Part shown: in pieces, positions 1-64,000 of the stretch | Layout of the letters: each line of letters opens with the position of its first letter | How positions within the stretch are numbered: the stretch's first letter is position 1 | Assembly (NCBI GenBank): GCA_945870865.1 | Contig: CAMBTO010000001.1 | Coordinates: 79,487 to 143,486 of the forward strand | Direction of reading: 5' to 3' | DNA: 64,000 nucleotides | DNA from: Klebsiella pneumoniae | GTDB taxonomy: Bacteria > Pseudomonadota > Gammaproteobacteria > Eutrophobiales > Eutrophobiaceae | Translations under genes and position numbers: made by a program | Notes under the pieces: generated by a model | The model's database searches: none | Seen by the model: only the letters and a program-made list of their open reading frames with translations | Told to the model about the DNA's origin: nothing

Positions 1-14
1 AGCTTGAAGGCGAA

Positions 15-1865
15 GTGGATGTGCTCATCATCGGTTGCGGCCCGGCAGGTCTGACACTCGCCGCACAACTGGCCGCCTTTCCTGATATCAGTACCGCCAT
101 CATTGAACAGAAGGACGGACCGTTAACGCTCGGACAGGCGGACGGTATCGCCTGCCGCACAATGGAGATGTTCGAGGCATTCGGTTTTGCGGATCGGATA
201 ATGAAGGAGGCCTATTGGGTCAACGAAACCGTGTTCTGGAAACCGGACCCACAACAGCGTGATCGTATCGTCCGCAGCGGACGCGTACAGGACGTGGAAG
301 ACGATTTGTCCGAGTTTCCGCATGTGATCCTCAATCAGGCCCGGGTACATGATTTTTATCTGGAGTACATGCGTAACGCACCGACGCGCATGCAACCCTA
401 TTACCAGCGCAAACTTGTCGGCCTCACTATTGATAACGACCCGTCTGTTGCCCGACCCGTCATCGTCAGACTGGAACATCTTGATCCTGCCCGTCAGGGA
501 CAATCCGAAACCCTCCGCGCGCGTTATGTGGTTGGCTGCGACGGTGCGCGAAGTGCCGTACGACAGGCTCTTGATATCCGGTTGCACGGCGACTCCGCCA
601 ACCAGGCCTGGGGGGTGATGGACGTGCTTGCCGTCACCGACTTTCCCGATGTGCGCCTGAAGGCAGCAATCCAGTCAGCCTCCGAAGGCAGCGCACTGAT
701 CATCCCGCGCGAGGGTGGTTATCTGGTGCGGATCTATATCGAGCTCGACAAACTGAATGAAAACGAACGTGTGACTGAACGCAATATAAGTATCGACAAA
801 TTGATTGCGGCAGCACAACGCATCTTTCGCCCCTACACGCTGGAGGTAAAGGAAGTCGCCTGGTGGTCCTGTTACGAAATCGGCCAGCGCCTGTGTGACA
901 AATTTGATGATGTCCCGCTGGCGGAAAGCAGCAACCGACAGCCGCGCGTCTTTATTGCCGGAGACGCCTGCCATACACACAGCCCGAAGGCGGGCCAGGG
1001 CATGAACGTGTCGATGCAGGATACATTTAACCTCGGCTGGAAACTCGCCGCCGTGTTGCGAGGGCAGGCGAAACCGTCACTGCTGTTCACTTATTCAAGC
1101 GAACGTCAGGCCATTGCTCGTGAATTGATCGAGTTTGATCGGGAGTGGGCGGCCATGTTCAGCGCACCACCGAAGGATGCAGACAACCCGGCTGCCAAAG
1201 GCGTCGATCCGGCTGAGTTTCAGCGTTACTTTGTACGTCAGGGTCGTTTTACAGCCGGGACCGCCACCCGTTACACGCAATCGATTATCCGTGGCAAGGC
1301 CACCTGGCAGCATCTCGCGACCGGATTACCCATCGGTATGCGTTTTCATTCCGCACCTGTGATCCGACTGGCCGACGCAAAACCGGTACACCTTGGGCAT
1401 ACCGTCAAGGCCGACGGTCGCTGGCGCTTGTTCCTGTTTGCCGGCAGTGAAGACACCGGCGTTATCGGGTCAGAATTACACACACTGTGCCACTATCTGG
1501 CGCGGGATCCGTCCTCGCCGATACGGCTATACACGACTGCGGGCGCCGATATCGATTCTGTAATTGATGTGCGCGCCATTTTTCAGCAGAGTCACGACCA
1601 ACTGTCAGTGGCAGACCTGCCGGGGATTTTGCTGCCAGCGAAAGGCCGTTATCACCTGCGTGATTACGAGAAGGTATTCTGTGCTGATCTGAAAAGTGGT
1701 AATGATATTTTCGAGATGCGCGGCATCAATCGACCAGCCGGTTGTGTAGTGGTGGTCAGACCCGACCAATATATCGCACACATACTCCCGCTGGATGCCG
1801 TCAGCGAACTAGGGGAATTTTTTAATGGTTTTATGCTGGTGCAGCCAACTTCATCAGCAAAGTAA
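15..1865 (+). CDS. FAD-dependent aromatic monooxygenase (phenol 2-monooxygenase family) with C-terminal thioredoxin-like domain; may be 5'-partial
   Basis: N-terminal dinucleotide-binding motif VLIIGCGPAGL, internal GD..H and DAxH FAD motifs, and a long C-terminal extension typical of PheA-type hydroxylases. The reading frame stays open back to the window edge and the ORF-track start is a GTG. Confidence 0.8.
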   Translation: MDVLIIGCGPAGLTLAAQLAAFPDISTAIIEQKDGPLTLGQADGIACRTMEMFEAFGFADRIMKEAYWVNETVFWKPDPQQRDRIVRSGRVQDVEDDLSEFPHVILNQARVHDFYLEYMRNAPTRMQPYYQRKLVGLTIDNDPSVARPVIVRLEHLDPARQGQSETLRARYVVGCDGARSAVRQALDIRLHGDSANQAWGVMDVLAVTDFPDVRLKAAIQSASEGSALIIPREGGYLVRIYIELDKLNENERVTERNISIDKLIAAAQRIFRPYTLEVKEVAWWSCYEIGQRLCDKFDDVPLAESSNRQPRVFIAGDACHTHSPKAGQGMNVSMQDTFNLGWKLAAVLRGQAKPSLLFTYSSERQAIARELIEFDREWAAMFSAPPKDADNPAAKGVDPAEFQRYFVRQGRFTAGTATRYTQSIIRGKATWQHLATGLPIGMRFHSAPVIRLADAKPVHLGHTVKADGRWRLFLFAGSEDTGVIGSELHTLCHYLARDPSSPIRLYTTAGADIDSVIDVRAIFQQSHDQLSVADLPGILLPAKGRYHLRDYEKVFCADLKSGNDIFEMRGINRPAGCVVVVRPDQYIAHILPLDAVSELGEFFNGFMLVQPTSSAK

Positions 1866-1877
1866 GTCCGGCACGAT

Positions 1878-2771
1878 TCAACTGACCAGACCCTTTTGCC
1901 TCAGCACCACCCGATTCCACCAGAGGATAAAGCCGCTGACAAAAAGGATAGTTGGTGCGAAGCTGACGATGATCCAGCCCCAGCGCACCCACGCCCCTTC
2001 ACCGATACGGGTAAAATGGACATCGCGCAAAAAGCGTAGCCAGCCGTCCGGTCGTTCATAATCATCAAGGTCAGTGTCCAGCCAGTCGACCAGCGCATTC
2101 ATATAGTCGGGAAACCCAATCTGGAAGGCGGAGATGCCCCAGGCAAACATCAAAAACAAGGACCAGAAGCCGATAAAGCTGTGCAGCTGCCAGATAAAGA
2201 TGCGCGGGCTGTGACGTTTGATCTGCAAGCCCGCCACCCAGCGTGTACGCCCCTGCCACCAGATCAGCATACCGGTCAGACTCATCAATATGAACAACAG
2301 GCCACCGACACCGTTAACCTTTTTGCCCGTACGTCCCAGCAACAACTCCTCATGTATGTCCCCCAGCCAGTCTATCGCCTGTATCGGCCAGGGATGGGCG
2401 AGACCGATATCCTCGCCGGTGTATTGATTGAAGTAATGAGGGATAAATTCACCGTCCTTGCCCAGCACGATATAAGTCGCATCATCCTGGCCGGCGGCAT
2501 TCATCGTCCAGCCCAGTTCGTAGCCGGCATACACCTCTTGCATCCTGGCGCTCAGCGCATCGCCTGTCAGTGGTGTCGCCTCGGTGGGTACCAGCTTCTT
2601 TGGTTCAAACCACTCATATACCGGCGACTCCAGCAAAAGGGCACTGCCACTCAGGCTGATGATCAGCACATAAAGACCAAAGCCAATACCCATCCATAAA
2701 TGCACCTGAAACAGCAGTTTCCTGAAACCGTGCGTTTGCGGGGCCTGTATCCAGCGTTGCCAGTTATTCAT
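1878..2771 (-). CDS. PepSY-associated TM helix protein (PiuB-like)
   Basis: 297 aa with several hydrophobic helices and the characteristic N-terminus MNNWQRWIQ...FRKLLFQVHLWMGIGFGLYVLIISLSG of PepSY_TM family proteins. Confidence 0.7.
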   Translation of the reverse strand: MNNWQRWIQAPQTHGFRKLLFQVHLWMGIGFGLYVLIISLSGSALLLESPVYEWFEPKKLVPTEATPLTGDALSARMQEVYAGYELGWTMNAAGQDDATYIVLGKDGEFIPHYFNQYTGEDIGLAHPWPIQAIDWLGDIHEELLLGRTGKKVNGVGGLLFILMSLTGMLIWWQGRTRWVAGLQIKRHSPRIFIWQLHSFIGFWSLFLMFAWGISAFQIGFPDYMNALVDWLDTDLDDYERPDGWLRFLRDVHFTRIGEGAWVRWGWIIVSFAPTILFVSGFILWWNRVVLRQKGLVS

Positions 2772-2963
2772 AAGTGTATTTGTCGTGTTTGTTATCAGTT
2801 TTTTTAGAATGACAAGATAATACGATTCAATCCCGTCCGGATCCAGTCAGTTACGAACTTGTATTAGATCAGGGTTCATTCGCCATTTTTACAGGTCTTA
2901 CCGCCAGCCCCCGTATACCAAAAGGTAGATCCCACCACCCCAGTTTAACTTGTGACTAACAGG

Positions 2964-5141
2964 TTAGATACATTTCTGGCGTGTCAGGAAATTATACAAC
3001 TCCCTCTTTTCCTGTTCATAACCGCTGATATGCTGGTACTCGTTGTACGAAGCAACGTACTCATTACAATCAAGACTATAACCCGTCTGTTCGTTTACCC
3101 TGGCCTCCTGGTAAAAACCTCTTAGCAGCAAGGCCTGCAGCATGATTGAGATCGTAAAAACTATCATGATTGACGCTGTAAACAGGCGTTGTGCAATTCC
3201 GGAGACATGCATGCCCGGCATGGACAATTTCATATACCTGAGCAACAACATGATCAGCAGCGCAACGAGCGCGATTACAATATAGTTCGTGCTGCCATTG
3301 ATCCCGTTGTAAATTACCGGAAACGCTGCAAGGGCCAACAATATCCCGATCATCTGTGTATACCTGTCCAGCTTCAACCTGCTCTGGATCAGTTGCACGC
3401 CAACAATTAGCGCCACTACACCCTGCCAGTTGCTGTCCTTGAGCAACTGCAATATACCCTTGTAATCAACTATATTCGTCTCTTCATGGCTCAGCATGAT
3501 TGCGCTGAAACCACCCAGCACCATAAACGTAACGTAGGTGAGGTTTGACACCGTTTGATGTTTGAGCAGGTCGGACTTCATAACGGCATAGGCCAGTAAT
3601 ATGGATGCCCCGGCAAACCCCCTCGCCCCATACGTACCCGTTCCCATCCACCAGATGAACCAGGAACCCTGCATCAGAACCTGCAGTGCCATGGCAGCGA
3701 GACCGGCAAAGATAACCAGAAACCTGAAGTCCCTGCGTAATTCGCGATTTGTTATCAGCGCACGTAAAAGGCCATAGACACCGAGCGCAATAGCGGGATG
3801 GTACATCAGCAGGCCATGCCATGGCGAAAACAGCACTTCAAAAAACTTTGCATTGCGCAGGGAGAACATGGAAAACTCCATGTCACCGACGTCATAAGGA
3901 CTCCTGGAAAAACTGTCGCTTACGATATGGTTGAACAACAATAAAAATGCCAGCCCGACCCCGCTGACTAAAGCCAGTATCAGGGTATGTCTTATCACAA
4001 ATACCCGGTTGTCCCTGCCAATCAACGGGGGAGTCAGATTTGATGCGACAAAAATCAGCCACAAACCCGCACACAGTACAATATTCTGGATTTTAACCAG
4101 TAACAGGAAATAGATAACCACACCGAGCAGAAAGGTGACCCGGCTTGTGCGACGGACAATACTTTTGTTGTCCCACTCCATCAGGGCCAACCCTGACAAA
4201 ACAAGAAAGACGGTCCAGCCTTCTGCCGAATATTTATTCAGGTAAAAACCGGCCGGCATAAAAAGCACAATGCCCGCCAGTACCAGAGTGGCCTTTATAT
4301 ATGACCCGGTTGTTGAACGGGCGATATAAATAATCAGCCCCAGATTGGCCAGTCCAAGCAACATGGCAACCAGTGGTGCCGGAAAGGCGCCTGCATAGGA
4401 GAAAATGACGGCCGGTATGGCAGCAAGTAACCCGGCGCCGTATGACCATTGTATTAGCGGCACACCCGTTATGCTTCTGGGAAAACCGGAAAACGTCGCC
4501 AGATCAAAAGTGGAAAAATAATGTGCCCAGGCCAGATAGGCCCCGACATCCGCAGCACCACGCGCCGTCACAATAAAACCGGCGGCCATTAATGACATGA
4601 ACAATCCTGCTGTGATTGCGGCGGGATCATAAGCCACTTTTTTGCCGGCCGCTGTTAACAAAATCATTTGAAAACAGAACGCGAATACTGCTATCAGCCA
4701 CACGTATTTGACCCAGACTGACAACGAACCGGACATTGTGACTTCATAGGCCCTGCCATTGGTACGTGGGTCAGAACAGTCTGTTGCTGAGAAATATAAG
4801 TTATCACCCCAGTGTGAGTAGTTGCCCGCGGCCTGACTGCGGATGTTTTCATGCAGGGCATGCGGCTGTCCTGCGGGCCTGCCATCTTCCAGCAACATTA
4901 ACAACGATGCTGTTGTAGCTGAAACCGAATCAGTTTCGAACCGGGTAATTGGCCAGCTATCGGGTCTTTGATCAAGTTGAATCGTGTATGCGCAGCCATT
5001 TTCATGTTTGACCGCACCACTTTTCAACAGGAAGGTTTGCTGTGTTTGTGTAAATTGTAATGCGGGGATGGTGACAATCCAGGCAAGAGTCACGATAGCT
5101 GCCAGTAATCTCCAGCCTGTCCATGAATAATCTGATGCCAA
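2964..5141 (-). CDS. large polytopic membrane protein, putative GT-C-type (polyprenyl-phosphate-sugar dependent) glycosyltransferase
   Basis: 725 aa. N-terminal TM helix, then a soluble domain of about 130 aa, then more than 10 predicted TM helices. It lies immediately downstream of, and co-oriented with, a Dpm1-like GT2 at a 57-bp gap. I recognised no catalytic motif. Confidence 0.55.
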   Translation of the reverse strand: MASDYSWTGWRLLAAIVTLAWIVTIPALQFTQTQQTFLLKSGAVKHENGCAYTIQLDQRPDSWPITRFETDSVSATTASLLMLLEDGRPAGQPHALHENIRSQAAGNYSHWGDNLYFSATDCSDPRTNGRAYEVTMSGSLSVWVKYVWLIAVFAFCFQMILLTAAGKKVAYDPAAITAGLFMSLMAAGFIVTARGAADVGAYLAWAHYFSTFDLATFSGFPRSITGVPLIQWSYGAGLLAAIPAVIFSYAGAFPAPLVAMLLGLANLGLIIYIARSTTGSYIKATLVLAGIVLFMPAGFYLNKYSAEGWTVFLVLSGLALMEWDNKSIVRRTSRVTFLLGVVIYFLLLVKIQNIVLCAGLWLIFVASNLTPPLIGRDNRVFVIRHTLILALVSGVGLAFLLLFNHIVSDSFSRSPYDVGDMEFSMFSLRNAKFFEVLFSPWHGLLMYHPAIALGVYGLLRALITNRELRRDFRFLVIFAGLAAMALQVLMQGSWFIWWMGTGTYGARGFAGASILLAYAVMKSDLLKHQTVSNLTYVTFMVLGGFSAIMLSHEETNIVDYKGILQLLKDSNWQGVVALIVGVQLIQSRLKLDRYTQMIGILLALAAFPVIYNGINGSTNYIVIALVALLIMLLLRYMKLSMPGMHVSGIAQRLFTASIMIVFTISIMLQALLLRGFYQEARVNEQTGYSLDCNEYVASYNEYQHISGYEQEKRELYNFLTRQKCI

Positions 5142-5198
5142 GACTCCCCCAGGTACATCTATATGTGTAGGTCGCAGGTGTTTTCCTGGCAGATGATT

Positions 5199-5909
5199 CT
5201 ATCTAAACAGGTTGTACTTGATAATACAAATAATCGCCCGCACACCGTCCTTCCAGCCGATCTTTTTTCCCTCGGAATAGGTGCGGCCAAAATAGGAAAT
5301 ACCCACCTCATAGATACGGCAATCCAGTTTTGAGATTTTTGCAATGATTTCAGGTTCAAACCCAAACCGGTTTTCTTCAATTTTTATACCCTGGATTATC
5401 TCCCGACGGAACGCCTTGTAGCAGCTCTCCATGTCGGTAAGATTCAGGTTGGTAAACATATTGGAGAGCAGGGTCAGAAACCCGTTGCCCACCCTGTGCC
5501 AGAAATAGACCACCCGGTGTGGCTCACTACCCATAAACCGCGAACCAATCACAACATCGGCCTTGCCACTGATAATCGGTTGCAGGATCACTGGATACTG
5601 GTTCGGGTCATATTCCAGATCGGCATCCTGGACGATAACAATGTCGCCGGTTGCCGCGGCAAACCCGGTCCGCAGGGCTGCGCCTTTACCCTGATTTATG
5701 TCGTGATACAAAACCTTGCTCACTTTCCCGGATTGCGCGATCAGGTCCCGTAACTTCTCCCTACTGCCATCATGTGAAAAATCGTCAACGATAATAATCT
5801 CCTTGTCGGGATAAGGAGAGTTGTTAACAGCGTCAACGATCTGCTCAATCGTGTTAACCTCGTTGAAACAAGGAATGATAATGCTTAAACGCATAATGCC
5901 AGGATCCAC
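5199..5909 (-). CDS. family 2 glycosyltransferase, polyprenyl-phosphate sugar synthase (Dpm1/ArnC/GtrB-like), soluble
   Basis: RLSIIIPCFNE ... DDFSHDGS ... QGKGAALRTG ... VQDADLEYDP: the GT2 DXD/ED signature of dolichyl/undecaprenyl-phosphate sugar synthases. The likely true start is the Met of MRLSIII at 5894. Confidence 0.85.
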   Translation of the reverse strand: MDPGIMRLSIIIPCFNEVNTIEQIVDAVNNSPYPDKEIIIVDDFSHDGSREKLRDLIAQSGKVSKVLYHDINQGKGAALRTGFAAATGDIVIVQDADLEYDPNQYPVILQPIISGKADVVIGSRFMGSEPHRVVYFWHRVGNGFLTLLSNMFTNLNLTDMESCYKAFRREIIQGIKIEENRFGFEPEIIAKISKLDCRIYEVGISYFGRTYSEGKKIGWKDGVRAIICIIKYNLFR

Positions 5910-6164
5910 TGTCTGGTTTAGGGGGATGGTAGGGACAAACTGTAACCTAATATTGATAGTAAGGCACTACCACCTACAAATTTGCATCACACTGAATCAA
6001 ATCGAGGGCCATGGACGGCACGATGGAACTGACCGGATCTAATCCGGGCGGGCATCCGGGAAGCTATGAGTCAAATTGAATCGGGGTGTACCCTGGGCAA
6101 GCCGTGGTATATTCTTTATTCCGCACAGTTAGTCATTGATCGTCAATTTGAGGGGGGATAAAAC

Positions 6165-6818
6165 ATGATGCGTTGCACCTGGGGTTTATTAATACTGGGT
6201 TTCTTACTGTCTACTGCCTACGCACAGGATTTTGAAGCCCTAAAACAGCAAGCCGAAAAGGGCGATGCGACCGCCCAGGTCAAACTGGGTAAAATGTTAA
6301 ACACCGGCGAAGGTGTACCCAGGAATGATGCCGAATCGCTAAAGTGGTACACACTGGCGGCGGAGCAAAACAATTCCCAGGCCCAGAATGATCTGGGAAA
6401 TATGTACCGCGAAGGCAAAGCCGTCCCTAAAAATGATGTTGAAGCGACCCGGTGGTACACGCTGTCGGCCGAACAGGGCCATCCCAGCGCGCAGAATCAC
6501 CTCGGTTACAATTACTACATCGGCGCAGGCGTCCCCAAGAATGATGCCGAGGCGGTCAAGTGGTACAAACTCGCCGTAGTACAGGACCATGCCCACTCCC
6601 AGTTTAATCTGGGTGTCATGTACGAGAAGGGTGAAGGCGTACCTGAAAATGCCGTTTCTGCTTATGTATGGTACTCGCTTGCGGCGGCGAAAGGATTCAA
6701 GCCTGCTAAAGAAAGCGTCGAGGCGATTAAAGCAAAACTGACTGAAGTGCAGATTACCGAGGCCGGGAAGCTGGCGTCGCGGTGCAAGGAGTCCGAGTAT
6801 AAGGATTGTAATTTATAA
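6165..6818 (+). CDS. Sel1-repeat (TPR-like) secreted protein
   Basis: Signal peptide MMRCTWGLLILGFLLSTAYAQD followed by five tandem Sel1-like 36-aa repeats (AxxG..KNDAEAVKWY.LAAEQG...AQ..LG.MY..G.GV). Confidence 0.85.
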   Translation: MMRCTWGLLILGFLLSTAYAQDFEALKQQAEKGDATAQVKLGKMLNTGEGVPRNDAESLKWYTLAAEQNNSQAQNDLGNMYREGKAVPKNDVEATRWYTLSAEQGHPSAQNHLGYNYYIGAGVPKNDAEAVKWYKLAVVQDHAHSQFNLGVMYEKGEGVPENAVSAYVWYSLAAAKGFKPAKESVEAIKAKLTEVQITEAGKLASRCKESEYKDCNL

Positions 6819-6898
6819 TACAGCTGCCCCGAAGCGCGACAAATACATTGATTGACCTTGATCCGCATTCGGCAACCCGTGGCTCTGCTTCGAGACAT

Positions 6899-6935
6899 TT
6901 TATGTTGCGCGATTCCACGAATCGCGCAACATAAA
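6899..6935. repeat. perfect 14-17 bp palindrome (ATGTTGCGCGATTC-cac-GAATCGCGCAACAT) in the convergent intergenic region
   Basis: Read directly from the sequence. No U-tract follows on either strand, so it is not a canonical intrinsic terminator. It could be a protein-binding palindrome or a REP-like hairpin. Confidence 0.4.
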
Positions 6936-7262
6936 CATATTTAATTGTCGCGAATCAGGATTTTGAGCTTGTCACAACGAACCAGATTGTCCAATTCACG
7001 CGCGGTCATTATCCGATCCCTAGATAAAGAGCTTGGGTTGTGAACGAATATTCACATAAAACGGATTTTTTCCTACTCGTATTGGGTATGTTCAAGTATT
7101 AACCAATCTACAGGGTGTTAGTTTGCAGCATAGTTGACCCCGGTAGTTGCAATTTACTTTGACCTTATGCATTTGCAGCATTCACGCGAAAAGCGTGAAA
7201 GAGTGGTGGCTAGTGGGTCAACTATTCAATACAAAAATCGACGGTTAGTGTGTTACCCCTGC

Positions 7263-8588
7263 TCAAGCCACCGTACGATGGCTTTTGCGTGTCGCGAAGT
7301 AGACCAACTGGATCAATACTACCACCACGCCCGCGATCTGCAATGGCCGTAAATCTCCCGACGCGCGCGAGACCAGCATCACCGCACAAATGAGCGCAGC
7401 GACAATGGGCACCGCGATGGGCAGCCGGATCGCGGCGCGAGGCTCGCCCGGACGACGCGCGAGGATCACCTGCGCGGTATTCATCAGAATGAACACACCC
7501 AGCAACAGGATCACCGTTGCCGCCGCAAGCTGGCTCACATCACCCGCGAGTATCAGCGCAGTGGCGGCGAAGAAAATCGCGACCGTCGCATAGTGGGGCG
7601 TGTTGCGCACCGGGTGAATGCTGGCGAGCAGTTTCGGCAGTAGACCCTGTCTCGCCATACCAAACACGAGGCGTGAGCCCATCACATAGTTAATAAGCGC
7701 CGTGTTGGCGACGGCAAAGATGGTGATCACCGTGTAAACCACCGGTGACAGCCAAGGGGTCGCACGCTCCATCACCGCTCCCAGCGGCGCGGATGACGTG
7801 GATAGCTCCTGCCAGGGAACCACCGAAACTGCTGTGATGGCGACGCCAAGGTATAGCGCGGTCGCGCCGAGCATGGCCGCAATCAGGCCGATCGGTACAT
7901 TGCGCTGGGGATCCCTGACTTCTTCCGACACGTTCAGGATGTCCTCGAATCCGATAAAGGCAAAAAATGTCAGCACCGCACTCTGCAGGATAAGCGCACC
8001 CGTCTCATACCATGCCTGCACCGTCGGGAATTCCAGAAGATCGGCTGAGCCCCAGAAACGTGCGCCCATGACGATCACGAATACCAGCCCGGATACCTCA
8101 ATGAAGGTGCAAAGCGCATTGAACCAGAGTGACTCTTTCAAACCCCGCCAGACCAACACACAGAGGATTGCAAGATAGACCACCGCGACTAGTGCGAGCA
8201 TTGAATCGCTCGGGGCCGGCAGACCAAAGAGCCCAAGTACGTTTGCCGCGACAATGCGCGAACCCGTGGCCATCGAGGTGAGACCCGAGGCCACCACACA
8301 TAACCCGGCGGTATAGGAGAGCACCCGCGCCCGGAACGCCCGCTCGATCACATAGGCCGTCCCACCCGCATGGGGATAACGCGCACCGAGCGCCGCATAG
8401 CTGAGCCCAGTCAGCAGGGCCGCCGCCATGGCGACGACAAAGGAGGTCCACACCGCTCCGCCCAGAAGTCCCGCTGCCCGGCCGACGAGGCCATAAATCC
8501 CCGCCCCCACCATTGAGCCGAGACCATACAAGGCGAGCATCGGTGCACCCATCTTCGGTAACAGACGTTGTTCTGCGACGGATTCCAT
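7263..8588 (-). CDS. APC-family amino acid permease
   Basis: 441 aa with 12 predicted TM helices and the N-terminus MESVAEQRLLPKMGAPMLALYGLGSMVGAGIYGLVG typical of amino-acid/polyamine/organocation transporters. Confidence 0.85.
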   Translation of the reverse strand: MESVAEQRLLPKMGAPMLALYGLGSMVGAGIYGLVGRAAGLLGGAVWTSFVVAMAAALLTGLSYAALGARYPHAGGTAYVIERAFRARVLSYTAGLCVVASGLTSMATGSRIVAANVLGLFGLPAPSDSMLALVAVVYLAILCVLVWRGLKESLWFNALCTFIEVSGLVFVIVMGARFWGSADLLEFPTVQAWYETGALILQSAVLTFFAFIGFEDILNVSEEVRDPQRNVPIGLIAAMLGATALYLGVAITAVSVVPWQELSTSSAPLGAVMERATPWLSPVVYTVITIFAVANTALINYVMGSRLVFGMARQGLLPKLLASIHPVRNTPHYATVAIFFAATALILAGDVSQLAAATVILLLGVFILMNTAQVILARRPGEPRAAIRLPIAVPIVAALICAVMLVSRASGDLRPLQIAGVVVVLIQLVYFATRKSHRTVA

Positions 8589-8840
8589 CTATGTTGTTAT
8601 GCCCTGTCTGTTGATTTGCATTTAAAACTGATCCGGCTCTGGTTGGGCAGATTATGACCTATCCGGGTTTATTCTTGCCAGGTTTTCTCTCGTTTTGATT
8701 GTGTTCGTCAGGGACAGACCACGGTTTTCACGCACCCGGTAAAGCGCCACGGACGGCGCGAGTCAGCGCACGACCACTTTTATTAATCACTTTTAATCAG
8801 GCGTGCCTGGATCGGCTAAAAGACTATCACTTCAGAAAAA

Positions 8841-8916
8841 TGGTGGGCCGTGGGCGGTTCGAACGCCCGACCACCTGATTAAAAGTCAGATGCTCTACCG
8901 GCTGAGCTAACGGCCC
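8841..8916 (-). tRNA. tRNA-Lys (anticodon UUU), CCA encoded
   Basis: The reverse complement reads GGGCCGTTAGCTCAGCCGGTAGAGCATCTGACTTTTAATCAGGTGGTCGGGCGTTCGAACCGCCCACGGCCCACCA. It has a cloverleaf with anticodon loop CTTTTAA, a T-loop GTTCGAA and a 7-bp acceptor stem, and is near-identical in architecture to E. coli tRNA-Lys. Confidence 0.9.
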
Positions 8917-9096
8917 ATACAGGATTAAATCAACCCCGGTTTGCGGAGCCGCGATGATACCGAAGTTTCCCGACAGGATAAACCGGTTCCTGCCAGATCC
9001 GGACAAATATATCGATTTTATTGCATTTAAATCTTGATTTTATCCTGTTACAACCCTATTTTCAGCGCCTCTGGATTTATTCGAGGATTGTTTACT

Positions 9097-9450
9097 GTGC
9101 CGATTTATGAATATCAATGTGAAGACTGTGGCCACAAATTTGAGGTCATCCAGAAGATTGCAGATGCACTGTTGACCGATTGTCCCTCTTGCAAGCAGCC
9201 CCGCTTGCGGAAAATGTTGACAGCGGCGGCGTTCCGGCTGAAAGGTGGCGGGTGGTACGAGACTGATTTCAAGGACAAGAAGTCGCAGAAAAACATTCAG
9301 GGCACGGATAGCAGCTCTTCAACCGCGAAAACAGAAGGCAGTGGTAGCACGGACAGCGGGTCTGCCAGTAAAGAGTCAGCACCGGCAGCCAGCCCTGTCA
9401 GCGAAACCAAATCGACCACCACCAGCACGCCCAAACCCGCCGCAGACTAG
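9097..9450 (+). CDS. FmdB-family zinc-ribbon protein with S/T/A/P-rich C-terminal tail
   Basis: GTG start giving VPIYEYQCEDCGHKFE...CPSCK, the CxxC...CxxC zinc ribbon of the FmdB family. An RBS GAGGA lies 9 nt upstream. This start is trimmed from the longer ORF-track call at 9034. Confidence 0.75.
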   Translation: MPIYEYQCEDCGHKFEVIQKIADALLTDCPSCKQPRLRKMLTAAAFRLKGGGWYETDFKDKKSQKNIQGTDSSSSTAKTEGSGSTDSGSASKESAPAASPVSETKSTTTSTPKPAAD

Positions 9451-9482
9451 GAATATCTACCGATTTGGGGCATCCTGTCCGG

Positions 9483-10139
9483 ATGATGACCACACTGCGT
9501 AAATATCTGATCGCCGGCCTTTTGGTCTGGGTACCGCTGGCGGCAACAGTGGTCATTATCAAGCTGCTCATCGACATGATGGACATGATCCTGCTGCTGT
9601 TCCCCGAGCAGTATCATCCGGACAAGGTCTGGGGTTTTACCCTGCCCGGCACCGGTCTGTTGCTGGCGCTACTTATCCTGCTGGTCACCGGGTTTCTCGC
9701 GGCCAACCTGATAGGCCGCCGACTCGTGCATCTGTGGGAACACGTGCTCGGGCGGATCCCACTGGTGCGCAACATCTATAATGCCTTCAAGCAGATAACC
9801 CGTACTGTACTCGCCTCGGACAACAAGTCGTTTCGCAAGGTGGTACTGATCGAGTTCCCCACGCCCGGCCTGTGGAGTGTGTGTTTTCTGACGAATGAAG
9901 GTATCAATCTCGATTCAAAGGCGCTACCGGCCGATATGTGCTCGGTGTTTGTGCCGACCACGCCGATACCGACGACTGGCTTTAATATCATCCTGCCGAA
10001 GGACAAGGTCATTGAGCTCGATATCACCATTGAAGAGGCGTTTCGCATGATCATGTCGATGGGAGTGGTCATGCCGGATCGGCAGATCCGCGAGATATTG
10101 GCCGCCGCGACGGTTGCGAAATCAGCGCCCGCCTCGTAA
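9483..10139 (+). CDS. DUF502-family membrane protein
   Basis: MTTLRKYLIAGLLVWVPLAATVVIIKLL...GRIPLVRNIYNAFKQI: a conserved DUF502 architecture, commonly found between fmdB and aspS in gamma-proteobacteria. Confidence 0.8.
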   Translation: MMTTLRKYLIAGLLVWVPLAATVVIIKLLIDMMDMILLLFPEQYHPDKVWGFTLPGTGLLLALLILLVTGFLAANLIGRRLVHLWEHVLGRIPLVRNIYNAFKQITRTVLASDNKSFRKVVLIEFPTPGLWSVCFLTNEGINLDSKALPADMCSVFVPTTPIPTTGFNIILPKDKVIELDITIEEAFRMIMSMGVVMPDRQIREILAAATVAKSAPAS

Positions 10140-10166
10140 TATGCAGCCTTTTTGCGGGTCTGACTT

Positions 10167-11954
<1,788 letters not shown>

Positions 11955-11971
11955 CCAGTCGCACACTTGTG

Positions 11972-12016
11972 TTAGTGTAGTAAGTACAATAATATCTGGT
12001 GTACTTACTACACTAA
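11972..12016. promoter_or_regulatory. perfect 17-bp inverted repeat TTAGTGTAGTAAGTACA-N11-TGTACTTACTACACTAA; candidate NrtR operator and/or aspS terminator hairpin
   Basis: Read directly from the sequence. It lies 8 bp upstream of the start codon of the Nudix-wHTH regulator gene and 18 bp downstream of the aspS stop. Confidence 0.5.
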
Positions 12017-12023
12017 GCAGCTT

Positions 12024-12689
12024 ATGCATACCTACGCATTCCCCCATCCTGCCGTCACCACCGATATTGTTATCTTCACATTACAGGACGGACAATTAAA
12101 GGTACTGCTGATCCAGCGTGCGCATGAGCCGTACAAGGATCACTGGAGCCTGCCGGGCGGCTTTGTCGAGATCGACGAAGATCTGGAGGCCGCCGCATTA
12201 AGGGAATTGCAGGAAGAGACCGGAGTAACCGGCGTGTATCTGGAACAACTCTATACCTTTGGACAGCCGGGTCGCGACCCGCGCGAACGGGTGATCTCGA
12301 TTGCCTACTACGCGCTGGTGCCGAACGATTCGCTACACATCCGTGCTGACAGTGATGCGAAGAATGTGGGCTGGTTTGCCTGCCACCAACTGCCGGTACT
12401 CGCCTTTGACCATGACCGGATTATCGAGCTGGCACGGAACCGGCTCGCCGCCAAGCTCGAATATTCGACCATTGCGCTGCAGTTCATGCCGGCCGAGTTC
12501 ACGCTGGGCGAACTGCAAAAGGTGTACGAAACCATCCTCGACAGTACGCTGGATAAACGCAATTTCCGTAAACGCATCCTCGCGCTCGACTGTATCGAGC
12601 AAACCGGCACCAGCCGCCGGGACGGCAAACACCGCCCGGCACGTTTGTTCAGGCGCATAGCGCCTGGAAAAGTTGAATTCATCAAATAG
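12024..12689 (+). CDS. nrtR: Nudix-related transcriptional regulator NrtR-like (Nudix domain plus C-terminal winged-helix)
   Basis: Nudix box GGFVEIDEDLEAAALRELQEETG, with a C-terminal region (...LGELQKVYETILDSTLDKRNFRKRILALDCIEQTG...HRPARLFRR) matching the NrtR wHTH domain as I recall it. It sits immediately upstream of nadA at a 9-bp gap. Confidence 0.65.
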   Translation: MHTYAFPHPAVTTDIVIFTLQDGQLKVLLIQRAHEPYKDHWSLPGGFVEIDEDLEAAALRELQEETGVTGVYLEQLYTFGQPGRDPRERVISIAYYALVPNDSLHIRADSDAKNVGWFACHQLPVLAFDHDRIIELARNRLAAKLEYSTIALQFMPAEFTLGELQKVYETILDSTLDKRNFRKRILALDCIEQTGTSRRDGKHRPARLFRRIAPGKVEFIK

Positions 12690-12698
12690 GCAGACACT

Positions 12699-13775
12699 GT
12701 GAATACCATCACACCTGTGCGCAAGGACTATCGAATGTCACCGGACACCGTACCGGAGACGGTGTCCTCCCATCTCGGACAGAAGCAACGTGACGACCTG
12801 ATCGACCGCATACGCCAATTACTGATCCGCGAGAACGCGGTCGTGGTTGCTCATTATTATACCGACCCGGATCTGCAACTGCTCGCCGATGCGACCGGTG
12901 GCTATGTATCGGATTCGCTCGATATGGCCCGGTTTGGTAATGAATCGAAGGCCGATACACTGGTCGTCTGTGGCGTACGCTTCATGGGCGAGACCGCGAA
13001 GATCCTCAACCCGGAAAAACGCGTGCTGATGCCCGATCTGGAGGCGACCTGTTCACTCGATATCGGTTGTCCACCGGATAAGTTCTCCGCCTTCTGCGAC
13101 CAGCACCCGGACCGGACCGTTGTGGTGTACGCGAACACCAGTGCAGCGGTCAAGGCGCGTGCCGACTGGATGGTCACCTCTGGCAGCGCGGTTGATGTGG
13201 TCAATCACCTGAAGGCTAAAGGGGAAAAAATCCTGTGGGCGCCCGACATGTACCTCGGTCAATATGTGCAAGATAAGACCGGCGCTGACATGGTGCTCTG
13301 GCAAGGCAGCTGTATCGTGCATGAGGAGTTCAAGGCGAAAGAGCTGCTCGAATTAATGAAATTACATCCGCAGGCGAAGGTATTAGTGCACCCGGAATCA
13401 CCGGCCGCCGTGGCCGGGCTCGCCGACGTGGTCGGTTCGACAACGACCATGATCAAGGCGGCGCAACAGATGGATGCAAAGACCTTTATCGTCGCGACCG
13501 ACAGGGGCATCTTCTACAAGATGCAGCAGGCCGCGCCGGACAAGATCTTTATCGAGGCGCCGACCGCCGGCAAAAGTGCGACCTGCAAGAGCTGCGCCCA
13601 CTGCCCGTGGATGGCGATGAATAACCTGGAAAAACTCGCGGTTACGCTGGAAACCGGCAGCAACGAGATCCGGGTGGGTAAGGCGATAATCGAACGTGCC
13701 AAACGGCCAATCCAGCGTCTGCTCGATTTTGCAAAAACGCAAAATCAGGTGTTTTACGGCAATAACGACGCCTGA
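12699..13775 (+). CDS. nadA: quinolinate synthase A
   Basis: Strong colinear similarity to E. coli NadA ([51 protein letters not shown], [13 protein letters not shown]). The start is GTG at 12699, or alternatively ATG at 12735. Confidence 0.92.
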
Positions 13776-13784
13776 CACGGACTG

Positions 13785-14420
13785 ATGAGCGGAGATACCA
13801 TTATCCTCGTCCACGGCCTGTGGATGAACGGTATCGACATGACTCTGCTGGCCAAACGACTGGAGAAGGCGGGATACGAGACCGCACAGTTCAGTTACCG
13901 CAGCATGGGCAATACGCCCCGGGAGAATGCGTCCCGGCTCGACAGTTTTGCCACAGGGCTTGATGCACCGGTTATCCATTTTGTCGGTCACAGCCTCGGC
14001 GGCATTGTCATACGCCATCTGTTTTTCGACTACCCGAACCGCAAACCGGGCCGGGTGGTAACACTTGGTACACCGCACCGGCCCAGTTACTCCGCCCATA
14101 ACCTGTCGAGTTATACACTGGGCAAGCTGATGCTGGGCCAGAGTGTGGTTGATGGCCTGCTCGGCAATATCCCGCCCTGGAGTGATGTGCATGACCTCGG
14201 CAGTATTGCCGGTACGATGGAATTCGGGCTGGGGCTGTTTTTCAACGGCCTGCCCTCCCCGAATGACGGGACTGTGACGGTCGAAGAAACCCGACTGCCC
14301 TATATGAAAGACCATGCCAGCGTTCACGCCTCGCACTTCGGTCTGCTGCTTTCACCCACCACTGCCGACTTGTGTCATAATTTCCTGCGCGACGGTTTGT
14401 TTGGCCGTGTCGCAGTTTGA
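13785..14420 (+). CDS. alpha/beta-fold hydrolase (lipase/esterase-like)
   Basis: ILVHGLW oxyanion region and GHSLGG nucleophile elbow; 211 aa. Confidence 0.75.
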   Translation: MSGDTIILVHGLWMNGIDMTLLAKRLEKAGYETAQFSYRSMGNTPRENASRLDSFATGLDAPVIHFVGHSLGGIVIRHLFFDYPNRKPGRVVTLGTPHRPSYSAHNLSSYTLGKLMLGQSVVDGLLGNIPPWSDVHDLGSIAGTMEFGLGLFFNGLPSPNDGTVTVEETRLPYMKDHASVHASHFGLLLSPTTADLCHNFLRDGLFGRVAV

Positions 14421-14474
14421 GTAAGCGGTGGCAAATGATAAACTTGTATACAACTTAACACGGGTGTCTCCGAC

Positions 14475-15221
14475 ATGGCTGGTCACAGTAAATGGGCAAA
14501 TATTCAACACCGGAAAAACAAGCAGGACGCCAAACGCGCCAAGCTGTTTACCAAACTGATCCGTGAAATCACGGTCTCTGCCCGCATGGGCGGGGGCGAT
14601 GCGGGTTCGAATCCGCGACTGCGTTCGGCGATCGATGCCGCGCTGTCAAACAACATGACCCGCGACACGATCGAGCGTGCGACCAAACGCGGTGCCGGTG
14701 GTGGCGAAGGTGAGCATGTCGAGGAAATTCGTTATGAAGGTTATGGCCCCGGTGGCACAGCCATCATCGTCGATTGCATGTCTGATAATCGCAATCGTAC
14801 CGTGGCCGAGGTGCGTCATACCTTTAATAAGTATGGTGGCAATCTGGGTACCGACGGATCAGTCGCGTATCTGTTTAATAAATGTGGCGTGATTTGCTGT
14901 CCACCCGGATGTAATGAGGACCAGGTGATGGCGGTTGCGCTGGAGGCCGGTGCGGATGATATCGTCAACAATGACGATGGTTCGATTGATGTGATCACGT
15001 CTTTCGAAGGGTTCCACGCGGTGAAGGCGGCGATGGAAAAGGCAAAGCTGCCGTTTGATTCATCCGAGATAACGATGCGTGCCGCAACCTCGAACACGCT
15101 GGATCTGGAAACAGCCCAGTCGATGATCACGCTGATAGACATGCTTGAAGACCTGGATGACGTACAACGCGTGTATTCGAACGCGGATATCCCTGAAGAC
15201 GTGCTGGCACAGCTGGGCTAG
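14475..15221 (+). CDS. yebC: YebC/PmpR-family transcriptional regulator
   Basis: [28 protein letters not shown]...: highly conserved YebC N-terminus, with the canonical position upstream of ruvC. Confidence 0.92.
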
Positions 15222-15289
15222 GACTGCATGGCCGGGTCTATTGCTCTACCCAAAGACCCGTGCCCAATAAGCCATTGGCCGGAAACAGC

Positions 15290-15808
15290 ATGACCCGTAT
15301 CCTGGGTATCGACCCCGGTTCCCGTTTTACCGGTTATGGCATTATTGATATACAGGGCAACCACGCGACCCATATCTCCCATGGCACAATACGGATCCAG
15401 GGCGACGATCTCTGCTCAAAACTGCGCTATTTATTCCGTGAACTGACCGGCATCCTGAATGAGCACAGACCTGACGAGGTCTCGATAGAAAAGATATTCA
15501 TGCACAAGAATGCTGACTCGGCGCTCAAACTGGGGCAGGCGCGCGGTTGTGCGATCACGGCCTGTGCCGAGCAGGATTTGCCCGTATTTGAATACACCGC
15601 CAACCAGGTCAAACAGGCCACCGTCGGCAAGGGCCATGCGGCCAAGGAACAAGTACAACATATGATCAAGATATTACTCTGTTTACGTGAGAGCCCGCAG
15701 GCGGATGCAGCCGATGCACTGGCGATCGCCTTGTGTCATGGCCATTCACGTGAAGGCCTGAAGCGTATGGCCGGCGTCAGCGGTATCCGCAATGGCAGGC
15801 TGCAATGA
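15290..15808 (+). CDS. ruvC: crossover junction endodeoxyribonuclease RuvC
   Basis: MTRILGIDPGSRFTGYGII... This start is trimmed from the longer ORF-track call. Confidence 0.9.
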   Translation: MTRILGIDPGSRFTGYGIIDIQGNHATHISHGTIRIQGDDLCSKLRYLFRELTGILNEHRPDEVSIEKIFMHKNADSALKLGQARGCAITACAEQDLPVFEYTANQVKQATVGKGHAAKEQVQHMIKILLCLRESPQADAADALAIALCHGHSREGLKRMAGVSGIRNGRLQ

Positions 15809-16407
15809 TAGGTTCGCTGCGCGGTAAGTTGGTCATTAAACAGGCACCACATCTGGTGGTGGATGTTGGCGGTGTCGGTTACGAAATTGAAGCCCCGATG
15901 AGTACGTTTTATAACCTGCCCCAGGCCGGTGCCGAGGTCCATATCTTTACCCACCTGGTCGTGCGCGAAGACGCACATTTATTATTCGGCTTTGCCACCG
16001 AGCAGGAACGGCGGCTATTCCGCACGCTGCTGAAGGTCAACGGCGTGGGTGCAAAGCTGGCGTTAACGATCCTGTCCGGTATTGAAACCGACGAGTTTAT
16101 CCAGTGTATCCAGACCGGTAATACTGACCGGCTGGTGCGTCTGCCGGGTATCGGCAAAAAGACGGCGGAACGGCTGGTCATTGAGATGCGTGACCGTCTG
16201 AAAGACTGGCACACGGAGCTCCCGGGCAAGCCTTTAACCGCCGGGGCAGCCAAGCCGGCATCGAGCGCGGCGGATGACGCGATCAGTGCACTGGTATCGC
16301 TCGGTTATAAACCGCAGGAGGCGAGTCGATTTGTTTATGCAGTCGCGACAGACGGGATGGACAGTGAATCGCTGATCCGGGAGGCGTTGAAGGCGTCTGT
16401 CCGGTGA
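15805..16407 (+). CDS. ruvA: Holliday junction DNA helicase RuvA
   Basis: MIGSLRGKL...VGGVGYEI...; HhH motifs LPGIGKKTAERL; overlaps the ruvC stop by 4 bp. Confidence 0.92.
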   Translation: MIGSLRGKLVIKQAPHLVVDVGGVGYEIEAPMSTFYNLPQAGAEVHIFTHLVVREDAHLLFGFATEQERRLFRTLLKVNGVGAKLALTILSGIETDEFIQCIQTGNTDRLVRLPGIGKKTAERLVIEMRDRLKDWHTELPGKPLTAGAAKPASSAADDAISALVSLGYKPQEASRFVYAVATDGMDSESLIREALKASVR

Positions 16408-16444
16408 AAGTACGTGATCATTGCTTACGTTAAAGTATGTCAGC

Positions 16445-16521
16445 CGGACCGACAGGCTCGTTCCAGACACGCTGTGAATACATCCATGCGGCACACGGTC
16501 TTGCACGAGCCTGTCGGTCCG
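16445..16521. repeat. 17-bp perfect inverted repeat (CGGACCGACAGGCTCGT ... ACGAGCCTGTCGGTCCG) with 43-nt spacer in the ruvA-ruvB intergenic region
   Basis: Read directly from the sequence; it lies within the 176-bp ruvA-ruvB spacer. Confidence 0.6.
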
Positions 16522-16655
16522 TCTGTTCATGCTGATATACCGCAAGGTTAAAATGATGAAAATTAGCAGATTCTGGCATATGAATGCGATCATTGAGGTT
16601 CTATAATGACGGACAAATCAACGCATCAATCCAGAATGCACAGACACCAGACATA

Positions 16656-17690
16656 ATGGCCGGACCCGACCCGATAATTTCACCCGCAGGCACAACTGAG
16701 GATGCCGTCGTTGACAAGGCACTGCGTCCGAAAATGCTGGCTGAATATCATGGCCAGCCCGCGGTCCGTGAGCAGATGGAGATCTTTATCAATGCAGCGC
16801 GCAAGCGTGGTGAACCGCTGGATCATGTGCTCATCTTTGGACCACCCGGCCTCGGCAAGACCACGCTGGCCCATGTGATCGCCAACGAAATGAATGTAAA
16901 CATGCGCCAGACCTCGGGTCCGGTACTTGAACGCGCGGGCGATCTGGCGGCACTGCTGACCAATCTGGAACCAAACGATGTGTTGTTTATTGATGAAATT
17001 CACCGTCTCAGCCCGGTGGTGGAAGAGATACTCTACCCGGCGATGGAAGATTACCAGATCGATATCATGATCGGTGAAGGACCGGCGGCACGGGCGATCA
17101 AGCTGGACATTCCGCCGTTTACGCTGGTCGGTGCGACCACCCGCGCCGGACTGCTGACCTCACCGTTGCGTGATCGCTTTGGTATTGTGCAAAGGCTGGA
17201 GTTTTATAATAGCGAGGACCTCTCACGCATCCTCGCCCGTTCGGCCAATATCCTGAAAGTAACGCTGGAGACCCGGGGCGCTACTGAAATTGCCTCACGT
17301 TCGCGCGGTACGCCGCGTATTGCAAACCGCCTGCTCCGACGTGTGCGTGATTTCGCCGAGGTCAGGGCAGATGGTGTGATCACTGCCGATATTGCCAACC
17401 AGGCACTGGACATGCTGAATGTCGACGAGCATGGTTTTGATATGATGGATCGCAAGCTGTTGCTGGCGATTATCCAGAAGTTTGACGGTGGACCGGTCGG
17501 GCTGGACAGTATCGCCGCGGCCATCGGTGAGGAACGCGATACGATAGAAGATGTGATTGAACCCTATCTGATCCAGCAGGGCTTCATGATGCGCACACCG
17601 CGAGGCCGGGTCGTGACCCGCCAGGCCTGGTTGCACTTCGGACTGGATCTGCCCAAAAACCTGTTGGCTGATTCGGATCTGTTTACATGA
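16656..17690 (+). CDS. ruvB: Holliday junction branch migration helicase RuvB
   Basis: Walker [12 protein letters not shown], the sensor motifs, and a C-terminal winged helix. The start could be 16584 (upstream ATG) or, more likely, 16656 (MAGPDP...). Confidence 0.92.
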
Positions 17691-18111
17691 CGGGTGAACA
17701 ATCGGTCGCTGAATCCCGGGAATTCTTCTGGCCTACCCGGGTCTATTATGAAGATACCGATGCCGCGGGCGTCGTGTATCATTCGAACTACCTGAAGTTT
17801 ATGGAACGGGCAAGGACCGAGTGGCTGCGCATGGCGGGTTACTCGCAGAAATCACTGGCAGAAGCTGACGGTATTGTTTTTGTTGTGGCGAAAATGAATA
17901 TAGAATTTACCAGTCCGACCTGTTTCGACGAACTGCTGAATGTCTGTTCGAAAGTGACCGGCACCCATGGGGCAGGATTGATGTTCGAACAGACAATCAC
18001 GGGCGAATCCGGGGTCGTCAAGTGTCGGGCTGATGTACAGATTGTCTGTGTAGACGCGAAGACATTCCGGCTCAGACGTATACCCAATTCCATCAAGGCA
18101 AAACTTAATTT

Positions 18112-18115
<4 letters not shown>
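17687..18115 (+). CDS. ybgC: Tol-Pal-associated acyl-CoA thioesterase YbgC
   Basis: Hot-dog fold 4HBT family, [19 protein letters not shown]; located upstream of tolQ. Confidence 0.85.
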
Positions 18116-18786
<671 letters not shown>

Positions 18787-18817
18787 GACCGGATGAGGAA
18801 AGAAGGATAAAAAATTC

Positions 18818-19270
18818 ATGCGCCAGAGAATAAAGAAAAGCCCCATGGCAGAGATCAACGTCGTTCCGTATATCGACGTGATGCTGGTGTTGCTGATCAT
18901 ATTCATGGTCACTGCACCGTTGCTCAGTCAGGGTGTCAGTGTGCAGCTGCCGAAGCTGTCCTCCGAGCCGATGCCACCGGAACCGGACAACCCGCCGGTC
19001 GTGATCAGTGTCGACAAGGACGGCAATTTCTATATTGCGTTCGGTGGCGAGAATGCCGAAGATCAGGACAAGCCGGTAGAGGCGCAGGCGCTGGTCAACC
19101 GGGTGGCGGCCCTGCTGAAGTATGCGACAGAACAAAACCGGCCGAAGACCCGGGTGTTCGTAAAAGGCGACACCAACGTTCCCTATGGCAAGGTCGTGGA
19201 ACTGATGGCCATGTTGCAGACGGCAGGCGTTGAAGGGGTCGGTCTGATTACCGATCCCCCTGAAGGATAG
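18818..19270 (+). CDS. tolR: Tol-Pal system protein TolR
   Basis: EINVVPYIDVMLVLLIIFMVTAP: the ExbD/TolR signature. Confidence 0.9.
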   Translation: MRQRIKKSPMAEINVVPYIDVMLVLLIIFMVTAPLLSQGVSVQLPKLSSEPMPPEPDNPPVVISVDKDGNFYIAFGGENAEDQDKPVEAQALVNRVAALLKYATEQNRPKTRVFVKGDTNVPYGKVVELMAMLQTAGVEGVGLITDPPEG

Positions 19271-19276
19271 TCAACG

Positions 19277-20095
19277 ATGACACTGCTGCTTACCCGTTCG
19301 ATCATCCTGTCTGTAATCGTGCATGCGATTGCCGTGGCCATGCTGATCTTCAGCCTGGAATTCTCGCCCGAGCCAATACAGGCGGTCATGCCTGCCGGAC
19401 AGATCATGGACGCCACTGCGGTCGACGCAAAACAGGTCGAGCAGGAAGTCGCGCAGCTGAAAAAGCTGGAACAAAAAAATGTCACCCGCGAGCGTGAACT
19501 CGAACAGAAGGTAAAGGACCTGGAAAAGAAATCGCAGACCGCCGAACAAAAGCGACGTGAAGAAGAGGTCAAACTGGTCGATATCCAGAAGAAACAGGTA
19601 AAAGAGGAAACGAAACGCAAGGAAGAAGAGAAAAAGCTGGCCGATGCAAAACAGAAGCAGGAAGAGTTGCAAAAGCAGGCCGAGGTAGAACAGAAACGCA
19701 AGGAAGAGACACAAGCCAAGGCCGAGGCAGACAAGAAAAGGAAAGCGGCCGAAGACGCGCTGAAGAAACAGCTGGCGGCGGAACAGGCGACCCAGCAGGC
19801 CGCCCAGGACAAGGCAGACATGGGCATTATCAACCAGTATGTTGCGCGTATTGCCGGTGCGATACAGGCCCAGTTTAACACGGCAGGTCTCGAACCCGGT
19901 CTGTCCTGTGTATTGCAGATTCGCATGCTCCCGGGTGGCGAGGTAACCGACGCGCGGATCACCAAATCCAGTGGCAATGCCGTGTTTGACAGCCGCGCCA
20001 TCGCCGCTGTGCAGCTGGCATCACCGTTACCGGTGCCAGAAGACGCACAGGTGTTTGGCAAGATGCGCGAGATCCGTCTGACATTCAAACCCTAG
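19277..20095 (+). CDS. tolA: Tol-Pal system protein TolA
   Basis: N-terminal TM anchor, a K/E/A/Q-rich helical domain II, and a C-terminal TonB-like domain III. Confidence 0.85.
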   Translation: MTLLLTRSIILSVIVHAIAVAMLIFSLEFSPEPIQAVMPAGQIMDATAVDAKQVEQEVAQLKKLEQKNVTRERELEQKVKDLEKKSQTAEQKRREEEVKLVDIQKKQVKEETKRKEEEKKLADAKQKQEELQKQAEVEQKRKEETQAKAEADKKRKAAEDALKKQLAAEQATQQAAQDKADMGIINQYVARIAGAIQAQFNTAGLEPGLSCVLQIRMLPGGEVTDARITKSSGNAVFDSRAIAAVQLASPLPVPEDAQVFGKMREIRLTFKP

Positions 20096-20132
20096 ACAAA
20101 ACGAACGATTTATTTAAACCAGGATATGTAAA

Positions 20133-21437
20133 ATGATGAAACAGAACTTCCTCGTACTACTGCTCGGATTGTTCTTCAGTCTGAACGCACATGCCGTCCT
20201 GGACATTACCATAACCGAAGGTGTCGAAAAAGCGGTGCCGATTGCCATCGTCCCGTTTGAATGGGCCGGCCTGCCGGATGAGTCACCTGTGGATATGCAT
20301 GTGACCATCGCGAACGACCTGTCGCGCAGTGGACGCTTCAATACGATGGACCCAGGGGATATGCCACAGCGTCCTGTTGAGTTCAGCCAGGTGTCGTTTA
20401 ACGACTGGCGCCTGCTGGGTATGGAAAACATCGTCATCGGTAATATACGTCCGCTCGCGGAAGGTAATTACGAGGTCGAGTTCCGATTGGTTAACGTGTA
20501 CTCTGGCACCCAGATTGCCGGCTTTCGTATCCCGGCAACGCGAGCGCAGCTGCGGCGCACAGCACATCGTATCAGCGATATCGTTTATGAAAAACTGACA
20601 GGGGTACGTGGTGCCTTTGATACACGTATCGCTTATGTGGTTGTCAAGAAGCTGGCCGATGGCAACAAACAATATTCGATGCAGATATCCGATGCCGACG
20701 GATTCAATCCGCAGATCCTGCTTGAATCGAAAGAGCCGCTGATGTCACCGTCGTGGTCGCCAGACGGTAAACAACTCGCTTATGTATCGTTTGAGGGCAG
20801 AAATTCGGCCATTTATATCCAGAATCTCTTTACCGGTACCCGCGAGAGAGTCGCCGCGAATCCGGGCATCAACAGCGCCCCAGCCTGGTCTCCGGATGGT
20901 ACCCGGCTGGCGATGACCCTATCGAAAGAGGGAGACCCCGAGATCTTTGTCATGCACCTTGGCAGTAAAAACCTGCTCAGGGTCACCACGAATCGCTCGA
21001 TTGATACCGAACCCTCCTGGTCACCGGATGGCAGGATGCTGGTATTTACCTCGGACCGCGGCGGTTCGCCGCAGATCTACCAGGTCAATGCGGCCGGCGG
21101 TAATCCGGAACGACTGACCTTTACCGGAAATTACAATGCGCGGGCATGTTATTCGCCGGACGGCAAGGCACTGACACTTGTTCATGGCACTGAAGGACGG
21201 TATAAAATCGCCTATATGAATCTGGTGGCAAACACGATGAGTCTTGTCACGGATGCCAGATTCGGTGACGAATCCCCCAGCTTCGCACCGAACGGCAGCA
21301 TGATAATCTATGCGACTCAGACTGGCCGCGGGACTGAGTTGGCAGCCGTGTCGGCAGATGGACGTGTACATCAACGCCTTGCATTCCAGGACGGTGAAGT
21401 CCGCGAACCCGCCTGGGGACCCTTCCCGCAGCCATAA
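20133..21437 (+). CDS. tolB: Tol-Pal system beta-propeller protein TolB
   Basis: Signal peptide, an N-terminal TolB domain and repeated SPDG...(A/V)(Y/F) WD40-like blades. Confidence 0.92.
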
Positions 21438-21515
21438 ATCTGTTTCAACTTGGACGGCAATGAATGATATGCTTTCACAATTACGATTAACACAGGACCT
21501 GAAGGAGTTACCCCC

Positions 21516-22034
21516 ATGAAAAACAGACTGATATTGATACTGGCCTTGGCCGGTTTATTGAGCGCTTGCGGTTCTTCACAAACGAAAGAAAACTCTGCTG
21601 CCGTTGATGACCGCACCGGCGCAGCCGATGAAAACGGCGCAACGGCGTTTGGCGCAAACGGTGACTCCACCTCCGGCGTCAGCGCACTGGATGATCCTGC
21701 GAGCCCACTTTCGGTACGCATACTCTATTTTGAATATGACAGCAGCGACGTATTGCCTGCCTACCGCGAGGTGCTGGAAGCACATGCAAACTATCTGGCG
21801 CAGAATCCAAATGTCACGATTGCACTTGAAGGCCATGCCGACGAGCGCGGGACACGTGAATATAATCTGGCACTCGGCGAGCGTCGTTCCCAGAGCGTAA
21901 AGAGCCAGATGATGGTGTTTGGTCCCTCCGCCTCGCAGCTACGTTCGACCAGTTATGGTGAGGAACGTCCGGTATCTGACAGCCATGACGAACAGGGATG
22001 GAGCCAGAATCGTCGCGTTGAAATCATTTATTGA
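21516..22034 (+). CDS. pal: peptidoglycan-associated lipoprotein Pal
   Basis: Lipobox LLSACGS and a C-terminal OmpA-like domain (...NLALGERRSQSVKSQM...). Confidence 0.9.
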   Translation: MKNRLILILALAGLLSACGSSQTKENSAAVDDRTGAADENGATAFGANGDSTSGVSALDDPASPLSVRILYFEYDSSDVLPAYREVLEAHANYLAQNPNVTIALEGHADERGTREYNLALGERRSQSVKSQMMVFGPSASQLRSTSYGEERPVSDSHDEQGWSQNRRVEIIY

Positions 22035-23146
22035 TAGCTGACATCATGGCAACACTGGCCCGTAAATTATCTCCTTTCATACTACTATTGGCCATGCCTG
22101 CCGGACAGGTGTTCGCGCAGGCCACGGTCAGTTCTTCTGGTCAACCGGCCGGTACACTCGAACAACGTGTTGAGCGTATGGAAAGGATGATGCAAAGCCA
22201 GGGTTTGCTTGAAATATTGCAACAGGTACAACAGTTACAGCAGGACATCAGCCAGCTCCGCGGCGAGATTGAGACACACAATTACAACCTTGACCAGCTG
22301 ACTCGTCGTCAGCGCGACCTGTATGCCGATATGGATCGCCGGCTCCAGCAGCTCGAAGGTGGAGGGGCTGTGTTACCGGGGGACGGGACAACCGGCATGG
22401 TTACTCCATCTGGCATGGACTCTCCACCGCTGGAGACATTGTCTGCAGTGGGCGGTCCTGCACAGTCAGGCGCCGGTTCAGTACCCTCAAACAACACCTT
22501 GCAGGTAGAGGTCATCTCCTCTGCTGCCACTCAACCGCCTGCAAACCCGATAGCTGCCGGCGGCGGTCAGCCATCTGCCAATATGGCGCAATTACCCGCG
22601 TCCTCCCAGATGCAAGGGGCGATAGGACAAGTTGTGCAATCGGCACCGCCTGCACAGGTGCAGGCCGATGTCGTTGGTATGAGTGGCAGTGCTGTGCCTG
22701 CAACTACACCTGCATCCGCGGGAAGTGCCGACCCTGCGCAGCTACAGGCAGAATACCAGCAAGCGTTCAACCTGCTCAGACAGTCGCTGTATGATCAGGC
22801 GATCAGGGCCTTCCAGCAGTTCCTGACCAACCACCCGAATGATCGTTACTCGGACAACGCGCAGTACTGGTTGGCCGAGGTCTACTATGTCAAACGTGAA
22901 TATCCGCTCGCGCTTGATGAATACAATAAGGTCATCACCAACTTCCCGGAAAGCCAGAAGGTCAGTGATGCGATGCTGAAGGTCGGCTTTACCATGATTG
23001 AGCTCGGCCAGATCGACAATGCCAGGGAACATCTGCAGGCATTGATCCGGCAACAACCGGATTCGACGGTTGCCCGGCTCGCTGATGAGCGACTGAAACA
23101 GCTTGGCTCGACAACACAACAGGCTGTTCCGGAACCGGCTAACTAG
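22031..23146 (+). CDS. cpoB: cell division coordinator CpoB/YbgF (coiled coil plus TPR)
   Basis: N-terminal coiled coil (QVQQLQQDISQLRGEIETHNYNLDQLT), a Gln/Ala/Pro-rich linker and a C-terminal TPR domain. It occupies the position following pal. Confidence 0.85.
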   Translation: MIADIMATLARKLSPFILLLAMPAGQVFAQATVSSSGQPAGTLEQRVERMERMMQSQGLLEILQQVQQLQQDISQLRGEIETHNYNLDQLTRRQRDLYADMDRRLQQLEGGGAVLPGDGTTGMVTPSGMDSPPLETLSAVGGPAQSGAGSVPSNNTLQVEVISSAATQPPANPIAAGGGQPSANMAQLPASSQMQGAIGQVVQSAPPAQVQADVVGMSGSAVPATTPASAGSADPAQLQAEYQQAFNLLRQSLYDQAIRAFQQFLTNHPNDRYSDNAQYWLAEVYYVKREYPLALDEYNKVITNFPESQKVSDAMLKVGFTMIELGQIDNAREHLQALIRQQPDSTVARLADERLKQLGSTTQQAVPEPAN

Positions 23147-23155
23147 CCAGAGACG

Positions 23156-23842
23156 ATGTCACCTTTCCCGGTAACGGAGCTGGCCGGGTCAGACCTGCTG
23201 GCCAGGACTCTGCGTATCAATGAAATCTTCCTGTCACTACAGGGAGAATCAATAAAAACCGGCCTGCCTACTACCTTTATTCGTCTGACCGGTTGTCCAC
23301 TACGTTGCCATTACTGCGACACCGAATATGCGTTCCATACCGGTAAGCGGCTGACGATCACCAGCATCATGCAAACGATCGCGGAATTTCGCACCCGGCA
23401 TATCTGCGTCACCGGCGGCGAACCACTGGCACAAAAGACCTGCCTCGACCTGCTACTACATTTGTGTGATGAAGGGTACGAGGTGTCGCTGGAGACCAGC
23501 GGCGCAATAGATGTTTCAAAAGTAGACCCGCGGGTTATGAAGATTATGGATCTGAAAACCCCGGCCTCCGGCGAGTCCGGCAAAAACCGGTATGACAACC
23601 TGGTCTGGTTGCGACATCCTGACCAGATTAAACTGGTTATTTGTAACCGAGACGATTACGAGTGGTCACGTAAGCTGTTACAGGATCGCCATCTGCACGA
23701 GGTCTGCGAGGTACTGTTTTCACCGGCATACGATCAACTTGATGCCGCACTGTTGGCCGGATGGATACTGGAAGATCACTTACCGGTCAGGTTCCAGATC
23801 CAGTTACACAAATACCTCTGGGGCAATACGCGCGGAACATGA
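23156..23842 (+). CDS. queE: 7-carboxy-7-deazaguanine synthase (radical SAM)
   Basis: LQGES...G.PTTFIRLTGCPLRCHYCDTEYAF: the QueE CxxxCxxC-variant motif. Confidence 0.88.
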   Translation: MSPFPVTELAGSDLLARTLRINEIFLSLQGESIKTGLPTTFIRLTGCPLRCHYCDTEYAFHTGKRLTITSIMQTIAEFRTRHICVTGGEPLAQKTCLDLLLHLCDEGYEVSLETSGAIDVSKVDPRVMKIMDLKTPASGESGKNRYDNLVWLRHPDQIKLVICNRDDYEWSRKLLQDRHLHEVCEVLFSPAYDQLDAALLAGWILEDHLPVRFQIQLHKYLWGNTRGT

Positions 23843-23883
23843 TACGGACTTGCCCCTGTTACCTGCTGAAATCCTGACGATTC

Positions 23884-24570
23884 ATGTCTGAAAATAACCC
23901 ACTGAAAAAAGCCGTCGTGCTGTTATCCGGCGGCCTGGATTCGGCCACCGTGCTGGCGATTGCCAGACAACAGCGATATGAATGCCATGCACTCAGTTTT
24001 GATTATGGACAGCGCCATCGCGTAGAACTGCTCGCAGCGGAACGGATTGCAAAGTCTCTGCATGCTGCACACCATCGTACACTCGTCGTCGACCTGACCC
24101 AAATCGGCGGGTCGGCGCTGACTGACAATAATATCGAAGTGCCGCAATCACCGAAGACAGGCATTCCGGTCACCTATGTGCCCGCCCGCAATATTATCTT
24201 TCTGTCATTTGCACTGGCCTATGCCGAGACGATACAGGCGTCGGATATCTTTATTGGCGTGAATGTACTGGATTATTCCGGTTATCCGGACTGTAGACCT
24301 GAATTTATCGAATCGTACACACGCATGGCCAACCTGGGCACACGGACCGGGGTGGAAGGATATCCTGTCCGCATACACACGCCGCTTATTAAAATGAACA
24401 AGGCAGAGATAATCGCGGCAGGTTCAGCATTGGGTATTGACTACGCACAAACGATATCCTGTTACCAGGCAGATGCGGATGGACGCGCCTGTGGTCTATG
24501 TGATTCCTGCCGCTTCCGCAAAAAAGGCTTTGCCGAGGCAGGGGTTACCGACCCGACCCTTTATCAATAA
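23884..24570 (+). CDS. queC: 7-cyano-7-deazaguanine synthase
   Basis: [20 protein letters not shown]-loop and a C-terminal CxxC...C zinc site ([10 protein letters not shown]). Confidence 0.9.
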
Positions 24571-24671
24571 GGACTAAATAACTGTTCCGAAATCCTGTTC
24601 AGATTGGGCGCGGGAATATTACCGTGCCCAATCTGAACTGTCGTGGATTTCGGAACAGTTATTTAGTGTCC
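24571..24671. terminator. ~100-bp near-perfect inverted repeat filling the entire queC/RND convergent intergenic gap (probable bidirectional terminator or structured element)
   Basis: GGACTAAATAACTGTTCCGAAATCC..TTCAGATTGGGCGCGG-loop-CCGTGCCCAATCTGAA..GGATTTCGGAACAGTTATTTAGTGTCC gives about 45 paired positions with two small bulges. Confidence 0.5.
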
Positions 24672-24672
24672 G

Positions 24673-27600
24673 TCAGGGTTTTGACTTCATCGATTCGGCA
24701 TACTCCAGCTCGGACACCAGCTGTTCCGTCTCCGCTGCGCGCGCTTTGGAAAAACGTGCCAGCAACAGATACAGCACCGGGGTCAGATACAAGGTAAACA
24801 TCGCCGCCATACCCAGCCCACCAAACACCACCCAGCCGATGGACGCAGCCGCCTCGGCACCAGCCCCACTCTCGAGTATCAACGGCAATCCACCCAACAC
24901 AGTGCATAAAATCGTCATCGTTACCGGCCGCAAGCGGATCACAGCACCTGTTTCTATCGCCTTGCGTATATCATATCCGCGGTCGCGCAACTGGTCGGCA
25001 AACTCCACGACCAATACACCATTCTTGGCCATCAGGCCTATCAGCATGACCAGACCAATCTGGGAATAGATATTCAGCGAGGTACCGGTCAGGAACAAGG
25101 CAAAAATGGCGGCAGCGATGCCGAACGGTACCAGCAGCATGACAACGATCGCGCTGGTGAACCCTTCGAATTGGGCACACAACACGAGAAACACCACCAG
25201 CAAGGCAATAATGTAGGTAATTATTACATCACGAGAGGTCTCCTCAAGCGTGGCTGCATCGCCGAGCAGGATCATCGAGACATTCGCCGGCAAAACATCA
25301 GAGGCAATCACATTTAACTGCTCTATCGCGGTCTGTAAGGGAAACCCGGGCGTAATATCAAAATCCACCTCAATGGCCCGTCGCTGTGCCTCGCGCGGGA
25401 GCTCCGAGGCGATACCCTCTTCCCGCAGTTTAACCACACTCGACAACGGTAACAGCCCGCCTGACTCAGTATCGACATACAGGTTGACCAGGTCGGATGG
25501 GTCATTAATCTCTTCTGTGGAGGCCTCCAGCAGGATGGGCACGGACTCGTCCTGGATATTCAGATCGACCACCTCGTCGCCATCTATCATGACGCGCAAC
25601 GTCTCGGCGAGGTTGTCCAGATTGATACCCAGATCCGATGCGCGTCGTCTGTCTATTTCCAGCAGCAGTTGCGGCTGGGTCGGTTCGTAGGAGATCTCTG
25701 GACTGGACAGGTCGTCCGACGTCTGTTCAACCGTGGCTGCAAATTTTTTCGCGGCGTCATAAATCTCCGCATATTCATTGCCAATCAGCGCAACGCTGAG
25801 CCGGTTACCGCCACCGCGACCCATGCCGAGACTGTTTGAGCCGGACACGGAAATCTGTAAGCCCGAGATTTGTTCAAACGCGCTGTCTAATGAGCGCATA
25901 ATCTGCTGCTGGCTACGATCACGTTCACTCCAGTCTGCCAGAGGGACGATTATCGACCCGCGATTCGGATCGTAGGTCCCGACGATTGTAAAAATGGATC
26001 GGACTTCACCACTATCGACCATCGGTGCCAGAACCTGCTCCACTTTGCGGGTCTGCTGATCCATGTATCCGATACCGACCCCGTCCGGTGCGCTCATATT
26101 GACCCTGAACATACCTCGGTCTTCGGTTGGTACAAGCTCCTGATCCAGCTGTTTGTAGACTGAGAAGGCACCTGCGGCCAGGCCCAGTGCAACCAGTATT
26201 GCAATAAACGGATGATCCAGCGTCTTGCCCAGACTGCGGGTATACAGTTGTATCAACAGGTTGCCGAGTCGGCCCATAAGACCTGACGGACGTTTCTCAC
26301 TATCGGTATCGGGCAGACGTGAGGCCATCGCCGGGACCAACGTCAGCGAGACAAAACTGGATATCGCTACAGCCAGGGCGAGTACAAACCCGAACTCACG
26401 AAACAATCTGCCAGCCGTGCCTGGCAGGAAGGCGATAGGGACAAAAACTGAAATTAGCACAACGGTTGTCGTAACGACCGCAAAGAAAACCTGCCGGGTA
26501 CCCAGTACAGCAGCCGCGCGACCACCCACATGCTGTTTGCGCCGTCGCAGGATATTTTCCAGTACCACAATTGCATCATCCACAACCAGTCCGGTGGCGA
26601 GCACCAGTGCAAACAGCGTCAGGATATTGATTGAGAAGCCGAACAACCAGATTCCGGCAATCGTACCTATCAAGGAGATCGGGATGGCGATACTGGGAAT
26701 CAGGGTGGCCCGCAACGAACCCATAAACATCCAGATCGTGGCGATAACAATCAATACGGTAATCAACATGGTAAACAACACTTCCTTGACCGAACTACGG
26801 ATAAATTCGGCATCATCATTGGTGATTACCAGCTCAATATTGTCAAAGCGTTCGTTCAGCTGATCCACTGTATTGCGGACATTGTTGGATATTTCTATAG
26901 CGTTTGATTTGGCCTTACGTATCACACCCATCGCGATGACACTGCGGCCATTCAGCCGGGTATAACGCTGGGCATCCTCAGGGCCAAAATAGACCCTGGC
27001 CACATCACCTACCCGGGTATTATCTCGGATGATGATATTGGCCACCTGCTCAGCGGTGTAGACAGAGGCATCCGCGCGGACAACAAGCTCCTGGCTCTCG
27101 GATCGGAAGCTACCCGCCGGCACATCGAACGGGGCGCGTTGCAAAGTATCGACCACGTCCGAAACGGACAGGCCGAGACTGGTTAGCCGCAACGGATCCA
27201 CTACTACGCGCAAAACGCGGTTACGTTCACCAAATAGCGAGATATCGGCCACGCCCTCTATGGAGATCAGTTCCGGCATGATGTCTTTTTCGAGGATACG
27301 GGTGATGTCTTCTTCTATCAGCGTATCGCTATAGACAGACAGATTCATGATCGGCTGCGAGTCTGAATCCGCCTTGATGATGTTGATCTCTTCAACCCGG
27401 TCCGGCAGTCGTCTTTGTACACGGCTGACGGCCTCGCGCACATCGGACGCGGCATAATCAAGGTCAGATCCAGGCTGGAACTCGATCCGGATACGCGACA
27501 CATTTTCCTCTGAGCTCGAGCTGATATTCTTGACCCCGGACACGCGGGCCACCGCCCCTTCGATGACGCTCGTCACTTCCGTATCTATCGTCTCCGGGGA

Positions 27601-27783
27601 TGCCCCGGGATAGACGACAAACACACTGACAACAGGAAAGTCGACATCGGGCAATTCGCGGACTTCCACCAGGTTCATCGCCGCCAGTCCTGCCAACGCA
27701 ATCAGCAGGTTTGCCACCATCACCAGTACAGGACGACGTATACTCAGGCCGGGCAAGTCATTGATATCAAATGACATGATCAA
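24673..27783 (-). CDS. RND-family efflux transporter permease (AcrB/HAE-like)
   Basis: 1036 aa with 12-TM RND topology and two large periplasmic loops; the N-terminus MIMSFDI...FIRRPVLV... matches the AcrB family. Confidence 0.9.
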   Translation of the reverse strand: MIMSFDINDLPGLSIRRPVLVMVANLLIALAGLAAMNLVEVRELPDVDFPVVSVFVVYPGASPETIDTEVTSVIEGAVARVSGVKNISSSSEENVSRIRIEFQPGSDLDYAASDVREAVSRVQRRLPDRVEEINIIKADSDSQPIMNLSVYSDTLIEEDITRILEKDIMPELISIEGVADISLFGERNRVLRVVVDPLRLTSLGLSVSDVVDTLQRAPFDVPAGSFRSESQELVVRADASVYTAEQVANIIIRDNTRVGDVARVYFGPEDAQRYTRLNGRSVIAMGVIRKAKSNAIEISNNVRNTVDQLNERFDNIELVITNDDAEFIRSSVKEVLFTMLITVLIVIATIWMFMGSLRATLIPSIAIPISLIGTIAGIWLFGFSINILTLFALVLATGLVVDDAIVVLENILRRRKQHVGGRAAAVLGTRQVFFAVVTTTVVLISVFVPIAFLPGTAGRLFREFGFVLALAVAISSFVSLTLVPAMASRLPDTDSEKRPSGLMGRLGNLLIQLYTRSLGKTLDHPFIAILVALGLAAGAFSVYKQLDQELVPTEDRGMFRVNMSAPDGVGIGYMDQQTRKVEQVLAPMVDSGEVRSIFTIVGTYDPNRGSIIVPLADWSERDRSQQQIMRSLDSAFEQISGLQISVSGSNSLGMGRGGGNRLSVALIGNEYAEIYDAAKKFAATVEQTSDDLSSPEISYEPTQPQLLLEIDRRRASDLGINLDNLAETLRVMIDGDEVVDLNIQDESVPILLEASTEEINDPSDLVNLYVDTESGGLLPLSSVVKLREEGIASELPREAQRRAIEVDFDITPGFPLQTAIEQLNVIASDVLPANVSMILLGDAATLEETSRDVIITYIIALLVVFLVLCAQFEGFTSAIVVMLLVPFGIAAAIFALFLTGTSLNIYSQIGLVMLIGLMAKNGVLVVEFADQLRDRGYDIRKAIETGAVIRLRPVTMTILCTVLGGLPLILESGAGAEAAASIGWVVFGGLGMAAMFTLYLTPVLYLLLARFSKARAAETEQLVSELEYAESMKSKP

Positions 27784-28862
27784 CTCTCGATTTTTACGGT
27801 CCGGTCCATCTGTTCGTATTTCCCCTGCTCACGCATGGTATGTTCAACCTTGATACCTTCATACATACGCTGTACACCCTCAACCACTACCAGATCGGCT
27901 TCCGTCAGGCTCGCATCGACGAGTACCTGGCCCTGCTGACGCTGGATGATACGCACCGGGACCCGGCTGGCCTGGCCTGCACTGACCCGCCACACGTGTG
28001 AACCATCGGCACCCCACTGCACCGCTATTTCGGGCAGGACCGGAAACGACTTGCCCCGGATATCCAGACGGACCCTGAAACTCATGCCCGGCCTGAGTCT
28101 GTCGTCCTGGTTATCCACGCTCGCTCGCACAGTGAACGTTCTTGTCAGCGGATCGATACGGCTGCCGATATCTACGACCACACCCTCGGCCGCGGTGACT
28201 TCATCATTCCATGGATTGATGGCTATCTGTTCACCTGCCTTCAGCGTACCTACCATGATCTCAGGCACTTCAAAACTGATCAGCAACGCATCACGGTTAT
28301 CTATCGTAGTAATTACCGTTGACTGATCGACACGGTCACCCGGGTCAATCTCGGCTATGCCGACGTAGCCGGCAAATGGCGCTCGAATTATCCTGTCATC
28401 CAGTGCAATCTGTGCCTGCTGCAGTTCTACCTCGGCTGTTTCAAGTGCGGTCCCGGCCGCATCCAGCACAGTCGGTAATATTGCACCACTGCCTGCGGTA
28501 CGCTCATATCGCTCATATAATTTTTTGGCGTCTTCACGCCTTATTCGGGCGAGTTCGATCGCAAGCTTCTCATTACGTGCATCAAGCTGGACCAGCACGT
28601 CTCCCTTGCTGACACTCAGTCCCGGCCCGAAATTCACGGCAACCACTTCGCCAGACGCAAGCGGAGTAATAGTGACAGACTGGATGGCACGCGAGGTTCC
28701 GACCGCCTCTATACGGGTCAACTCATCGGAAAATCTGACCTGCTCAACTAGGACGGCAACTGTTTTATCAGCACCCCGTCCCCGGGCAGTCTCTGATGGT
28801 TCATTCGTGCATCCGGCCAGGACAAACAAGCCTACGAGGGCGATACCTGCAACTCTTAACAT
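27780..28862 (-). CDS. RND efflux periplasmic adaptor (membrane fusion protein), lipoprotein
   Basis: Lipobox LAGC; HlyD/MFP coiled-coil hairpin and beta-barrel domains; overlaps the permease start by 4 bp. The probable start is the Met at 28862. No outer-membrane factor gene is adjacent. Confidence 0.85.
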   Translation of the reverse strand: MLRVAGIALVGLFVLAGCTNEPSETARGRGADKTVAVLVEQVRFSDELTRIEAVGTSRAIQSVTITPLASGEVVAVNFGPGLSVSKGDVLVQLDARNEKLAIELARIRREDAKKLYERYERTAGSGAILPTVLDAAGTALETAEVELQQAQIALDDRIIRAPFAGYVGIAEIDPGDRVDQSTVITTIDNRDALLISFEVPEIMVGTLKAGEQIAINPWNDEVTAAEGVVVDIGSRIDPLTRTFTVRASVDNQDDRLRPGMSFRVRLDIRGKSFPVLPEIAVQWGADGSHVWRVSAGQASRVPVRIIQRQQGQVLVDASLTEADLVVVEGVQRMYEGIKVEHTMREQGKYEQMDRTVKIES

Positions 28863-29305
28863 ATTTTCTATCTTCTGTAGTAGTACTGTGAGATGGCATA
28901 TCATCAACACGCCTGACGACATGCATGCATATTAACCGCTGCAGGCCACAGGAAATATCGAATACGACCCTGACAGACCAATATTCACAATAAATCCACT
29001 ATTGCAGTTATTTATGTCACATAATATGCAGAATTAAATCGTAATGTACCCTGCGTGAAATTGCTGTGAAATTAGTGGCAGAGTAACAACGCGTTTATGA
29101 AACATACTAAATACTTTTTGACCCGACCCAGGCCTGACCACAGAAACCGGCATTAACTTCTATACTGGCCTGCACCAAAATAGATCCCCTGCCCTTAACG
29201 TATAACTTCCACGAGCGGATAGCACTGTTTCTGGGCAGCGTAGCCGTGCCTCTGCCCTGATTTATATACTGGCCACCACCTGCCGCTGATTTCCGTGCTG
29301 TTGTT

Positions 29306-29761
29306 TTGTTTCTCATGTCGAGGGTGCCGAACCGCTTTTTGTTATCAAAATTGAAGATTCTGAATGAATTCCGTCATATACAGCCCGGATGGAAACAAGT
29401 GTTGATAGCCATTGCCCTGAAAATGATCGGCCGGATCGGCACGTTTCTGGAATTGTTCCTGATACTCATCGTGCTTGATATCGATCCAGACTTTGTCGAT
29501 GTCGTGCTGGTCGAAGCGCTAGTTATGGTCAACGTCTGCCTGTTTTTCTTTATCCTACTGGAACTGGGTGTAAATGAGGCCGGCATCCTGGCCGATTTTT
29601 CCATCGCCGGACTTGCCGCAGCAAGTGGCATAGCGTTTGGTCTGCTGCGTCGAGCAAGAATGATTACCTATACGCTGACAGGCCTGTGCGTTTATGTGCT
29701 GGGTACGACTACCCGGTTTGGCAGCCAACCTTACCGTAATCAGGACCAGTCTTTACCCTGA
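29306..29761 (+). CDS. hypothetical small membrane protein (weak PsiE-like pattern)
   Basis: 151-aa ORF with hydrophobic segments and a faint resemblance to PsiE (ELVE.LVV..L.F..I.L). There is no strong RBS and it is uncertain. Confidence 0.3.
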   Translation: MFLMSRVPNRFLLSKLKILNEFRHIQPGWKQVLIAIALKMIGRIGTFLELFLILIVLDIDPDFVDVVLVEALVMVNVCLFFFILLELGVNEAGILADFSIAGLAAASGIAFGLLRRARMITYTLTGLCVYVLGTTTRFGSQPYRNQDQSLP

Positions 29762-29765
29762 AGGG

Positions 29766-30950
29766 TCAGCGGGACAGACCGACCAGCTCGGTAAATGCAC
29801 TGCACAGTCTCTCTATCTGTTCCGGTGTATGTGCTGCACTGAGGCTGCAACGTATCAACGGTCTCCCGTCCGGTGCGGCCGGAGGGAAGATCAGGTTCAC
29901 GTAAACCCCGCGTTCCATCAGCGCACTCCACAAGGTCACGGCCTGTGGTGGCGTATCCAGTTGGGCGGCTATTACCGGGCCGGCCACTGGCCCGACCCGA
30001 TATCCCTGTTCTTTCAAACAGGAATATAGCCGGTTTGCATTTATCCAGAGGCGTTCACGTAAATGGTTACCGTCACGCAGCAGTATCAATGCCGCCCGTG
30101 CAGAGGCAATATTCGATGGCGACGGGGATGCGGTAAAAATATAGGGCCGACTCAGATAACGCATCAAATCGAGTTGTTCATGGTTACTGACGCAATAGCC
30201 GCCGATACTGCCGAGACTCTTGCTGAATGTGCCGGTGATAAAGTCGACCTGATCGGTCACGCCGGTCTCTTCAACCAGACCCTGCCCGGTCCTGCCGAGC
30301 ACACCCAGTGAGTGCGCTTCATCTATCAGCATGTAACTTCCATGTGCCTTTGTGACATTGACCATTTCCGGCAACGGCGCCTTGTCACCGAGCATGCTGT
30401 AAATACCTTCAACAATGACCAGTGTTGACCGTGCTCGATCACCCAGACGGGCGAGCCTCTTGTCGAGGTCAGCGGCATCGTTGTGGCGGAACCGGATCAC
30501 TTCGGCGCCACTCAAACGACACCCGTCATAGATGCTGGCATGGCAGTGTGCATCTATCATTAATACATCACCCTGCCCTGCCAATCCGGAAATCGTGCCC
30601 AGGTTGCCCTGATACCCGGTTGAAAAGACCACGGCATGTTTGCAGTTGTAAAATTCTGCAAACTCCCGTTCCAGTGCGCGGTGGCCTTCATAATTTCCAT
30701 TGGCCATACGGGAGCCGGTCGTGCCGGTACCTTCTTCATCAATCGCCTTGTGTGCAGCAGCGATACATTCCGGCGCAAACGTCAGTCCGAGATAATTGTT
30801 CGTACCTGCCAGTAATACGCGTTTGCCAGCTATACTGGCCTCGGTTGCTGAATACATTTTTTCTATCGGTGTACCGAAGATCGATGGACGGATCTCAAGC
30901 AACGCCTTGCGGTCATCACCAAACACGGAAAATTTATCAAACAGATCCAT
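29766..30950 (-). CDS. spt: serine palmitoyltransferase-like alpha-oxoamine synthase (PLP-dependent)
   Basis: About 50% identity along its length to Sphingomonas SPT as I recall it (GTNNYLG, GSRM.NG, VVFSTGY.NLG, EVIRFRHND..DLDKRL, EGIYSMLGD.APL, IDEAHS.G, TFSKS PLP-lysine motif, RPYIFTAS, ERLW, GVYVN, IRCSLSAAHTPEQI). Confidence 0.85.
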   Translation of the reverse strand: MDLFDKFSVFGDDRKALLEIRPSIFGTPIEKMYSATEASIAGKRVLLAGTNNYLGLTFAPECIAAAHKAIDEEGTGTTGSRMANGNYEGHRALEREFAEFYNCKHAVVFSTGYQGNLGTISGLAGQGDVLMIDAHCHASIYDGCRLSGAEVIRFRHNDAADLDKRLARLGDRARSTLVIVEGIYSMLGDKAPLPEMVNVTKAHGSYMLIDEAHSLGVLGRTGQGLVEETGVTDQVDFITGTFSKSLGSIGGYCVSNHEQLDLMRYLSRPYIFTASPSPSNIASARAALILLRDGNHLRERLWINANRLYSCLKEQGYRVGPVAGPVIAAQLDTPPQAVTLWSALMERGVYVNLIFPPAAPDGRPLIRCSLSAAHTPEQIERLCSAFTELVGLSR

Positions 30951-31201
30951 TATTTTTCTGACTCTATACGTTCAATCATACGGGCAAGATCACTGACCAG
31001 TTGCACTTCGGCCATCAGGTTAAGTGGAATGGAGATATCAAACTCATCCTCGATTTCCATAATCAAATCCAGAATCTTCACTGAATCGAGCGCAAACTGA
31101 TCCACCAGATTTGTATCGGGTCGGATCTCGGCCCCTGACCCGGCAATGCGCTCGAGATGTTTGCTTATCCTTTGCAGTGTATTTTCATAATTGTCTGTCA
31201 T
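30950..31201 (-). CDS. dedicated acyl carrier protein
   Basis: 83 aa with the phosphopantetheine attachment context LDSV within a helical acidic protein. It is translationally coupled to the downstream SPT gene, sharing one nucleotide between stop and start. Confidence 0.8.
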   Translation of the reverse strand: MTDNYENTLQRISKHLERIAGSGAEIRPDTNLVDQFALDSVKILDLIMEIEDEFDISIPLNLMAEVQLVSDLARMIERIESEK

Positions 31202-31211
31202 ATCAATCCCG

Positions 31212-32138
31212 TCACTGTAGATTCAAAGGCAATACTGCCTCGTGTAACGCATCCTGTAATTGTCTCTTTGGCCGCCAGCCTGTCGCTCGCGTCAGCTTGT
31301 CTGAATCGCACACCCAGTCGGTATGCTGTAATTCACGTACCTTGCCTGGCGTCAACATCGGTGAATAACGGAACAAACGCGCCAGCGCAAGGTTCGCTCT
31401 GGCGACTGCGCTGATGATGCTGGCAGGGACAGGCAGACTGTGTACCGGTCGTGTCCAGACCTGACTTGCAATTTGTTTTACGGCGTCGTGATCATATCCC
31501 CCGGGCGTCCCATCATCAAGCTCATAGATTCCGGCAATCGGTTCGTCTGCATTCAACCAGGACAGAATTGCCTCGACCAGATCATTAACATACAGCAGGC
31601 CGAACCTTGAGGATTTCGCTCCGGTCAGTGGTAACAAGCCAAGGCGTGTCGCACGAAATATCGGTGCCATCTCGCGATCGCCTGGACCATAAACGGCAGT
31701 TGGTCGAAATATGGTCCACTGGTTCATTCCAGCGTGTCTTATCAGGTATTGTTCTGCCTGGAACTTGCTATCTGCGTACCATGACAGTTGTGGTTCGCGC
31801 GCTGCCAGCGAGGACATCAGCAGAAACCGTGCATGAGGAACCCTGCTTGATACCGAATCAAGCAGATTGGCGGTACCATCAAGATTGGTCTTCAGGAAGT
31901 CTGCTGATGAACTGCCACGGACGCGGCCGGCGCAGTGAATTACGTAATCTGTTTCAGCCACAAGTTGATACAGCGCATCTTTATCTTCAAGTGTGCCGGT
32001 AATCCAGTGCAGGTTTTTACTGTCGGCTTGTGGCTTTCGCGTTAGCGCACGGACTGCCCAGCCCGCGGAGGTCAATTTGTGTATCAGGTTTTTGCCGATG
32101 AAACCGGTGGCGCCGGTGACCGCCACGCGTCCTGACAT
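31212..32138 (-). CDS. NAD(P)-dependent epimerase/dehydratase-family reductase (candidate 3-ketosphinganine / ceramide reductase)
   Basis: Rossmann motif VAVTGATGFIGKNL and the extended-SDR catalytic Y..xK context (YADSK). Confidence 0.8.
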   Translation of the reverse strand: MSGRVAVTGATGFIGKNLIHKLTSAGWAVRALTRKPQADSKNLHWITGTLEDKDALYQLVAETDYVIHCAGRVRGSSSADFLKTNLDGTANLLDSVSSRVPHARFLLMSSLAAREPQLSWYADSKFQAEQYLIRHAGMNQWTIFRPTAVYGPGDREMAPIFRATRLGLLPLTGAKSSRFGLLYVNDLVEAILSWLNADEPIAGIYELDDGTPGGYDHDAVKQIASQVWTRPVHSLPVPASIISAVARANLALARLFRYSPMLTPGKVRELQHTDWVCDSDKLTRATGWRPKRQLQDALHEAVLPLNLQ

Positions 32139-32141
32139 GTA

Positions 32142-33899
32142 TCAGTAACGGGCGTCCGGCTGGGCTGATTGCTGGCTGCTGGGGAATCCGGTCCTTTTCA
32201 TGAAGCCCTGACATGCGGCTGCGCGTGACAGTTTTCCTGAAGAGGTGCGCGGAAGTGTATGTGGAGGCACTAGCTCAACCAGACAATGTACGCCGAATGC
32301 AGTGTATACCAGTCTCTGTAATCGGCTCATCAGGGCCTGACGTTCCTGAACAGCTGTCAGGCGGCATTCTATGACAAGCACAACAGTTGAAACATCGTTT
32401 GCATCAACAACAGCAAACGCCGAGGTCTCGCGCATCCTGATCTCCGGCTGTTGCTCCGCGATTTCTTCAATGTCCTGGGCGCGAATATTACGGCCATTGA
32501 TTATGATAATGTCCTTGTGACGACCGGTCAGATACAGATTGCCCTCAGATACAAAACCGAGATCACCGGTGTCCATCCAGTTGTCAGGCTTCATCACCCG
32601 GCTGGTTGTCTCCGGGTCATTGATATACCCGGACATGATACTGGGCCCTTTCAGCATGACGCGACCCACACGCAGATCCGGTAAAGCCTGGCCCTGACCA
32701 TCGACAATCGAAACAAAGTGACCCGGTAAGGGTCTGCCACAATTGACAAATTCGTTATGTTTTCTACCCTCTGCCTGTACACGCACAGCAACCCCACGTT
32801 CAGCCAGCGCCTCTGTATCTACCTTCATCACGTCCAGGCCTGTTCCCACCCTAGAGAAGGTCACTGCGAGAGAGGCTTCAGCAAGTCCGTAACATGGCAG
32901 GAAAGCCAACGGGTTGAATCCGACTGATTCAAATTTACTGGCGAAATTTTTCAGTACATCAGGCCGGATCATCTCGGCACCAATACCAGCAGCACGCCAG
33001 CTGCTCAGATCCAGACCTTCCAGATCCGCGCTACGCACCCTGAGGGCACACAGTTGCAGACCAAAAGGCGGACAAAATGCGATCGTGCAACGGTTACGAC
33101 TGATTAATCTGAGCCACTGGATCGGACGAACAGCGAAATCGCGGGTACGCAGGAAATCTACTGACAACTGCGAGACCAGTGGGGACAGGACCAGGCCAAT
33201 CAATCCCATATCATGGTAAAACGGCAACCAGGATGCACAGCGATCACTCGGGTATATGGCAAGCCCGTCACGGACGATACCTTGCAGGTTACTCATGATG
33301 GCCAATTCGGTGATGATGACGCCCTGCGGTGCGCGGGTACTACCGGAGGTAAACTGCAGATAGGCTATCTCGTCCCGCCGACTTTTCTGCATCGGCAGAT
33401 CCGATTCGGGAAGCTGCGCCAGCTGTCCCGGCGTACCGGTCCAGCGCACACTGCCTACCTCCCGGCTGGCCTCTTCAAGAAAAGATATAAAGTCCTTGTT
33501 TGCAATTGCCATGCTGGCATTGCTAATGTTGAGCATGGCACCTAACTGCCGAACATATATGTCGTGGCTACCCAGATTGACAGGTATAGGCATGGCAAAT
33601 GGAACCAGACCCGCATAGCGACAGGCAAAAAACAGGATAATAAACTCGGGGGATGTGTCTGCAATAATCGCGATAGTTTCTCCGCGTTTCAGGCCGAGAC
33701 CCAGCAAACGTCTTGCTGTAGAAATCGCGTCCTGGCGCAGTTGCTTGTAGGTAAGCACTTGCCTGAGCACGCCCCGTGCATCATAGAAGTTGTAGCCGGT
33801 CGACCCTGTTGCAGCATAGTCGAGCGCATCCGTCAGTGTCTCGAAGTCCGCCAGTCGCTGTGACAAAAGGTTCAGCGTTCCGGTTGGTTCAAGAACCAC
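32142..33899 (-). CDS. fatty acyl-AMP ligase / acyl-ACP synthetase (adenylate-forming enzyme)
   Basis: AMP-binding core motifs (FTSGSTRAPQGV, ...YGLAE..., TGD.G); 585 aa; first gene of a tight four-gene operon with 3-10 bp gaps. Confidence 0.85.
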   Translation of the reverse strand: MVLEPTGTLNLLSQRLADFETLTDALDYAATGSTGYNFYDARGVLRQVLTYKQLRQDAISTARRLLGLGLKRGETIAIIADTSPEFIILFFACRYAGLVPFAMPIPVNLGSHDIYVRQLGAMLNISNASMAIANKDFISFLEEASREVGSVRWTGTPGQLAQLPESDLPMQKSRRDEIAYLQFTSGSTRAPQGVIITELAIMSNLQGIVRDGLAIYPSDRCASWLPFYHDMGLIGLVLSPLVSQLSVDFLRTRDFAVRPIQWLRLISRNRCTIAFCPPFGLQLCALRVRSADLEGLDLSSWRAAGIGAEMIRPDVLKNFASKFESVGFNPLAFLPCYGLAEASLAVTFSRVGTGLDVMKVDTEALAERGVAVRVQAEGRKHNEFVNCGRPLPGHFVSIVDGQGQALPDLRVGRVMLKGPSIMSGYINDPETTSRVMKPDNWMDTGDLGFVSEGNLYLTGRHKDIIIINGRNIRAQDIEEIAEQQPEIRMRETSAFAVVDANDVSTVVLVIECRLTAVQERQALMSRLQRLVYTAFGVHCLVELVPPHTLPRTSSGKLSRAAACQGFMKRTGFPSSQQSAQPDARY

Positions 33900-34247
33900 A
33901 GATGTTTCGCTTAAAAGCTGACCACCTTCAGTATCTGCTGAAAGCGTCTCTAATTTACTTATTTCTGATATCAGAGTTAATACTCCTCATAGAAATGCGT
34001 TCTATCCCGCTGATAATATAAAGGATTTATATACAAATTTCCAGTATTTCTTCGTTTAGCCTCTCATCCACGCAACAAAGAGACATTTTGAGTACAACGC
34101 CATTTTTTCAAAAAGGCGGAGTTTAAAGTATTCTGCATATCTGATGCTAGTATTATTTAACAGCTAGATTACAACCCACGGCAATTTGCGGGCTACTGGC
34201 TACCACACCTGCTGATATCACCAACTGGCAATTGTCTTGTATCTAGC

Positions 34248-35492
34248 GTGTTATCCCCCCTGTTTTCGCGGGTTGATATGAATAATTATGTTACTCTTGA
34301 CGTCATTTTTCATCCTCTGGACTGCATCTTGAATATGGGTCTGACAGCTAGAAAACAAACAACCTCGACGTCAGTAGACGTCAGGCCAGTGCTGACGGGA
34401 AGAGACTGGCGGACTTTCATCAATTTACCCTGGTATATCTATCAGGACGACGCCAACTGGGTACCACCACTACGACTTGAACGTCGCCTGCATTTTTCGA
34501 GGATGAACCCATACTTCAGAAATGCTGAGTGGCAAGCCTGGATAGCCTACAAGGACAACAGGCCGGTCGGCAGGATCAGCGCCCAGGTTGATAGGGTTAA
34601 CCGTCAATATCATGGAGAACATACCGGTCATTTTGGTCTGCTAGAGGGCATTAATGACCCTGCCGTGTTCGCCGCCTTGACCCAAACCAGTGAAGAATGG
34701 CTGTCTCAGCGTCAGACTCACCATATTTCCGGCCCATTCAGCTTTTCCATTAACCAGGAGTGCGGGGTGCTGGTTGACGGTTTTGATACTCCGCCGGTCA
34801 TACTTATGCCCCACTCGCGCCAGTGGTACGGGCTGATGCTGGAACAACAGGGTTACACACCGGCAATGGACATGCTCGCCTACTGGATTGAAACCGGATT
34901 TGAAGCATCTCGCGTTATGAAAACACTGGTGGCAAGGTTTGACAAACGTATACATCTGCGTCATTTGCGCCGCAAACAGTACTCAGAGGAGATGGAAATC
35001 CTGCGTGATATTTTTAACGACGCCTGGTCAGGTAACTGGGGATTTATCCCGTTCAGCAAGGAGGAGTTTGCTGATCTTGGTAACAGTCTGCGATTTTTTA
35101 TTGCGGACGACTTTGTGCAGATAGCTGAACTCGATGGCAATCCGGTCGCGTTTGTCGTGGTACTGCCCAACCTTAACGAGATGCTCACCCGGCTGGACGG
35201 CAGCTTGTTTCCATTGGGATGGTACCGCTTGTACCGCGCGATGAGACAGAAAAGCTTCCGTACCGGCCGCGTACCGCTGATGGGAGTACGTAAACAGTAC
35301 CAGAACAGCTCGCTGGGGCTGACCCTGGCACTGATGGTCTGTAATGCTGCACGGGTCTGTGCACGGGCGACAGGAATTGAAGCGGTTGAAATGTCGTGGA
35401 TACTCGAAAACAACCGGGGCATGCGCAGCATACTCGATAATATTGGCAGCAAGGAGTACAAACGTTTCCGCATTTATGAAAAGTCTCTGTAA
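34248..35492 (+). CDS. GNAT-fold-like acyltransferase of unknown specificity; candidate bacterial ceramide synthase
   Basis: 414-aa ORF, divergently transcribed from the SPT operon. Its C-terminal half has acyl-CoA N-acyltransferase-like segments (FVVVLPNLNEM...RQKSFRTGRVPLMGV...). The assignment is by context, not by a recognised motif. Confidence 0.5.
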   Translation: MLSPLFSRVDMNNYVTLDVIFHPLDCILNMGLTARKQTTSTSVDVRPVLTGRDWRTFINLPWYIYQDDANWVPPLRLERRLHFSRMNPYFRNAEWQAWIAYKDNRPVGRISAQVDRVNRQYHGEHTGHFGLLEGINDPAVFAALTQTSEEWLSQRQTHHISGPFSFSINQECGVLVDGFDTPPVILMPHSRQWYGLMLEQQGYTPAMDMLAYWIETGFEASRVMKTLVARFDKRIHLRHLRRKQYSEEMEILRDIFNDAWSGNWGFIPFSKEEFADLGNSLRFFIADDFVQIAELDGNPVAFVVVLPNLNEMLTRLDGSLFPLGWYRLYRAMRQKSFRTGRVPLMGVRKQYQNSSLGLTLALMVCNAARVCARATGIEAVEMSWILENNRGMRSILDNIGSKEYKRFRIYEKSL

Positions 35493-35570
35493 CTCTACTG
35501 GCCCTGAGTTCGACAGGCTTGTGTCAGTCAACAATGATGTTCAAGTCTGTCACCTGGAAATCTGTCTGCC

Positions 35571-36653
35571 GTGAAAACACTGGGGCGATACATTAGTATA
35601 GAGATCTTCCGACCATTTGTGGTTATCAGCCTGATTCTTGCCGGATTGTTTTCCAGCTTTAATGCCGCGCGTTATCTTGAGACGGCCGTAACAGAATCAC
35701 TGGGAATGTCTCTGATCTTCAAACTGATAATGCTTAAAACCGTCATTGCCATGGAGGTACTGTTTCCGATCGCGTTCTACGCAGCCATTATCGTGGCACT
35801 TGGCCGTATGCATAGGGACCAGGAAATTATCGTAATGAAGTCGGCCGGTATAAATGAAACCTTCCTCATTAAAACTGTTATCACACTGGGTATACCAGTC
35901 GCAATCATGACAGGCATGTTGTCAATGTACGGCAGGCCATTGGCATACGACACTATCTACAGAATGGACAATAACGCCAGTAACGAGCTGGATGTGGATC
36001 GTTACCAGGCAGGACGGTTCTACGGTATCGAAAACAGTGGTCGTATCATCTATATCAACAGCAGAAACAACCGTGACCACATGCTTGAAGGCGTATTTCA
36101 CTACATCCGTCAGGACAACCGTAGTGATATTATCCTTGCCCGACAGGGCTACCAGGTCCGGAAAGGGCAATATCAACCACCGGAACTGCACCTGCTTGAT
36201 GGCAGCCTGTACCGTATCGTTCCTGGCGGCTCACGTGAATCAATAATCCATTTTTCCAGGTTTGTTTTCATTCCGGATGCAGACATAGCGATTGACTATC
36301 AGCGCAAGGCGGCACCAACACTGGACCTCGGGGACTCTGTCGACAGCCGCGACATTGCTGAATTCCAGTGGCGAATCTCCAGACCGTTCGCCACGATGTT
36401 ACTGGCGCTGGTAGCGATACCGCTAAGCCGAACCGCCCCGCGACAGGGCAAGGGAGAAAAGGCGGTCTCTGCTGCTGTAATTTTTGCCCTCTACTACAAC
36501 CTGAGTGGTCTGGCCCAGACCTGGGTCGAGCAGGGTACTGTTGGCAGCGTGCCCGGTGTATGGTGGCTGCATATGAGCATGCTTGTTTTTGTGATATGGG
36601 TACTTGCACCCGGATTTTCCAGAAAACCTGCCGGTGCACATGTACATACTTGA
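35571..36653 (+). CDS. lptF: LPS export ABC transporter permease LptF
   Basis: YjgP/YjgQ family with a GTG start; MKTLGRYISIEIFRPFVVISLILAGLF... and a periplasmic beta-jellyroll between TM3 and TM4. Confidence 0.85.
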   Translation: MKTLGRYISIEIFRPFVVISLILAGLFSSFNAARYLETAVTESLGMSLIFKLIMLKTVIAMEVLFPIAFYAAIIVALGRMHRDQEIIVMKSAGINETFLIKTVITLGIPVAIMTGMLSMYGRPLAYDTIYRMDNNASNELDVDRYQAGRFYGIENSGRIIYINSRNNRDHMLEGVFHYIRQDNRSDIILARQGYQVRKGQYQPPELHLLDGSLYRIVPGGSRESIIHFSRFVFIPDADIAIDYQRKAAPTLDLGDSVDSRDIAEFQWRISRPFATMLLALVAIPLSRTAPRQGKGEKAVSAAVIFALYYNLSGLAQTWVEQGTVGSVPGVWWLHMSMLVFVIWVLAPGFSRKPAGAHVHT

Positions 36654-37704
36654 TCGATATCTGATGAAGCAGGTTGCGCAAGGGATTGTTATCTCTACGC
36701 TGGTATTACTGCCCCTGTTCAGCTTTCTGGATCTGGTCGACCAGCTGGATGATGTGGGCACCGGCTTTTACCGCACCAGTGATGCATTCCTGTATGTTGT
36801 CATGACTCTGCCGCGCAGGTTTATCCAGCTGACCCCGTTTATTGCATTGCTTGGAAATGTGACGGCACTCGGCAGACTTGCGATTAACCATGAGCTGATC
36901 TCCCTGCGTTCAGCCGGATATTCTCCGGTACAGATCAGCATGGCATCTTTGAAGGTGGGACTCGTGCTGCTGGCGCTGATTTTTACACTTGAAATATATA
37001 TTGCGCCCCCGCTGCAACAAAAGGCCATTGCCCATCGTGCGGCGGCGATGGAACAAAGCGCCGAACTTGGAAAAAATCTGGGTATCTGGACCCGGAATGA
37101 CCGGCAGATCCTGCGCATAGGCAATTTGCAGCATGATACCAGACAGGCAAGTGTTGAAATTATCAATCTTGATGAACAGGGAAACATGTCTGAATATTTA
37201 CATGCTGAAGGTTTCGAGATCGCCAGCAATGAAGAATGGATATTGCACCAGGTAACGCGCAAGATATATACTGAGGACAACATCCGGTCGACCACGATGG
37301 ATCGATTGCCCTGGAATACCTTTCTGAATCCCGCCCAGATATCAACACTGACCAAACCACAGGAAAGCCTGTCTCCGGTCGAACTTTTCCGCTATGTCCA
37401 GCATTTACAGTCAACCGGGCAGGAAGTCGATGTATACCAGCTGTCGCTGTGGAAAAAACTGGGCGGACCACTAACGATGCTGGGGATGTTGTTGTTATCG
37501 GTACCGTTCGTGTTTGGTTCGGTTCGTACAGGTTTTGCGAACCGGCTGGTAATGGCGGGCGTTACCGGAATAACCGTCTATCTGCTCGACCAGATCTTTT
37601 CCAACACCGGGCTGATATTGAATCTGAATCCTTCGTTTATCGCGTTGACGCCTGGCATACTTTTGATCTGGATAGCACGGGTCTGGTTACGGCGTGTCCC
37701 CTGA
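36640..37704 (+). CDS. lptG: LPS export ABC transporter permease LptG
   Basis: MYILDRYLMKQVAQGIVISTLVLLPLFSFLDLVDQLDDVG: the canonical LptG N-terminus. It overlaps lptF by 14 bp. Confidence 0.85.
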   Translation: MYILDRYLMKQVAQGIVISTLVLLPLFSFLDLVDQLDDVGTGFYRTSDAFLYVVMTLPRRFIQLTPFIALLGNVTALGRLAINHELISLRSAGYSPVQISMASLKVGLVLLALIFTLEIYIAPPLQQKAIAHRAAAMEQSAELGKNLGIWTRNDRQILRIGNLQHDTRQASVEIINLDEQGNMSEYLHAEGFEIASNEEWILHQVTRKIYTEDNIRSTTMDRLPWNTFLNPAQISTLTKPQESLSPVELFRYVQHLQSTGQEVDVYQLSLWKKLGGPLTMLGMLLLSVPFVFGSVRTGFANRLVMAGVTGITVYLLDQIFSNTGLILNLNPSFIALTPGILLIWIARVWLRRVP

Positions 37705-37736
37705 TTATTTTCATGTCTGAATAACTGAACCCTTTT

Positions 37737-38720
37737 ATGTACATATCAGCTGCTGACAAGTTATACCCACAAAATACGGCCATTTTACTGAACCCGCATG
37801 GCGGCAGGATACGCAAACGCCTGGGTCGCATACGCGAGCTCGCAGCGGCAATACCCGGTGCAATCGTGTGCGAAACAGACAATCTCGCAGACATGAACAG
37901 GACCCTTGATGAGCTGGCAGAACGCGGCGTGGGTCATCTGGTGATCGCCGGTGGTGATGGAACGGTGCAGGCCGTGCTGAACCGCCTGTTCACCGGCAAA
38001 CTCTGGTCCCGCCTGCCACTGGTCAGTATAGTCCCTGGTGGAACAACGAATATGACAGCATCTGATCTTGGTACATCCAGCAACCCTGAAAAGTGTCTGC
38101 AACAACTGGGCAGATGCCTGCAGAACGCAATGGATGTCAGGCTGGTAACGCGATCTGTTTTGAAAATCCGGCAGAATCAACAGCCGGATATTCATGGCAT
38201 GTTTTTCGGTGCCGGTTTGATAGCGCACGGTTCTGCATATTTTCACAAGCATATAAAAAAGTCCGGGCTAACCGGTGAGTCCGGTTCTGCTTTTGTGATG
38301 CTGCGTATGCTGTCAGGACTGCTGACTGGCCGCAATGCAGACGAGCGTGCCCAAATCCGGATCCAGATAACGGATGACACCGGTCACACCAGGGTATGCA
38401 ACTCTATGTTGCTGTTTACCAGCACGCTGGATCGCTTGCTGCTCGGGCTACGTCCGTATTGGGGTGGTGGTAATGGAGCTATCCATACTACCTGCCTGCG
38501 CGAGCATCCTCTCCGGTTGTGGCGATCGTTACTGACCATCGTTTGTGGTCGTGGCAACTCCCTGGACGAAAATAACGGTTATTACAGCAGAAATAACAGT
38601 GCAATTGAGCTGCTTATGGACGCCAGCTTTATTGTTGATGGTGAGTTTTTTGTTTGCGAAAGCAGGCATGGTCCGCTCAGGATTAGCCAGGCTGGCCCGG
38701 TCCGCTTTTTACTCCCCTGA
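37737..38720 (+). CDS. diacylglycerol-kinase-catalytic-domain lipid kinase (YegS / sphingosine-ceramide-kinase-like)
   Basis: DAGK_cat signature HLVIAGGDGTVQAVLNRL and a preceding NP.GG motif (LLNPHGGR). Confidence 0.8.
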   Translation: MYISAADKLYPQNTAILLNPHGGRIRKRLGRIRELAAAIPGAIVCETDNLADMNRTLDELAERGVGHLVIAGGDGTVQAVLNRLFTGKLWSRLPLVSIVPGGTTNMTASDLGTSSNPEKCLQQLGRCLQNAMDVRLVTRSVLKIRQNQQPDIHGMFFGAGLIAHGSAYFHKHIKKSGLTGESGSAFVMLRMLSGLLTGRNADERAQIRIQITDDTGHTRVCNSMLLFTSTLDRLLLGLRPYWGGGNGAIHTTCLREHPLRLWRSLLTIVCGRGNSLDENNGYYSRNNSAIELLMDASFIVDGEFFVCESRHGPLRISQAGPVRFLLP

Positions 38721-38746
38721 AATCCTCATGAGTATCATTCCGTAAC

Positions 38747-39706
38747 ATGCCCACTACTGACACCCGGTTACCACTAGGACTGATTAACGCGATTGCCCTC
38801 CAGTGTGAGCGTCCAGCAGGCATTGAAGCCGCGCTGCTTGCAAACAACATCCGGCAACGATTTGGGGATTCACTGCTTGCCGTCATTCTCTATGGTTCCT
38901 GCCTGCGTACGCATCTTTATACCGAGGGTGTGGTTGATTTATATGTGGTCGTTAACAGTTATCAGCAGGCCTACAGCGGTCATACGCTGCGTTATTTGAA
39001 TGCGGCCTTACCTCCGAATGTTTTTTATATCGAGATTAACAACAATGAAACTATCATCCGCGCAAAATACGCTGTCATTTCAGCACGTGACCTGGAGCGG
39101 GGCTGTGGCCAATGGTTCCACTCCTATATCTGGTCACGCTTTGCCCAGCCCGTCGTCCTGTTGTATGTACGCGATCCACTGACGCGTGAGCATATTTATA
39201 AAAATCTGGCCTGCGCGGTATTGACCTTACTCAGCACCACGCTACCTGCGCTCGGACCAGGCAAGGTGGACCATGCTGCAATCTGGCAGAACGGATTGGC
39301 CCTGACCTATGCAGCGGAATTGCGCCCTGAACGCCACACAAGGGCACGTGATATCACAGCGCAAAATCTGGATGACTTTGGCATCCTGATCAGAAAGGCG
39401 GCACCAGCGCTTGTTACACTGATGTTTACTGATGAAGACGACCTTTATGAAAGGCTTAGCGGGCAGACCGAAAGATCGCGGGCGACCAGATTATGGCGGA
39501 TTCGACGCTGGCAAGGATTTTTACTTTCAGTATTACGCTTGTCAAAAGCGGCCTATACCTTTCGTGACTGCGTGGATTATGCCGCCTGGAAGATCGAACG
39601 TCATACGGGTATACGCATCCACGTGACCCCGACCCTGCAACGACACCCTATCCTGTTCGGCTTTAGTGTATTATGGCAACTGATTAAAAGGGACGTACTA
39701 CACTAG
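38747..39706 (+). CDS. Tam41/Mmp37-like CTP-dependent nucleotidyltransferase (phosphatidate cytidylyltransferase-like)
   Basis: NTase-fold G-S...D.Y.VV (ILYGSCLR...DLYVVV), followed by a block VFYIEINNNETIIRAKYAVISARDLERGC..WFHSYIWSRFAQPVVLL. This block parallels the yeast Tam41 region VYFNPF..I....VKYGVVS..LL.D...W..LYLAGRLQKPVKIL as I recall it. Confidence 0.6.
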   Translation: MPTTDTRLPLGLINAIALQCERPAGIEAALLANNIRQRFGDSLLAVILYGSCLRTHLYTEGVVDLYVVVNSYQQAYSGHTLRYLNAALPPNVFYIEINNNETIIRAKYAVISARDLERGCGQWFHSYIWSRFAQPVVLLYVRDPLTREHIYKNLACAVLTLLSTTLPALGPGKVDHAAIWQNGLALTYAAELRPERHTRARDITAQNLDDFGILIRKAAPALVTLMFTDEDDLYERLSGQTERSRATRLWRIRRWQGFLLSVLRLSKAAYTFRDCVDYAAWKIERHTGIRIHVTPTLQRHPILFGFSVLWQLIKRDVLH

Positions 39707-39746
39707 ATCCCGGCGCTTAGTTGAACACAGGAAACGCGAGCAGACC

Positions 39747-40517
39747 ATGTCGGAAACAGAGTTGAAACAATCAGACCTAACACAGCCCCCGCGTCGTAGA
39801 CGCAACCGACCCAGTGTGGCCATCGGCAAGTGGGTACTCCAGCATATCGAACGTGCGTTGATCCGTTATTCCATTGTCGCTGACGTTCCAATATTTGATG
39901 CGCACCAGTTTGCCTGGACAGCCCCGCTGGAAGCAGACTGGAAAAAAGTACGCCAGGAACTTGATATGATCCTGAAAAGCCAGGTCAAACTGCCAAACTT
40001 TCAGGACATTTCAAAAGACCAGACCAACATTACCCAGGATGACCGCTGGAAAACCTTTTTCCTGTACGGCTATGGCTACAAGATGCCGAGCAATTGCGAT
40101 CTGTGTCCGGAGACAACCCGTATTATCGAGTCTGTCCCCGGCATGTTGACCGGTTTTTTTTCGGTACTGGCGCCGGGCAAACACATACCTCCACATCGCG
40201 GGCCCTATAAAGGTCTGTTACGCTGCCATCTTGCCTTGCAGGTACCGGAGCCAGCGGATCAGTGCTGGATTAAGGTAGGTGATATGTCTGCCAACTGGCA
40301 AGAAGGGCACTGTCTAGTATTTGATGATACCTATGTACATCAGGTCCAGAATAATACGGAGGGTACTCGTGTTGTTCTGTTTCTGGATATAATCCGGCCT
40401 ATGCGTTTCCCCGGGTCCTTACTGAACAGGATCGTTATCTGTTTGATACGTATGTCTCCGTTTATACAGGACGCGATCCGCAACCAGCGAGCCTGGGAAT
40501 ACAGGATTGGTACCTGA
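39747..40517 (+). CDS. aspartyl/asparaginyl beta-hydroxylase-family Fe(II)/2-OG dioxygenase (LpxO/OlsC-like lipid acyl-chain 2-hydroxylase candidate)
   Basis: ...LAPGKHIPPHRGPYKGLLRCHLALQVP...CWIKVGD....W.EG.CLVFDD.Y.H.V.N....RVVLFLDI: the conserved AspH-family core. Confidence 0.8.
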   Translation: MSETELKQSDLTQPPRRRRNRPSVAIGKWVLQHIERALIRYSIVADVPIFDAHQFAWTAPLEADWKKVRQELDMILKSQVKLPNFQDISKDQTNITQDDRWKTFFLYGYGYKMPSNCDLCPETTRIIESVPGMLTGFFSVLAPGKHIPPHRGPYKGLLRCHLALQVPEPADQCWIKVGDMSANWQEGHCLVFDDTYVHQVQNNTEGTRVVLFLDIIRPMRFPGSLLNRIVICLIRMSPFIQDAIRNQRAWEYRIGT

Positions 40518-40590
40518 ATGTGTTACCCGAATCAGGTGGTAGCTTCTGAACCAGCAGTAGATTCCTGGAAACGATTTTAAATAACGGGAT

Positions 40591-42720
40591 TCAACTTTTT
40601 TCACCCGGTAATGGCGTCTCGGCGGCAGCCTTTACTGAACGCGTCAACCTGAGATAGTTATTGTAAAGTGTGCTTATCTCGCGCACATAAGCAACAGTCT
40701 GCCCACATTGACAATCGCGCACAGTTTCCCCCTTGTTCTTGTAGGGTCTGGACATCTTCAACATGGCGAGCTCGACATTATTAAACCAGCGGTTTTTGTC
40801 CAGATTCATCTTTTCTGCCAGTCTTCTTGCCCGCTGCACGCGGTTATAGCCTGTATTATACGCGGCTAGTGCAAACCACAACCGATCTGACAGCGGCAAC
40901 TTCTCTTCAAACTGGCTGCGTAGGCGGTCCAGATACAGTACGCCTGCATGGATACTGTTGTCCGGGTTGTTCAGGTCACCCACACCAATAGTTTTCGCCG
41001 TTGCCGGCAGCACCTGCATCAGGCCAGACGCTCCGGAGGACGAAACCGCACGTGGATTAAACTGGCTCTCCTGGTACATCAAGGCTACGATCAAACGCCA
41101 GTCAAAACTGAAATGGTCCGCATACTTGTGCACGATATCATCATAGGGAGAGAGCTGATCTATACTGGCAAACAGACTGGAATCGGTATTTCTCAAATCG
41201 GGTTTTTCGATATATCTTGAATAGATAACGTTATAAAAACCCTTGCGGTATTCGGTTTCGATAAATTTATTCAACTCGGTCAGCAATTGTGAATCGGCCT
41301 GACGCACCAGCCATACCAGTGGATCGGACTCACCCAGCGAGAGTAACGTCTTCAGGTTCCTCTGACGCGAAAATTCCGCATTGACCTCATGACTACCTAT
41401 GACGGTCAGGTCATAGATTCCACGGGCAATACCAAATAACAAGGCCTCTGAGGTAACACCGGAATTTGCTACCTGTATTGTAACGTTGATGCCCTGATCC
41501 CGGATCCGTTCCAGCATGGGCAAATAGGGGCTGGATGCTGACAGGTGGATAACGCGGCCTGCCAGATCATGCACATCAGTCAGGCTCACATCCTCGCGCC
41601 CGACTATGACGGCAGAGGCATGATTATAGGGTATCGTTGCTGCAGTATGGGCCATGGTCGGCGTCAGAATGGCAGGCACAGAGGCCGCAATTACATCACC
41701 ATTACCCTCATTCAGATACTGATGCATTTCTGCCGTGGTGTCAGCAATGACCACATCAAGGCGCATGCCGTGGCGATCGGCAAACTTTTTGATCAGATCA
41801 TACTCGAATCCACGTAACCGCCCTCGGTCAAGGTAATAATTGACCGGTCCCCGAGAGGTCACCAGACGCAACATCTTGCGTGTCTTCAGGTCAGTGAAGT
41901 CCTCCCGATAACTTTTTGCCGTCTCCAGCTCAAGGTGCTTTTTATTCAGGAACCGGTTAAGCGATGACTGCAACTGAACAGCATCTCCCCGCACGGCCCA
42001 GTTCAAAAACATGTCCTCGGACAGGTCCATCAACACAGCCAGGTTATAGCTGAAATCCAGATCAGAGGGTATTTGCAGACTATCCACCACGGCCAGGTCA
42101 TAGCGACCGATCCTGACTCGATCAAATACTGTATAGACATCCTCATTGTCAGCGATGCTGACCAGCTGCATACCCGGGTGTTTATGGTCCAGCGAGGACA
42201 ATAATGGCCAGACCGGTGAGGTCGGACGAACGGCGATTTGCCTTTCTGTCAGGTCTGAGAGCGACTTCAGCGGCTGACTGCCCGACCTGCCTATGACCTG
42301 GCGCCGTGAAACTGCCCAGGGTAGTGTATAGAGGATCTCCCCTTCGGCGCCGCCAACTACCGGGGCACGCAAGGCAGCGACCATATCAGCCTCACCGTCC
42401 TCCAGCTTTTCACTCAGGCTGTTAATGTCTGCAACCGGGATCCAGCGTTGGGTCAGACCCTCGCCCAGGGCAAACTGATCCAGCAGGGCTGTTTCTTGTG
42501 CGCTGATTTCCGGCGCTCCCGGCCAGACCGGGATCAGGATGCGCAGTTGAGGCAGCGCGTCTGTTCCAGGTTTTACAGGAACCTGATTTGGGACTGATGC
42601 TAGCTTGGTTGTCTCCAGTACAGCATCCCGCCTTTTGGTCGGAAAACTGGAGAACGCGAAAACCAGCAGGACAACGGGGACTACTAAACGAAACAAAATG
42701 GGTATGGCTCGATTATACAA
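40591..42720 (-). CDS. mltF: membrane-bound lytic murein transglycosylase F-like (tandem periplasmic solute-binding domains plus C-terminal SLT domain)
   Basis: N-terminal signal/anchor, two SBP_bac_3-like domains, and an SLT catalytic region (...ESQFNPRAVSSSGASGLMQVLPATA...AYNTG). Confidence 0.8.
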   Translation of the reverse strand: MYNRAIPILFRLVVPVVLLVFAFSSFPTKRRDAVLETTKLASVPNQVPVKPGTDALPQLRILIPVWPGAPEISAQETALLDQFALGEGLTQRWIPVADINSLSEKLEDGEADMVAALRAPVVGGAEGEILYTLPWAVSRRQVIGRSGSQPLKSLSDLTERQIAVRPTSPVWPLLSSLDHKHPGMQLVSIADNEDVYTVFDRVRIGRYDLAVVDSLQIPSDLDFSYNLAVLMDLSEDMFLNWAVRGDAVQLQSSLNRFLNKKHLELETAKSYREDFTDLKTRKMLRLVTSRGPVNYYLDRGRLRGFEYDLIKKFADRHGMRLDVVIADTTAEMHQYLNEGNGDVIAASVPAILTPTMAHTAATIPYNHASAVIVGREDVSLTDVHDLAGRVIHLSASSPYLPMLERIRDQGINVTIQVANSGVTSEALLFGIARGIYDLTVIGSHEVNAEFSRQRNLKTLLSLGESDPLVWLVRQADSQLLTELNKFIETEYRKGFYNVIYSRYIEKPDLRNTDSSLFASIDQLSPYDDIVHKYADHFSFDWRLIVALMYQESQFNPRAVSSSGASGLMQVLPATAKTIGVGDLNNPDNSIHAGVLYLDRLRSQFEEKLPLSDRLWFALAAYNTGYNRVQRARRLAEKMNLDKNRWFNNVELAMLKMSRPYKNKGETVRDCQCGQTVAYVREISTLYNNYLRLTRSVKAAAETPLPGEKS

Positions 42721-42933
42721 GCGACTCCCCCCTTATTGATGTGCCAGCACTATACGATGATTTGAGGACTAATTCCTATATATAGCTACCATCTTCAAGT
42801 GGTATACAAAATATTGTATTCCCTTTTGTGTCCTGTTTATCACTGAATTGCAACAGCAAATAATCCGAACCTGACCTGACTGATGAATTAAATCTGTCTT
42901 TATTCAATGACTTATAAAAACTGTGAACACACA

Positions 42934-43602
42934 CTAACTTCTTGTGGCAAGCAGGCTGTCAAGCTGTATAAGCCGCTCCGGTGTCCCGATGTCGAACCAT
43001 CTACCCTTGAAATATTGACCGCTGACTTGCTGGTTCAACATCGCCTGTTTTAATAACGGAACCAGTGAAAAGAGCTGGGGATCGGTCCCGGAAAAAATCT
43101 GAGGGTCATAAACCCCTATGCCACTATAGGTCTGTAAGGTCTGCCCGGTTGTCGATAACAGGCCGTCCGTCAAGGCAAAATCACCGCCAGAGTTATGCGG
43201 TGGGTTATCCACCATAATCAGATGGGCCAGTCCTCCCGGGTAGGCAGGCAGGCTGCGGTAATCAAACTCGGTCCAAATATCACCGTTGACCAGAATAAAC
43301 GGCGCGTCCCCCAGCAGTGGCAAGGCCTTGCGGATACCCCCACCGGTTCCCAATGGCTCATCGCCTTCGTGGGAATAGTGGATATGGACCCCGAAACTGT
43401 CACCCTCGCGAAACCAGGCCTGTATCATCTCACCCAGCCTGCCGGTGTTTATTACAATCTTATCTACCGAGGCAGCCACAAGCGACTCTATATGATACTG
43501 CAATAAGGGTTTACCGCCGACCTGCAACAGGGGTTTGGGCGTATGCAAACTCAACGGCATCATCCGCGCTCCCTTGCCTGCAGCCAGTATCATCGCTTGC
43601 AT
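42934..43602 (-). CDS. murU: N-acetylmuramate alpha-1-phosphate uridylyltransferase-like nucleotidyltransferase
   Basis: MQAMILAAGKGARMMPLSLHTPKPLL.VGGKPLLQYHIESL...HYSHEGDEPLGTGGGIRKALPLLGDAPFILVNGDIWTEFD: near-colinear with Pseudomonas MurU as I recall it; 222 aa. Confidence 0.75.
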   Translation of the reverse strand: MQAMILAAGKGARMMPLSLHTPKPLLQVGGKPLLQYHIESLVAASVDKIVINTGRLGEMIQAWFREGDSFGVHIHYSHEGDEPLGTGGGIRKALPLLGDAPFILVNGDIWTEFDYRSLPAYPGGLAHLIMVDNPPHNSGGDFALTDGLLSTTGQTLQTYSGIGVYDPQIFSGTDPQLFSLVPLLKQAMLNQQVSGQYFKGRWFDIGTPERLIQLDSLLATRS

Positions 43603-43790
43603 GGGGTGTTATTCCTGTGAGCCAATGGCAACATTGACTGAATTATTCTGTTTAAGGTATACATTTCAGATTGGGTGACCTTCCAGTATTGATTTATGGC
43701 ATCATTACAGTAATAACATCAACCGAACCGTCGAATCAGACGACCCGTCAGGCAGCATAATTATGAAAGACAGCACAGGCAACAATAGAT

Positions 43791-44765
43791 ATGGGTGACA
43801 GGGAAAAACTGCGACAACTTGGCCGGGCTGTTATCGAGACCGAGGCAAACGCTGTTGCCGACCTGCTCGGGCGCATAGATGATAACTTTGTGGATGCGTG
43901 CAAATTGATACTGGCAAGCAAGGGCAGGACCGTTGTCATAGGCATGGGTAAATCGGGCCACATTGCGAGCAAGATTGCCGCCACACTGGCCAGCACCGGC
44001 ACGCCGGCGTTTTTTGTACATCCAGGTGAGGCCAGCCACGGCGATCTCGGCATGATTACCCCGGACGATGTTGTCATCATGCTATCCAATTCCGGTGAAA
44101 CTGACGAAATAATAACCCTGTTGCCGGTAATTAAACGATTGGGAATCCCGTTGATTGCCCTGACCGGCAATCCGGAGTCCACGCTGGCCAAAATTGCCAC
44201 CACACATATCGACGTCAGCGTGACCAGAGAGGCCTGTCCGCTCGGGCTGGCACCGACCGCCAGCACCACTGCCGCTCTGGTGATGGGTGATGCAATTGCG
44301 GTGGCATTGCTGGAGGCCAAGGGTTTCAGCAAGGAAGATTTTGCCCTGTCACATCCGGGAGGCATCCTTGGAAGAAAACTGCTGCTTCGCGTCAATGATA
44401 TAATGCATACCGGCAGCCGTATACCGAAGGTCTCACAACATACGCTTCTGCGTGATGCACTGATGGAAATGACACGCAAGGGATTCGGCACCACCGCTAT
44501 CATTGATGACAACGATAGAGTGGCTGGCATATTCACCGACGGCGATGTCAGGCGGATGCTTGATATCGGCATTGACTTGCATGCCAACAACATCGGCAAT
44601 TTCATGACTGCCGGATGCAAAACTATTCAGGCAACTGCACTGGCCGCAGAGGCCGTTAAAATGATGGAAGATTACAAAATCAATGTATTACTGGTCGTGG
44701 ATCATGATAACAAGCTCGCCGGCATCCTCAATATGCATGATCTACTGAGGGCGCGTGTTGTTTGA
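43791..44765 (+). CDS. kdsD: arabinose-5-phosphate isomerase (SIS plus tandem CBS)
   Basis: SIS motif GMGKSGHIASKIAATLASTGTPAFFVHPGEASHGDLGMI and C-terminal CBS pair. Confidence 0.9.
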   Translation: MGDREKLRQLGRAVIETEANAVADLLGRIDDNFVDACKLILASKGRTVVIGMGKSGHIASKIAATLASTGTPAFFVHPGEASHGDLGMITPDDVVIMLSNSGETDEIITLLPVIKRLGIPLIALTGNPESTLAKIATTHIDVSVTREACPLGLAPTASTTAALVMGDAIAVALLEAKGFSKEDFALSHPGGILGRKLLLRVNDIMHTGSRIPKVSQHTLLRDALMEMTRKGFGTTAIIDDNDRVAGIFTDGDVRRMLDIGIDLHANNIGNFMTAGCKTIQATALAAEAVKMMEDYKINVLLVVDHDNKLAGILNMHDLLRARVV

Positions 44766-45291
44766 TCTGCCCACAGTTCTGAAAAAAGCCGCTTTGATAC
44801 GGCTCGCCGTATTTGATGTTGATGGCGTATTGACCAGTGGTGACATTATCTATACCAGCAATAATCTGGAACAGAAAGTGTTCCATGTCCATGACGGGCT
44901 GGGACTGAAAATGCTGATGCGCAGTGGCTGTGAGGTTGCCATTATCACTTCGCGTAACTCTGCGATAGTGTCAACAAGAATGGCTGAACTGGGTATTGTC
45001 CACGTGCTGCAAGGCCAGGAGGATAAGCGCACAGCCATGATGTCGCTGATGCAAGCGCTGGGAGTCGACCCGGCCGGGGCGGCCTATACCGGGGATGATC
45101 TGATTGATCTCCCGGCCATGAAACTGTGCGGCCTGTCCTTCGCCGTTGCCAATGCACATCCTCTGGTAAAGTCGAACACGGACTGGACGACAGAAAAGCC
45201 GGGGGGTTCGGGCGCAGTCCGGGAAATATGCGAACTGTTACTCAAGGCACAGGGCAAACTGGACGCCATCTATGCTGAATACCTGCGCTAG
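44755..45291 (+). CDS. kdsC: 3-deoxy-D-manno-octulosonate 8-phosphate phosphatase
   Basis: HAD motif I FDVDGVLTSG and a conserved KdsC core (DGLG.K.L...G). Confidence 0.88.
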   Translation: MLFDLPTVLKKAALIRLAVFDVDGVLTSGDIIYTSNNLEQKVFHVHDGLGLKMLMRSGCEVAIITSRNSAIVSTRMAELGIVHVLQGQEDKRTAMMSLMQALGVDPAGAAYTGDDLIDLPAMKLCGLSFAVANAHPLVKSNTDWTTEKPGGSGAVREICELLLKAQGKLDAIYAEYLR

Positions 45292-45315
45292 AACAAAACC
45301 CTTCCGGAGATAATC

Positions 45316-45885
45316 TTGTCACGACGCCTGATCCTGTTCCTGATTCTTGCCGTCGCCGCGGTTGGCAGCGGCTGGCTGATGAAAAGGATTAGCGGGACTG
45401 AACCTGTCCCCTCCGTAAGTGACCGGATTGATCCGGATTATTATATGGAAGATTTTACAACAATCTCCATGGATGAAAATGGCCTGCCAGCAAGCAAACT
45501 ATACGCGGTATATATGGAACATAACCCGGCGGATGACACGCTGGAGTTGTATGAGCCGAACCTGGAAGTCTACCGGGGAGAATCAGACCCGCTGAGGATT
45601 ACAGCCGACACGGGCTGGGTGACAAATAATAACGAGGTGATCCTGTTACGCGGCAAGGTACGTATGTGGATCGAAGATGCGGCCGGCCAGGTAACATTGA
45701 ATGTAGATACGACCGAAGTACGGGTATTGTTGCTTGAAGAATATGCAGAGACGGACCAGAATGCGACTATTGTTGCCAAACGAACCACAGTTAAAGGACG
45801 GGGAATCCGGGCACATTTCGATGATAACCGACTGGAAATACTGGATCATGAACAGACTACAATTGCGCCGCCTAATCGGATTTAA
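45316..45885 (+). CDS. lptC: LPS export protein LptC
   Basis: N-terminal TM anchor and a periplasmic beta-jellyroll; sits between kdsC and lptA. Confidence 0.8.
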   Translation: MSRRLILFLILAVAAVGSGWLMKRISGTEPVPSVSDRIDPDYYMEDFTTISMDENGLPASKLYAVYMEHNPADDTLELYEPNLEVYRGESDPLRITADTGWVTNNNEVILLRGKVRMWIEDAAGQVTLNVDTTEVRVLLLEEYAETDQNATIVAKRTTVKGRGIRAHFDDNRLEILDHEQTTIAPPNRI

Positions 45886-46402
45886 CCTTGGCCTGCTAAT
45901 GTGCGTCAGTTCAGCCATGCTGTACGCCTTGTCGGCCGACAAAAATAAGGACATCGAAATTGAATCGAACTCTGCCTATCTCGATGATACAAAAAACGTC
46001 AGCGTCTATACAGGTAACGTAGTTGTCATCCAGGGCAGCATGCGGATCACCGGCGACAAGATGACAATTCTCTATAATGAAAACAATGAGTTGGACAAGA
46101 TTATTATGGAGGGTCAGCCCGCAACATTCAGGCAGATGCCAGATAACAGCATGGTCTACGATGAGGCCGAGGCACTGGTAATGGAATATTATGAAAGTAG
46201 GAGCCTGATCGTTCTGACGGACAAGGCCCGAGTTAAACAGGGTGACCGTCGACTGATAGCCGACCATGTGGAATACGATACCAACCTGAGCCAGGTCCGT
46301 GCCAACAGTAATGAAGCCACTACCAAAACCGATCCGGCGACGGACGCCCGGGTCAAACTGATTATCCCGGCAAGAAAAACAGGCACGGCCACCGGCAACT
46401 GA
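45848..46402 (+). CDS. lptA: LPS transport periplasmic protein LptA
   Basis: Signal peptide MNRLQLRRLIGFNLGLLMCVSSAMLYALSA and an OstA-like N-terminal domain (IESNSAYLDD...VYTGNVVVIQGSMRITGDKM). This start is chosen within the longer ORF-track call and overlaps the lptC 3' end. Confidence 0.8.
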   Translation: MNRLQLRRLIGFNLGLLMCVSSAMLYALSADKNKDIEIESNSAYLDDTKNVSVYTGNVVVIQGSMRITGDKMTILYNENNELDKIIMEGQPATFRQMPDNSMVYDEAEALVMEYYESRSLIVLTDKARVKQGDRRLIADHVEYDTNLSQVRANSNEATTKTDPATDARVKLIIPARKTGTATGN

Positions 46403-46446
46403 ACTTCCCTTTTATCGCTCACTGAAATACGACTGCTACTAAGATT

Positions 46447-47172
46447 ATGGGAATACTGTCCGCCAGAAACCTGTCCAAGAAATATCGTCGGCGCGAGGTA
46501 GTTCGTGATGTCAGCCTGACTGTAAACGAAGGCGAGATCGTCGGCCTGCTTGGTCCAAACGGTGCGGGGAAAACCACCAGTTTCCACATGCTGGTCGGAC
46601 TGATACCCTGTGACACCGGCAATATATTGCTCAACGAGCAGGATATAAGTCATTTGCCGATGGATAAACGTGCCCGGCTGGGCGTTGGTTACCTGCCCCA
46701 GGAATCTTCGATCTTCCGTAAACTGTCGGTGGAAGACAATATCATGGCCATTCTTGAAACACGTCCGGATATCAGCACGGAAGACGCCAAGGCCCAGCTT
46801 GAAGAGTTATTGCAGGAGTTTCACATCGTGCACCTGCGGGGTAGCCTCGGCATGAGTTTGTCCGGCGGGGAGCGCAGGCGCGTTGAAATCGCGCGTGCAC
46901 TTGCAGTTAACCCCAAATTCCTGCTGCTGGACGAGCCGTTTGCCGGAATCGACCCGATATCAATCGCCGATATCCAGCGTATCGTCAAATATCTGAGTGA
47001 GCGTGGCCTGGGCATCCTGATTACCGACCATAATGTCCGCGAAACACTGGGATCATGTGATCGGGCCTATATTGTCAATGATGGACGCATAATCGCGGAA
47101 GGGACGCCCGAACAGATTCTCGCCAATGAACACGTCAGGAATATTTACCTCGGCAACCAGTTCAGAATGTAG
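46447..47172 (+). CDS. lptB: LPS export ABC transporter ATPase LptB
   Basis: Walker [10 protein letters not shown], signature [15 protein letters not shown] and Walker [13 protein letters not shown]. Confidence 0.93.
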
Positions 47173-47226
47173 ATATTTTTACAGTAAATGACAAATATTG
47201 CGCGGTTTTTGCATTAAACTAATCTT

Positions 47227-48696
47227 ATGAAGCCGTCACTTCAGTTAAAAATCAGCCAGAGTCTAACCATGACCCCGCAGTTGCAGCAGGCGATACGTCT
47301 GTTACAACTGTCAACACTTGAGCTGCAAACCGAGATCCAGGACGCGCTGGATTCAAATATGATGCTGGAACTGGATGACGGTGGCGATGAGGCGCCGGAC
47401 TTTCCGGCAGAAATGCCAACAGAAACGCGCGAGGATATGCCTGAGCTGGAGCTCAAAAATGATATCAACAGCCTCGAACTGTCAGCGGATCTGACCGGTG
47501 ACCTGCCGGTAGATACAGCCTGGGACGATGTATTTGATGAAAATATTTCCTACAGCAGTAGTACGTCGACAGGCAATACGGATTACTTCGAAAACCAGAA
47601 ACCACGCGAAACTACACTCAGCAAACATTTGCTCTGGCAACTGAACCTGATTCCTGTCAGTGAAGCTGACAAGGCAATAGCAATGATCATCATCGATGAG
47701 CTTGATCAGGATGGTTATCTGCAAATAACCGTAGAGGACATCGTACCGCTCCTGGACGAGGAAATCGGAGCCGGTCCTGAGGAGGTTGCGGCGGTACTGC
47801 GGCTGGTACAAATGATGGAACCTGCGGGCATAGGCGCGCGCGATTTGCGGGAATGTCTGTTACTACAACTCGCGCAATGTGACCAGAACACGCCCTGGCT
47901 AGCCAAGGCATGTGAGGTGGGAAACCATCATATGCACCTGCTCGCAGCACACGATTATAACCAGCTGATGAAAAAACTAGGCCTGGATCGTAACCAGTTG
48001 TCTGAAACTATTGCACTTATCCAGTCGTTAAACCCCCGCCCGGCCAGACAAATACAGGATGACGCGATCGAATACATTGTTCCGGATATCTACGTTAAAA
48101 AACAAAACGGTCACTGGCTGGTCGAACTTAACGGTGATGCTACTCCTCGACTCAGAATCAATGCCGGATATGCAAACATGATAAAGCGTGCGGACGGCAG
48201 CGCTGACAACACCTCGCTCCGGGAACACCTACAGAAGGCGCGCTGGTTGATTAAAAGTCTGCAAAGTCGTTGCGAAACGCTGCTGAAGGTCTCGACCTGT
48301 ATTGTGGAAAGACAACAACCCTTTCTGGAGCACGGTGAACAGGCCATGCGGCCACTGGTGTTGCATGACATCGCCGAACAGCTTGGTATGCATGAGTCCA
48401 CTATTTCTAGGGTGACTACGAGAAAATATATGCACACTCCTCGTGGCATTTTCGAGCTGAAGTATTTTTTTTCCAGTCATGTCAGTACCGACGATGGTGG
48501 TGCGGCATCGTCGACCGCCATACGCGCCTTTATCAAAAAACTGGTAGCAGAAGAAGATACACAGAAACCACTGAGCGACAGCAGGATAGCCAAGGTACTT
48601 GGCGAACAAGGTATACAGGTTGCACGTCGGACCGTGGCCAAATATCGCGAGGCCATGGCAATACCACCATCCAATGAAAGAAAGCAGTTGATTTAA
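47227..48696 (+). CDS. rpoN: RNA polymerase sigma-54 factor
   Basis: Region I (LQLKISQSLTMTPQLQQAIRLLQLSTLEL), an acidic region II, and a C-terminal RpoN box (ARRTVAKYRE). Confidence 0.93.
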   Translation: MKPSLQLKISQSLTMTPQLQQAIRLLQLSTLELQTEIQDALDSNMMLELDDGGDEAPDFPAEMPTETREDMPELELKNDINSLELSADLTGDLPVDTAWDDVFDENISYSSSTSTGNTDYFENQKPRETTLSKHLLWQLNLIPVSEADKAIAMIIIDELDQDGYLQITVEDIVPLLDEEIGAGPEEVAAVLRLVQMMEPAGIGARDLRECLLLQLAQCDQNTPWLAKACEVGNHHMHLLAAHDYNQLMKKLGLDRNQLSETIALIQSLNPRPARQIQDDAIEYIVPDIYVKKQNGHWLVELNGDATPRLRINAGYANMIKRADGSADNTSLREHLQKARWLIKSLQSRCETLLKVSTCIVERQQPFLEHGEQAMRPLVLHDIAEQLGMHESTISRVTTRKYMHTPRGIFELKYFFSSHVSTDDGGAASSTAIRAFIKKLVAEEDTQKPLSDSRIAKVLGEQGIQVARRTVAKYREAMAIPPSNERKQLI

Positions 48697-48720
48697 CCCA
48701 ACTTTAAAACGGAGACTAAA

Positions 48721-49047
48721 ATGCAGACAAATATTACCGGTCGCCATCTGGACATCACGCCCGCGCTACGATCCTATGTGCATGAGAAGTTTGAGCGTCT
48801 GCAACGTCATTTTGATCATATCACCAACAGCCATGTCATACTGTCCATTGAAAAGGAACGGCAGAAAGCCGAGGCGAGCGTTCATGTCAATCGCGGCAAC
48901 CTGTTTGCCGAAGTCGAACACGAAGACATGTATGCTGCCATTGATATGCTGATAGACAAACTGGACCGGCAGCTGAAAAAGCACAAGGAAAAACTGACTG
49001 ACCATCACAAGGGCAATGGTGGTAATAAGGGTCAGGAACCACTCTAA
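48721..49047 (+). CDS. hpf: ribosome hibernation promoting factor
   Basis: MQTNITGRHLDITPALRSYVHEKFERL...: YfiA/HPF family. Confidence 0.9.
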   Translation: MQTNITGRHLDITPALRSYVHEKFERLQRHFDHITNSHVILSIEKERQKAEASVHVNRGNLFAEVEHEDMYAAIDMLIDKLDRQLKKHKEKLTDHHKGNGGNKGQEPL

Positions 49048-49082
49048 ACGAATCCATCATTCCCTTTTAACAAGGCATATTC

Positions 49083-49529
49083 ATGGAAATTTCTGAAATA
49101 CTGGCACCAGACCGGGTGGTCTGTAATATAAGTATCAACAGCAAGAAGGCGGCGCTGGAGACACTAGCAGGCATGATCGCCGCCGCTGACCCGGAGGTAA
49201 GTCAATCCGAAATATATGAAAGCCTTATTGCGCGAGAACGCCTCGGCAGCGCAGGTCTGGGGCAAGGCATTGCACTTCCCCATGGACGGAGAAAAGGCGG
49301 AACACACACACTGGCGGCATTCATGCGACTGCAAACACCCAAACAGTATGACGCCATTGATCACAAACCGGTCGACCTGCTTTTTGCGTTACTGGTCCCG
49401 GAAGCCTCTACCGAAGAGCACCTTAATATCCTGTCCAGGCTGGCAACGATGTTTAGCGAACCGGCTATCGTAAACAGTATACGCACCGGTGAAACCACCG
49501 AGGCCGTGTACATGATACTCACCCGATAG
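49083..49529 (+). CDS. ptsN: PTS IIA-like nitrogen regulatory protein EIIA-Ntr
   Basis: EIIA-2 fold with active-site His context GIALPHGR. Confidence 0.9.
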   Translation: MEISEILAPDRVVCNISINSKKAALETLAGMIAAADPEVSQSEIYESLIARERLGSAGLGQGIALPHGRRKGGTHTLAAFMRLQTPKQYDAIDHKPVDLLFALLVPEASTEEHLNILSRLATMFSEPAIVNSIRTGETTEAVYMILTR

Positions 49530-49534
49530 TATGT

Positions 49535-50539
49535 ATGACTGATCGCACGCATTCGATTGATATCAATTCGTTGTTTGAGCGCTACGGTGAAAAGTTAAAC
49601 CTGAGCTGGATAGGTGGTAAACGGGGGGAGAAGCGCTTTATCGTACCGGAGGAACCGCATGGACAGGGCGGGTTATACAGGCATCAGCAAACCAGACGAA
49701 ATGATACAACCGGTCTGCGATCGCTGGTTGGCTGTCTCAACCTGATCCACCCTCACCAAGTGCAGATCCTGGGCGCATTGGAACTCGACTATCTGGATTC
49801 ACTCCATGACCTCAGTCTGGATGAGTCGCTTAACCAGTTATTCCAGCACCACCCCGCCTGCATCATGCTGGCCGAAGATCAAAAACCTTCCGCGCGATTG
49901 TCCATGCGCTGTAACGAACTTCATGTGCCGCTGTTCAGTTCACCCCTGCCGAGCTATCGGCTGGCGTCCAGGCTACGCTATTACCTGGCGGATATGCTTG
50001 CCGAAACGATCATTCTGAATGGTGTATACATGGAAGTGATGGATGCCGGCGTCCTGATAACAGGTCCAAGCGGGGTAGGTAAAAGTGAGTTGGCACTGGA
50101 ACTGATCGCCCGTGGGCACCGGCTGATAGCCGATGATGCCACCAAGTTTTCACGCATCGGACCGGAACAGATATCCGGGACCTGTCCTGAAATTCTGCAA
50201 GATTTTCTTGAAGTTCGCGGGCTTGGCATCATCAATGTGAGGAACACGTACGGGGACAGTAGTATAAAGGACGAAAAGCTGCTGCGGCTGATTGTACGAC
50301 TGGAAGCGATGGAACGTTCGAGGCTGCTGCAACTGGATCGCCTGGACGGTGGCTCAACTATCCAGAACATTCTGGAAGTCGAGATTCCGGAAATTACCCT
50401 GCCGGTCGCACCCGGACGTAACCTCGCCGTATTACTTGAGTGCGCAGTGCGTAACCAGATACTCAAAATTCGCGGCTATAATGCCCCGGCAGAATTTATC
50501 AACAAACAACAGCAACTGATAGACCAGAATGATGACTGA
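49535..50539 (+). CDS. hprK: HPr kinase/phosphorylase
   Basis: P-loop GPSGVGKSELALELI and signature EVRGLGIINV. Confidence 0.85.
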   Translation: MTDRTHSIDINSLFERYGEKLNLSWIGGKRGEKRFIVPEEPHGQGGLYRHQQTRRNDTTGLRSLVGCLNLIHPHQVQILGALELDYLDSLHDLSLDESLNQLFQHHPACIMLAEDQKPSARLSMRCNELHVPLFSSPLPSYRLASRLRYYLADMLAETIILNGVYMEVMDAGVLITGPSGVGKSELALELIARGHRLIADDATKFSRIGPEQISGTCPEILQDFLEVRGLGIINVRNTYGDSSIKDEKLLRLIVRLEAMERSRLLQLDRLDGGSTIQNILEVEIPEITLPVAPGRNLAVLLECAVRNQILKIRGYNAPAEFINKQQQLIDQNDD

Positions 50540-51392
50540 TACCGAAAAACACAGGGTGGTTTTTGTCAGCGGACTCTCCGGGGCGGGAAAATCCGTCGTG
50601 TTACACACCCTGGAAGATCTGGATTTTTACTGTGTCGATAATTTCCCCATCAGTTTGCTGGACAAGCTGTCCGAACAAATCGACCAGTACCCCCGATCGA
50701 TCGCCATCGGTATCAACGTACGCTGTCAGGAACATCGGATTCAGGAACTGCCCCACACTATCAACCGGCTCAAGCTGAAGAGAATAGATGCCGAGCTTAT
50801 CTATCTGGAGGCGGATGACGAGGTCCTGACCAAACGGTTTTGCGAAACCCGGAGAAAACATCCGTTTTCAACAACGTTACAATCATTAGCGGATGCGATA
50901 GAAACCGAAAAGGAACTGCTTAGACCGCTGGCTATTATTGCCGACCTGAAAATTGACTCCAGTCATACTTCTGTCCACGATTTGCGTAAAATCATCAACG
51001 AGCGGGTAATGGGCAGGGGAGCCACCTCACTGTCGATCCAGTTGATGTCCTTTGGTTTCAAACACGGTACTCCGCGCGATGCTGATTTCATGTTTGATGT
51101 GCGCTGTCTGCCAAATCCCTACTGGACCAAAGATCTTCGGGCCTTTTCCGGCAAAGATGAACCGGTCAGGGAATACCTGCAACGCCAGCCGCTGGTAATG
51201 AAAATGTCTGAGCAACTGAACCAGTTTGTGTCAGAATGGATACCAAGTTTCGAGACGGAAAATCGCAGTTACCTGACAATTGCCATCGGCTGTACCGGTG
51301 GGCGTCACCGTTCTGTATTCCTGATTAACCAGATGGCAGAAAAAATCCAGGCCGAAGGCAGACAGGTGCTGGTCAGGCACCGGGACATGTAG
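50529..51392 (+). CDS. rapZ: RNase adapter protein RapZ (YhbJ)
   Basis: N-terminal Walker A VSGLSGAGKS and a conserved C-terminal GCTGGRHRSV motif. Confidence 0.9.
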   Translation: MMTDTEKHRVVFVSGLSGAGKSVVLHTLEDLDFYCVDNFPISLLDKLSEQIDQYPRSIAIGINVRCQEHRIQELPHTINRLKLKRIDAELIYLEADDEVLTKRFCETRRKHPFSTTLQSLADAIETEKELLRPLAIIADLKIDSSHTSVHDLRKIINERVMGRGATSLSIQLMSFGFKHGTPRDADFMFDVRCLPNPYWTKDLRAFSGKDEPVREYLQRQPLVMKMSEQLNQFVSEWIPSFETENRSYLTIAIGCTGGRHRSVFLINQMAEKIQAEGRQVLVRHRDM

Positions 51393-51404
51393 CAGGAGAA
51401 TAGC

Positions 51405-51674
51405 GTGCAGCACAAGGAAATCACCATCATCAACAAGCTGGGTTTGCATGCACGTGCTGCGGCAAAACTGGTACAAACTGCGTCCGCTTTTTCCAGCGAG
51501 ATATCCGTGGCGCATAATAGCAAGAAGGTAGGCGGTAAAAGTATCATGGGCATCATGATGCTTGCAGCCTCCCGTGGGACAACCCTGGAAATCATTACCG
51601 CCGGCACGGATGAACACGAAGCGATGCAGGCACTGGAAACCCTGATACTCGACCGGTTTGGCGAGGGCGAATGA
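51405..51674 (+). CDS. ptsO: phosphocarrier protein NPr (HPr-like)
   Basis: GTG start with an AGGAG RBS; active-site His15 context NKLGLHARAAAKLV. Confidence 0.85.
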   Translation: MQHKEITIINKLGLHARAAAKLVQTASAFSSEISVAHNSKKVGGKSIMGIMMLAASRGTTLEIITAGTDEHEAMQALETLILDRFGEGE

Positions 51675-51748
51675 TGTCCGGCCCGTCACAATCTTGCGAC
51701 AAATAATCTGGTCGTTTGACAAGTAACAACGCTAACCGGCAGTTCAGG

Positions 51749-52096
51749 CTACCATTCGAATAGTACCCACTGCGGCACCACGACATCATCACCCAACTTG
51801 CTGGTCCGAAACTCCATCATCCCGTCACCATCCCGATCCATCAGATAATAGGGCACGCCGGCGGATGGTGTAATCTTGACCATATACAACCTCCCGTTCA
51901 CCCTGTACTCCTCTACGGTCGAGTTCTCTTTCTGCAGAATAGTGACCTCGGGTTCTATCGGCTCTCCACTCTGCAACGGCTCGGGTATATCCGGCGGTGG
52001 AGGGACGGCATCGAGCGGGGCTTCGGTATTGTCCTGGGCAGACGCCATATTTGCGAGCACCAGAACCATAAACAGCGATAAGGCGAGTTTTTTCAT
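51749..52096 (-). CDS. DUF2782-family secreted protein
   Basis: Signal peptide MKKLALSLFMVLVLANMASA and a conserved C-terminal region (YRVNGRLYMVKITPS.G.PYYL.D.DGDG). Confidence 0.7.
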   Translation of the reverse strand: MKKLALSLFMVLVLANMASAQDNTEAPLDAVPPPPDIPEPLQSGEPIEPEVTILQKENSTVEEYRVNGRLYMVKITPSAGVPYYLMDRDGDGMMEFRTSKLGDDVVVPQWVLFEW

Positions 52097-52234
52097 TTCT
52101 TGTCCCTCTGTCCAAACTTTCGGTTAACCATCTATTTTTACAGCACTGGCCGCTTCAGTTCCGCCTTCATAATAGGTCAATATAGCGCTGACGACTTGAT
52201 GTGGATCATCTATCACTGTGATCAACCGCAGATC

Positions 52235-52828
52235 CTACGCTGTGAGCATATTTCCCGCCAGCATCCGGGTTCTGATCCAGCCGAGCAAGCATTGCCAGCG
52301 CTCACTGTTCATCAGGATTATCGGTATCCGCCTACTCTTCCCGGTTTGGGTGAGTGTAAGAATTTCCGCCAACTCGTCCAGTGTGCCAAAACCACCCGGA
52401 AACACTACGTAGGCACAGGCATATTTGACAAACATGACCTTGCGACTGAAAAAATGTCGAAAATTGAGCGACAGGTCCTGATATTTATTCGAAACTTGCT
52501 CGTGCGGCAAGGTGATATTCAGACCTACACTCTTCGACTTGCCGGCGTAAGCACCCTTGTTAAACGCCTCCATCATGCCGAGACCGCCCCCGGTGACCAC
52601 ACTGAATCCGGCATCGGACAACAATCTCGCCAGCCCTTATCCCTGTTTGTAATTATCATAATCGGGTGAGGTCCGCGTCGACCCAAACATACTGACAGAC
52701 GGCTGGATTCCGGCGAGTTTCTCATAGCCCTCGAGAAACTCTGCCATAATCTGGAAGACCTTCCAGGATTCGGCCGAGAGGTCAGCGCCGGTCACCGGAA
52801 GATGGGCAGAATCATGTTTCTCATTCAT
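52235..52828 (-). pseudogene. LOG-family (cytokinin riboside 5'-monophosphate phosphoribohydrolase / PpnN-like) gene interrupted by an in-frame TAA
   Basis: Two same-frame ORFs (52637..52828 and 52235..52624) are separated only by a TAA (plus-strand tta at 52637-52639). Read through it, the product is ...SPDYDNYKQG*GLARLLSDAGFSVVTGGGLGMMEA...PGGFGTLDE..., a complete LOG family fold. Confidence 0.7.
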
Positions 52829-52869
52829 AATAGGACTCCCATCCTGCTAATTTGATCTTTCAATAACTG

Positions 52870-55572
52870 ATGACACAACAAACTCTGGTCCTCGTTGACG
52901 GCTCCTACTATCTGTTCCGGGCCTATCATGCCATGCCGGCATTCACGAATTCGGCCGGGGAACCCACTGGCGCAATTTATGGTGTGCTCAATATGCTCCA
53001 TAAACTGCGTAATGATTACAACCCGGACTACTTTGCCGTGGTATTCGATGCGAAGGGAAAGAACTTTCGCAATGACTGGTATCCCGAATACAAGGCACAC
53101 CGACCTCCGGTACCGGAGGAGCTGACGGGCCAGATAGCCCCGCTGCATGAGATTATACACGCCGAAGGATATCCCCTGCTTGTCATTGATGATGTAGAGG
53201 CTGACGATGTGATTGCGACACTTGCCACCCGTGCGGCCGCCCACGGTATACGCACGATCATCTCGACCGGGGACAAGGATCTTGCCCAGATTGTGGATGA
53301 CAACATCAATCTGATCAACACAATGACCAACAAGCTGCTTGATCGTGCGGGTGTGATAGAAAAGTTCGGTGTACCGCCCGAGCGGATAGTGGACTATCTT
53401 ACCCTGGTCGGTGATACCGCAGATAACGTTCCGGGCGTTCCCAACGTTGGTCCGAAAACAGCGGCAAAATGGTTGGGGCTCTATGGCTCGCTTGATGATG
53501 TGATTCACAATGCCGGGCAAATCAGCGGCAAGGTCGGTGAAAACCTGCGTGCCAGCATCGACCAACTTGACCTCGGCAGGCGGCTGGTGACATTAAAACT
53601 GGATGTGGTGCTGGATCGGGAATTTGACAGCCTGCAGGTTTCGACTCCTGATTACGAGACGCTGGCCAGATGTTACAAACGTTGGGAGTTCCGGACCTGG
53701 CTCGCACAACTTCCGGGCAATAACGATAGTCCGACCAGACCGGTTTCGCCCGTCACCACGACCAGCGCCTGCTATGAAACCATCAATACGACCTCGGCGC
53801 TGGATAACTGGATAACCCGGCTGCAACAGGCGCCATTGTTTGCCTTCGACACCGAAACCACCAGCCTGAACTATATGAATGCCGAAATCGTCGGCCTCTC
53901 GTTTGCTATTGCGCCTGGCCATGCGGCCTATGTGCCCGTTGCGCATGATTACGCAGGGGCGCCGACCCAACTGCCCCGGCAGGTTGTGCTCGAAAAGCTG
54001 CGCCCGCTCCTGTGTTCGGCAGACCACCACAAGCTTGGCCATAACCTCAAATACGACCGGAATGTGCTGGGCAATTACGGAATTGACCTGGCCGGGATTC
54101 GCCATGATTCAATGTTACAGTCATATGTGCTGGACAGCACGGCCAGCCGTCATGATATGGACTCACTCGCCCTGAAATTGCTCGACTACAAGACCATTCA
54201 TTACGAGGACGTGGCAGGTAAGGGGGCCAAACAGGTGTGTTTTGATCAGGTCCCGGTAGAGACGGCGGCAACCTATGCTGCTGAGGACGCTGACATTACG
54301 CTGCAATTACATAACAAACAATGGCCGGTTTTGAGTGCGCAGGATAGCCAGAGACAGCTATATGAGCAAATAGAAATACCGCTGATCACCATCCTCTCCA
54401 ACATGGAACGGGCCGGTGTTCTGATTGATTCAAACATGCTTGCAAGCCAGGGCGCAGTGTTGTCGCTGCGCATGGAACAGATTGATGCCGAGGCACAACA
54501 GCTGGCCGGTGAGCCCTTCAATATCAGCTCACCGCGCCAGATCCAGACTATATTGTACGAAAAGATGGGGCTGCCGGTGCTGGAAAAAACACCGACCGGC
54601 CAGCCATCCACAGCCGAATCCGTACTGCAGGAGCTGGCGGCAGAACATGCCCTGCCGCAACTTATACTTGAGTATCGCGGCATGAGTAAACTGAAGTCCA
54701 CCTATACCGACCGCCTCCCCGAACAGATAAATGCCAGCACTGGCAGGGTGCATACGTCCTATCACCAGGCCGTCGCATCCACCGGGCGCCTCTCCTCATC
54801 AGACCCCAACCTGCAAAACATTCCGGTCCGTTCTGCAGAAGGCAGGAAAATCCGGCAGGCGTTCATCGCCCCGCCTGGCTGGGTACTGGTCGCTGCAGAC
54901 TATTCACAGATCGAACTGCGTATCATGGCGCACCTGTCAGGTGACCCGGCGCTGCTCGCCGCTTTTTCGCGAAACGAGGACATCCACAAGGCCACTGCGG
55001 CGGAAATTTTTGGTCTCGATCCGTTTGCAGTGAACAACGAGCAACGCCGGTCGGCCAAGGCCATCAATTTCGGCCTAATCTACGGCATGTCTGCCTTTGG
55101 GCTGGCACGCCAGCTGTGCATAGAACGGGACAAGGCGCGGATCTGGGTCGATCGATATTTCGAACGTTACCCCGCCGTAAAAAACTATATGGACCGGACC
55201 CGGACCCAGGCAAAACAGGACGGTTTTGTGGAGACGGTATTCAAGCGCAGACTGTATTTACCTGAAATCAATTCCCGCAATGCAGCACGTCGCCAGTATG
55301 CAGAGCGAACAGCTATCAATGCGCCCATGCAAGGTACAGCCGCTGACATTATCAAGCGAGCAATGATCGACATAGACCGTCATATCTTGTCGGTTTCTGA
55401 CCATATCCGCATGATTATGCAGGTTCATGACGAGCTGGTTTTCGAGATAAAACAGGAGCATGTTGAAGTGCTGGTCCCTGAGATCAGGAAAATTATGTCT
55501 ACGGTTCCCGAGCTGGATGTACCGGTACTGGTTGAAATCGGCATGGGCCAAAACTGGGATGAAGCACATTAA
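52870..55572 (+). CDS. polA: DNA polymerase I
   Basis: 900 aa; 5'-3' exonuclease N-terminus (LVDGSYYLFRAYHA), 3'-5' exonuclease motifs, and polymerase motifs A, B and C (DYSQIELR; RRSAKAINFGLIYG; VHDE). Confidence 0.95.
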   Translation: MTQQTLVLVDGSYYLFRAYHAMPAFTNSAGEPTGAIYGVLNMLHKLRNDYNPDYFAVVFDAKGKNFRNDWYPEYKAHRPPVPEELTGQIAPLHEIIHAEGYPLLVIDDVEADDVIATLATRAAAHGIRTIISTGDKDLAQIVDDNINLINTMTNKLLDRAGVIEKFGVPPERIVDYLTLVGDTADNVPGVPNVGPKTAAKWLGLYGSLDDVIHNAGQISGKVGENLRASIDQLDLGRRLVTLKLDVVLDREFDSLQVSTPDYETLARCYKRWEFRTWLAQLPGNNDSPTRPVSPVTTTSACYETINTTSALDNWITRLQQAPLFAFDTETTSLNYMNAEIVGLSFAIAPGHAAYVPVAHDYAGAPTQLPRQVVLEKLRPLLCSADHHKLGHNLKYDRNVLGNYGIDLAGIRHDSMLQSYVLDSTASRHDMDSLALKLLDYKTIHYEDVAGKGAKQVCFDQVPVETAATYAAEDADITLQLHNKQWPVLSAQDSQRQLYEQIEIPLITILSNMERAGVLIDSNMLASQGAVLSLRMEQIDAEAQQLAGEPFNISSPRQIQTILYEKMGLPVLEKTPTGQPSTAESVLQELAAEHALPQLILEYRGMSKLKSTYTDRLPEQINASTGRVHTSYHQAVASTGRLSSSDPNLQNIPVRSAEGRKIRQAFIAPPGWVLVAADYSQIELRIMAHLSGDPALLAAFSRNEDIHKATAAEIFGLDPFAVNNEQRRSAKAINFGLIYGMSAFGLARQLCIERDKARIWVDRYFERYPAVKNYMDRTRTQAKQDGFVETVFKRRLYLPEINSRNAARRQYAERTAINAPMQGTAADIIKRAMIDIDRHILSVSDHIRMIMQVHDELVFEIKQEHVEVLVPEIRKIMSTVPELDVPVLVEIGMGQNWDEAH

Positions 55573-55713
55573 AATGTGCCGGAATCTATCTATTAAAAAA
55601 ATTTTCAGGCTTAGCTGTTACTATGCTAACATTTAGAAAAGTACACCCGTAATCTGGGGCTTATAAATCTTTAACACTATCTGAAAACTGTTCAAGATCA
55701 TCAGGAATCACCC

Positions 55714-56457
55714 GTGTTGTTAATACCCGCAATCGATATCAAGGACGGAAAATGTGTCCGTCTTCGTCAAGGACGCATGGACGATGAAACCGTCTATGGC
55801 AATAGCCCGCTGGACGTGGCCGCAAGATGGGTACAGGAAGGCGCCAGACGTTTGCATATAGTGGACCTGAACGGTGCGGTCTCCGGTAAACCCGGTAATG
55901 CGGACATCATCCATAACATTGCCGAGACCTTCCCGGACATTATCCTGCAAGTCGGTGGCGGCATACGCCATGAGGATACTATCCAGACCTATCTGGATGC
56001 AGGCGTAAATTACGTTATTATCGGCACCCGCGCTGTAACCACACCGCATTTTGTTTCAGATGTATGCCTGGAATTCCCTGGACATGTAATCGTCGGCTTG
56101 GATGCGCGTGACGGCAAACTGGCAACAGAAGGCTGGTCCAAGCTGTCAAACCATGATGTGGTAGATCTGGGGCGCCGGTTTGAAGACGACGGCGTAGTCT
56201 CAATCATTTTTACCGATATCGGACGTGACGGTATGATGAACGCTGTCAATATTGAAGCCACACTGAACCTGTGTCGCCAGATAACCATTCCGGTAATTGC
56301 CTCAGGCGGTATCGGTAGCATGGAGGATATCAAGGCGCTTTGCGCCATTGCCTCCGAAGGGATAGAAGGAGCGATAACGGGGCGGGCCATATATGAAGGT
56401 GCTCTCGACTTTGCTGAAGCACAAAAATACATAAATGCACATTACAAAAAAACCTGA
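55714..56457 (+). CDS. hisA: 1-(5-phosphoribosyl)-5-[(5-phosphoribosylamino)methylideneamino]imidazole-4-carboxamide isomerase
   Basis: GTG start; [15 protein letters not shown]...VDLNGA...GGGIR... Confidence 0.92.
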
Positions 56458-56466
56458 TTTGGCCAC

Positions 56467-57240
56467 ATGAGTCTGGCAAAACGGGTTATTCCCTGCCTGG
56501 ATGTAGATGCCGGCAGGGTAGTCAAAGGGGTTCGATTTGTTGATATATGCGATGCCGGCGACCCCGTTGAAATAGCCCGACGCTACGACGAACAGGGTGC
56601 CGATGAAATTACCTTCCTTGATATAACCGCCAGTAGTGATAATCGCTCCACCATGGTTCAACTAGTTGAGGCCGTCGCTGGTCAGGTATTTATCCCGCTG
56701 ACCGTCGGTGGCGGTATCCGTACCATTGAAGATATCCGCCGGATGCTTATTGCCGGCGCGGACAAGGTCAGTATCAACTCCGCCGCGATACAGACCCCGG
56801 AGTTTGTCCGGCAGGCATCTCGTGAGTTTGGCGCACAGTGTATAGTCGTGGCCATTGATGCAAAACAGACCGGTTCCAATCCGACGCAGCCATACTGGGA
56901 AGTATTCACCCACGGTGGCAGACGTAATACCGGCATCAATGCGATTGAATGGGCCATCCAGGCTGAACAACTGGGCGCAGGTGAAATCCTGCTAACCAGC
57001 ATGGACCGCGACGGTACCCGTAATGGCTTTGATCTGGCGCTGACCAGCGCGGTCAGCCGTGCTGTTTCCATACCGGTAATCGCCTCGGGAGGTGTCGGCA
57101 ATCTGCAGCATCTGGTCGACGGAATTCTTGAGGGCCAGGCGGATGCCGTACTCGCGGCCAGTATCTTTCATTTCGGTGAACACACGATAAAAGAGGCGAA
57201 AACGCTGATGGCTAGACATTCCATCGCGGTGCGATTGTAA
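56467..57240 (+). CDS. hisF: imidazole glycerol phosphate synthase cyclase subunit
   Basis: [17 protein letters not shown]...GDP...A..Y...GADE..FLDI.AS... Confidence 0.93.
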
Positions 57241-57242
57241 AC

Positions 57243-57641
57243 ATGAATTATCCGGAATGGATTAACGCTATAAAATGGGGCGGTGACGGCCTGGTACCTG
57301 CGGTTGCCCAGGATTACCAGACCGGCACCTTGCTAACCCAGGCCTGGATGAACCGTGAGGCCCTGGAAAAAACCTTGCAGCTGAGTCGTGCCGTATACTG
57401 GTCGCGTTCACGGAAGCAGCTCTGGATCAAGGGCGAGGTCTCCGGTCACGTTCAGGAAGTCAGCGAGATCCGGACCGACTGCGACAGGGATACCATCCTG
57501 TTGCTGGTGAAACAGGTCGGCGGTATTGCCTGTCATACTGGTCGCTACAGCTGTTTTTTTAATCGGCTGGAAAACGGGCGCTGGGTAGAGGTTGAGCCGG
57601 TCATTCGTGAGCCGGAGCAGATTTACGGCCAGCACGAATAA
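57243..57641 (+). CDS. hisI: phosphoribosyl-AMP cyclohydrolase
   Basis: GLVPAVAQD...G.LLT.AWMN.EAL..T...YWSRSR..LW.KGE.SGH.Q.V..I..DCD.D. Confidence 0.9.
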
Positions 57642-57663
57642 TACTGACTGGAAGCGAATAGCT

Positions 57664-57990
57664 ATGACAACGACACTCGACAAAATCAGTGCTGTACTGG
57701 AACAAAGGAAACAGGGCGATCCTGAATCCTCCTATGTTTCCAGTCTGTATCATCGCGGAACCGACGCAATCCTGAAAAAAATAGGTGAGGAGGCGACCGA
57801 GGTCATTATTGCCGCAAAAAACCCTGATAAACAGGCAGTTATTCATGAAATGGCAGACCTCTGGTTTCACTCGTTGATCCTGTTAAGTGCGCTGGATCTG
57901 AAACCGTCAGACATACTGGCAGAGCTGGATCGAAGGTCTGGTGTTTCCGGTCTGAAAGAAAAGCAGAATCGCCAAAAGAAACAGGTATAA
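57664..57990 (+). CDS. hisE: phosphoribosyl-ATP pyrophosphatase
   Basis: MTTTLDKISAVLEQRKQGDPESSYVSSLYH.G.D.ILKKIGEEATEVIIAAKN: the MazG-like HisE family. This start is chosen within the longer ORF-track call. Confidence 0.9.
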   Translation: MTTTLDKISAVLEQRKQGDPESSYVSSLYHRGTDAILKKIGEEATEVIIAAKNPDKQAVIHEMADLWFHSLILLSALDLKPSDILAELDRRSGVSGLKEKQNRQKKQV

Positions 57991-58029
57991 TCTGATACTT
58001 GCCATTCTGGAGTGATTTGGAGGAAATTT

Positions 58030-58266
58030 ATGGGAATCAGCATTCCACAACTACTGATAATTCTGTTGATCACAGCCCTGTTGTTCGGCACAAAAAAGCT
58101 GAAAAATATAGGCAGCGATCTGGGTTCCGCACTGAAAGGATTCAAGAAGGCCATGCTTGATGATGAGCACGTATCCGCCGATACTGAAACCGGCAAGTTG
58201 CAGGACAAGGTGAACGACACCGCTCAAGAAACAAGTCAGACCCGTAAAAACGAGGAACAGGTTTGA
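58030..58266 (+). CDS. tatA: twin-arginine translocase subunit TatA
   Basis: [32 protein letters not shown]; a GGAGG RBS lies 8 nt upstream. Confidence 0.9.
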
Positions 58267-58347
58267 TCGCAGTGTCTGCTTTTTCCTTGCCTGTAAAACC
58301 CGCATTACCCTGCAGACAGCGTCTTATAGCCTGACGGATCATCGCCA

Positions 58348-58647
58348 TTGTTTGATATCAGTTTCTGGGAGCTTGCCGTAGTCGGTGTCATTGCCTTGCT
58401 TGTTGTCGGGCCTGAAAAGCTTCCTGTGCTGGTGCGTGATGTCAGTAAATGGGCGCGGAAAATCCGTCGCATCGTCACTGAAACACGCTATGAACTTGAG
58501 CGTGAGTTTGATTTTGAGGAAGAGCGTCGCAAACTGAACAGCCAGAAACGAAACCTGCGCGGCGCAATCGACGAACTGGACGAGCTGATGGAGATCGCCC
58601 CTGACAAGGACCCTGACAATAAAAAAAAGCAGGACCTGCCAGGATAA
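58348..58647 (+). CDS. tatB: twin-arginine translocase subunit TatB
   Basis: MFDISFWELAVVGVIALLVVGPEKLP..VR. Confidence 0.85.
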   Translation: MFDISFWELAVVGVIALLVVGPEKLPVLVRDVSKWARKIRRIVTETRYELEREFDFEEERRKLNSQKRNLRGAIDELDELMEIAPDKDPDNKKKQDLPG

Positions 58648-58660
58648 GTGAACCAGTTCC

Positions 58661-59425
58661 ATGAGCCAGGACGACCAAACCACGCAGCCGGAGTCAGACC
58701 ATGAACAGCCTTTAATATCCCATCTGGCTGAGCTGAGGACCCGGCTGATAAACGCCTTGCTGGGTGTTACCGTGGTTTTCCTGTGTCTGGCACCCTTCTC
58801 CACTGAAATCTATCACTTCATTGCTACACCGTTGATCAGCAAACTACCGGCGGGTACCAACATGATTGCAACCGAGGTAGCCTCCCCGTTTCTGGTCCCG
58901 TTCAAACTGACCATGTATGCCGCTGTATTTATCACGATGCCATACCTGCTCTACCAGATATGGTCATTTATTGCCCCCGGGCTGTATAAAACCGAAAAGC
59001 GTTTCGCCATCCCGTTGCTGGCATCCAGCATACTCCTGTTCTATGCAGGAACAGCCTTTGCCTACTTCGTCGTATTTCCGCTGGTTTTTGCCTTTTTTGC
59101 CTCGGTTACACCGGAAGGCGTAGCCATGATGACCGACATTAGTCATTATCTCGATTTTATCCTGAAGATGTTTTTTTCTTTCGGTCTGGCATTTGAGGTC
59201 CCGATTGCCACCATCTTACTGGTAGCAACGGGCATGGCCACGGTTGAAGGTATGAAGGAAAAACGTCCCTATATCATCATCGGCGCCTTTGTTATAGGCA
59301 TGATACTGACCCCGCCGGACGTGTTGTCCCAGTTTTTACTCGCTACACCGATGCTGGTGCTGTTTGAACTGGGGCTATATTTCAGCCGTTATTTTGTCAC
59401 GGACAAAAAACAGGAAGACAACTGA
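58661..59425 (+). CDS. tatC: twin-arginine translocase subunit TatC
   Basis: PLISHLAELRTRLI...; six TM helices. Confidence 0.9.
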   Translation: MSQDDQTTQPESDHEQPLISHLAELRTRLINALLGVTVVFLCLAPFSTEIYHFIATPLISKLPAGTNMIATEVASPFLVPFKLTMYAAVFITMPYLLYQIWSFIAPGLYKTEKRFAIPLLASSILLFYAGTAFAYFVVFPLVFAFFASVTPEGVAMMTDISHYLDFILKMFFSFGLAFEVPIATILLVATGMATVEGMKEKRPYIIIGAFVIGMILTPPDVLSQFLLATPMLVLFELGLYFSRYFVTDKKQEDN

Positions 59426-59441
59426 GCGCCCGCGTGTCGGC

Positions 59442-59870
59442 CTATCCCTGTCTCCATGGTAGACAATGATATCGCCAGCCGTTCAGGTTTCCCCGCGGCC
59501 CACTCGCATCCAGATCACCCTCAACTCCCCCGGCAAGATTAATCACCGAGACAAATCCGTTTTCTGCCAGGCAGATTGCGGCCGCCAGAGAACGTTTACC
59601 ACTCCGGCACATGGCCAGGATCGTCATCTGCTCCGGCGGAACAACACGGCCAGGCATGGCCTCAAGGGTCTGGCGTACCTTGCTGACAAACCCGGGGTCT
59701 ATCTTCCATTCAGGAAGTTCCTGCCAGGCTATATTAATAGCCGATACGGGATGGCCCACATATTCAAATTCGAATCGCGAACGCACATCGAGTAAAACAG
59801 CTGATTTGTCCACGTGTAGCCGTTCGAACGCCTGCGGCGGGTTAATTTCATTTATCTGGTTGCTGGGCAT
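59442..59870 (-). CDS. single-domain rhodanese-like sulfurtransferase
   Basis: Rhodanese fold with active-site loop CRSGKRS and an upstream LLDVRS.FEF..GH motif. Confidence 0.8.
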   Translation of the reverse strand: MPSNQINEINPPQAFERLHVDKSAVLLDVRSRFEFEYVGHPVSAINIAWQELPEWKIDPGFVSKVRQTLEAMPGRVVPPEQMTILAMCRSGKRSLAAAICLAENGFVSVINLAGGVEGDLDASGPRGNLNGWRYHCLPWRQG

Positions 59871-60057
59871 ATGATTGCGGTTTGTATCCGGCCTTATCTG
59901 CTGGCAATTTCTGCATTATGCCAGTCATGCTGGCAAATAAAAACTGCCGCTACCGGCAATACTCCGTATCAAACATGTTAATCACAATGGCAGAATCCGG
60001 CCAAATGTGGTGCAATAAGCGTTTTCAGATTAATGACAGACCACAGGAGATTAAACG

Positions 60058-60978
60058 ATGTCGATGGATGACCGTGATGGTGTCATCTGGCTGGACGGCA
60101 AATTATTGCCCTGGCGTGATGCAAAGGTCCATGTACTGACCCACACTCTGCATTATGGCATGGGAGTATTTGAAGGCATCCGTGCCTACAGGAGCGCCAA
60201 CGGAACAGCGGTGTTCCGATTGGGCGAGCATTTGGACCGTTTATTTAATTCTGCGCACATCATGCGCATGCCGATGCCGTTCCCGAAACCGGAGGTTCGT
60301 CAGGCAATCCTGGATGTGTTGCGGGACAACAAACTCGCCTCGGCCTATATCAGACCCGTCTGTTTTTATGGCTCTGAAGGCATGGGGCTGCGCGCTGATA
60401 ATCTGAAAACCCATGTTGCAGTTGCTGCGTGGGAATGGGGCGCGTATCTGGGCCCCGAGGCCCTTGAGAAAGGTATCCGTATCAAGACATCTTCCTACAC
60501 GCGTCATCATGTAAATATATCAATGTGCAAGGCCAAGGCCAACGGTCACTACATCAACTCCATGCTGGCATTCCAGGAAGCGCATGAAAATGGTTACGAT
60601 GAGGCCATGTTGCTCGATAGCGACGGTTATGTTGCGGAAGGCAGCGCGGAAAATATCTTCATCGTCCGAAATGGCATCCTCTATACGCCTGATCTTACCT
60701 CCGCGCTCGAAGGCATCACCCGTGACAGTATTGTTGAGCTGGCCGGCAAATGTGGCTATACGGTCAGGGAAAAACGTATAACCCGTGATGAAGTCTATAT
60801 CGCAGATGAGGCATTTTTCACCGGAACCGCTGCCGAGGTAACGCCGATACGAGAGGTCGACAACCGTACGATAGGGGCCGGGACCCGCGGCCCGGTTACG
60901 ACCAGATTGCAGTCCCTCTACCTTGACTGTGTGAACGGCCGCAGCAAGGAACACATGGGCTGGTTGACTTTTGTATAA
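60058..60978 (+). CDS. ilvE: branched-chain amino acid aminotransferase
   Basis: PLP fold type IV: IWLDGKLLPWRDAKVHVLTHTLHYGMGVFEGIRAY..., with catalytic Lys context and an E..GSAENIF motif. Confidence 0.9.
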   Translation: MSMDDRDGVIWLDGKLLPWRDAKVHVLTHTLHYGMGVFEGIRAYRSANGTAVFRLGEHLDRLFNSAHIMRMPMPFPKPEVRQAILDVLRDNKLASAYIRPVCFYGSEGMGLRADNLKTHVAVAAWEWGAYLGPEALEKGIRIKTSSYTRHHVNISMCKAKANGHYINSMLAFQEAHENGYDEAMLLDSDGYVAEGSAENIFIVRNGILYTPDLTSALEGITRDSIVELAGKCGYTVREKRITRDEVYIADEAFFTGTAAEVTPIREVDNRTIGAGTRGPVTTRLQSLYLDCVNGRSKEHMGWLTFV

Positions 60979-60999
60979 TCAATTCGGGTAATTACTGAT

Positions 61000-61197
61000 A
61001 TGGCTACCAGCTTGAAGGGCGAGAAAACGCCTAATGACAGGAGCACCTACGAAATCCGGCGCGGGGATCTCCCCCTGCATTGCCCGTTGCCGGAAATGAG
61101 CCTGTGGGACTCTCATCCCCGGGTTTACCTGCCGATTGAAAATACCGGCAAGGCGAAGTGTCCCTATTGCGGTACGGATTTTGTCCTGAAGGAATAA
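61000..61197 (+). CDS. small zinc-finger (zf-CHCC-like) protein
   Basis: 65 aa; ...LHCPLPEMSLWDSHPRVYLPI...AKCPYCGTDFVL: a C/H...CxxC pattern. Confidence 0.5.
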   Translation: MATSLKGEKTPNDRSTYEIRRGDLPLHCPLPEMSLWDSHPRVYLPIENTGKAKCPYCGTDFVLKE

Positions 61198-61209
61198 TCG
61201 GTTCCCGGT

Positions 61210-62151
61210 TTGAGCGTCCATCACAAGCCCATTAGCCTCTGGCGTATCTCCGATGGCAAGGCCGGACACGATGCCCAGAGCCTCGGGCTGACAACCGCGC
61301 TTGCCCGAATCGTAGGCTGTGAAATTTACGACATCCGTGTCGCACCACAAGCCGGGTACTGGTCTACCCTTTTGGGCCCGGTGCCAGACGCTACGCGCGA
61401 GCTGCCTGACCCGGACCTAATTATCGGCGCGGGACACAGGACGCATCTGCCGATGTTGAGGGCAAGACGTGCTCGCGGCGGACATATTATCATTATTATG
61501 AAACCTACGCTGCCCACCCGCTGGTTCGATCTCTGTTTTATCCCTGAACACGACCATCCACCTGACCAGACGAATATTAAAACAACAAAGGGAGCCATTA
61601 ACACTATCGTTCCGTCCCCTGTCTGTGATCCGGACAAAGGCCTGATTCTGATAGGCGGTCCGTCACGACATTACCGGTGGGATGAAAACAGGCTACTTTT
61701 GCAACTGCTGCATATTGCAGAGAGGTCCTCCATACGCTGGGAGGTGACCGATTCCCCGCGGACGCCGGACTCTACCCGAGTGCGACTGTCAAAAACTGTC
61801 AGCAATAATCTGGTTTTTACCCCGTATCACAAGACTCCACGCGACTGGGTTGGCGCACATCTACATACCTGCGGACAGGTCTGGGTGACAGAAGACAGTG
61901 TTTCCATGCTGTATGAAGCGCTGTCTTCCGGTAGTGCCGTCGGGCTGCTGGATGTGCCTGCCAGAAAAAACACTGGTCGTGTTACAATAGCCACGCGTCA
62001 CCTGGCAGATGAAGGCCTGATTACTACCTATGATCAATGGGCCTCAACTGGTTCGCTGAAACCTCCGGCAGCACCTTTGTATGAAGCCGACCGCTGTGCC
62101 CGAATTGTGGCAGAAAAATTTGTGCTACCTCTGCAGCAGTCTTTCGCATGA
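61210..62151 (+). CDS. ELM1/DUF1022-like protein (GT-B-like, LPS-core associated)
   Basis: 313 aa with an N-terminal ISDGKAGH.(Q)..GL motif. It is co-transcribed (4-bp overlap) with a GT4 glycosyltransferase and followed by an O-antigen-ligase-like gene. Confidence 0.6.
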   Translation: MSVHHKPISLWRISDGKAGHDAQSLGLTTALARIVGCEIYDIRVAPQAGYWSTLLGPVPDATRELPDPDLIIGAGHRTHLPMLRARRARGGHIIIIMKPTLPTRWFDLCFIPEHDHPPDQTNIKTTKGAINTIVPSPVCDPDKGLILIGGPSRHYRWDENRLLLQLLHIAERSSIRWEVTDSPRTPDSTRVRLSKTVSNNLVFTPYHKTPRDWVGAHLHTCGQVWVTEDSVSMLYEALSSGSAVGLLDVPARKNTGRVTIATRHLADEGLITTYDQWASTGSLKPPAAPLYEADRCARIVAEKFVLPLQQSFA

Positions 62152-63263
62152 ACAGATTGACGGTCATCCAGGCCCTGCCTGCCCTGAATACCGGTGGTGT
62201 CGAGCGCGGTACTGTGGAAGTCGCCGCCGAGTTGGTCAGGCGCGGGCATCGTTCAATCGTTGTGTCTGCCGGTGGGGAGTTACTGGATGAATTGCGATCC
62301 TGCGGCAGTGAGCACATCGCATTACCAATCGGAAAAAAATCGCTGACGACACTGAAATATATATCGCAACTGAGACAGATCTGCAGCGCAAATACAGCAT
62401 CTGTTCTCCATGCGCGATCCCGCTTGCCAGCATGGATCAGTTATCTGGCATGGAAAGGGATGGCCCCGTCTGTACGACCTCGTTTTGTCACCAGTGTGCA
62501 TGGCCCGTACAGTGTAAATTATTACAGCAAGATTATGACGTCCGGAGAACGCGTCATCGCGGTCTCAGCGTTTATACGATCCTATATTGAAGAAAACTAC
62601 CCTGATGTTGATCGGAAACGGATCACGGTTATTCCGCGCGGCGTCAGCAAATCAGACTATCCGTATGGTTACCGGCCGGATACGGCCTGGATGCAACAGT
62701 GGAGCAGTCAGCATCCCGAATTGCAAGGCAAGATATTGATTACACTGCCCGGCAGACTAACGCGCTGGAAAGGACAGGAAGATTTTTTGAGTATATTCTC
62801 TGGCCTGCCGGATAATATTCCGCTGCACGGACTGATTGTCGGCGGACCACATCCAAGGAAATTACGTTACCTGGATGAACTGAAAACCAGGGCCCGTGAG
62901 CTGGGCGTGGAACATCGCGTCACCTTTGCCGGTCACAGAACAGATTTGAAAAAAATCATGAGTATATCCACTATCGTCGTGTCATTGTCTGGCGAGCCCG
63001 AAGCCTTTGGCAGAACGGTCCTTGAGGCTTTGTGCCTCGGCATACCCGTGATCGCCTATGCGCACGGTGGTGCCGGTGAAATACTTGAGCGGGTCTTTCC
63101 GGATGGCATGGTGTCCTGTCATGACACCAGCGCGGTTAAAGATCGGATACTACAGTTTCTGCAACAACGGCCCGTGGTGCCCGATCAAAATCCATTCACC
63201 CTGCAATCCATGCTGGATAGCACGATGAATGTATATGAGGCACTGGCCAGGACATCCTCATGA
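62148..63263 (+). CDS. family 4 glycosyltransferase (GT-B)
   Basis: N-terminal LNTGGVERGTVEVAAELVRRGH and a C-terminal E...E GT4 motif (GEPEAFGRTVLEALCLGIPVIAYAHGG). Confidence 0.85.
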   Translation: MNRLTVIQALPALNTGGVERGTVEVAAELVRRGHRSIVVSAGGELLDELRSCGSEHIALPIGKKSLTTLKYISQLRQICSANTASVLHARSRLPAWISYLAWKGMAPSVRPRFVTSVHGPYSVNYYSKIMTSGERVIAVSAFIRSYIEENYPDVDRKRITVIPRGVSKSDYPYGYRPDTAWMQQWSSQHPELQGKILITLPGRLTRWKGQEDFLSIFSGLPDNIPLHGLIVGGPHPRKLRYLDELKTRARELGVEHRVTFAGHRTDLKKIMSISTIVVSLSGEPEAFGRTVLEALCLGIPVIAYAHGGAGEILERVFPDGMVSCHDTSAVKDRILQFLQQRPVVPDQNPFTLQSMLDSTMNVYEALARTSS

Positions 63264-64000
63264 GTACAGACGCCCTGCCGCTACAACAAAGACCGGCATT
63301 GGTTATGGCATGGTTAAAGTCTAATCTCGCACTGATTTTGTTGCTGCTGACATTGCTGCTTTTTACCAGCAAGTCTCTTTATAACCTTCCGGTTGCCATC
63401 ATGGCGCTGCTAGGCCTGTGGCGCAGCATAAGCAGAAGTCACGCTGTTTTTGCAGACCCGGCTATTCGAACTTACGCTGTTTTGTTCATGTCCTTATGGC
63501 TGCCCCTGCTTTTTTCCTTACCGGATGCTGTTAATGTCAGCCATTCAGCAAGAACTGTATTTCCCTATCTACGCTTTCTGTTTATGGGTATCTATGTGTT
63601 GAATGAACGTCATCGCATAAAAAATTTCCCACTATTGCAACTTTTTGCATTCTGGATCGCCGTATTCTGGTCGCTGGATGCTGTTGTCCAGTATCTCGCC
63701 GGATACAACCTGTTTGGTTACCCCTATGAACAGGGCCATATTACCGGCATGTTTTATCCGGACAATACCATTACCCATATCCTCGCCGCCCTGTCGCCCC
63801 TGTACTTTGATTCTGTACGGCGCTATGCCAGCAAATATCCTGTTGCCTGGTTACTGATCCTGCCCGTGTTTGCGGTGGTGCTGCTTGGTGGCAGACGGGC
63901 GGCCTGGATCATGCTGACAATAAGTGTGGGTGGATATCTTTTTTTCCTGCTGCGTTACACCGACACGTGGCAGACTACCCGAAACTATCTGCTGCTGACG
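63260..64000 (+). CDS. O-antigen ligase-like (Wzy_C family) polytopic membrane protein, 3'-partial at window end
   Basis: Open frame from ATG 63260, overlapping the GT4 stop by ATGA. It has multiple TM helices and a GGRRAAW segment, and there is no stop before the window end. Confidence 0.5.
   Translation, partial: MSTDALPLQQRPALVMAWLKSNLALILLLLTLLLFTSKSLYNLPVAIMALLGLWRSISRSHAVFADPAIRTYAVLFMSLWLPLLFSLPDAVNVSHSARTVFPYLRFLFMGIYVLNERHRIKNFPLLQLFAFWIAVFWSLDAVVQYLAGYNLFGYPYEQGHITGMFYPDNTITHILAALSPLYFDSVRRYASKYPVAWLLILPVFAVVLLGGRRAAWIMLTISVGGYLFFLLRYTDTWQTTRNYLLLT

Follow-up and report, generated by a model that had tools for sequence, protein, structure and literature searches.

Known NrtR-Family Regulators and the Locus Studied Here

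Repressors of the NrtR family bind 21-bp palindromes that have a GT-N7-AC core and overlap the promoter. In the available part of the founding 2008 survey, the gammaproteobacterial NrtR regulons contain only salvage and universal steps of NAD synthesis (prs-nadV, pncAB, nadD, nadE); operons of the form nrtR-nadA-... have been listed for Corynebacterium, Bifidobacterium, and others. The locus considered here lies within a 64-kb stretch of DNA (64,000 nucleotides; hereafter, the window), and its NrtR-family gene adjoins nadA, which encodes quinolinate synthase. The kind of NAD regulation is a known one, found here in an uncultured group of Gammaproteobacteria.

Two regulators of known structure are particularly close to the window protein. 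NrtR of Shewanella oneidensis (SoNrtR; SO1979; PDB 3GZ5, 3GZ6, and 3GZ8) has the same combination of a Nudix domain and a wHTH (137 bits; Foldseek TM ~0.73), and it binds a 21-bp GT-N7-AC palindromic operator at tandem sites, like those of the window. Arg41 and Arg98, through which SoNrtR contacts ADP-ribose, are kept in the window protein as R32 and R87. However, the target of SoNrtR is prs-nadV, a salvage operon, rather than nadA; SoNrtR is catalytically inactive and has a degenerate Nudix signature, whereas that of the window protein is intact; and its recognition helix is QGKSFRRR rather than DKRNFRKR. The best solved relative is AraR of Bacteroides thetaiotaomicron (BtAraR; BT0354; PDB 5BS6, 5DD4, and 5DEQ; 157 bits, 38% identity), whose recognition helix is identical to that of the window protein (D177-KRNFRK-R184). 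In the BtAraR-DNA complex, the base-contacting residues Lys179, Arg180, Asn181, Lys184, and Arg205 "define the GTGT motif"; the corresponding residues of the window protein, K178, R179, N180, K183, and R204, are invariant in 27 orthologues. BtAraR operators consist of two tandem 21-bp semipalindromes, 3 bp apart and bound by two dimers, and the layout in the window is the same. BtAraR, however, senses L-arabinose and controls arabinose genes, while the window NrtR adjoins nadA, and the nucleotide cleft of BtAraR is closed by Gly89 at the position where the window protein has Arg87.

Auto-repression coupled to control of de novo NAD synthesis is likewise found for the NrtR-family proteins MsNrtR of M. 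smegmatis and NdnR of C. glutamicum (ndnR-nadA-nadC-nadS). In M. smegmatis, NrtR represses itself and controls nadABC, and ADP-ribose frees NrtR from the DNA; NdnR responds to NAD. These actinobacterial systems differ from the window in that nadB and nadC belong to the same operon, the Nudix signatures are degenerate, and the mycobacterial operator is GTTTTCGA-N7-TCGAAAAC. NuhA of Synechococcus sp., compared here by its published description, has an intact GX5EX7REUXEEXGU signature, as does the window protein, but comes from another phylum and gene context. The 2008 paper describes NuhA as a protein with high ADP-ribose pyrophosphatase activity and proposes that members of this type act both as enzymes and as regulators. 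Finally, NadQ, enterobacterial NadR, and NiaR also control genes of the nadA/B/C type through palindromic operators, and the C-terminal HTH domain of NadQ is homologous to that of the window protein (Foldseek matches 7Q91-7Q94). Nevertheless, the operators (ttATRCTCannntGAGYATaa for NadQ and TGTTTA-N6-TAAACA for NadR) differ from those of the window. The effector domains differ too, that of the window protein being the NrtR Nudix domain.

Gene Order and the NrtR Protein

In the window, aspS is followed by nrtR, nadA, a gene for a small alpha/beta hydrolase, and then yebC-ruvCAB-tol/pal. The left flank, aspS (10167 to 11954, + strand), encodes aspartate--tRNA ligase (NCBIfam NF001750, 890 bits; Pfam tRNA-synt_2, GAD, and OB domains), and the right flank is yebC-ruvC-ruvA-ruvB. 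A spacer of 69 nt runs from the aspS stop to the start of nrtR (12024 to 12689, + strand; 221 aa; PF00293 and PF21906); nadA (12699 to 13775, + strand; TIGR00550, 367 bits) starts 9 nt past the nrtR stop, and the hydrolase gene (13785 to 14420, + strand; 211 aa; Pfam Abhydrolase_6, DUF676, and PGAP1) starts 9 nt past the nadA stop. The Pfam and NCBIfam matches agree with the genes that an earlier, sequence-only reading had called between aspS and yebC, namely, those for a Nudix-wHTH regulator, NadA, and an alpha/beta hydrolase. Cotranscription of nadA with nrtR is probable, and the two genes are adjacent in 26 of 80 loci and in six further ones. Pfam or NCBIfam scans of 54 of the larger ORFs of the 64-kb window found no NAD gene other than nadA, and nadB, nadC, and pncB are absent from the window, the first two also from the operon. 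A search with Rfam gave no riboswitch or other RNA family at the region; the only match in the window was a tRNA (8844-8916).

The nrtR product belongs to the NrtR family over its full length, as the sequence-only reading had proposed from its NrtR-like C terminus. Its Nudix domain spans residues 16-134 (PF00293, 84 bits) and its C-terminal wHTH residues 152-210 (PF21906, NrtR_WHD, 86 bits against a cut-off of 27). In an AlphaFold2 model (pLDDT 85), helices at residues 150-187 and a beta-hairpin at 191-211 make up a complete and confidently modelled wHTH, whose presence on structure prediction had been named earlier as a check. The full-length model matches 5bs6 and the SoNrtR-DNA complex 3gz6 with Foldseek TM scores of 0.72-0.77, and it fits the ADP-ribose-bound Nudix domain of SoNrtR (3gz8) with an rmsd of 2.1 Å. 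The protein therefore combines a Nudix domain, an NrtR-type wHTH, and linkage to NAD genes, which are among the features that define the family. Its score against NCBIfam NF050029, the equivalog "ADPR responsive transcriptional repressor," is 185.9 bits (residues 5-210) with a cut-off of 400, which places it in the NrtR family but outside this narrowly defined equivalog. The practical gain is modest: an annotation of "NUDIX hydrolase / 8-oxo-dGTP diphosphatase" becomes one of NrtR repressor.

Distant orthologues sit with pncB, nadE, pncA, PARG, and NADAR genes, so that operons with ADP-ribose enzymes occur among the distant members of the group. Homology to NudB, which is encoded at the same junction in E. 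coli, was considered and rejected; the match extends over only 62 residues, around the Nudix box (34 bits).

Two Operator Boxes Upstream of nrtR

The aspS-nrtR spacer contains two 21-bp near-palindromes, to which no strand is assigned: box 1 (TTAGTGTAGTAAGTACAATAA, 11972 to 11992), scoring 24.3 bits, and box 2 (CTGGTGTACTTACTACACTAA, 11996 to 12016), scoring 21.2 bits. They are separated by 3 bp, or 24 bp centre to centre, and follow the consensus TTAGTGTA-N5-TACACTAA. The matrix used was built from 25 sites at 16 other loci, with the window and locus L001 excluded. When the 64 kb were scanned with it, no further operator copies were found, the other best scores (12.2, 9.6, and 8.8 bits) lying in the range of shuffled sequence; among 500 shuffles, a best score of at least 20 bits was seen twice and one of 24 never. 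A search for further copies with a pattern taken from the window's own sequence was given no weight.

The same matrix recognizes boxes well beyond the loci from which it was made. In 62 loci outside the training set, 40 matches scored 17 bits or more, where 0.4 were expected, and 30 of the 40 fell within 120 bp upstream of nrtR, a region that represents 1.6% of the sequence. All eight of the remaining matches with an identified downstream gene head nrtR-containing operons (pncB-nrtR-..., nadE-nrtR, and NADAR-PARG-nrtR), in line with published NrtR regulons. Dozens of loci have the same two-box layout in front of their nrtR orthologue, and a box lies at about -42 from the ATG in the orthologous loci too. 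The spacing of the boxes is exactly 24 bp in the close loci (L001 and L086-L091) and 23-29 bp in distant relatives. As a negative control, L083 and L084, which have aspS-nadA-hydrolase-yebC without nrtR, carry no box. The boxes of the window thus have the attributes of NrtR-family operators: a length of 21 bp, a GT-N7-AC core, a place in the promoter region, and a conserved position. This comparison with the curated motifs uses the family rule as worded in the published text (21 bp, GT-N7-AC) together with the BtAraR paper. Control of nadA by NrtR, as claimed in the sequence-only reading, is what would be predicted from boxes that are recognized by an outside matrix, kept upstream of nrtR orthologues, and lost where nrtR is missing.

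A Model for Repression of the nrtR Operon

The boxes coincide with a putative promoter. A -35-like hexamer, TTGTGT (11967 to 11972, + strand), runs up to and just into the left end of box 1; 17 nt after it, a -10-like hexamer, TAATAT (11990 to 11995, + strand), extends from the last bases of box 1 across the 3 bp that separate it from box 2. In eight close loci with two boxes 24 bp apart, CTTGT and TAwTAT are invariant at these positions, while more distant orthologues have TTGAC(T/A) in place of the -35-like hexamer, and TAAGCT, TAATAT, or TATAGT is found at the -10-like position in other orthologues. A consensus promoter scan made no call on the nrtR promoter, whose hexamers are weak (3/6 and 4/6). 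Because the boxes overlap a conserved -35/-10 pair, NrtR is expected to repress nrtR-nadA, and thus itself, and probably the hydrolase gene as well.

In the model that emerges, the spacer would contain a sigma-70-type promoter on which two neighbouring 21-bp NrtR boxes are superimposed, with box 1 filling the -35/-10 spacer and the beginning of the -10 element and box 2 covering the predicted start site and the leader (5' UTR). One NrtR dimer would bind to each box through its wHTH, the helix DKRNFRKR reading the GTGT / ACAC half-sites, and the bound protein would block RNA polymerase and so repress the operon that encodes it, comprising nrtR, nadA, and probably the hydrolase gene. Binding of an NAD-derived nucleotide, most likely ADP-ribose, in the Nudix pocket would then reorient the wHTH and release the DNA, allowing quinolinate synthase to be made. 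With a Nudix catalytic signature that is complete and unvarying across the clade, NrtR may, in addition, break down the nucleotide that induces it. That the double operator auto-represses nrtR-nadA is considered highly probable. Such a system would offer a clean gammaproteobacterial example, predicted from sequence, of NrtR control over de novo NAD synthesis (nadA). In addition, the widespread motif TTAGTGTA-N5-TACACTAA goes together with the helix DKRNFRKR across several phyla, which should aid automatic regulon annotation in uncultured lineages.

At the other end of the block, the spacer between the hydrolase gene and yebC contains a putative extended -10-like element, TGATAAACT (14436 to 14444, + strand), and TG(a/c)TAAACT-like elements are present upstream of yebC in several relatives (L001, L042, L068, L072, and L085). 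These elements suggest a separate promoter for yebC-ruvC, with the nrtR operon stopping short of yebC.

The Inverted Repeat

The left 17 nt of box 1 (TTAGTGTAGTAAGTACA, 11972-11988) and the right 17 nt of box 2 (TGTACTTACTACACTAA, 12000-12016) form a perfect inverted repeat (11972 to 12016, no strand assigned) with 17 of 17 positions complementary and a loop of 11 nt; the right arm ends 8 nt before the nrtR ATG (12024). The flawless 17-N11-17 repeat noticed in the sequence-only reading is therefore present exactly. By our own estimate (64000 x 60 / 4^17), chance alone would yield about 2e-4 perfect inverted repeats of 17 nt within 60 nt in 64 kb; the window has three of at least 17 nt, every one intergenic. 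The further claim that the repeat is an NrtR operator stands in part. It does carry a predicted operator, but the functional units would be the two 21-bp boxes; a single long 17-N11-17 operator is ruled out by the orthologous loci, which have two independent 21-bp boxes with non-complementary centres.

The box consensus accounts for 12 of the 17 arm positions, and the extra complementarity amounts to five central bases only. At the box centres, seven of seven positions are complementary in the window and two to five of seven in closer relatives; as far as these sequences reach, the extra pairing is confined to the window's lineage. Among the eight close loci, the paired positions that are kept are those set by the box consensus, the central six pairs are broken in three to five of the eight, and covariation of the hairpin pairs is not significant (59 of 500 shuffles were at least as high). 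The full 17-bp complementarity is best explained as a by-product of two near-palindromic boxes lying side by side, with five central bases that are mirror images by happenstance, possibly through a local inverted duplication. What looks like a flawless long palindrome may, as a caution, be two ordinary adjacent operator boxes.

Two smaller observations concern the repeat. Binding of NrtR gives no explanation for the 7/7 complementarity of the box centres, which was counted against the double-operator model. Between the window and L001, the operator is 100% identical and the nrtR DNA 85.6%; since aspS has identical runs just as long, this is weak evidence.

Alternative Explanations

The repeat might instead serve chiefly as an RNA hairpin, either an intrinsic terminator or attenuator of aspS or a stabilising 3' stem-loop, its likeness to NrtR boxes being secondary. 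It starts 18 nt past the aspS stop and folds at -27.3 kcal/mol (z = -3.1), the 69-nt spacer has no room for another terminator, relatives with longer spacers seem, by eye, to have separate terminator-like hairpins after aspS, and the other perfect intergenic inverted repeats of the window resemble terminators. However, the hairpin at 11972-12016 lacks the G+C-rich stem, short loop, and direct U-tract of an intrinsic terminator: the stem is AT-rich (G-C pairs, 5/17), the loop is 11 nt, what follows the stem (ACACTAAGCAGCTT) is not a U-tract, and a terminator scan made no call. The broken central pairs and the lack of covariation above shuffles in the close loci also argue against it. Furthermore, with the predicted nrtR start site inside the repeat, a hairpin could form only in RNA read through from aspS. 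A mainly RNA-level role is thus improbable, and the suggestion that the repeat doubles as the aspS terminator was dropped because the perfect hairpin is limited to one lineage and shows neither covariation nor a U-tract. Hardly credible at all is a recent horizontal insertion of the three genes at the aspS-yebC junction, with the repeat as its remnant (a terminal repeat or recombination site). Such an event would suit the position of the repeat at the left boundary of the block and Pseudomonas-type genomes, in which yebC presumably follows aspS directly. Nevertheless, GC is flat (0.55-0.57) across the block and its flanks, identical order is seen in many MAGs whose proteins are 50-76% identical, the right boundary has no matching repeat, mobility genes are absent, and the nearest tRNA gene (8841-8916) is ~3 kb off. 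Nor is the junction fixed, as the sequence-only reading had supposed in proposing an insertion there; E. coli has a different gene, nudB, at this place. With the order aspS-nrtR-nadA-hydrolase(-yebC-ruvC) kept down to ~50-60% protein identity, the arrangement is, on comparison of these sequences, old and conserved.

Two other alternatives concern what the Nudix domain does. The signature GX5EX7REUXEEXGU is intact in the window protein (G46 FVEID E52 DLEAAAL R60 E61 L62 Q E64 E65 T G67 V68), and its residues are all invariant in 27 orthologues. Of 80 loci, 52 retain the signature in full, and a small number, Competibacter among them, have a degenerate version. The protein might then be chiefly an enzyme, an ADP-ribose pyrophosphatase encoded next to nadA that recycles products of NAD breakdown, with the boxes bound by another factor, and NuhA, a highly active ADP-ribose pyrophosphatase with an intact signature in the same family, offers a precedent. 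This is very improbable, given a complete, confidently modelled wHTH with invariant DNA-contact residues, and boxes that are found with nrtR and gone without it. In addition, sister lineages such as Competibacter have nrtR-nadA and boxes despite a degenerate signature, which indicates that regulation needs no catalysis, and the roles of enzyme and regulator are in any case mutually compatible. A more serious question is whether the same repressor and operator respond to another effector, such as NAD (or NaAD/NMN) acting as a co-repressor in the manner of NdnR, or an unrelated ligand, as with AraR/XylR. NdnR is likewise encoded at the head of an nrtR-nadA operon, end-product feedback would be a logical control of a de novo pathway, the best PDB sequence match is the arabinose sensor BtAraR rather than SoNrtR, and the score lies under the cut-off of the ADPR-repressor equivalog. 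On the other hand, Arg87, the counterpart of the ADP-ribose-contacting Arg98 of SoNrtR, stands where BtAraR has the cleft-closing Gly; the full, invariant Nudix signature is one that ADP-ribose pyrophosphatases, NuhA for example, typically have; orthologues share operons with PARG, ADP-ribosylglycohydrolase, and NADAR genes; and no sugar genes were seen in the contexts examined. Another effector is accordingly rather unlikely, and ADP-ribose is favored as the effector of the window NrtR, although with modest confidence.

The Hydrolase Gene

The role of the hydrolase and the meaning of a catalytically intact repressor are side questions raised by this locus. The hydrolase appears to be a small, lid-less, lipase/esterase-like enzyme with a putative triad of Ser70 (GHSLGG), Asp161, and His184, all three invariant among its relatives. 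Its AlphaFold2 model (pLDDT 90) finds bacterial lipases as the best folds, at 14-21% identity. The gene is probably part of the nrtR-nadA transcript and would thus be co-repressed. It is a doubtful and speculative idea that the hydrolase, instead of being a passenger, genuinely works with quinolinate synthase, a partnership overlooked so far, and belongs to the NrtR regulon and that, in parallel, the NrtR of this clade is an enzyme-repressor that degrades its own inducer; if the latter were true, expression of nadA would come in a self-limiting pulse. In every examined context that carries the hydrolase gene, it adjoins nadA, be it downstream of nrtR-nadA, in a locus without nrtR, or in divergent orientation as in Competibacter, where the NrtR boxes lie in the spacer between the hydrolase gene and nrtR-nadA.

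Two NrtR boxes upstream of nrtR

The perfect 17-bp inverted repeat reported by the sequence-only reading lies in a 69-nt spacer, which is bounded by the stop of aspS (11954) and the ATG of the NrtR-family regulator gene nrtR (12024). Its arms, TTAGTGTAGTAAGTACA (11972-11988) and TGTACTTACTACACTAA (12000-12016), are complementary at 17/17 positions around an 11-nt loop. Such a repeat is far beyond chance expectation; the window has three perfect inverted repeats of this kind, every one intergenic. It had been taken for a single long palindromic NrtR operator, an interpretation that was right in essence, since an NrtR operator predicted to control nadA is present, but wrong in anatomy. By sequence comparison, the repeat consists of two predicted 21-bp NrtR boxes side by side: box 1, TTAGTGTAGTAAGTACAATAA (11972-11992), and, after a 3-bp gap, box 2, CTGGTGTACTTACTACACTAA (11996-12016). 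The founding NrtR paper (2008) describes the majority of NrtR motifs as 21-bp palindromes that share a GT-N7-AC core and overlap promoters or sit between promoter and start codon. A core of the GT-N7-AC type is found within each repeat arm. Furthermore, among 80 loci encoding relatives of the window NrtR, one or two boxes with the consensus TTAGTGTA-N5-TACACTAA are present in most gammaproteobacterial loci and in many others, centred about 45 and 20 nt upstream of the nrtR start.

For scoring, 25 sites at 16 other loci were combined into a weight matrix, leaving out both the window and its near-twin L001. Boxes 1 and 2 score 24.3 and 21.2 bits, respectively (training range, 17-31), and there are no further boxes in the 64 kb, where the next best score is 12.2 bits. 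When the window was shuffled 500 times, 20 bits was reached in two shuffles and 24 bits in none. In the 62 non-training loci, the matrix yields 40 matches of at least 17 bits versus 0.4 expected from shuffles, and 30 of the 40 fall within 120 bp upstream of nrtR, a region representing 1.6% of the sequence. The remaining matches with an identified downstream gene all (8/8) head operons containing nrtR, namely pncB-nrtR-(ADP-ribosylglycohydrolase, PARG or pncA), nadE-nrtR, and NADAR-PARG-nrtR. These motif-headed operons tie this NrtR group to ADP-ribose-processing enzymes. The regulon published for Blastopirellula is likewise '#pncB-nrtR-pncA; #nadE'. In relatives from Planctomycetota and Verrucomicrobiota (L049, L037, L076, L063, L033), sites heading such operons lie 1.5-2 kb upstream of nrtR. 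A natural negative control is provided by loci L083 and L084, whose order is DUF502-aspS-nadA-hydrolase-yebC-ruvCAB, without nrtR; no box is found anywhere in their 10.6 kb.

The box consensus (TTAGTGTA/TACACTAA plus TACA/TGTA) dictates 12/17 arm positions, and the extra complementarity of the arms amounts to only five central bases, GTAAG/CTTAC. Box centres match at 0-5/7 positions in 16 other two-box loci and at 2-5/7 in six closer relatives (L086-L091). In an alignment of eight sequences, 3-5 break the pairing at the six central positions, and the covariation signal is no stronger than in shuffles (59/500 at least as high). Given these unpaired centres and the lack of excess covariation, the hairpin is a peculiarity of the window's lineage. 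It arose by chance or by local inverted duplication and is not the selected feature. The suggestion that it doubles as the aspS terminator is unsupported: there is no U-tract after the stem, only 5 of the stem's pairs are G-C, and its pairing is not conserved. Read-through from aspS is possible.

NrtR and its predicted DNA recognition

The closest solved relatives of the window NrtR are the arabinose sensor AraR of Bacteroides thetaiotaomicron (BtAraR, 157 bits) and NrtR of Shewanella oneidensis (SoNrtR, 137 bits). An AlphaFold2 model (pLDDT 85, pTM 0.82) matches both over their full length, including the SoNrtR-DNA complex, with TM 0.72-0.77. The predicted structure thus has the NrtR-like C-terminal wHTH that had been proposed, and the NrtR assignment is not refuted on this ground. 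In the BtAraR-DNA crystal structure, the residues said to 'define the GTGT DNA sequence motif' are Lys179, Arg180, Asn181, and Lys184 in the recognition helix and Lys204 and Arg205 in the wing. The recognition helix of BtAraR is identical to the window's D177-K-R-N-F-R-K-R184, and the window wing has R204; these helix residues and R204 are invariant among 27 orthologues. The conserved core of the boxes, GTGT/ACAC, is exactly the motif read by BtAraR. In addition, the operators of BtAraR have the layout of the window boxes: they are described as 'two tandem semipalindromic sites separated by 3 bp' and bind two dimers. Two proteins (P0009 and P0016, 361-365 aa; alignment A1, columns 1-140), both from megabase-scale contigs, have an additional complete N-terminal Nudix domain before the NrtR Nudix and wHTH unit.

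Probable effector and Nudix signature

SoNrtR residues Arg41 and Arg98, which contact ADP-ribose, align with R32 and R87 of the window NrtR (the numbering uses a 3-residue tag offset, deduced from alignments), whereas arabinose-binding BtAraR has Gly at the position of Arg98/R87. The window clade has an intact and invariant Nudix signature, GX5EX7REUXEEXGU; across the 80 loci, it is intact in 52 and degenerate in Competibacter and some others. In the Synechococcus protein NuhA, an intact signature goes with real ADP-ribose pyrophosphatase activity, and the 2008 authors proposed that NrtR members of this kind may both regulate and hydrolyse. PARG, ADP-ribosylglycohydrolase, and NADAR genes are also neighbours of nrtR orthologues. 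Taken together, the conserved arginines, the intact signature, and these neighbours suggest that ADP-ribose is most likely the ligand. However, NAD or another ligand might be the effector instead. NAD is what C. glutamicum NdnR responds to, and ndnR likewise stands first in an operon of the nrtR-nadA type; the window NrtR also falls below the cut-off of the NCBIfam 'ADPR responsive repressor' equivalog (186 vs 400 bits).

Proposed promoter and operon

In a spacer alignment of the close set (n=8: the window, L001, L086-L091; NrtR 75-93% identical), CTTGT and TAwTAT are invariant and the boxes are exactly 24 bp apart. In more distant orthologues, TTGAC(T/A) abuts box 1, and TAAGCT, TAATAT, or TATAGT lies at the box 1/gap junction. 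This conservation points to a -35 element, TTGTGT (11967-72), and, after a 17-nt spacer, a -10 element, TAATAT (11990-95). The hexamers are weak and were not called in a generic promoter scan, so it is conservation that carries the promoter reading. Box 1 would then lie between and over the two hexamers and box 2 over the start site, an overlap that would constitute a classical repressor arrangement.

Gaps of 9 nt separate nadA from nrtR and the hydrolase gene from nadA. Just upstream of yebC is an extended -10-like element, TGATAAACT (14436-14456 with the 10-bp palindrome TTGTATACAA that directly follows it); a TG(a/c)TAAACT element before yebC also occurs in L001, L042, L068, L072, and L085. 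The short gaps and this recurring element argue for an nrtR-nadA-hydrolase operon, which is likely auto-repressed. In M. smegmatis, auto-repression by NrtR and its control of nadABC were shown experimentally, and the same mode is proposed here. The placement of nadA under a predicted NrtR operator, as the sequence-only reading had it, is thus supported by the scored boxes and the gene spacing, with nadA control deduced from operon structure and sequence. Among 54 of the window's larger ORFs compared with Pfam or NCBIfam profiles, there was no other NAD gene.

Operons of the nrtR-nadA type were already known from Actinobacteria, and the gammaproteobacterial NrtR regulons of the 2008 survey comprised salvage and universal steps only. 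In the NrtR papers covered by the analysis, no earlier description of this gammaproteobacterial case was found. The locus adds an nrtR-nadA case to a known kind of NAD regulation.

Gene order between aspS and yebC

Profile scores agree with the gene content first described: aspS (10167-11954); the 221-aa regulator (NUDIX, 84 bits; NrtR_WHD PF21906, 86 bits vs a cut-off of 27); nadA (12699-13775; TIGR00550, 367 bits); a 211-aa alpha/beta hydrolase (13785-14420); and then yebC, ruvC, ruvA, ruvB, ybgC, tolQRAB, pal, and cpoB. The order aspS-nrtR-nadA-hydrolase recurs in L001-L005, L007, L013, and L017, with yebC-ruvC next in five of them. In L001 (CAMDWI010000003.1), labelled as a Klebsiella pneumoniae MAG, the proteins are 89-99% identical to the window's, and the genes are arranged differently from E. 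coli, which makes the label look erroneous; across loci sharing the order, identity is only 50-76%. In L085, five extra genes follow the hydrolase gene before yebC-ruvC; in L082, one reverse-strand gene lies between aspS and nrtR. The Competibacter arrangement is ruvC<yebC<hydrolase <> nrtR>nadA, and in Sedimenticola, Sulfuriferula, and others, the nrtR-nadA pair stands by itself among varied neighbours.

GC across the block is flat (0.55-0.57). Furthermore, E. coli SMS-3-5 (L081, NC_010498.1, 1255-4797) has aspS-nudB-yebC-ruvC, a different Nudix gene at the same junction, whose similarity to the window NrtR does not extend beyond 62 residues around the Nudix box (34 bits). The supposed insertion into the aspS-yebC junction is unsupported by these comparisons; a recent one is rejected by the shared order in relatives and the GC content. 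Rather, the nrtR-nadA-hydrolase block is old and has been kept by vertical descent in an uncultured gammaproteobacterial lineage. A DUF502 membrane-protein gene lies directly 5' of aspS (9465-10139), with equivalent ORFs in L002-L004, L013, and L082-L085; because it is kept beside aspS in the same relatives, the syntenic block reaches from DUF502-aspS to tol/pal.

The hydrolase and other inverted repeats

The hydrolase model (pLDDT 90) has a minimal lipase-like fold, its top structural matches are bacterial lipases (14-21% identity), and Ser70, Asp161, and His184 are invariant. Its gene adjoins nadA in every context carrying it (the window; L082, L085, L090; L042, L045, L068, L072, L078). In L083/L084 (5001-5630), it is present without nrtR or NrtR boxes, and the Competibacter copy is transcribed divergently from nrtR-nadA, with boxes in the shared spacer. 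Right after nrtR-nadA-hydrolase in L082, convergent to the hydrolase gene, is a NadX-like gene (5627-6415, reverse strand) with aspartate dehydrogenase domains PF01958/PF03447, which may substitute for NadB in that genome.

Elsewhere in the window, the 176-nt ruvA-ruvB spacer contains an imperfect inverted repeat (16441-16525) with 28-nt arms, 89% complementary, and a 29-nt loop. A nested pair with 23-nt perfect outer and 21-nt inner arms (24573-24667) lies between queC and a convergent acrB-like gene, and a perfect 17-nt repeat with a 3-nt loop (6899-6935) follows the gene at 6165-6818; these last two are probably terminators.

Follow-up and report, generated by a model that had tools for sequence, protein, structure and literature searches.

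A region of approximately 10.8 kb (positions 29766–40517) in the window, that is, the whole 64,000-nucleotide stretch of DNA analysed here, contains ten genes arranged in two divergent operons. We regard this region as a probable chromosomal sphingolipid locus of an uncultured gammaproteobacterium (probability approximately 0.8), in which the minus-strand core, aasR-cerR-acpR-spt, would constitute one half. The plus-strand row consists, in order, of cerS, an lptF-like gene, an lptG-like gene, and genes for a CpgB-like kinase, a Tam41-like nucleotidyltransferase, and an OlsC/LpxO-like hydroxylase. The sequences show directly that the genes are present, that curated models place them in their families, that catalytic motifs are conserved, that the order is colinear with the Escherichia coli module, and that many genomes share the arrangement. 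The initial annotation had described the four minus-strand genes as a complete operon, a unit that is too small, since the locus includes cerS and spans ten genes in two operons. A distant relative (L001) and Pseudomonas sp. MPB23 (L080) keep the ten-gene order, and Salinisphaera aquimarina (L062) keeps it almost entirely.

The five-gene module (the core and cerS) has been published for alpha-, beta-, and gammaproteobacteria, including E. coli BL21, Azotobacter, and Pseudomonas luteola (PMC9386255, PMC11324152), and is present in 4068 of the 5426 complete E. coli genomes. The earlier remark that sphingolipids are not classically linked to the class of the host is not supported in view of these reports. 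Gammaproteobacteria, most E. coli among them, are already known to carry this module, so the locus belongs to a documented type and is not a surprise.

The four-gene core

Four minus-strand ORFs are listed at 29766–33899. In coordinate order, the first pair overlaps by 1 nt, and the following pairs are 10 nt and 3 nt apart. The ORFs and the family models agree with the initial annotation in giving four packed genes for an acyl-AMP ligase, a reductase, an ACP, and an SPT homologue. The aasR gene (32142–33899, minus strand) encodes a 585-residue fatty acyl-AMP ligase/acyl-AcpR synthetase, which scores 826 bits with the NCBIfam model NF006624 "fatty acyl-AMP ligase" (cut-off 600) and is 47% identical to the FAAL of the E. 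coli island.

The cerR-type gene (31212–32138, minus strand) encodes an extended SDR of 308 residues that matches PF01370 (NAD-dependent epimerase/SDR) at 6e-28 and possesses GATGFIG and YADSK motifs. Its top PDB matches are NDUFA9 or NDUFA9-like subunits, and likeness to NDUFA9 has also been reported for Caulobacter CerR (PMC11087976). The identity with the product of the E. coli "epi" gene is 43%. The acpR gene (30950–31201, minus strand) encodes a dedicated acyl carrier protein of 83 residues with a PP-binding domain (PF00550, 8.4e-10) and the phosphopantetheine-serine motif DSV at residues 39–41. AcpR scores below every cut-off of the housekeeping AcpP profile models and is 42% identical to the ACP of the E. 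coli island. In 81 of the 86 loci, the gene directly precedes spt.

The order aasR-cerR-acpR-spt, colinear in 53 of the 63 species loci, is that of CC_1165–CC_1162 in Caulobacter and ECD_02851–02854 in E. coli (PMC9386255), which bears out the Caulobacter-type gene set proposed originally. Judging from the sequences, the core is a well-described proteobacterial starter operon for sphingolipid (ceramide) synthesis, of known type.

Identity and active site of SPT

The spt gene (29766–30950, minus strand) encodes a PLP-dependent alpha-oxoamine synthase of 394 residues with an Aminotran_1_2 domain. The protein scores 600.3 bits with NF047599 "serine palmitoyltransferase" (cut-off 500), whereas the BioF (323 bits), KBL (310 bits), and CqsA-type (220 bits) models each remain under their own cut-offs. 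The best NCBIfam model is one named SerpalmtaseBetaP. The best solved relatives are the Sphingomonas SPTs (PDB 2x8u, E = 1.6e-125), so that by both model scores and PDB matches the protein sides with SPT rather than with BioF, KBL, or CqsA. The similarity to Sphingomonas SPT is clear as had been claimed, but it is not "very high" at 50.6% identity with 2x8u.

The positions corresponding to Arg378 and the other active-site residues of Sphingomonas SPT (SpSPT) should be noted. In the alignment, His137, Asp210, His213, Lys244, and Arg367 correspond to His159, Asp231, His234, Lys265, and Arg390 in SpSPT, whose roles have been described (PMC6148460). Phe355 occupies the position of Arg378, and the "swinging" arginine for the serine carboxylate is absent. 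The equivalent arginine is also absent from the aligned beta/gamma-clade SPTs from E. coli, Nitrosospira, and the metagenome relatives.

FAAL-ACP-AOS cassettes are known from natural-product pathways too. The core could be read as a generic lipid-amine module, in which serine is not the substrate of the alpha-oxoamine synthase or the product is a related non-sphingolipid amino lipid, such as a long-chain base that is 1-deoxy or derived from glycine/alanine, or a sulfonolipid-like compound. The replacement by Phe355 of Arg378, which forms a salt bridge with the serine carboxylate in Sphingomonas SPT (PMC6148460), and the presence of a cysteate acyltransferase (28eh, 2.5e-54) among the weaker PDB matches would fit this reading. 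However, no non-SPT model exceeds 323 bits against 600 bits for the SPT model, all the residues named as required are kept, and the substitution at Arg378 also occurs in proteins from E. coli and Nitrosospira that carry the name SPT at NCBI. In vivo testing of AcpR/AasR pairs together with SPT has been reported (PMC9386255) and may also argue against it, and the linked bCerS-, CerR-, and CpgB-type genes make sense solely for a ceramide-like product. We consider a product not derived from serine, or not a sphingolipid, improbable.

Candidate ceramide synthase and the divergent region

The cerS gene (34335–35492, plus strand) is divergently transcribed 435 bp from aasR and encodes a tandem-GNAT acyl-CoA N-acyltransferase of the YghO/bCerS type. 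The protein is approximately 385 residues long, with alternative starts of the ORF at 34248 or 34278; homologues have approximately 383 residues. CerS and E. coli YghO share 47% identity along the full length (E = 7e-136), and YghO is the listed orthologue of Caulobacter CC_1154 (PMC9386255). The best PDB folds for the AF2 model (pLDDT 76) are the tandem GNATs 7q3a, 2wpw, and MshD. A divergent cerS beside aasR is found in 23 of the 55 loci. The initial annotation had the ceramide synthase encoded separately, but this YghO/bCerS-type gene adjoins the ligase gene.

The AT-rich intergenic region between aasR and cerS (33900–34334, GC 0.37–0.44) is presumed to be a two-way promoter. A promoter scan gave one weak sigma-70-like match per strand, not above chance.

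Genes downstream of cerS

The lptF-like gene (35571–36653, plus strand; 360 residues, TIGR04407 319 bits) and the lptG-like gene (36640–37704, plus strand; 354–366 residues, TIGR04408 308 bits, with the start at 36640 taken from the L081 gene call) encode cluster-linked ABC permeases of the "LptF2" and "LptG2" types. The LptF-like protein scores 154 bits with LptF of the E. coli island versus 67 bits with that of K-12, and the LptG-like protein 198 versus 140 bits. With the single K-12 pair as the housekeeping reference, the sequences place the permease pair nearer to the island paralogues. The lptF-like gene is syntenic with cerS in 34 loci, and the Caulobacter cluster likewise includes LptF2/LptG2 (PMC11324152).

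The next gene (37737–38720, plus strand) encodes a DAGK_cat lipid kinase of 327 residues (PF00781, 1.7e-18), a candidate ceramide kinase of the CpgB/CC_1160 type. It has a GGDG motif at residues 72–75, a motif described in PMC10331486. The protein is far under the YegS cut-offs, and its family profile matches DgkB, YegS, and BmrU. The kinase gene lies beside spt clusters in 16 loci, including those of the alphaproteobacteria L077 and L078, where the order spt, Tam-like gene, kinase gene mirrors CC_1162, CC_1161, CC_1160.

The Tam41-like nucleotidyltransferase gene (38747–39706, plus strand; 319 residues) adjoins the kinase gene in every case in the locus comparison and is a candidate of the CC_1161 (CpgC) type. 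Its Pfam Tam41_Mmp37 score (23.5 bits) is slightly lower than the cut-off (24), and a profile of 15 cluster-linked homologues matches Tam41 (6ig2) at 4e-5; both matches are marginal. CC_1161 has been described with a CDP-DAG-synthase-like domain (PMC11324152). The last gene (39747–40517, plus strand) encodes an OlsC/LpxO-like lipid acyl hydroxylase of the Asp/Asn beta-hydroxylase family (256 residues; PF05118, 1.6e-53), which scores below the cut-offs of both the OlsC (261 bits, cut-off 450) and LpxO (144 bits, cut-off 500) models. This gene is retained in the cluster in L001, L080, L045, L062, and L076.

Comparison with known clusters

The E. coli island (ECD_02850–02854 in BL21(DE3)), also from a gammaproteobacterium, has the five genes arranged as in the locus, with a divergent yghO and an adjoining LptF/LptG-like pair. 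The five biosynthetic proteins are 42–53% identical and the Lpt pair 32–34%. The pair is downstream of spt in E. coli, whereas in the window it comes after cerS and belongs to the cerS operon. Homologues of the kinase, the Tam41-like protein, and the hydroxylase, all present in the window, are absent from the 5-kb flanks of the E. coli module.

The Caulobacter crescentus cluster (CC_1152–CC_1168) has aasR (CC_1165), cerR (CC_1164), acpR (CC_1163), and spt (CC_1162) in the same order; by description, CC_1154, CC_1160/CpgB, CC_1161, and CC_1156/1155 (LptF2/G2) are the counterparts of cerS, the kinase gene, the Tam41-like gene, and the permease genes. Both clusters thus share a cerS of the GNAT type, a kinase of the DAGK type with GGDG, a gene whose product has a CDP-DAG-synthase-like domain, and LptF/LptG of a second type (PMC9386255, PMC11324152, PMC10331486), a likeness based on published descriptions and gene position. 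In contrast, cerS is eight genes off in Caulobacter, and the hydroxylase, of the OlsC/LpxO type and clustered in the window, is reported to be of the DesA family and encoded elsewhere in Caulobacter (PMC11324152). No counterparts of CC_1159, CC_1158, CC_1153, CC_1152, LptC2, and CC_1166 were found in the window; the full CPG2 head group requires CC_1159, CC_1153, and CC_1152.

Contiguous ceramide/CPG clusters in gammaproteobacteria have already been described for Azotobacter vinelandii and Pseudomonas luteola (PMC11324152). In L080, the ten homologues occur together and their relative order is unchanged (hydroxylase, Tam41-like, kinase, lptG, lptF, and cerS, diverging from aasR, cerR, acpR, and spt), though the protein identities with the window are only 30–59%. 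L080 has an MsbA-like ABC exporter gene and a sulfatase/EptA-like gene after spt, whereas the window has just an MprF-flippase-like remnant.

Proposed pathway

The chemical steps, the hydroxylase substrate, and the LptFG cargo are inferred from published work on Caulobacter. AasR would adenylate a fatty acid and load it onto the dedicated AcpR, and SPT would condense the acyl-AcpR with L-serine to give 3-oxosphinganine with loss of CO2. The YghO/bCerS-type N-acyltransferase would add the second acyl chain, and the NDUFA9-like CerR would reduce the 3-keto group, yielding dihydroceramide; published accounts disagree on whether acylation or reduction comes first. The plus-strand genes after cerS would most likely decorate and export the lipid. 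The CpgB-like kinase most likely generates ceramide-1-phosphate, and the Tam41-like protein most likely activates the phosphate head group or extends it towards an anionic lipid of the ceramide-phosphoglycerate type. Acyl chain hydroxylation is the most likely role of the OlsC/LpxO-like dioxygenase, as is feeding of the product towards the outer membrane for the permease pair. The E. coli module genes have been equated with CC_1154 and CC_1162–1165, which are genetically required for dihydroceramide (PMC9386255). Orthology to CC_1154, CC_1160, CC_1161, and CC_1164 is indirect, drawn from the E. coli proteins, the positions of the genes, and the published domain content.

Genomic context and host

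The initial annotation implied a self-contained four-gene operon recently acquired by a Pseudomonas-like host, with cerS elsewhere in the genome. The tight packing on one strand and the AT-rich spacers on the operon's flanks are consistent with such a unit. So are the Nitrosomonadaceae (e.g., Neut_0458–0461), the closest relatives with a named genus or family (SPT 64–69% and AasR 66–68% identity, cultured Nitrosospira and Nitrosovibrio included), which have the core in the same order alone within 10 kb of spt; cerS, lptFG, and the kinase and Tam41-like genes, contiguous in the window, are outside that range, and cerS of N. eutropha is located elsewhere (PMC9386255). However, in the window the YghO/bCerS homologue on the opposite strand is followed by five genes that recur with the cluster elsewhere.

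The AT-rich spacers are real (GC 0.37–0.45 at 28850–29150 and 33800–34250), but as ordinary intergenic or promoter sequence they do not suggest acquisition. Neither GC nor GC3 of the locus falls outside the values spanned by the flanking housekeeping genes. The locus lies between the same flanks in L001 (tol-pal-queEC on one side and mltF on the other), whose housekeeping proteins are 49–70% identical to those of the window, and the divergence of the locus is similar. Nothing indicates recent acquisition. The host is an uncultured gammaproteobacterium and not Pseudomonas-like: hprK follows rpoN, the Pseudomonas SPTs are only 57–59% identical, and the AspS relatives with a source name are uncultured Gammaproteobacteria or Pseudomonadota/Proteobacteria MAGs, with no named genus among the best 120. 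The four-gene operon in a Pseudomonas-like host is thus quite improbable, and the ten-gene locus is preferred.

An intact but cryptic or decaying locus, normally unexpressed or losing function and giving little or no sphingolipid, is very improbable: although the neighbouring LPG_synthase_TM gene is cut to its last ~133–150 codons and E. coli strains with the module are not known to produce sphingolipids, all ten ORFs are full-length and intact, SPT and AasR reach 96–100% identity among several independent metagenome contigs from the lineage, and colinearity and motifs are kept in relatives at 60–75% identity, the latter two observations indicating purifying selection. The truncated gene is the sole flippase-like neighbour of the cluster. 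This remnant (29306–29761, plus strand) encodes the C-terminal ~133–150 residues of a 552-residue MprF-flippase-like membrane protein, covers only positions 177–299 of the 302 in the Pfam profile, and corresponds to residues 409–541 of the intact gene product in L001.

Core operon and serine palmitoyltransferase

The four packed minus-strand genes that the initial annotation placed at 29766–33899 appear at exactly these positions in the ORF list, and their families match by both Pfam and NCBIfam. In the order of coordinates, they are spt (29766–30950, 394 aa), acpR (30950–31201, 83 aa), a cerR-type reductase gene (31212–32138, 308 aa), and aasR (32142–33899, 585 aa). The acpR and spt genes overlap by 1 nt, and the other two junctions are gaps of 10 and 3 nt. 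An Rfam scan of the whole window gave a tRNA-Lys only, with neither riboswitches nor leader RNAs in the locus, and a promoter and terminator scan of 28800–40800 gave counts not above those of shuffled sequence.

The spt product has a class I/II aminotransferase fold and scores 600.3 bits against NF047599, the NCBI model for serine palmitoyltransferase of the proteobacterial "rhodobacterial" type (curated cut-off, 500). The scores of the same protein are 323 bits for BioF, 310 for KBL, 228 for ALAS, and 220 for the CqsA type, each under its own cut-off. Among PDB matches, Sphingomonas serine palmitoyltransferases (SPTs) reach 394–422 bits, KBL reaches 219 bits at best, and CqsA 127 bits. The test that had been set against the SPT assignment was a grouping with BioF, KBL, or CqsA, which is not observed; SPT models and PDB SPTs score highest, and these scores rule out a BioF, KBL, or CqsA identity. 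The similarity to Sphingomonas SPT had been described as very high. Sphingomonas enzymes are indeed the best solved matches, but the identity to the S. wittichii SPT, at 50.6%, is solid rather than very high.

In the alignment, Lys244, His137, Asp210, His213, and Arg367 correspond to the PLP lysine and to His159, Asp231, His234, and Arg390 of S. paucimobilis SPT (SpSPT), respectively; the latter four residues are required, and their roles are reviewed in PMC6148460. The position of the "swinging" Arg378 of Sphingomonas SPT should be noted. This residue, in the PPATP loop, forms a salt bridge with the serine carboxylate in the external aldimine and is not among the residues required for catalysis (PMC6148460). 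The corresponding residue in the window SPT is Phe355. At this position, the aligned SPTs of E. coli, Nitrosospira, and other members of the beta/gamma clade have Leu or Phe, so that Phe355 characterizes this clade and is not peculiar to the window gene. The 394-aa protein is assigned, on its sequence, to the SPT family and is predicted to condense L-serine with acyl-AcpR or acyl-CoA to 3-oxosphinganine.

Carrier protein, ligase, and reductase

AcpR matches the PP-binding carrier protein family (PF00550) at 8.4e-10, with a DSV motif at residues 39–41 that holds the phosphopantetheine Ser, and scores under all cut-offs for housekeeping AcpP in NCBIfam. An ACP gene lies directly upstream of spt in 81 of the 86 loci. 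The 83-aa protein is therefore grouped apart from housekeeping AcpP, as a putative specialized ACP of the AcpR type. AasR, a fatty acyl-AMP ligase (FAAL), scores 826 bits against NF006624 (cut-off, 600) and is 47% identical to the E. coli ECD_02851-type FAAL by BLASTP, which points to membership of the AasR class of FAAL-type acyl-ACP synthetases for this 585-aa protein.

The reductase belongs to the NAD-dependent epimerase/SDR family and carries GATGFIG and YADSK motifs. Its best PDB matches are NDUFA9 or NDUFA9-like subunits, and Caulobacter CerR (CC_1164/CCNA_01222) is likewise homologous to NDUFA9 (PMC11087976). The gene is located between aasR and acpR, the position of the epimerase gene in E. 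coli, and the two proteins share 43% identity by BLASTP. The extended SDR type, the NAD(H) site, the NDUFA9 homology, and the gene position all argue for a CerR assignment of the 308-aa protein.

Ceramide synthase gene

Divergent from aasR, a plus-strand gene at 34335–35492 (cerS) encodes a GNAT-like protein of the YghO/bCerS type. Its probable start is 34335, which gives 385 aa, close to the ~383 aa of homologues; the gene caller chose 34278. By BLASTP, the product aligns with E. coli YghO along its entire length at 47% identity (E = 7e-136), and YghO is listed as the orthologue of Caulobacter CC_1154 (CCNA_01212), an N-acyltransferase/ceramide synthase (PMC9386255). The AlphaFold model (pLDDT 76) is a tandem GNAT; the best solved folds are 7q3a (Foldseek against the PDB, E = 4e-15), 2wpw, and MshD. 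Through YghO and the literature, the product is placed in the bCerS family, with N-acylation of a long-chain base as its predicted reaction. The initial annotation had the ceramide synthase encoded separately. Since a tandem-GNAT gene matching YghO adjoins aasR, the predicted synthase is not encoded elsewhere; it is the very next gene.

Head-group, hydroxylase, and LptFG genes

The plus-strand row was overlooked when the locus was delimited as four genes, and this extent is too small: all five ceramide genes and the head-group, hydroxylase, and LptFG genes lie within ~10.8 kb. Downstream of cerS, Pfam and NCBIfam identify an lptF-like gene (35571–36653) and an lptG-like gene (36640–37704). For the window LptF, the score is 154 bits with the island copy of E. 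coli and 67 bits with K-12 LptF; the corresponding values for LptG are 198 and 140 bits, the K-12 pair being the one housekeeping pair compared. Because the window pair is nearer to the island copies than to the K-12 pair, its reading as LptF2/G2 is supported within this limited sampling. Genes for both proteins are syntenic with sphingolipid genes in 32–34 loci, and the Caulobacter sphingolipid region also carries second copies of LptF and LptG (PMC11324152).

The next gene (37737–38720, plus strand) encodes a DAGK_cat lipid kinase (PF00781 at 1.7e-18) with a GGDG motif at residues 72–75. Against the YegS models it scores 31–39 bits, far under the cut-offs of 284–387, so that YegS identity is ruled out; the profile of the kinase family matches DgkB, YegS, and BmrU. 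In 16 loci, some of them alphaproteobacterial, the kinase gene accompanies an spt cluster. Ceramide kinase activity has been demonstrated for CC_1160/CpgB (CCNA_01218), which also carries GGDG (PMC10331486), and the window kinase is a candidate of this CpgB type that fits the Caulobacter picture.

The 319-aa product of the following gene (38747–39706, plus strand) matches Pfam Tam41_Mmp37 marginally, at 23.5 bits, just below the cut-off of 24. A profile of 15 cluster-linked homologues matches the Tam41 CDP-DAG synthase 6ig2 (E = 4e-5), and the gene always adjoins the kinase gene in the loci compared. Ceramide phosphoglycerate in Caulobacter depends on CC_1161 (CpgC), whose domain is described as CDP-DAG-synthase-like (PMC11324152); the 319-aa protein is a candidate for this type, which again agrees with the Caulobacter arrangement. 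Genes of the CC_1159 (CDP-alcohol phosphatidyltransferase), CC_1153 (CofC-like), and CC_1152 (LicD-like) types were found neither by Pfam and NCBIfam among the larger ORFs of the window nor among the precomputed Pfam matches for genes of its contig (L081). Because homologues of these three genes are not found there, the full CPG2 head group is not predicted from the window alone.

The last gene of the plus-strand operon (39747–40517) encodes an Asp/Asn-beta-hydroxylase-family protein, which scores 261 bits for OlsC and 144 bits for LpxO. Both values are below the cut-offs, and equivalog status with either enzyme is ruled out. Genes of the OlsC/LpxO family recur in the clusters of the nearest relative (L001, a Gammaproteobacteria MAG), Pseudomonas sp. 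MPB23 (L080), Salinisphaera aquimarina (L062), L045, and L076. The substrate is possibly the ceramide acyl chain.

Conservation and proposed pathway

A scan with one genome per species gave at least 597 SPT relatives, of which the best 80 (54–74% identity) were examined by tBLASTn searches of their loci with the window proteins. Of the 63 loci whose upstream sequence is long enough, 53 have the colinear core aasR-cerR-acpR-spt. Where this sequence extends over at least 9 kb (55 loci), 23 have a divergent cerS beside aasR, 16 also have LptF and LptG, and three have all ten genes (L001, with an SPT 74% identical to that of the window, L080, and L062). Two alphaproteobacterial loci, L077 and L078 (Dongia soli), have spt followed first by the Tam41-like gene and next by the kinase gene, mirroring CC_1162, CC_1161, and CC_1160. 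In Nitrosomonadaceae, the vicinity of spt has only the four-gene core, in agreement with the published N. eutropha locus.

The E. coli locus, found by a DNA-level match, has yghO divergent from the genes for FAAL, epimerase, ACP, and SPT, followed by an lptG/lptF pair. By BLASTP, the window SPT and ACP are 53% and 42% identical to their E. coli counterparts. Padilla-Gomez et al. gave yghO/ECD_02850 and ECD_02851–02854 of E. coli BL21 as the counterparts of CC_1154 and CC_1165–CC_1162 (PMC9386255), and orthology to the Caulobacter proteins is here assigned through these E. coli homologues and the literature. In alpha-, beta-, and gammaproteobacteria, spt always co-occurs with genes for ACP and the synthetase (PMC9386255), and contiguous ceramide/CPG/transport clusters have been described in Azotobacter vinelandii and Pseudomonas luteola (PMC11324152). 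By megablast, the five-gene E. coli module is present over at least 80% of its length in 4068 of 5426 complete E. coli genomes; RefSeq names its spt product serine palmitoyltransferase, and a second lptG/lptF pair adjoins the module in E. coli E62 (L086, NZ_CP022393.1 1276051–1289278). The view that gammaproteobacteria are a class not classically associated with sphingolipids is out of date, in the light of these genomes and of both publications (PMC9386255, PMC11324152).

By analogy with Caulobacter, AasR would load a fatty acid onto AcpR, and SPT would join the acyl-AcpR with serine to give 3-oxosphinganine. The YghO/bCerS-type GNAT would then N-acylate, and CerR would reduce the 3-keto group; PMC11087976 and PMC9386255 disagree on which of these reactions comes first. 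The kinase would form ceramide-1-phosphate, the Tam41-like enzyme would activate or extend the head group, the dioxygenase encoded by the hydroxylase gene would hydroxylate an acyl chain, and the LptFG-like pair would export the lipid product. One more uncultured gammaproteobacterial lineage joins the growing number of bacteria for which ceramide and phosphoceramide synthesis is predicted. The current picture is unchanged by this locus, as its gene set, order, presence in gammaproteobacteria, and proposed horizontal spread are already published.

Host and origin of the locus

The host had been described as a Pseudomonas-like gammaproteobacterium, and the two parts of this description fare differently. 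Relatives of the window AspS are 73–91% identical; those with a source name are labelled as uncultured Gammaproteobacteria or, more broadly, Pseudomonadota/Proteobacteria MAGs, with no named genus among the best 120. These labels support the class but not the likeness to Pseudomonas. Among the matches listed, Pseudomonas SPTs are only 57–59% identical to the window SPT. On the plus strand at 47227–50539, rpoN is followed ~0.8 kb downstream by hprK, for HPr(Ser) kinase/phosphatase. Such an arrangement is not known from Pseudomonas or enterobacteria, and it is one reason why the host is not considered Pseudomonas-like.

Recent acquisition had been suggested from the AT-rich spacers around the operon. 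The genes of the locus have GC contents of 0.50–0.54 (acpR, 0.44) and GC3 values of 0.48–0.58, and the flanking genes have 0.49–0.61 and 0.53–0.72, respectively (rpoN, 0.50/0.54; pal, 0.54/0.53). The locus is therefore comparable with the neighboring housekeeping genes, and a compositional signal of horizontal transfer is ruled out. No integrase or transposase gene is found in or beside the locus, and the sole tRNA of the window is 21 kb away. In L001 the locus is flanked, as in the window, by tolB-pal-ybgF-queE-queC and, at its opposite end, by mltF, and the identities between the window and L001 are 49–70% for housekeeping proteins and 44–74% for proteins of the locus. The same site and flanks and the comparable divergence indicate that the locus has been resident since before the two lineages split. 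Recent acquisition is contradicted by these observations, and the AT-rich spacers are no more than normal intergenic sequence. A horizontal origin has been proposed for gammaproteobacterial clusters (PMC11324152), and the window locus may have an older one, before the lineage split.

Possible role in sphingolipid transport

No flippase or transporter has been identified for the movement of bacterial sphingolipids to the outer membrane (PMC11087976). Canonical lptC-lptA-lptB genes lie 8 kb from the LptF/LptG-like pair of the cerS operon. One reading is that the LptFG pair would be the dedicated, or only, inner-membrane extractor passing an anionic hydroxylated phosphoceramide to the Lpt bridge, that the hydroxylase would be a not-yet-described ceramide acyl-chain hydroxylase, and that an MprF-like gene remnant beside spt would be a lost flippase. 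We regard this combination as rather unlikely, at roughly one chance in four. If it is true, the locus is a compact, testable system for studying how sphingolipids reach the bacterial outer membrane. Follow-up is worthwhile only for the LptFG pair, the hydroxylase, and the lost flippase-like gene. The layout is unusually compact and would be well suited as a construct for heterologous reconstitution and for tests of sphingolipid export by LptFG paralogues.

Neighboring genes

The remnant (29306–29761, plus strand) comprises only the C-terminal ~133–150 codons of a 552-aa LPG_synthase_TM (MprF-flippase-like) gene. An intact LPG_synthase_TM gene adjoins spt in L001 (11192–12850). In the window, a minus-strand RND efflux pair (24673–28922), consisting of a membrane-fusion protein and a pump, sits where the N-terminal part would be, and the same truncation is found in all contigs of the lineage (L081–L085). 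In L080, the region directly after spt (11197–16153) encodes an MsbA-like ABC exporter, at the position matching the remnant, two small proteins, one with a weak Thymidylate_kin match and the other with no Pfam match, and a sulfatase/EptA-like protein. Lineages thus vary in their accessory genes for transport and the head group.

Farther from the locus, a 725-aa minus-strand ORF (2964–5141) with no Pfam or NCBIfam match adjoins a family-2 glycosyltransferase gene (5199–5909). At the left end of the window, a plus-strand ORF (15–1865) encodes a flavoprotein of the phenol 2-monooxygenase family (NF006144, 1036 bits) and is followed by a gene for a PepSY_TM protein. Since the first ~32 profile positions are unmatched, this ORF probably continues past the left end.

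Follow-up and report, generated by a model that had tools for sequence, protein, structure and literature searches.

The window, the 64,000-nucleotide stretch analysed as a whole, carries two divergently oriented sets of sphingolipid genes next to a cluster for lipopolysaccharide (LPS) transport (Table 1). All six co-oriented open reading frames that an earlier sequence-only reading had placed between 34248 and 40517 on the plus strand were recovered, as was their divergence from a serine palmitoyltransferase operon, with aasR-cerR-acp-spt lying opposite on the minus strand. For the first gene, an independent gene caller replaced the GTG start at 34248 chosen before by one at 34278, giving 404 aa. 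The reported 14-bp overlap of lptF and lptG holds with the lptG ATG at 36640, which was the choice of the same gene caller and matches the N-terminus of the LptG model, within an open reading frame extending to 36604. The remaining intergenic gaps are 78, 32, 26 and 40 bp.

Table 1. Features of the sphingolipid locus and its surroundings, with positions in the window.
Feature	Position	Strand	Evidence
bCerS-like N-acyltransferase, candidate bacterial ceramide synthase	34278..35492	+	weak GNAT match; YghO homology; synteny
LptF, sphingolipid-locus (LptF2) lineage	35571..36653	+	Pfam, NCBIfam, bit scores, neighbour-joining (NJ)
LptG, sphingolipid-locus (LptG2) lineage	36640..37704	+	Pfam, NCBIfam, bit scores, NJ
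CpgB-like lipid (ceramide) kinase	37737..38720	+	DAGK_cat, motif, synteny
CpgC-like Tam41/Mmp37-type nucleotidyltransferase-fold protein	38747..39706	+	Pfam Tam41_Mmp37, homologue profile, synteny
Fe(II)/2-oxoglutarate dioxygenase, AspH/LpxO/OlsC family, candidate sphingolipid acyl hydroxylase	39747..40517	+	Asp_Arg_Hydrox, AF2, synteny
spt, serine palmitoyltransferase, last gene of divergent operon	29766..30950	-	NF047599, Aminotran_1_2
Dedicated acyl carrier protein, AcpR-like	30950..31201	-	PP-binding, position
CerR-like NAD(P)-dependent reductase	31212..32138	-	Epimerase family, position
AasR-like fatty acyl-AMP ligase / acyl-ACP synthetase	32142..33899	-	NF006624, AMP-binding
Putative divergent control region between both operons	33900..34277	.	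conserved blocks, weak promoter-like sites
Canonical lptC-lptA-lptB, inferred partner outside operon	45316..47172	+	TIGR04409, TIGR03002, TIGR04406

Judged by these gaps, it is plausible that the six genes form a single transcript. No strong terminator or promoter inside the six-gene operon emerged from a consensus scan: promoter-like sites (18 vs 16.7±4.9 in shuffled sequence) and terminator-like sites (19 vs 12.8±4.2) were both called as no excess, and the plus-strand terminator-like sites within the six-gene span all fall in coding sequence, none in the gaps. Between the two operons, blocks at about 33952-34050 and 34110-34165 are nearly invariant among the window and loci L001 and L002, and the scan placed overlapping weak -10/-35-like sites on both strands. 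The region returned no Rfam match, and its leader folded no better than shuffles (z = +0.4). We infer that it is regulatory DNA.

The minus-strand genes and the first plus-strand gene bore out the earlier assignment of the operon enzymes to sphingolipid synthesis. Spt scored 600.3 bits against NCBIfam NF047599 (cut-off 500) and 182 bits against Aminotran_1_2, and its gene shares 65% DNA identity with E. coli genes annotated spt. The acyl carrier protein (PP-binding, 39 bits) is placed between the reductase and spt, as in CC_1163, Neut_0460 and the E. coli locus, and the reductase (Epimerase family, 98 bits) holds the position of CC_1164/Neut_0459 and of the E. coli 'NAD(P)-dependent oxidoreductase'. 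The fatty acyl-AMP ligase reached 826 bits with NF006624 (cut-off 600) and 180 bits with AMP-binding. The first plus-strand gene gave a weak GNAT match in Pfam (Acetyltransf_1, 21 bits); its product and YghO, encoded at the head of the E. coli spt locus, are 46% identical over 373 aa. Homologues of 38-62% identity adjoin lptFG in all relative loci fetched, where they correspond in position to Neut_1100, which has been published as the CC_1154 orthologue (PMC11324152).

Downstream of lptFG, the kinase (DAGK_cat, 67 bits in Pfam) has a GGDG motif at residues 72-75 and neither a CxxxCxxC motif nor a hydrophobic segment, in agreement with the description of CpgB, and is 36-45% identical to Neut_1105-position genes in Nitrosomonas and Nitrosospira loci. 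The Tam41-like protein scored 23.5 bits with Pfam Tam41_Mmp37 (gathering score 24), a weak match for a single sequence; a profile of 14 homologues matched the Tam41 structure 6ig2 with E = 1e-5, and the protein is 48-53% identical to Neut_1106-position genes. Orthology for CpgB, CpgC, bCerS and LptF2/G2 was traced from the window through the syntenic Nitrosomonas/Nitrosospira and E. coli loci to the published orthology tables.

In the pathway model, CpgB produces ceramide-1-phosphate and CpgC ceramide phosphoglycerate (CPG), while CpgD and CpgA lead to the diphosphoglycerate form, CPG2. With the Nitrosospira genes as tblastn queries, no homologue of cpgA (CDP-OH_P_transf) or of the CofC-like gene was found in the 64-kb window; cpgD was likewise not found within 64 kb, and the sole nearby nucleotidyltransferase scores as MurU. 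Because cpgB and cpgC occur here without cpgA, cpgD and a CofC-like gene, the gene content predicts ceramide phosphoglycerate as the product rather than the diphosphoglycerate form. It is unlikely, in our estimate, that the final lipid is another one, either since the CPG2 genes lie elsewhere in the genome or since CpgC feeds a different head group. Such dispersal has precedents, as the N. eutropha orthologues of CC_1152 and CC_1157 lie apart from the main cluster and the genes are scattered in S. wittichii and Z. mobilis (PMC11324152). However, all three close relatives of the same layout also lack cpgA, cpgD and CofC-like genes in 21 kb, whereas in most other loci the operon retains the CofC-like gene and, in many cases, cpgA.

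The two permeases belong to one family with those of canonical LptB2FGC and share its full-length architecture (Pfam model 1-351 of 353 covered), and their genes overlap as lptF and lptG of E. coli do. LptF scored 220 bits with LptF_LptG and 319 bits with TIGR04407 (cut-off 230), and LptG 212 bits and 308 bits with TIGR04408 (cut-off 240); both exceed the NCBIfam equivalog cut-offs for ordinary LptF and LptG, models that fail to separate the two lineages. Direct comparison did separate them: LptF scored 141 bits against E. coli LptF2 vs 56 bits against E. coli LptF, and LptG 199 bits against LptG2 vs 133 bits against LptG; identity to the canonical E. coli pair is 24-28%. The canonical LptF chains in the PDB all gave 57-111 bits with the window LptF, and solved canonical LptF/G structures in general scored low against the pair, while more than 150 cluster representatives reached at least 156 bits against the window LptF. 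Neighbour-joining trees, which are distance trees with moderate support, split off 13 sphingolipid-locus LptFs in 231/300 bootstraps (77%) and the canonical pepA-linked LptGs in 284/300 (95%); another bootstrap run supported the lineage in 173-191/200. Canonical LptF was paraphyletic (82/300), and of the members falling outside the sphingolipid clade, two non-enteric ones sit in the canonical holC-pepA<>lptF-lptG context.

Gene context pointed in the same direction. In all 34 genome loci that hold a relative of the window LptF, bCerS lies beside lptFG; most of these loci also hold cpgB/cpgC, together with spt, ACP, cerR and aasR where the flank is long enough. Every retrieved relative sits in a sphingolipid locus, and the window pair itself has sphingolipid genes rather than pepA-holC around it. 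By similarity and phylogeny, the window LptF/LptG pair is of the sphingolipid-locus lineage, distinct from the pepA-linked canonical LptFG, which does not support the sequence-only reading of the two as the essential LPS extraction permeases. Its idea of a coupling to outer-membrane lipid transport fared better: a functional tie of the pair to an anionic sphingolipid of the Caulobacter type is supported. It had also held that identical lptFG flanks in relatives would indicate a routine core context. The flanks do recur, yet they are always sphingolipid genes, which strengthens the functional link.

The arrangement, thought to be undescribed, has been published: bCerS, LptF2-LptG2 and CpgB-CpgC divergent from spt are drawn for C. 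crescentus, H. neptunium, S. wittichii, N. eutropha, A. vinelandii and P. luteola, with a gene-to-function map covering CC_1152-CC_1168 and the orthologues in N. eutropha, A. vinelandii and P. luteola (PMC11324152). The locus is also drawn for E. coli UTI89, and LptF2/LptG2 have been tested in Caulobacter, where they form a complex, bind LptB and are essential only when the anionic sphingolipid CPG2 is made (bioRxiv 10.64898/2026.04.12.717747). The Caulobacter locus (CC_1152-CC_1168 / CCNA_01210-01226: bCerS, LptG2, LptF2, CpgA-D, Spt, AcpR, CerR, AasR, LptC2) has in common with the window the ceramide-synthesis enzyme families, an in-locus LptF/LptG pair, a CpgB kinase beside a CpgC Tam41-like gene, and the absence of LptB from the locus. 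The gene order differs, and the window lacks LptC2, the flippase candidate CC_1166, CpgA, CpgD, the CofC-like CC_1153, the HIT protein and the phosphoesterase. Nearly the same architecture as in the window is found in A. vinelandii (Avin_44240-44370), Pseudomonas luteola and N. eutropha (Neut_1100-1106), and was seen directly in Nitrosospira and Nitrosomonas loci with 48-62% identity to the window proteins. In the A. vinelandii, P. luteola and N. eutropha clusters, however, a CofC-like gene separates bCerS from LptF2 and CpgA separates LptG2 from CpgB, and those of A. vinelandii and P. luteola also carry CpgD. The E. coli FG92-1 locus (yghO-FAAL-reductase-ACP-spt-lptG-lptF) likewise places a second LptF/LptG pair beside spt, but lptG-lptF is convergent with spt, cpgB, cpgC and the hydroxylase are missing, and accessory genes absent from the window (YtfJ-family, YghQ/R/S/T) are present.

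The terminal dioxygenase sets the window apart from these systems. None of the published A. vinelandii, P. luteola and N. eutropha clusters is reported with this gene, and Caulobacter relies on a DesA-family hydroxylase encoded outside the locus (PMC11324152). The protein matches Asp_Arg_Hydrox in Pfam (181 bits), has no predicted hydrophobic segment, and the oxygenase domain of human AspH is a structural match to its AF2 model (pLDDT 83; E = 1e-15). Some homologues bear the JGI label 'ornithine lipid ester-linked acyl 2-hydroxylase'. The protein shares its Pfam family and AspH-like oxygenase fold with OlsC, the acyl 2-hydroxylase of ornithine lipids, and with LpxO, the 2-hydroxylase of lipid A; acyl chains of outer-membrane lipids are the actual or predicted targets of all three.

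Could it be an LpxO-like or OlsC-like enzyme that merely happens to stand at the cluster end? The best curated matches are indeed OlsC and LpxO, JGI names point to ornithine lipids, locus L003 has the same layout without the gene, and homologues below about 55% identity never adjoin cpgBC. Yet both cut-offs are missed widely (OlsC 261 bits, cut-off 450; LpxO 144 bits, cut-off 500), and the larger window ORFs scanned against Pfam included no ornithine-lipid gene and none for lipid A modification. Moreover, where the homologue is at least 60% identical, 22 of the 24 informative metagenome loci, spread over several lineages, have it immediately downstream of cpgB/cpgC in the same orientation, and likewise L037 and L038. 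We regard a chance neighbour as improbable; family and synteny suggest that the substrate is most likely a sphingolipid. A dioxygenase subfamily placed directly after cpgBC seems to be an unreported feature.

A canonical kdsDC-lptCAB cluster follows 3.3 kb downstream of the operon in the order kdsD-kdsC, lptC-lptA-lptB and rpoN, with LptC (TIGR04409, 126 bits), LptA (TIGR03002, 127 bits) and LptB (TIGR04406, 392 bits) all passing the cut-offs. The lptCAB neighbourhood recurs in L001-L003, L041 and L049, and its proximity to a sphingolipid operon seems unreported. Outside the operon itself, lptCAB is the probable source of a shared ATPase and periplasmic bridge for sphingolipid export.

These neighbours also bear on whether the window pair might be the organism's only LptF/LptG, a single extractor serving both LPS and sphingolipid. 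The adjacent Kdo and Lpt genes show that the cell makes LPS, no further LptF/G-like gene was found within the 64-kb window, and both permeases pass the ordinary equivalog cut-offs. E. coli, however, has the sphingolipid-locus lineage and the canonical pepA-linked lptFG in one genome, and pseudomonads also carry sphingolipid-lineage LptFG alongside a canonical pair. The window proteins are far from the pepA-linked canonical LptFG of Gammaproteobacteria, and pepA-lptFG would not be expected to show up in just 64 kb. Although S. wittichii is reported with the sphingolipid-locus pair only and a single Lpt system for both lipids is allowed for some taxa, Caulobacter is reported with both pairs (bioRxiv 10.64898/2026.04.12.717747). 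We consider a sole pair improbable.

Taken with the published work on homologues, from which the enzymatic and transport steps are drawn, the gene identities, gene order, LptF/LptG lineage and layout conservation computed here make it likely that the region is a 'Rhodobacteria-type' bacterial sphingolipid locus of two divergent operons with an LptF2-LptG2 exporter. AasR would charge the dedicated ACP with a fatty acid, Spt would condense the acyl-ACP fatty acid with serine, bCerS would N-acylate the Spt product and CerR would reduce the 3-keto group, so that aasR-cerR-acpR-spt and bcerS would yield dihydroceramide. CpgB would convert ceramide to ceramide-1-phosphate and CpgC the latter to CPG, and the dioxygenase would most likely add a hydroxyl to an acyl chain of the lipid. 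As the membrane part of an ABC extractor borrowing LptB, the LPS ATPase whose gene lies about 6 kb downstream, LptF2-LptG2 would pass the anionic sphingolipid to the Lpt bridge and on to the outer membrane. Placing exporter and head-group enzymes in one operon makes sense because an anionic sphingolipid stuck in the inner membrane is lethal in Caulobacter. Should the pair prove to be the only one of the organism, the Sphingomonas situation, in which a sphingolipid-locus pair stands alone, would extend to an LPS producer.

An ORF check with Pfam and NCBIfam bore out the six plus-strand open reading frames that the sequence-only reading had described, including a full-length, adjacent and co-oriented pair of the LptF_LptG family. 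The genes are separated by gaps of 78, 32, 26 and 40 bp, and lptF and lptG overlap by 14 bp if lptG starts at the ATG at 36640. An independent gene call, from an ENA contig carrying the identical protein, also used this start and placed that of the first gene at 34278 (404 aa). A consensus scan gave promoter and terminator counts close to those of shuffled sequence, and found no plus-strand terminator-like sites in the intergenic gaps of the six-gene span. From this layout, transcription of the six genes as one operon is plausible. The G+C content over bCerS and LptF dips slightly (0.48 vs 0.50-0.55).

Features of the sphingolipid locus and its surroundings, in window coordinates
Feature	Position	Strand	Match or content
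RND pump and membrane-fusion protein	24673-28922	-	AcrB-type pump, 1036 aa, ACR_tran 848 bits
151-aa ORF	29306-29761	+	PF03706 LPG_synthase_TM, C-terminal half only (model 177-299 of 302)
spt operon	29766-33899	-	Contiguous: fatty acyl-AMP ligase, NAD-dependent reductase, ACP, serine palmitoyltransferase
First conserved intergenic block	~33952-34050
Inverted repeat	~33963-33975		TCTGA-NN-TCAGA
Second conserved intergenic block	34110-34165
First gene (bCerS candidate)	34248-35492	+	GNAT, weak match
LptF	35571-36653	+	TIGR04407, 319 bits vs cut-off 230
LptG	36604/36640-37704	+	TIGR04408, 308 bits vs cut-off 240
CpgB-like	37737-38720	+	DAGK_cat, 67 bits
CpgC-like	38747-39706	+	Tam41_Mmp37, borderline: 23.5 bits vs gathering score 24
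Dioxygenase (hydroxylase)	39747-40517	+	Asp_Arg_Hydrox PF05118, 181 bits
Nucleotidyltransferase	42934-43602	-	MurU, 273 bits vs cut-off 250
Rejected ORF	43748-44620	-	Spurious: kdsD on + strand there
kdsD-kdsC-lptC-lptA-lptB-rpoN-ptsN-hprK-rapZ	43791-51392	+	Canonical cluster
lptA start as listed	45734	+	ORF overlaps lptC by ~150 bp

The divergent operon encodes a serine palmitoyltransferase (Spt) that passes the NF047599 equivalog model (600.3 bits vs a cut-off of 500), a dedicated ACP with a PP-binding match, an acyl-ACP synthetase/FAAL (NF006624, 826 bits vs 600) and an NAD(P) reductase of the Epimerase family. The bacterial ceramide synthase (bCerS) candidate opening the six-gene set matches GNAT weakly and no NCBIfam model, and is 38-62% identical to the genes at the Neut_1100 position in 34 related loci and 46% identical to E. 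coli YghO. Between the two operons, two blocks are almost invariant among the window and its two closest genome loci, L001 and L002, despite L002 proteins being only 55-92% identical to those of the window. The first block holds an inverted repeat and overlapping -10-like boxes, and the conserved region probably serves as a promoter or operator. We rejected the idea of a riboswitch or leader RNA here, as the region gave no Rfam match and no excess folding energy.

Two observations concern the other end of the spt operon. The 151-aa ORF there matches the MprF flippase-like domain in part and appears to be what is left of a putative lipid flippase gene; its homologue in the third-closest locus (L003:3252-4211) is full-length (319 aa) and convergent with spt, and L001 and L002 carry no homologue. 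Directly downstream of the spt operon are also an RND pump and its membrane-fusion protein, the latter conserved at this position in L001 and L002. A MmpL transporter adjoins spt in Myxococcus (10.64898/2026.04.12.717747), and by analogy a link of the RND pump to lipid export is conceivable.

While the gene-level observation of the sequence-only reading held, and its interpretation did so in part, the view that the arrangement was undescribed did not, because such clusters have already been published from Caulobacter and others (PMC11324152; 10.64898/2026.04.12.717747). Olea-Ozuna et al. reported a 17-gene Caulobacter region, CC_1152-CC_1168, comprising a nucleotidyltransferase that only later received the name CpgD (CC_1152), a CofC-like protein (CC_1153), bCerS (CC_1154), second versions of LptG and LptF (CC_1155 and CC_1156, respectively), the CDP-alcohol phosphatidyltransferase CpgA (CC_1159), the ceramide kinase CpgB (CC_1160) and the Tam41-like CpgC (CC_1161) (PMC11324152). 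Orthologous clusters were tabulated for H. neptunium, S. wittichii, Z. mobilis, N. eutropha, A. vinelandii and P. luteola; the N. eutropha order (Neut_1100-1106) is bCerS, CofC-like, LptF2, LptG2, CpgA, CpgB, CpgC, and A. vinelandii has the same type of set, divergent from spt (PMC11324152). Similar loci were noted in S. wittichii and E. coli UTI89, and in Caulobacter lptF2, lptG2 and lptC2 could be deleted only if spt or cpgB was absent, with LptF2 and LptG2 co-purifying with each other and also with the single LptB (10.64898/2026.04.12.717747).

Scanning one genome per species with the window LptF peptides yielded 34 loci. By tblastn with the window proteins, bCerS adjoins lptF-lptG in all 34; most also hold cpgB/cpgC, while spt, ACP, cerR and aasR were found wherever the flank extends far enough. 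LptFG is thus encoded within a sphingolipid locus in the window and in 34/34 genome loci, and also in L037 and L038, two loci with hydroxylase homologues. The closest genome record, L001 (CAMDWI010000003.1), shares 91% LptF identity and the same 21-kb layout; L002 and L003 follow with 72% and 64%. These three loci from uncultured gammaproteobacterial MAGs keep the order of the window (RND membrane-fusion gene, spt, bCerS, LptF, LptG, CpgB, CpgC, MltF, MurU, kdsD, kdsC, lptC, lptA), and the hydroxylase gene is absent from L003. The nearest relatives of L001 in the analysis were unclassified gammaproteobacterial MAGs and Nitrosomonadaceae. With LptF identities of 48-52%, the Nitrosospira and Nitrosomonas loci differ from the window by an extra MobA/CofC-like nucleotidyltransferase between bCerS and LptF and, in many of them, an extra CDP-OH_P_transf protein between LptG and CpgB, at positions agreeing with the published N. 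eutropha order.

Outside this group, none of the 5,426 E. coli genomes searched by megablast matched any of the six genes, and the E. coli locus was reached only by a distant search with spt. Pseudomonadales and Haliea MAGs also have sphingolipid loci: one, L030, carries a full MsbA-like ABC exporter gene directly after lptG (L030:12193-13938; ABC_membrane and ABC_tran, 581 aa), and L032-L034 have ABC-ATPase matches at the same place. This exporter is a candidate dedicated flippase, different from the Caulobacter flippase candidate, CC_1166. A 4.7-kb JGI metagenome contig, L039 (Ga0049084_10006962), encodes CpgC, hydroxylase, MltF and MurU products 100% identical to those of the window by tblastn, which indicates the same organism sampled in another dataset.

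For the head-group genes, the published model assigns ceramide-1-phosphate (C1P) formation to CpgB, ceramide phosphoglycerate (CPG) formation to CpgC by a mechanism described as unknown, and ceramide diphosphoglycerate (CPG2) formation to CpgD with CpgA (PMC12275187). The window kinase shows the features described for CpgB, namely a DAGK catalytic domain with GGDG (residues 72-75), no CxxxCxxC and a soluble character, with no hydrophobic segment predicted, and it is 36-45% identical to the genes at the Neut_1105 position. The CpgC-like gene immediately follows cpgB, an adjacency that is conserved, and its family profile finds the Tam41 structure 6ig2 in the PDB (E = 1e-5). Searches by tblastn with Nitrosospira genes found no CpgA or CofC-like homologue in the 64-kb window. 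The only nearby nucleotidyltransferase was considered as CpgD and rejected, as it passes the MurU equivalog instead, and a minus-strand ORF overlapping kdsD was dismissed as spurious. Under the published scheme CPG requires no more than cpgB and cpgC, and CPG2 depends on the remaining genes, so the window set predicts CPG. That the lipid ends in another head group, or that CPG2 arises through genes located elsewhere, as some are in N. eutropha, seems unlikely to us. In L037 and L038, genes of the CofD (2-phospho-L-lactate transferase) family and F420_ligase (CofE-like) genes adjoin the hydroxylase (L037:8806-10795, L038:8878-10671), and a CofC-like gene is also present; such a CofC/CofD/CofE-like set beside phosphoglycerate-lipid genes suggests chemistry shared with F420 side-chain synthesis.

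For the lineage of the LptF/LptG pair, E. coli serves as a control within one genome. Strain FG92-1 carries both a yghO-FAAL-reductase-ACP-spt-lptG-lptF locus and the canonical pepA-linked lptF-lptG, the only genome in which we saw the two pairs together. Window LptF scored 141 bits (32% identity) against the E. coli locus copy vs 56 bits (24%) against the canonical one, and window LptG 199 vs 133 bits. Every canonical LptF chain deposited in the PDB (P. aeruginosa, V. cholerae, A. baylyi and enterics) scored 57-111 bits against window LptF, and more than 150 cluster representatives (50% identity) reached at least 156 bits; the homologue search gave close relatives only and no canonical references. 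With the moderate support of a distance method, 13 sphingolipid-locus LptFs split from four canonical LptFs in 173/200 bootstraps. Two sequences from the adjacent region of the tree sit in the canonical context valS/holC-pepA<>lptF-lptG, and in the enlarged neighbour-joining tree that includes them the sphingolipid-locus LptFs remained one split in 231/300 bootstraps and the canonical LptGs in 284/300, with canonical LptF paraphyletic. We conclude from these comparisons that the window pair belongs to an LptF2/LptG2 lineage distinct from the canonical pepA-linked LptFG. No second LptF/LptG pair lies within the 64-kb window, as would fit a genome with this sole pair, in which one LptB2FG extracts LPS together with an anionic, hydroxylated CPG in an LPS-producing gammaproteobacterium; beside the lineage assignment, we regard this as improbable.

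The locus sits in ordinary core chromosome, with aspS, nadA, ruvCAB, ybgC-tolQRAB-pal-cpoB, queE/queC and the AcrB-type pump with its fusion protein upstream, and the canonical kdsD cluster beginning 3.3 kb past the six-gene set, after mltF and murU. With canonical lptB downstream (46447-47172), the ATPase that LptF2G2 would borrow is encoded ~6 kb away. This neighbourhood is kept in L001-L003 and in two metagenome loci (L041 and L049). The true start of lptA is probably later than listed, given its overlap with lptC.

The hydroxylase is the only gene of the window set without a counterpart in the published loci. Its best curated matches, OlsC (260.7 bits vs a cut-off of 450) and LpxO (144 vs 500), both fall short, so NCBI's criteria place it in neither family. 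The protein has no predicted hydrophobic segment; all 36 homologues keep H150, H161, H198, D193 and R208 unchanged, and the AlphaFold model (pLDDT 83) matches the human AspH oxygenase domain in Foldseek (E = 1e-15). The L037 and L038 hydroxylases, from megabase contigs and 64-65% identical to that of the window, follow CofC-like, CpgD-like, LptF, LptG, metallophosphoesterase, CDP-OH_P_transf and Tam41 genes. A scan with the hydroxylase family alignment gave 80 metagenome loci. Counting informative loci only, cpgB/cpgC lie directly upstream on the same strand in 22/24 loci at hydroxylase identities of at least 60%, in 7/18 at 55-60% and in 0/12 below 55%. The link tracks identity, and a dioxygenase subfamily therefore belongs regularly to such clusters.

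By likeness to OlsC and LpxO, the enzyme most likely hydroxylates an acyl chain of ceramide or CPG. That its substrate is another lipid is unlikely in our view, the cluster linkage being with cpgB/cpgC. Full-text searches of a limited literature set turned up no bacterial sphingolipid locus reported with an LpxO/OlsC-type hydroxylase. More distant homologues (~53-55% identity) in four metagenome loci (L100-L102 and L109) lie between two FAAL-like genes, with an Spt-like alpha-oxoamine synthase (34-35% identity) nearby, apparently as part of another, as yet uncharacterised kind of amino-lipid cluster.

Taken together, we consider it likely that the locus encodes a pathway in which the window set would make ceramide, then C1P and then CPG, one step being a hydroxylation, and that LptF2G2 would be its dedicated extractor, using LptB. 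If it could not leave the inner membrane, the anionic sphingolipid would be toxic, which may account for exporter and head-group genes sharing one operon. The arrangement is known in kind; its distinctive features are the reduced head-group set and the unreported hydroxylase partner. As the coupling of an Lpt-type exporter to sphingolipid synthesis has already been published, the locus mainly extends the distribution of such systems to uncultured Gammaproteobacteria. The AspH/LpxO/OlsC-type subfamily found with cpgB-cpgC is a testable candidate for hydroxylating bacterial phosphosphingolipids in lineages without the Caulobacter DesA-type hydroxylase, and the head-group set of cpgB and cpgC only offers a natural minimal system for solving the CpgC reaction. 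The position of the sphingolipid cluster beside kdsDC-lptCAB also makes it convenient for asking if LPS and sphingolipid share LptB and the bridge.

Follow-up and report, generated by a model that had tools for sequence, protein, structure and literature searches.

The closest described counterparts of the gene analysed here are the ceramide synthase bCerS of Caulobacter crescentus (CCNA_01212 / CC_1154), YghO of E. coli (ECD_02850 in BL21; 'protein YghO' in RefSeq) and Neut_1100 of N. eutropha. Rhodobacterial dihydroceramide synthesis has yghO/ECD_02850, CC_1154 and Neut_1100 assigned as its acyl-CoA N-acyltransferase genes, with yghO as the N-acyltransferase member of the sphingolipid cluster in E. 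coli B (PMC9386255). Neut_1100 is further listed as the orthologue of CC_1154 in a betaproteobacterium (41% identity, E 5e-105; PMC11324152 Table S2D). Enzyme activity has been shown for the Caulobacter bCerS only, which is reported to be a cytoplasmic peripheral membrane protein (PMC11087976). Elsewhere in the Caulobacter pathway, CC_1160 is a ceramide kinase (PMC11324152, PMC10331486), CC_1161 is necessary for ceramide phosphoglycerate to be formed (PMC11324152), and genes of the CC_1153 and CC_1159 types are needed for ceramide diphosphoglycerate. The order of N-acylation and CerR reduction is debated (PMC11087976, PMC11324152).

The stretch of DNA analysed here, 64 kb in length and hereafter the window, carries an ORF at 34248-35492 that a sequence-only reading had pointed out as divergent from a set of ceramide genes and as the probable N-acyltransferase missing from their pathway. 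The open frame is real, has thousands of homologues and lies on the opposite strand to aasR-cerR-acpR-spt (29766..33899, minus strand). We refer to it as cerS. It heads a row of six co-directional genes that are separated by 26-79 nt or joined by small overlaps. Its neighbours are as follows.

29766..30950, minus strand: spt, serine palmitoyltransferase (NF047599 600 bits, cutoff 500; 54% identical to Spt of the E. coli island)
30950..31201, minus strand: acpR-like specialised acyl carrier protein (PP-binding; 42% identical to the ACP of the E. coli island)
31212..32138, minus strand: cerR-like NAD-dependent epimerase/dehydrogenase, a putative ceramide reductase (Pfam Epimerase; 43% identical to the gene in the E. 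coli island)
32142..33899, minus strand: aasR-like fatty acyl-AMP ligase (acyl-ACP synthetase), heading the putative divergent spt operon (NF006624 826 bits; 46% identical to the FAAL of the E. coli island)
35571..36653, plus strand: LptF-family permease, probably an LptF2-type paralogue (PF03739, TIGR04407)
36604..37704, plus strand: LptG-family permease, probably of the LptG2 type (Pfam and NCBIfam profile matches)
37737..38720, plus strand: DAGK_cat lipid kinase, orthologous to CC_1160, the ceramide kinase of Caulobacter (Pfam; E 2e-20 to an ORF of the Caulobacter-MAG locus)
38747..39706, plus strand: Tam41/Mmp37-like protein, orthologue of CC_1161 (E 7e-33 to a Caulobacter-MAG ORF; 53% identical to the N. 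briensis protein)
39747..40517, plus strand: Asp/Asn beta-hydroxylase-family protein (OlsC/LpxO-like), the last gene of the row (PF05118 181 bits)

In Caulobacter, as in the window, bcerS adjoins lptF2/lptG2 and lies near spt. The two loci differ in gene order: in Caulobacter it is lptF2-lptG2-cerS-CC_1153, eight genes from spt (PMC11324152), whereas the window cerS comes ahead of lptF/lptG and diverges directly from aasR-cerR-acpR-spt. The divergence of the window gene is shared by yghO of E. coli strain 746 (lptF-lptG-spt-ACP-epimerase-FAAL <-> yghO). The E. coli island, however, has its extra lptF-lptG pair beyond spt, while the window pair comes after cerS, and yghO is followed by glcC, with no kinase, Tam41 or hydroxylase genes next to it. 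In N. briensis and at Neut_1100 of N. eutropha, cerS heads a row with lptF, lptG, a DAGK_cat kinase and a Tam41-like gene, as it does in the window. The N. briensis order (cerS, NTP_transf_3, lptF, lptG, CDP-OH_P_transf, DAGK_cat and an unannotated Tam41-like gene) is the one published for N. eutropha Neut_1100-1106 (PMC11324152 Table S2D). These Nitrosomonadaceae clusters contain CC_1153-type (NTP_transf_3) and CC_1159-type (CDP-OH_P_transf) genes and lie apart from spt; the window cluster, in contrast, lacks both types, carries an Asp_Arg_Hydrox gene in their place and borders on the spt operon.

Relationship to the bCerS/YghO family

A database search with the window protein returned 6814 homologues at E<=1e-3, among them Nitrosospira and Nitrosomonas proteins of about 60% identity that are labelled 'N-acetyltransferase' or 'hypothetical'. 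The Caulobacter reference gene was located via the cloning primers EK1199/EK1200 for bcerS (ccna_01212; PMC11087976 supplement). A Caulobacter vibrioides genome yielded the locus when queried with the forward primer, and in it both primers bracket a single ORF (L003:2150-3301) that encodes 384 amino acids. The window protein aligns with the Caulobacter enzyme over 380 of 385 residues at 41% identity and 59% positives, with 3 gaps (E 2e-103). YghO, found because a short match at the DNA level in E. coli genomes falls inside yghO, is 46% identical over 373 residues (E 2e-136), and the homologue from the cerS cluster of Nitrosospira briensis is 60% identical. Ten sequences, among them the Caulobacter enzyme and members labelled alpha, beta and gamma, align with about 110 columns invariant and without indels on the scale of a domain.

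The likeness to the Caulobacter bCerS extends from end to end. The two proteins are of nearly the same length (384 residues and, in the gene models preferred below, 385-387) and share invariant motifs that include a C-terminal YEKxL, and neither has a transmembrane (TM) segment (PMC11087976). The window protein is an orthologue of bCerS, and its gene very probably encodes an ordinary full-length bacterial ceramide synthase of the bCerS/CerS/YghO family. Within the 64-kb window we found no second bCerS paralogue.

The sequence-only reading could place no motif of the protein in a known family and saw GNAT-like segments in its C-terminal part. The first statement is correct for Pfam and NCBIfam but not beyond them, given the full-length orthology to bCerS and YghO. 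Pfam Acetyltransf_1 matches residues 251-389 of the 414-residue ORF weakly (21 bits, cutoff 20.7), NCBIfam gives no match, and neither library has a model for the bCerS family, which is why the protein looks like an orphan. As the Caulobacter bCerS is also unmatched in both Pfam and NCBIfam, the silence of these libraries says nothing about the window protein. The suggestion that the gene could represent a new lineage is not supported: the alignments place the enzyme as an ordinary member of an already known family, in which Neut_1100 and yghO/ECD_02850 had been assigned previously (PMC9386255; PMC11324152).

Extent of the cerS coding sequence

The gene is genuine, but the 414 amino acids originally ascribed to its product are probably 27-29 too many. 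We compared the 5′ regions of the window gene and of four relatives (L009, L010, L011 and L004) whose proteins are 76-94% identical. The features of this region and the competing gene models are the following.

34248..35492, plus strand: maximal ORF of the earlier reading, GTG, 414 codons, of which the first 27 are probably a 5′ leader
34287..34313, plus strand: conserved upstream DNA block TATGTTAYYCTTGMCNNCATTTTT(C)CAT, near-invariant over about 27 nt in the five-sequence alignment
34319..34321, plus strand: Shine-Dalgarno-like GGA, 7 nt 5′ of TTG 34329, its columns invariant in the five-sequence alignment
34329..35492, plus strand: cerS (bCerS/YghO-family ceramide synthase), preferred model, TTG start, 387 amino acids
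34335..35492, plus strand: cerS, alternative model, ATG start, 385 amino acids

A single aligned column is NTG in all five sequences (TTG at 34329 in the window, then TTG, GTG, GTG and ATG), and in each of them an invariant GGA precedes it by 7-8 nt. Upstream of 34329 the sequences are kept as DNA, with no shared protein extension: lineages differ in frame through an indel of 1 nt in a T-run of the upstream block, and the extension is for this reason not conserved as protein. Furthermore, characterised or assigned cerS homologues measure 380-386 amino acids. Considering (i) the aligned NTG with its GGA, (ii) the non-conserved extension and (iii) the length of the homologues, we prefer the coding sequence 34329..35492; the likely cerS product thus has 387 residues, or 385 if translation starts at 34335.

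Were the 414-residue product of GTG 34248 real, it would carry a novel, clade-specific N-terminal extension. The frame is uninterrupted from 34248, and gene callers give close relatives 400-436 amino acids. Against this, the indel breaks the frame across lineages within an otherwise conserved block, the NTG and its GGA motif are conserved at 34329, and the bases ahead of 34248 contain, by eye, no evident Shine-Dalgarno-like sequence. The long form is therefore improbable, and the 414-residue gene model is probably an over-extension of the shorter cerS preferred here. Antisense ORFs at 34641-35534 were treated as shadows of the conserved sense frame.

The conserved upstream block has a coding potential of its own. 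In the window, the ATG at 34288 opens an upstream ORF (uORF) of 14 codons (MLLLTSFFILWTAS*), which occupies 34288-34332 and whose TGA overlaps the TTG start. This ATG lies in the cerS frame in L010, L011 and L004, but in a different frame in the window and in L009. The block or the uORF could control the translation of cerS, a speculation that we rate, jointly with that on the lipid product of the cluster discussed at the end, as doubtful. Promoter and terminator scans of 29000-41000 did not rise above the shuffled expectation (15 versus 13.1, and 16 versus 10.9). An Rfam scan of 28800-41000 gave one sub-threshold chance match only, and the intergenic repeats were trivial.

Neighbouring genes and the acyl acceptor

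The layout of the locus is conserved in relatives of 76-82% identity, which have an RND pump, spt, ACP, cerR and aasR on one side and, divergently, cerS, lptF, lptG, the kinase, the Tam41-like gene and the hydroxylase on the other. In these relatives, as in the window, the hydroxylase is followed by mltF, murU, kdsD, kdsC and lptC.

The lptF and lptG genes of the window are probably the paralogues of the sphingolipid-locus type. The window LptF shares 32% identity with LptF of the E. coli island, compared over its C-terminal part as the gene is cut by the locus, versus 24% with the canonical E. coli LptF; for LptG, the corresponding values are 34% (island) and 28% (canonical). These pairwise identities favour the assignment but do not prove it. 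Both proteins pass the cutoffs of TIGR04407/TIGR04408, which nevertheless leaves the choice between paralogue and canonical protein undecided because RefSeq names the E. coli island pair LptF/LptG too. The true start of LptG likely lies about 12 codons downstream of 36604, as its relatives have 354 amino acids.

The DAGK_cat kinase is 45% identical to the kinase of the N. briensis cluster. Genes of the CC_1153 and CC_1159 types are absent from the window cluster. A nucleotidyltransferase gene at 42934-43602 was considered as an orthologue of CC_1152 (CpgD) and rejected, as it encodes MurU (NF045761 273 bits).

The hydroxylase that ends the row is kept at the same position in L004, L005 and L011 and is a candidate acyl 2-hydroxylase for ceramide. 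Its likeness to OlsC and LpxO also raises the possibility that the cerS product is a bCerS-family paralogue whose substrate for N-acylation is a different amine lipid or metabolite, such as the precursor of an amino-acid lipid, and the identity of only 41% to the characterised enzyme points in the same direction. The hydroxylase, however, scores below the cutoffs of both the OlsC model (261 bits, cutoff 450) and the LpxO model (144 bits, cutoff 500). Moreover, the window protein has no OlsB-type acyltransferase domain in Pfam, nor in NCBIfam, and its alignment with bCerS runs over the full length with no domain change. The gene context likewise argues for ceramide: the five ceramide genes are all grouped together, and the orthologues of the ceramide kinase and of CC_1161 are co-directional with cerS. 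An amine other than the long-chain base is thus very unlikely as the acceptor, although an identity of 41-46% leaves room for an altered acyl donor or acceptor. For a role of the cerS product in ceramide synthesis, as its N-acyltransferase, homology and synteny provide good support.

Predicted fold and proposed pathway

A search of PDB sequences with the window protein found nothing significant (best E 0.13) and no bCerS structure. We built an AlphaFold2 model on an alignment of 52 sequences (mean pLDDT 83.1, pTM 0.80) and compared it with the PDB using Foldseek. The top matches are all tandem-GNAT acyltransferases and extend over the full length of the protein (E 4e-14 to 2e-11). The best of them are MAB_4324 (7q3a, E 4e-14), a Clostridium GlcN N-acetyltransferase (5kf1), a tandem GNAT of the clavulanate pathway (2wpw) and MshD (1ozp); FemX, MprF/L-PGS and N-myristoyltransferase (NMT) rank lower. 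Since these matches span the entire protein, both halves are GNAT-like and not the C-terminal part alone, where the sequence-only reading had noted the resemblance. That reading had named a non-acyltransferase fold as grounds for giving up the assignment, and the predicted fold is that of an acyltransferase. The two domains, numbered on the 385-residue model, are these.

34374..34892, plus strand: N-terminal GNAT-like domain, residues ~14-186 (AlphaFold2, Foldseek and invariant columns)
34950..35489, plus strand: C-terminal GNAT domain, residues ~206-385 (weak Pfam Acetyltransf_1 match, model and invariant residues)

The N-terminal domain contains the most conserved motif of the family, GPFxxSINQExGxLVxGFDTPP, which is predicted as a loop of low confidence and may become ordered only upon binding of the substrate or the membrane. 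The C-terminal domain carries the family version of the beta4-alpha3 segment (R312, P314-L-M-G-V318 and K320 ... G328), which we infer to be the acyl-CoA-binding site. No TM helix is predicted in the window protein (maximum 19-residue Kyte-Doolittle hydropathy 1.42), which is basic (pI 9.2) and has a mass of about 45 kDa. The predicted absence of TM segments and the pI fit a soluble or peripheral protein that lacks TM helices and a signal peptide, and bCerS is itself reported to associate peripherally with the membrane on the cytoplasmic side (PMC11087976).

MAB_4324 (7q3a), MshD (1ozp) and the C. acetobutylicum GlcN N-acetyltransferase (5kf1) share the two-GNAT fold (E of about 1e-14 to 1e-11), and the tandem-GNAT structures superimpose on the window model with TM-scores of 0.53-0.62 (query-normalised) at 9-15% sequence identity. 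The MshD/5kf1/MAB_4324 type uses acetyl donors and soluble acceptors and is a fold analogue from a different family. That the cerS product is likewise an acetyltransferase for a soluble small molecule or sugar amine, with the lipid genes as mere neighbours, is highly improbable: such enzymes are its best structural matches and 7q3a gives a weak sequence match (E 0.19), but the 9-15% identity compares with 41-46% to bCerS and YghO, and synteny with spt is kept from Alphaproteobacteria to E. coli.

Eukaryotic Lag1/CerS enzymes, which carry a TLC domain, catalyse the same pathway reaction, N-acylation of the long-chain base. They are, however, unrelated polytopic membrane proteins, whereas the window protein has no Pfam match to the TLC/TRAM-LAG1-CLN8 domain, no TM helices and a GNAT fold. 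Bacterial and eukaryotic ceramide synthases are described as convergent by Stankeviciute et al. 2022, as cited in PMC11087976.

Combining these data, we propose the following pathway for the locus. AasR would load a fatty acid onto AcpR, and the condensation of acyl-AcpR and serine by Spt would yield 3-ketosphinganine. By analogy with the Caulobacter bCerS, the cerS product would be a soluble, basic tandem-GNAT enzyme acting at the cytoplasmic face of the inner membrane, where the long-chain base made by Spt would receive from it, on the C2 amine, a fatty acyl group taken from an acyl thioester. The donor could be acyl-CoA, as named for the Caulobacter enzyme, or acyl-ACP. Acylation would yield 3-oxo-ceramide, to be reduced by CerR, or dihydroceramide if the reduction comes first. 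The ceramide kinase and the Tam41-like protein would then phosphorylate and decorate the ceramide, the OlsC/LpxO-like protein would probably 2-hydroxylate it, and the LptF/LptG paralogues may export the lipid together with LptB (bioRxiv 10.64898/2026.04.12.717747).

The cluster of this clade may be a distinct variant, in which cerS-lptF-lptG-cerK-Tam41 is joined by the hydroxylase, CC_1153 and CC_1159 types are missing and an RND pump follows spt. As the hydroxylase is present and the two gene types are absent, the product could be a 2-hydroxyacyl ceramide-phosphate lipid not yet described, which the cluster would both make and export; together with the uORF control considered above, this remains a tentative idea that we think unlikely to hold as a whole.

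For the gene itself, the analysis replaces the annotation 'hypothetical protein / N-acetyltransferase' with 'bacterial ceramide synthase (bCerS/YghO family)' and has little significance beyond annotation. As there is no Pfam-A or NCBIfam model for the family, its members keep appearing as orphans to sequence-only readers and pipelines. At the level of the locus, a betaproteobacterium-like organism carries a complete and compact set of ceramide and phospho-sphingolipid genes, and the cluster variant, with a hydroxylase and without CC_1153/CC_1159 types, may be of interest for the mapping of bacterial sphingolipid head-group diversity.

A putative sphingolipid-specific LptF/LptG pair

The ceramide synthase gene cerS is followed on its own strand by genes for two Lpt permeases, and a canonical lpt cluster is encoded further along:

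35571-37704 (+), LptF/LptG pair
43791-48693 (+), canonical kdsD-kdsC-lptC-lptA-lptB-rpoN cluster, about 3 kb past the sphingolipid genes

Both members of the pair score above the NCBIfam LptF/LptG equivalog cutoffs, unlike Caulobacter LptG2, which just misses its cutoff (224 vs 240); the Caulobacter LptF2 ORF is cut at the edge of the locus. The window proteins share 32-34% identity with the extra LptF/LptG of the Escherichia coli sphingolipid island, where the island LptF gene is cut by the locus and LptF was compared over its C-terminal part only, versus 24-28% with canonical E. coli LptF/LptG. By these comparisons, the pair probably represents sphingolipid-specific LptF2/G2. The short distance to the lpt cluster places the genes for the shared ATPase LptB and for the bridge components near the LptF/LptG paralogues.

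In the RefSeq/PGAP annotation of this E. coli island (L007, strain 746, NZ_CP023353.1 827405-841490), the pair is labeled ‘LPS export ABC transporter permease LptF/LptG’ and ‘protein YghO’ is the only name given to the ceramide synthase. Automated annotation thus fails to tell the sphingolipid paralogues of Lpt proteins apart from the canonical forms, and it leaves bCerS unnamed.

The region downstream of spt and the block preceding cerS

The divergent spt operon is bordered by the following features:

24673-28922 (−), RND efflux pump (AcrB-type, weak MMPL match) and periplasmic adaptor, co-directional with spt and directly downstream of it
29306-29761 (+), 151-aa ORF in the interval separating spt from the RND adaptor gene

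The pump and adaptor occupy the same position in the related locus L004, and in Myxococcus an MmpL transporter lies downstream of spt (bioRxiv 10.64898/2026.04.12.717747). The RND pump is possibly a lipid exporter, and adjacency alone is also possible. The match of the 151-aa ORF to Pfam LPG_synthase_TM is confined to the C-terminal part of the model (positions 177-299 of 302), and L004 contains only a 260-bp gap in its place. The ORF appears to be either a truncated remnant or a small insertion.

Within the window region 34287-34332, the cerS start is directly preceded by a near-invariant block of about 27 nt, which is common to four relatives’ loci (L009, L010, L011 and L004) and has no recognisable counterpart in N. 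briensis. Owing to a 1-nt indel within the block, its ATG begins a 14-codon uORF in the window and L009, while in L010, L011 and L004 it shares the cerS frame (MLSLPAFF...). The product of the window uORF is MLLLTSFFILWTAS, and its TGA overlaps the preferred cerS start, TTG 34329. The block may act as a promoter or operator, encode a leader peptide, or supply an alternative N-terminus.

Candidate hydroxylation and the end product of the pathway

The cerS row closes with the following gene:

39747-40517 (+), Asp/Asn beta-hydroxylase family, OlsC/LpxO-like, under both curated cutoffs

A gene of this family is kept at the end of the row in three relatives, and the window gene is a candidate ceramide acyl 2-hydroxylase. 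In our literature search, no paper connected bacterial sphingolipid loci with this family.

In Nitrosospira, Nitrosomonas and Caulobacter (comparison including loci L006 and L003), cerS is accompanied by CC_1153-type (NTP_transf_3) and CC_1159-type (CDP-OH_P_transf) genes, whereas both are absent from the cerS cluster (34248-40517) and from the window as a whole. Ceramide diphosphoglycerate requires genes of both types; the end product of the pathway encoded here may be ceramide phosphate or phosphoglycerate.
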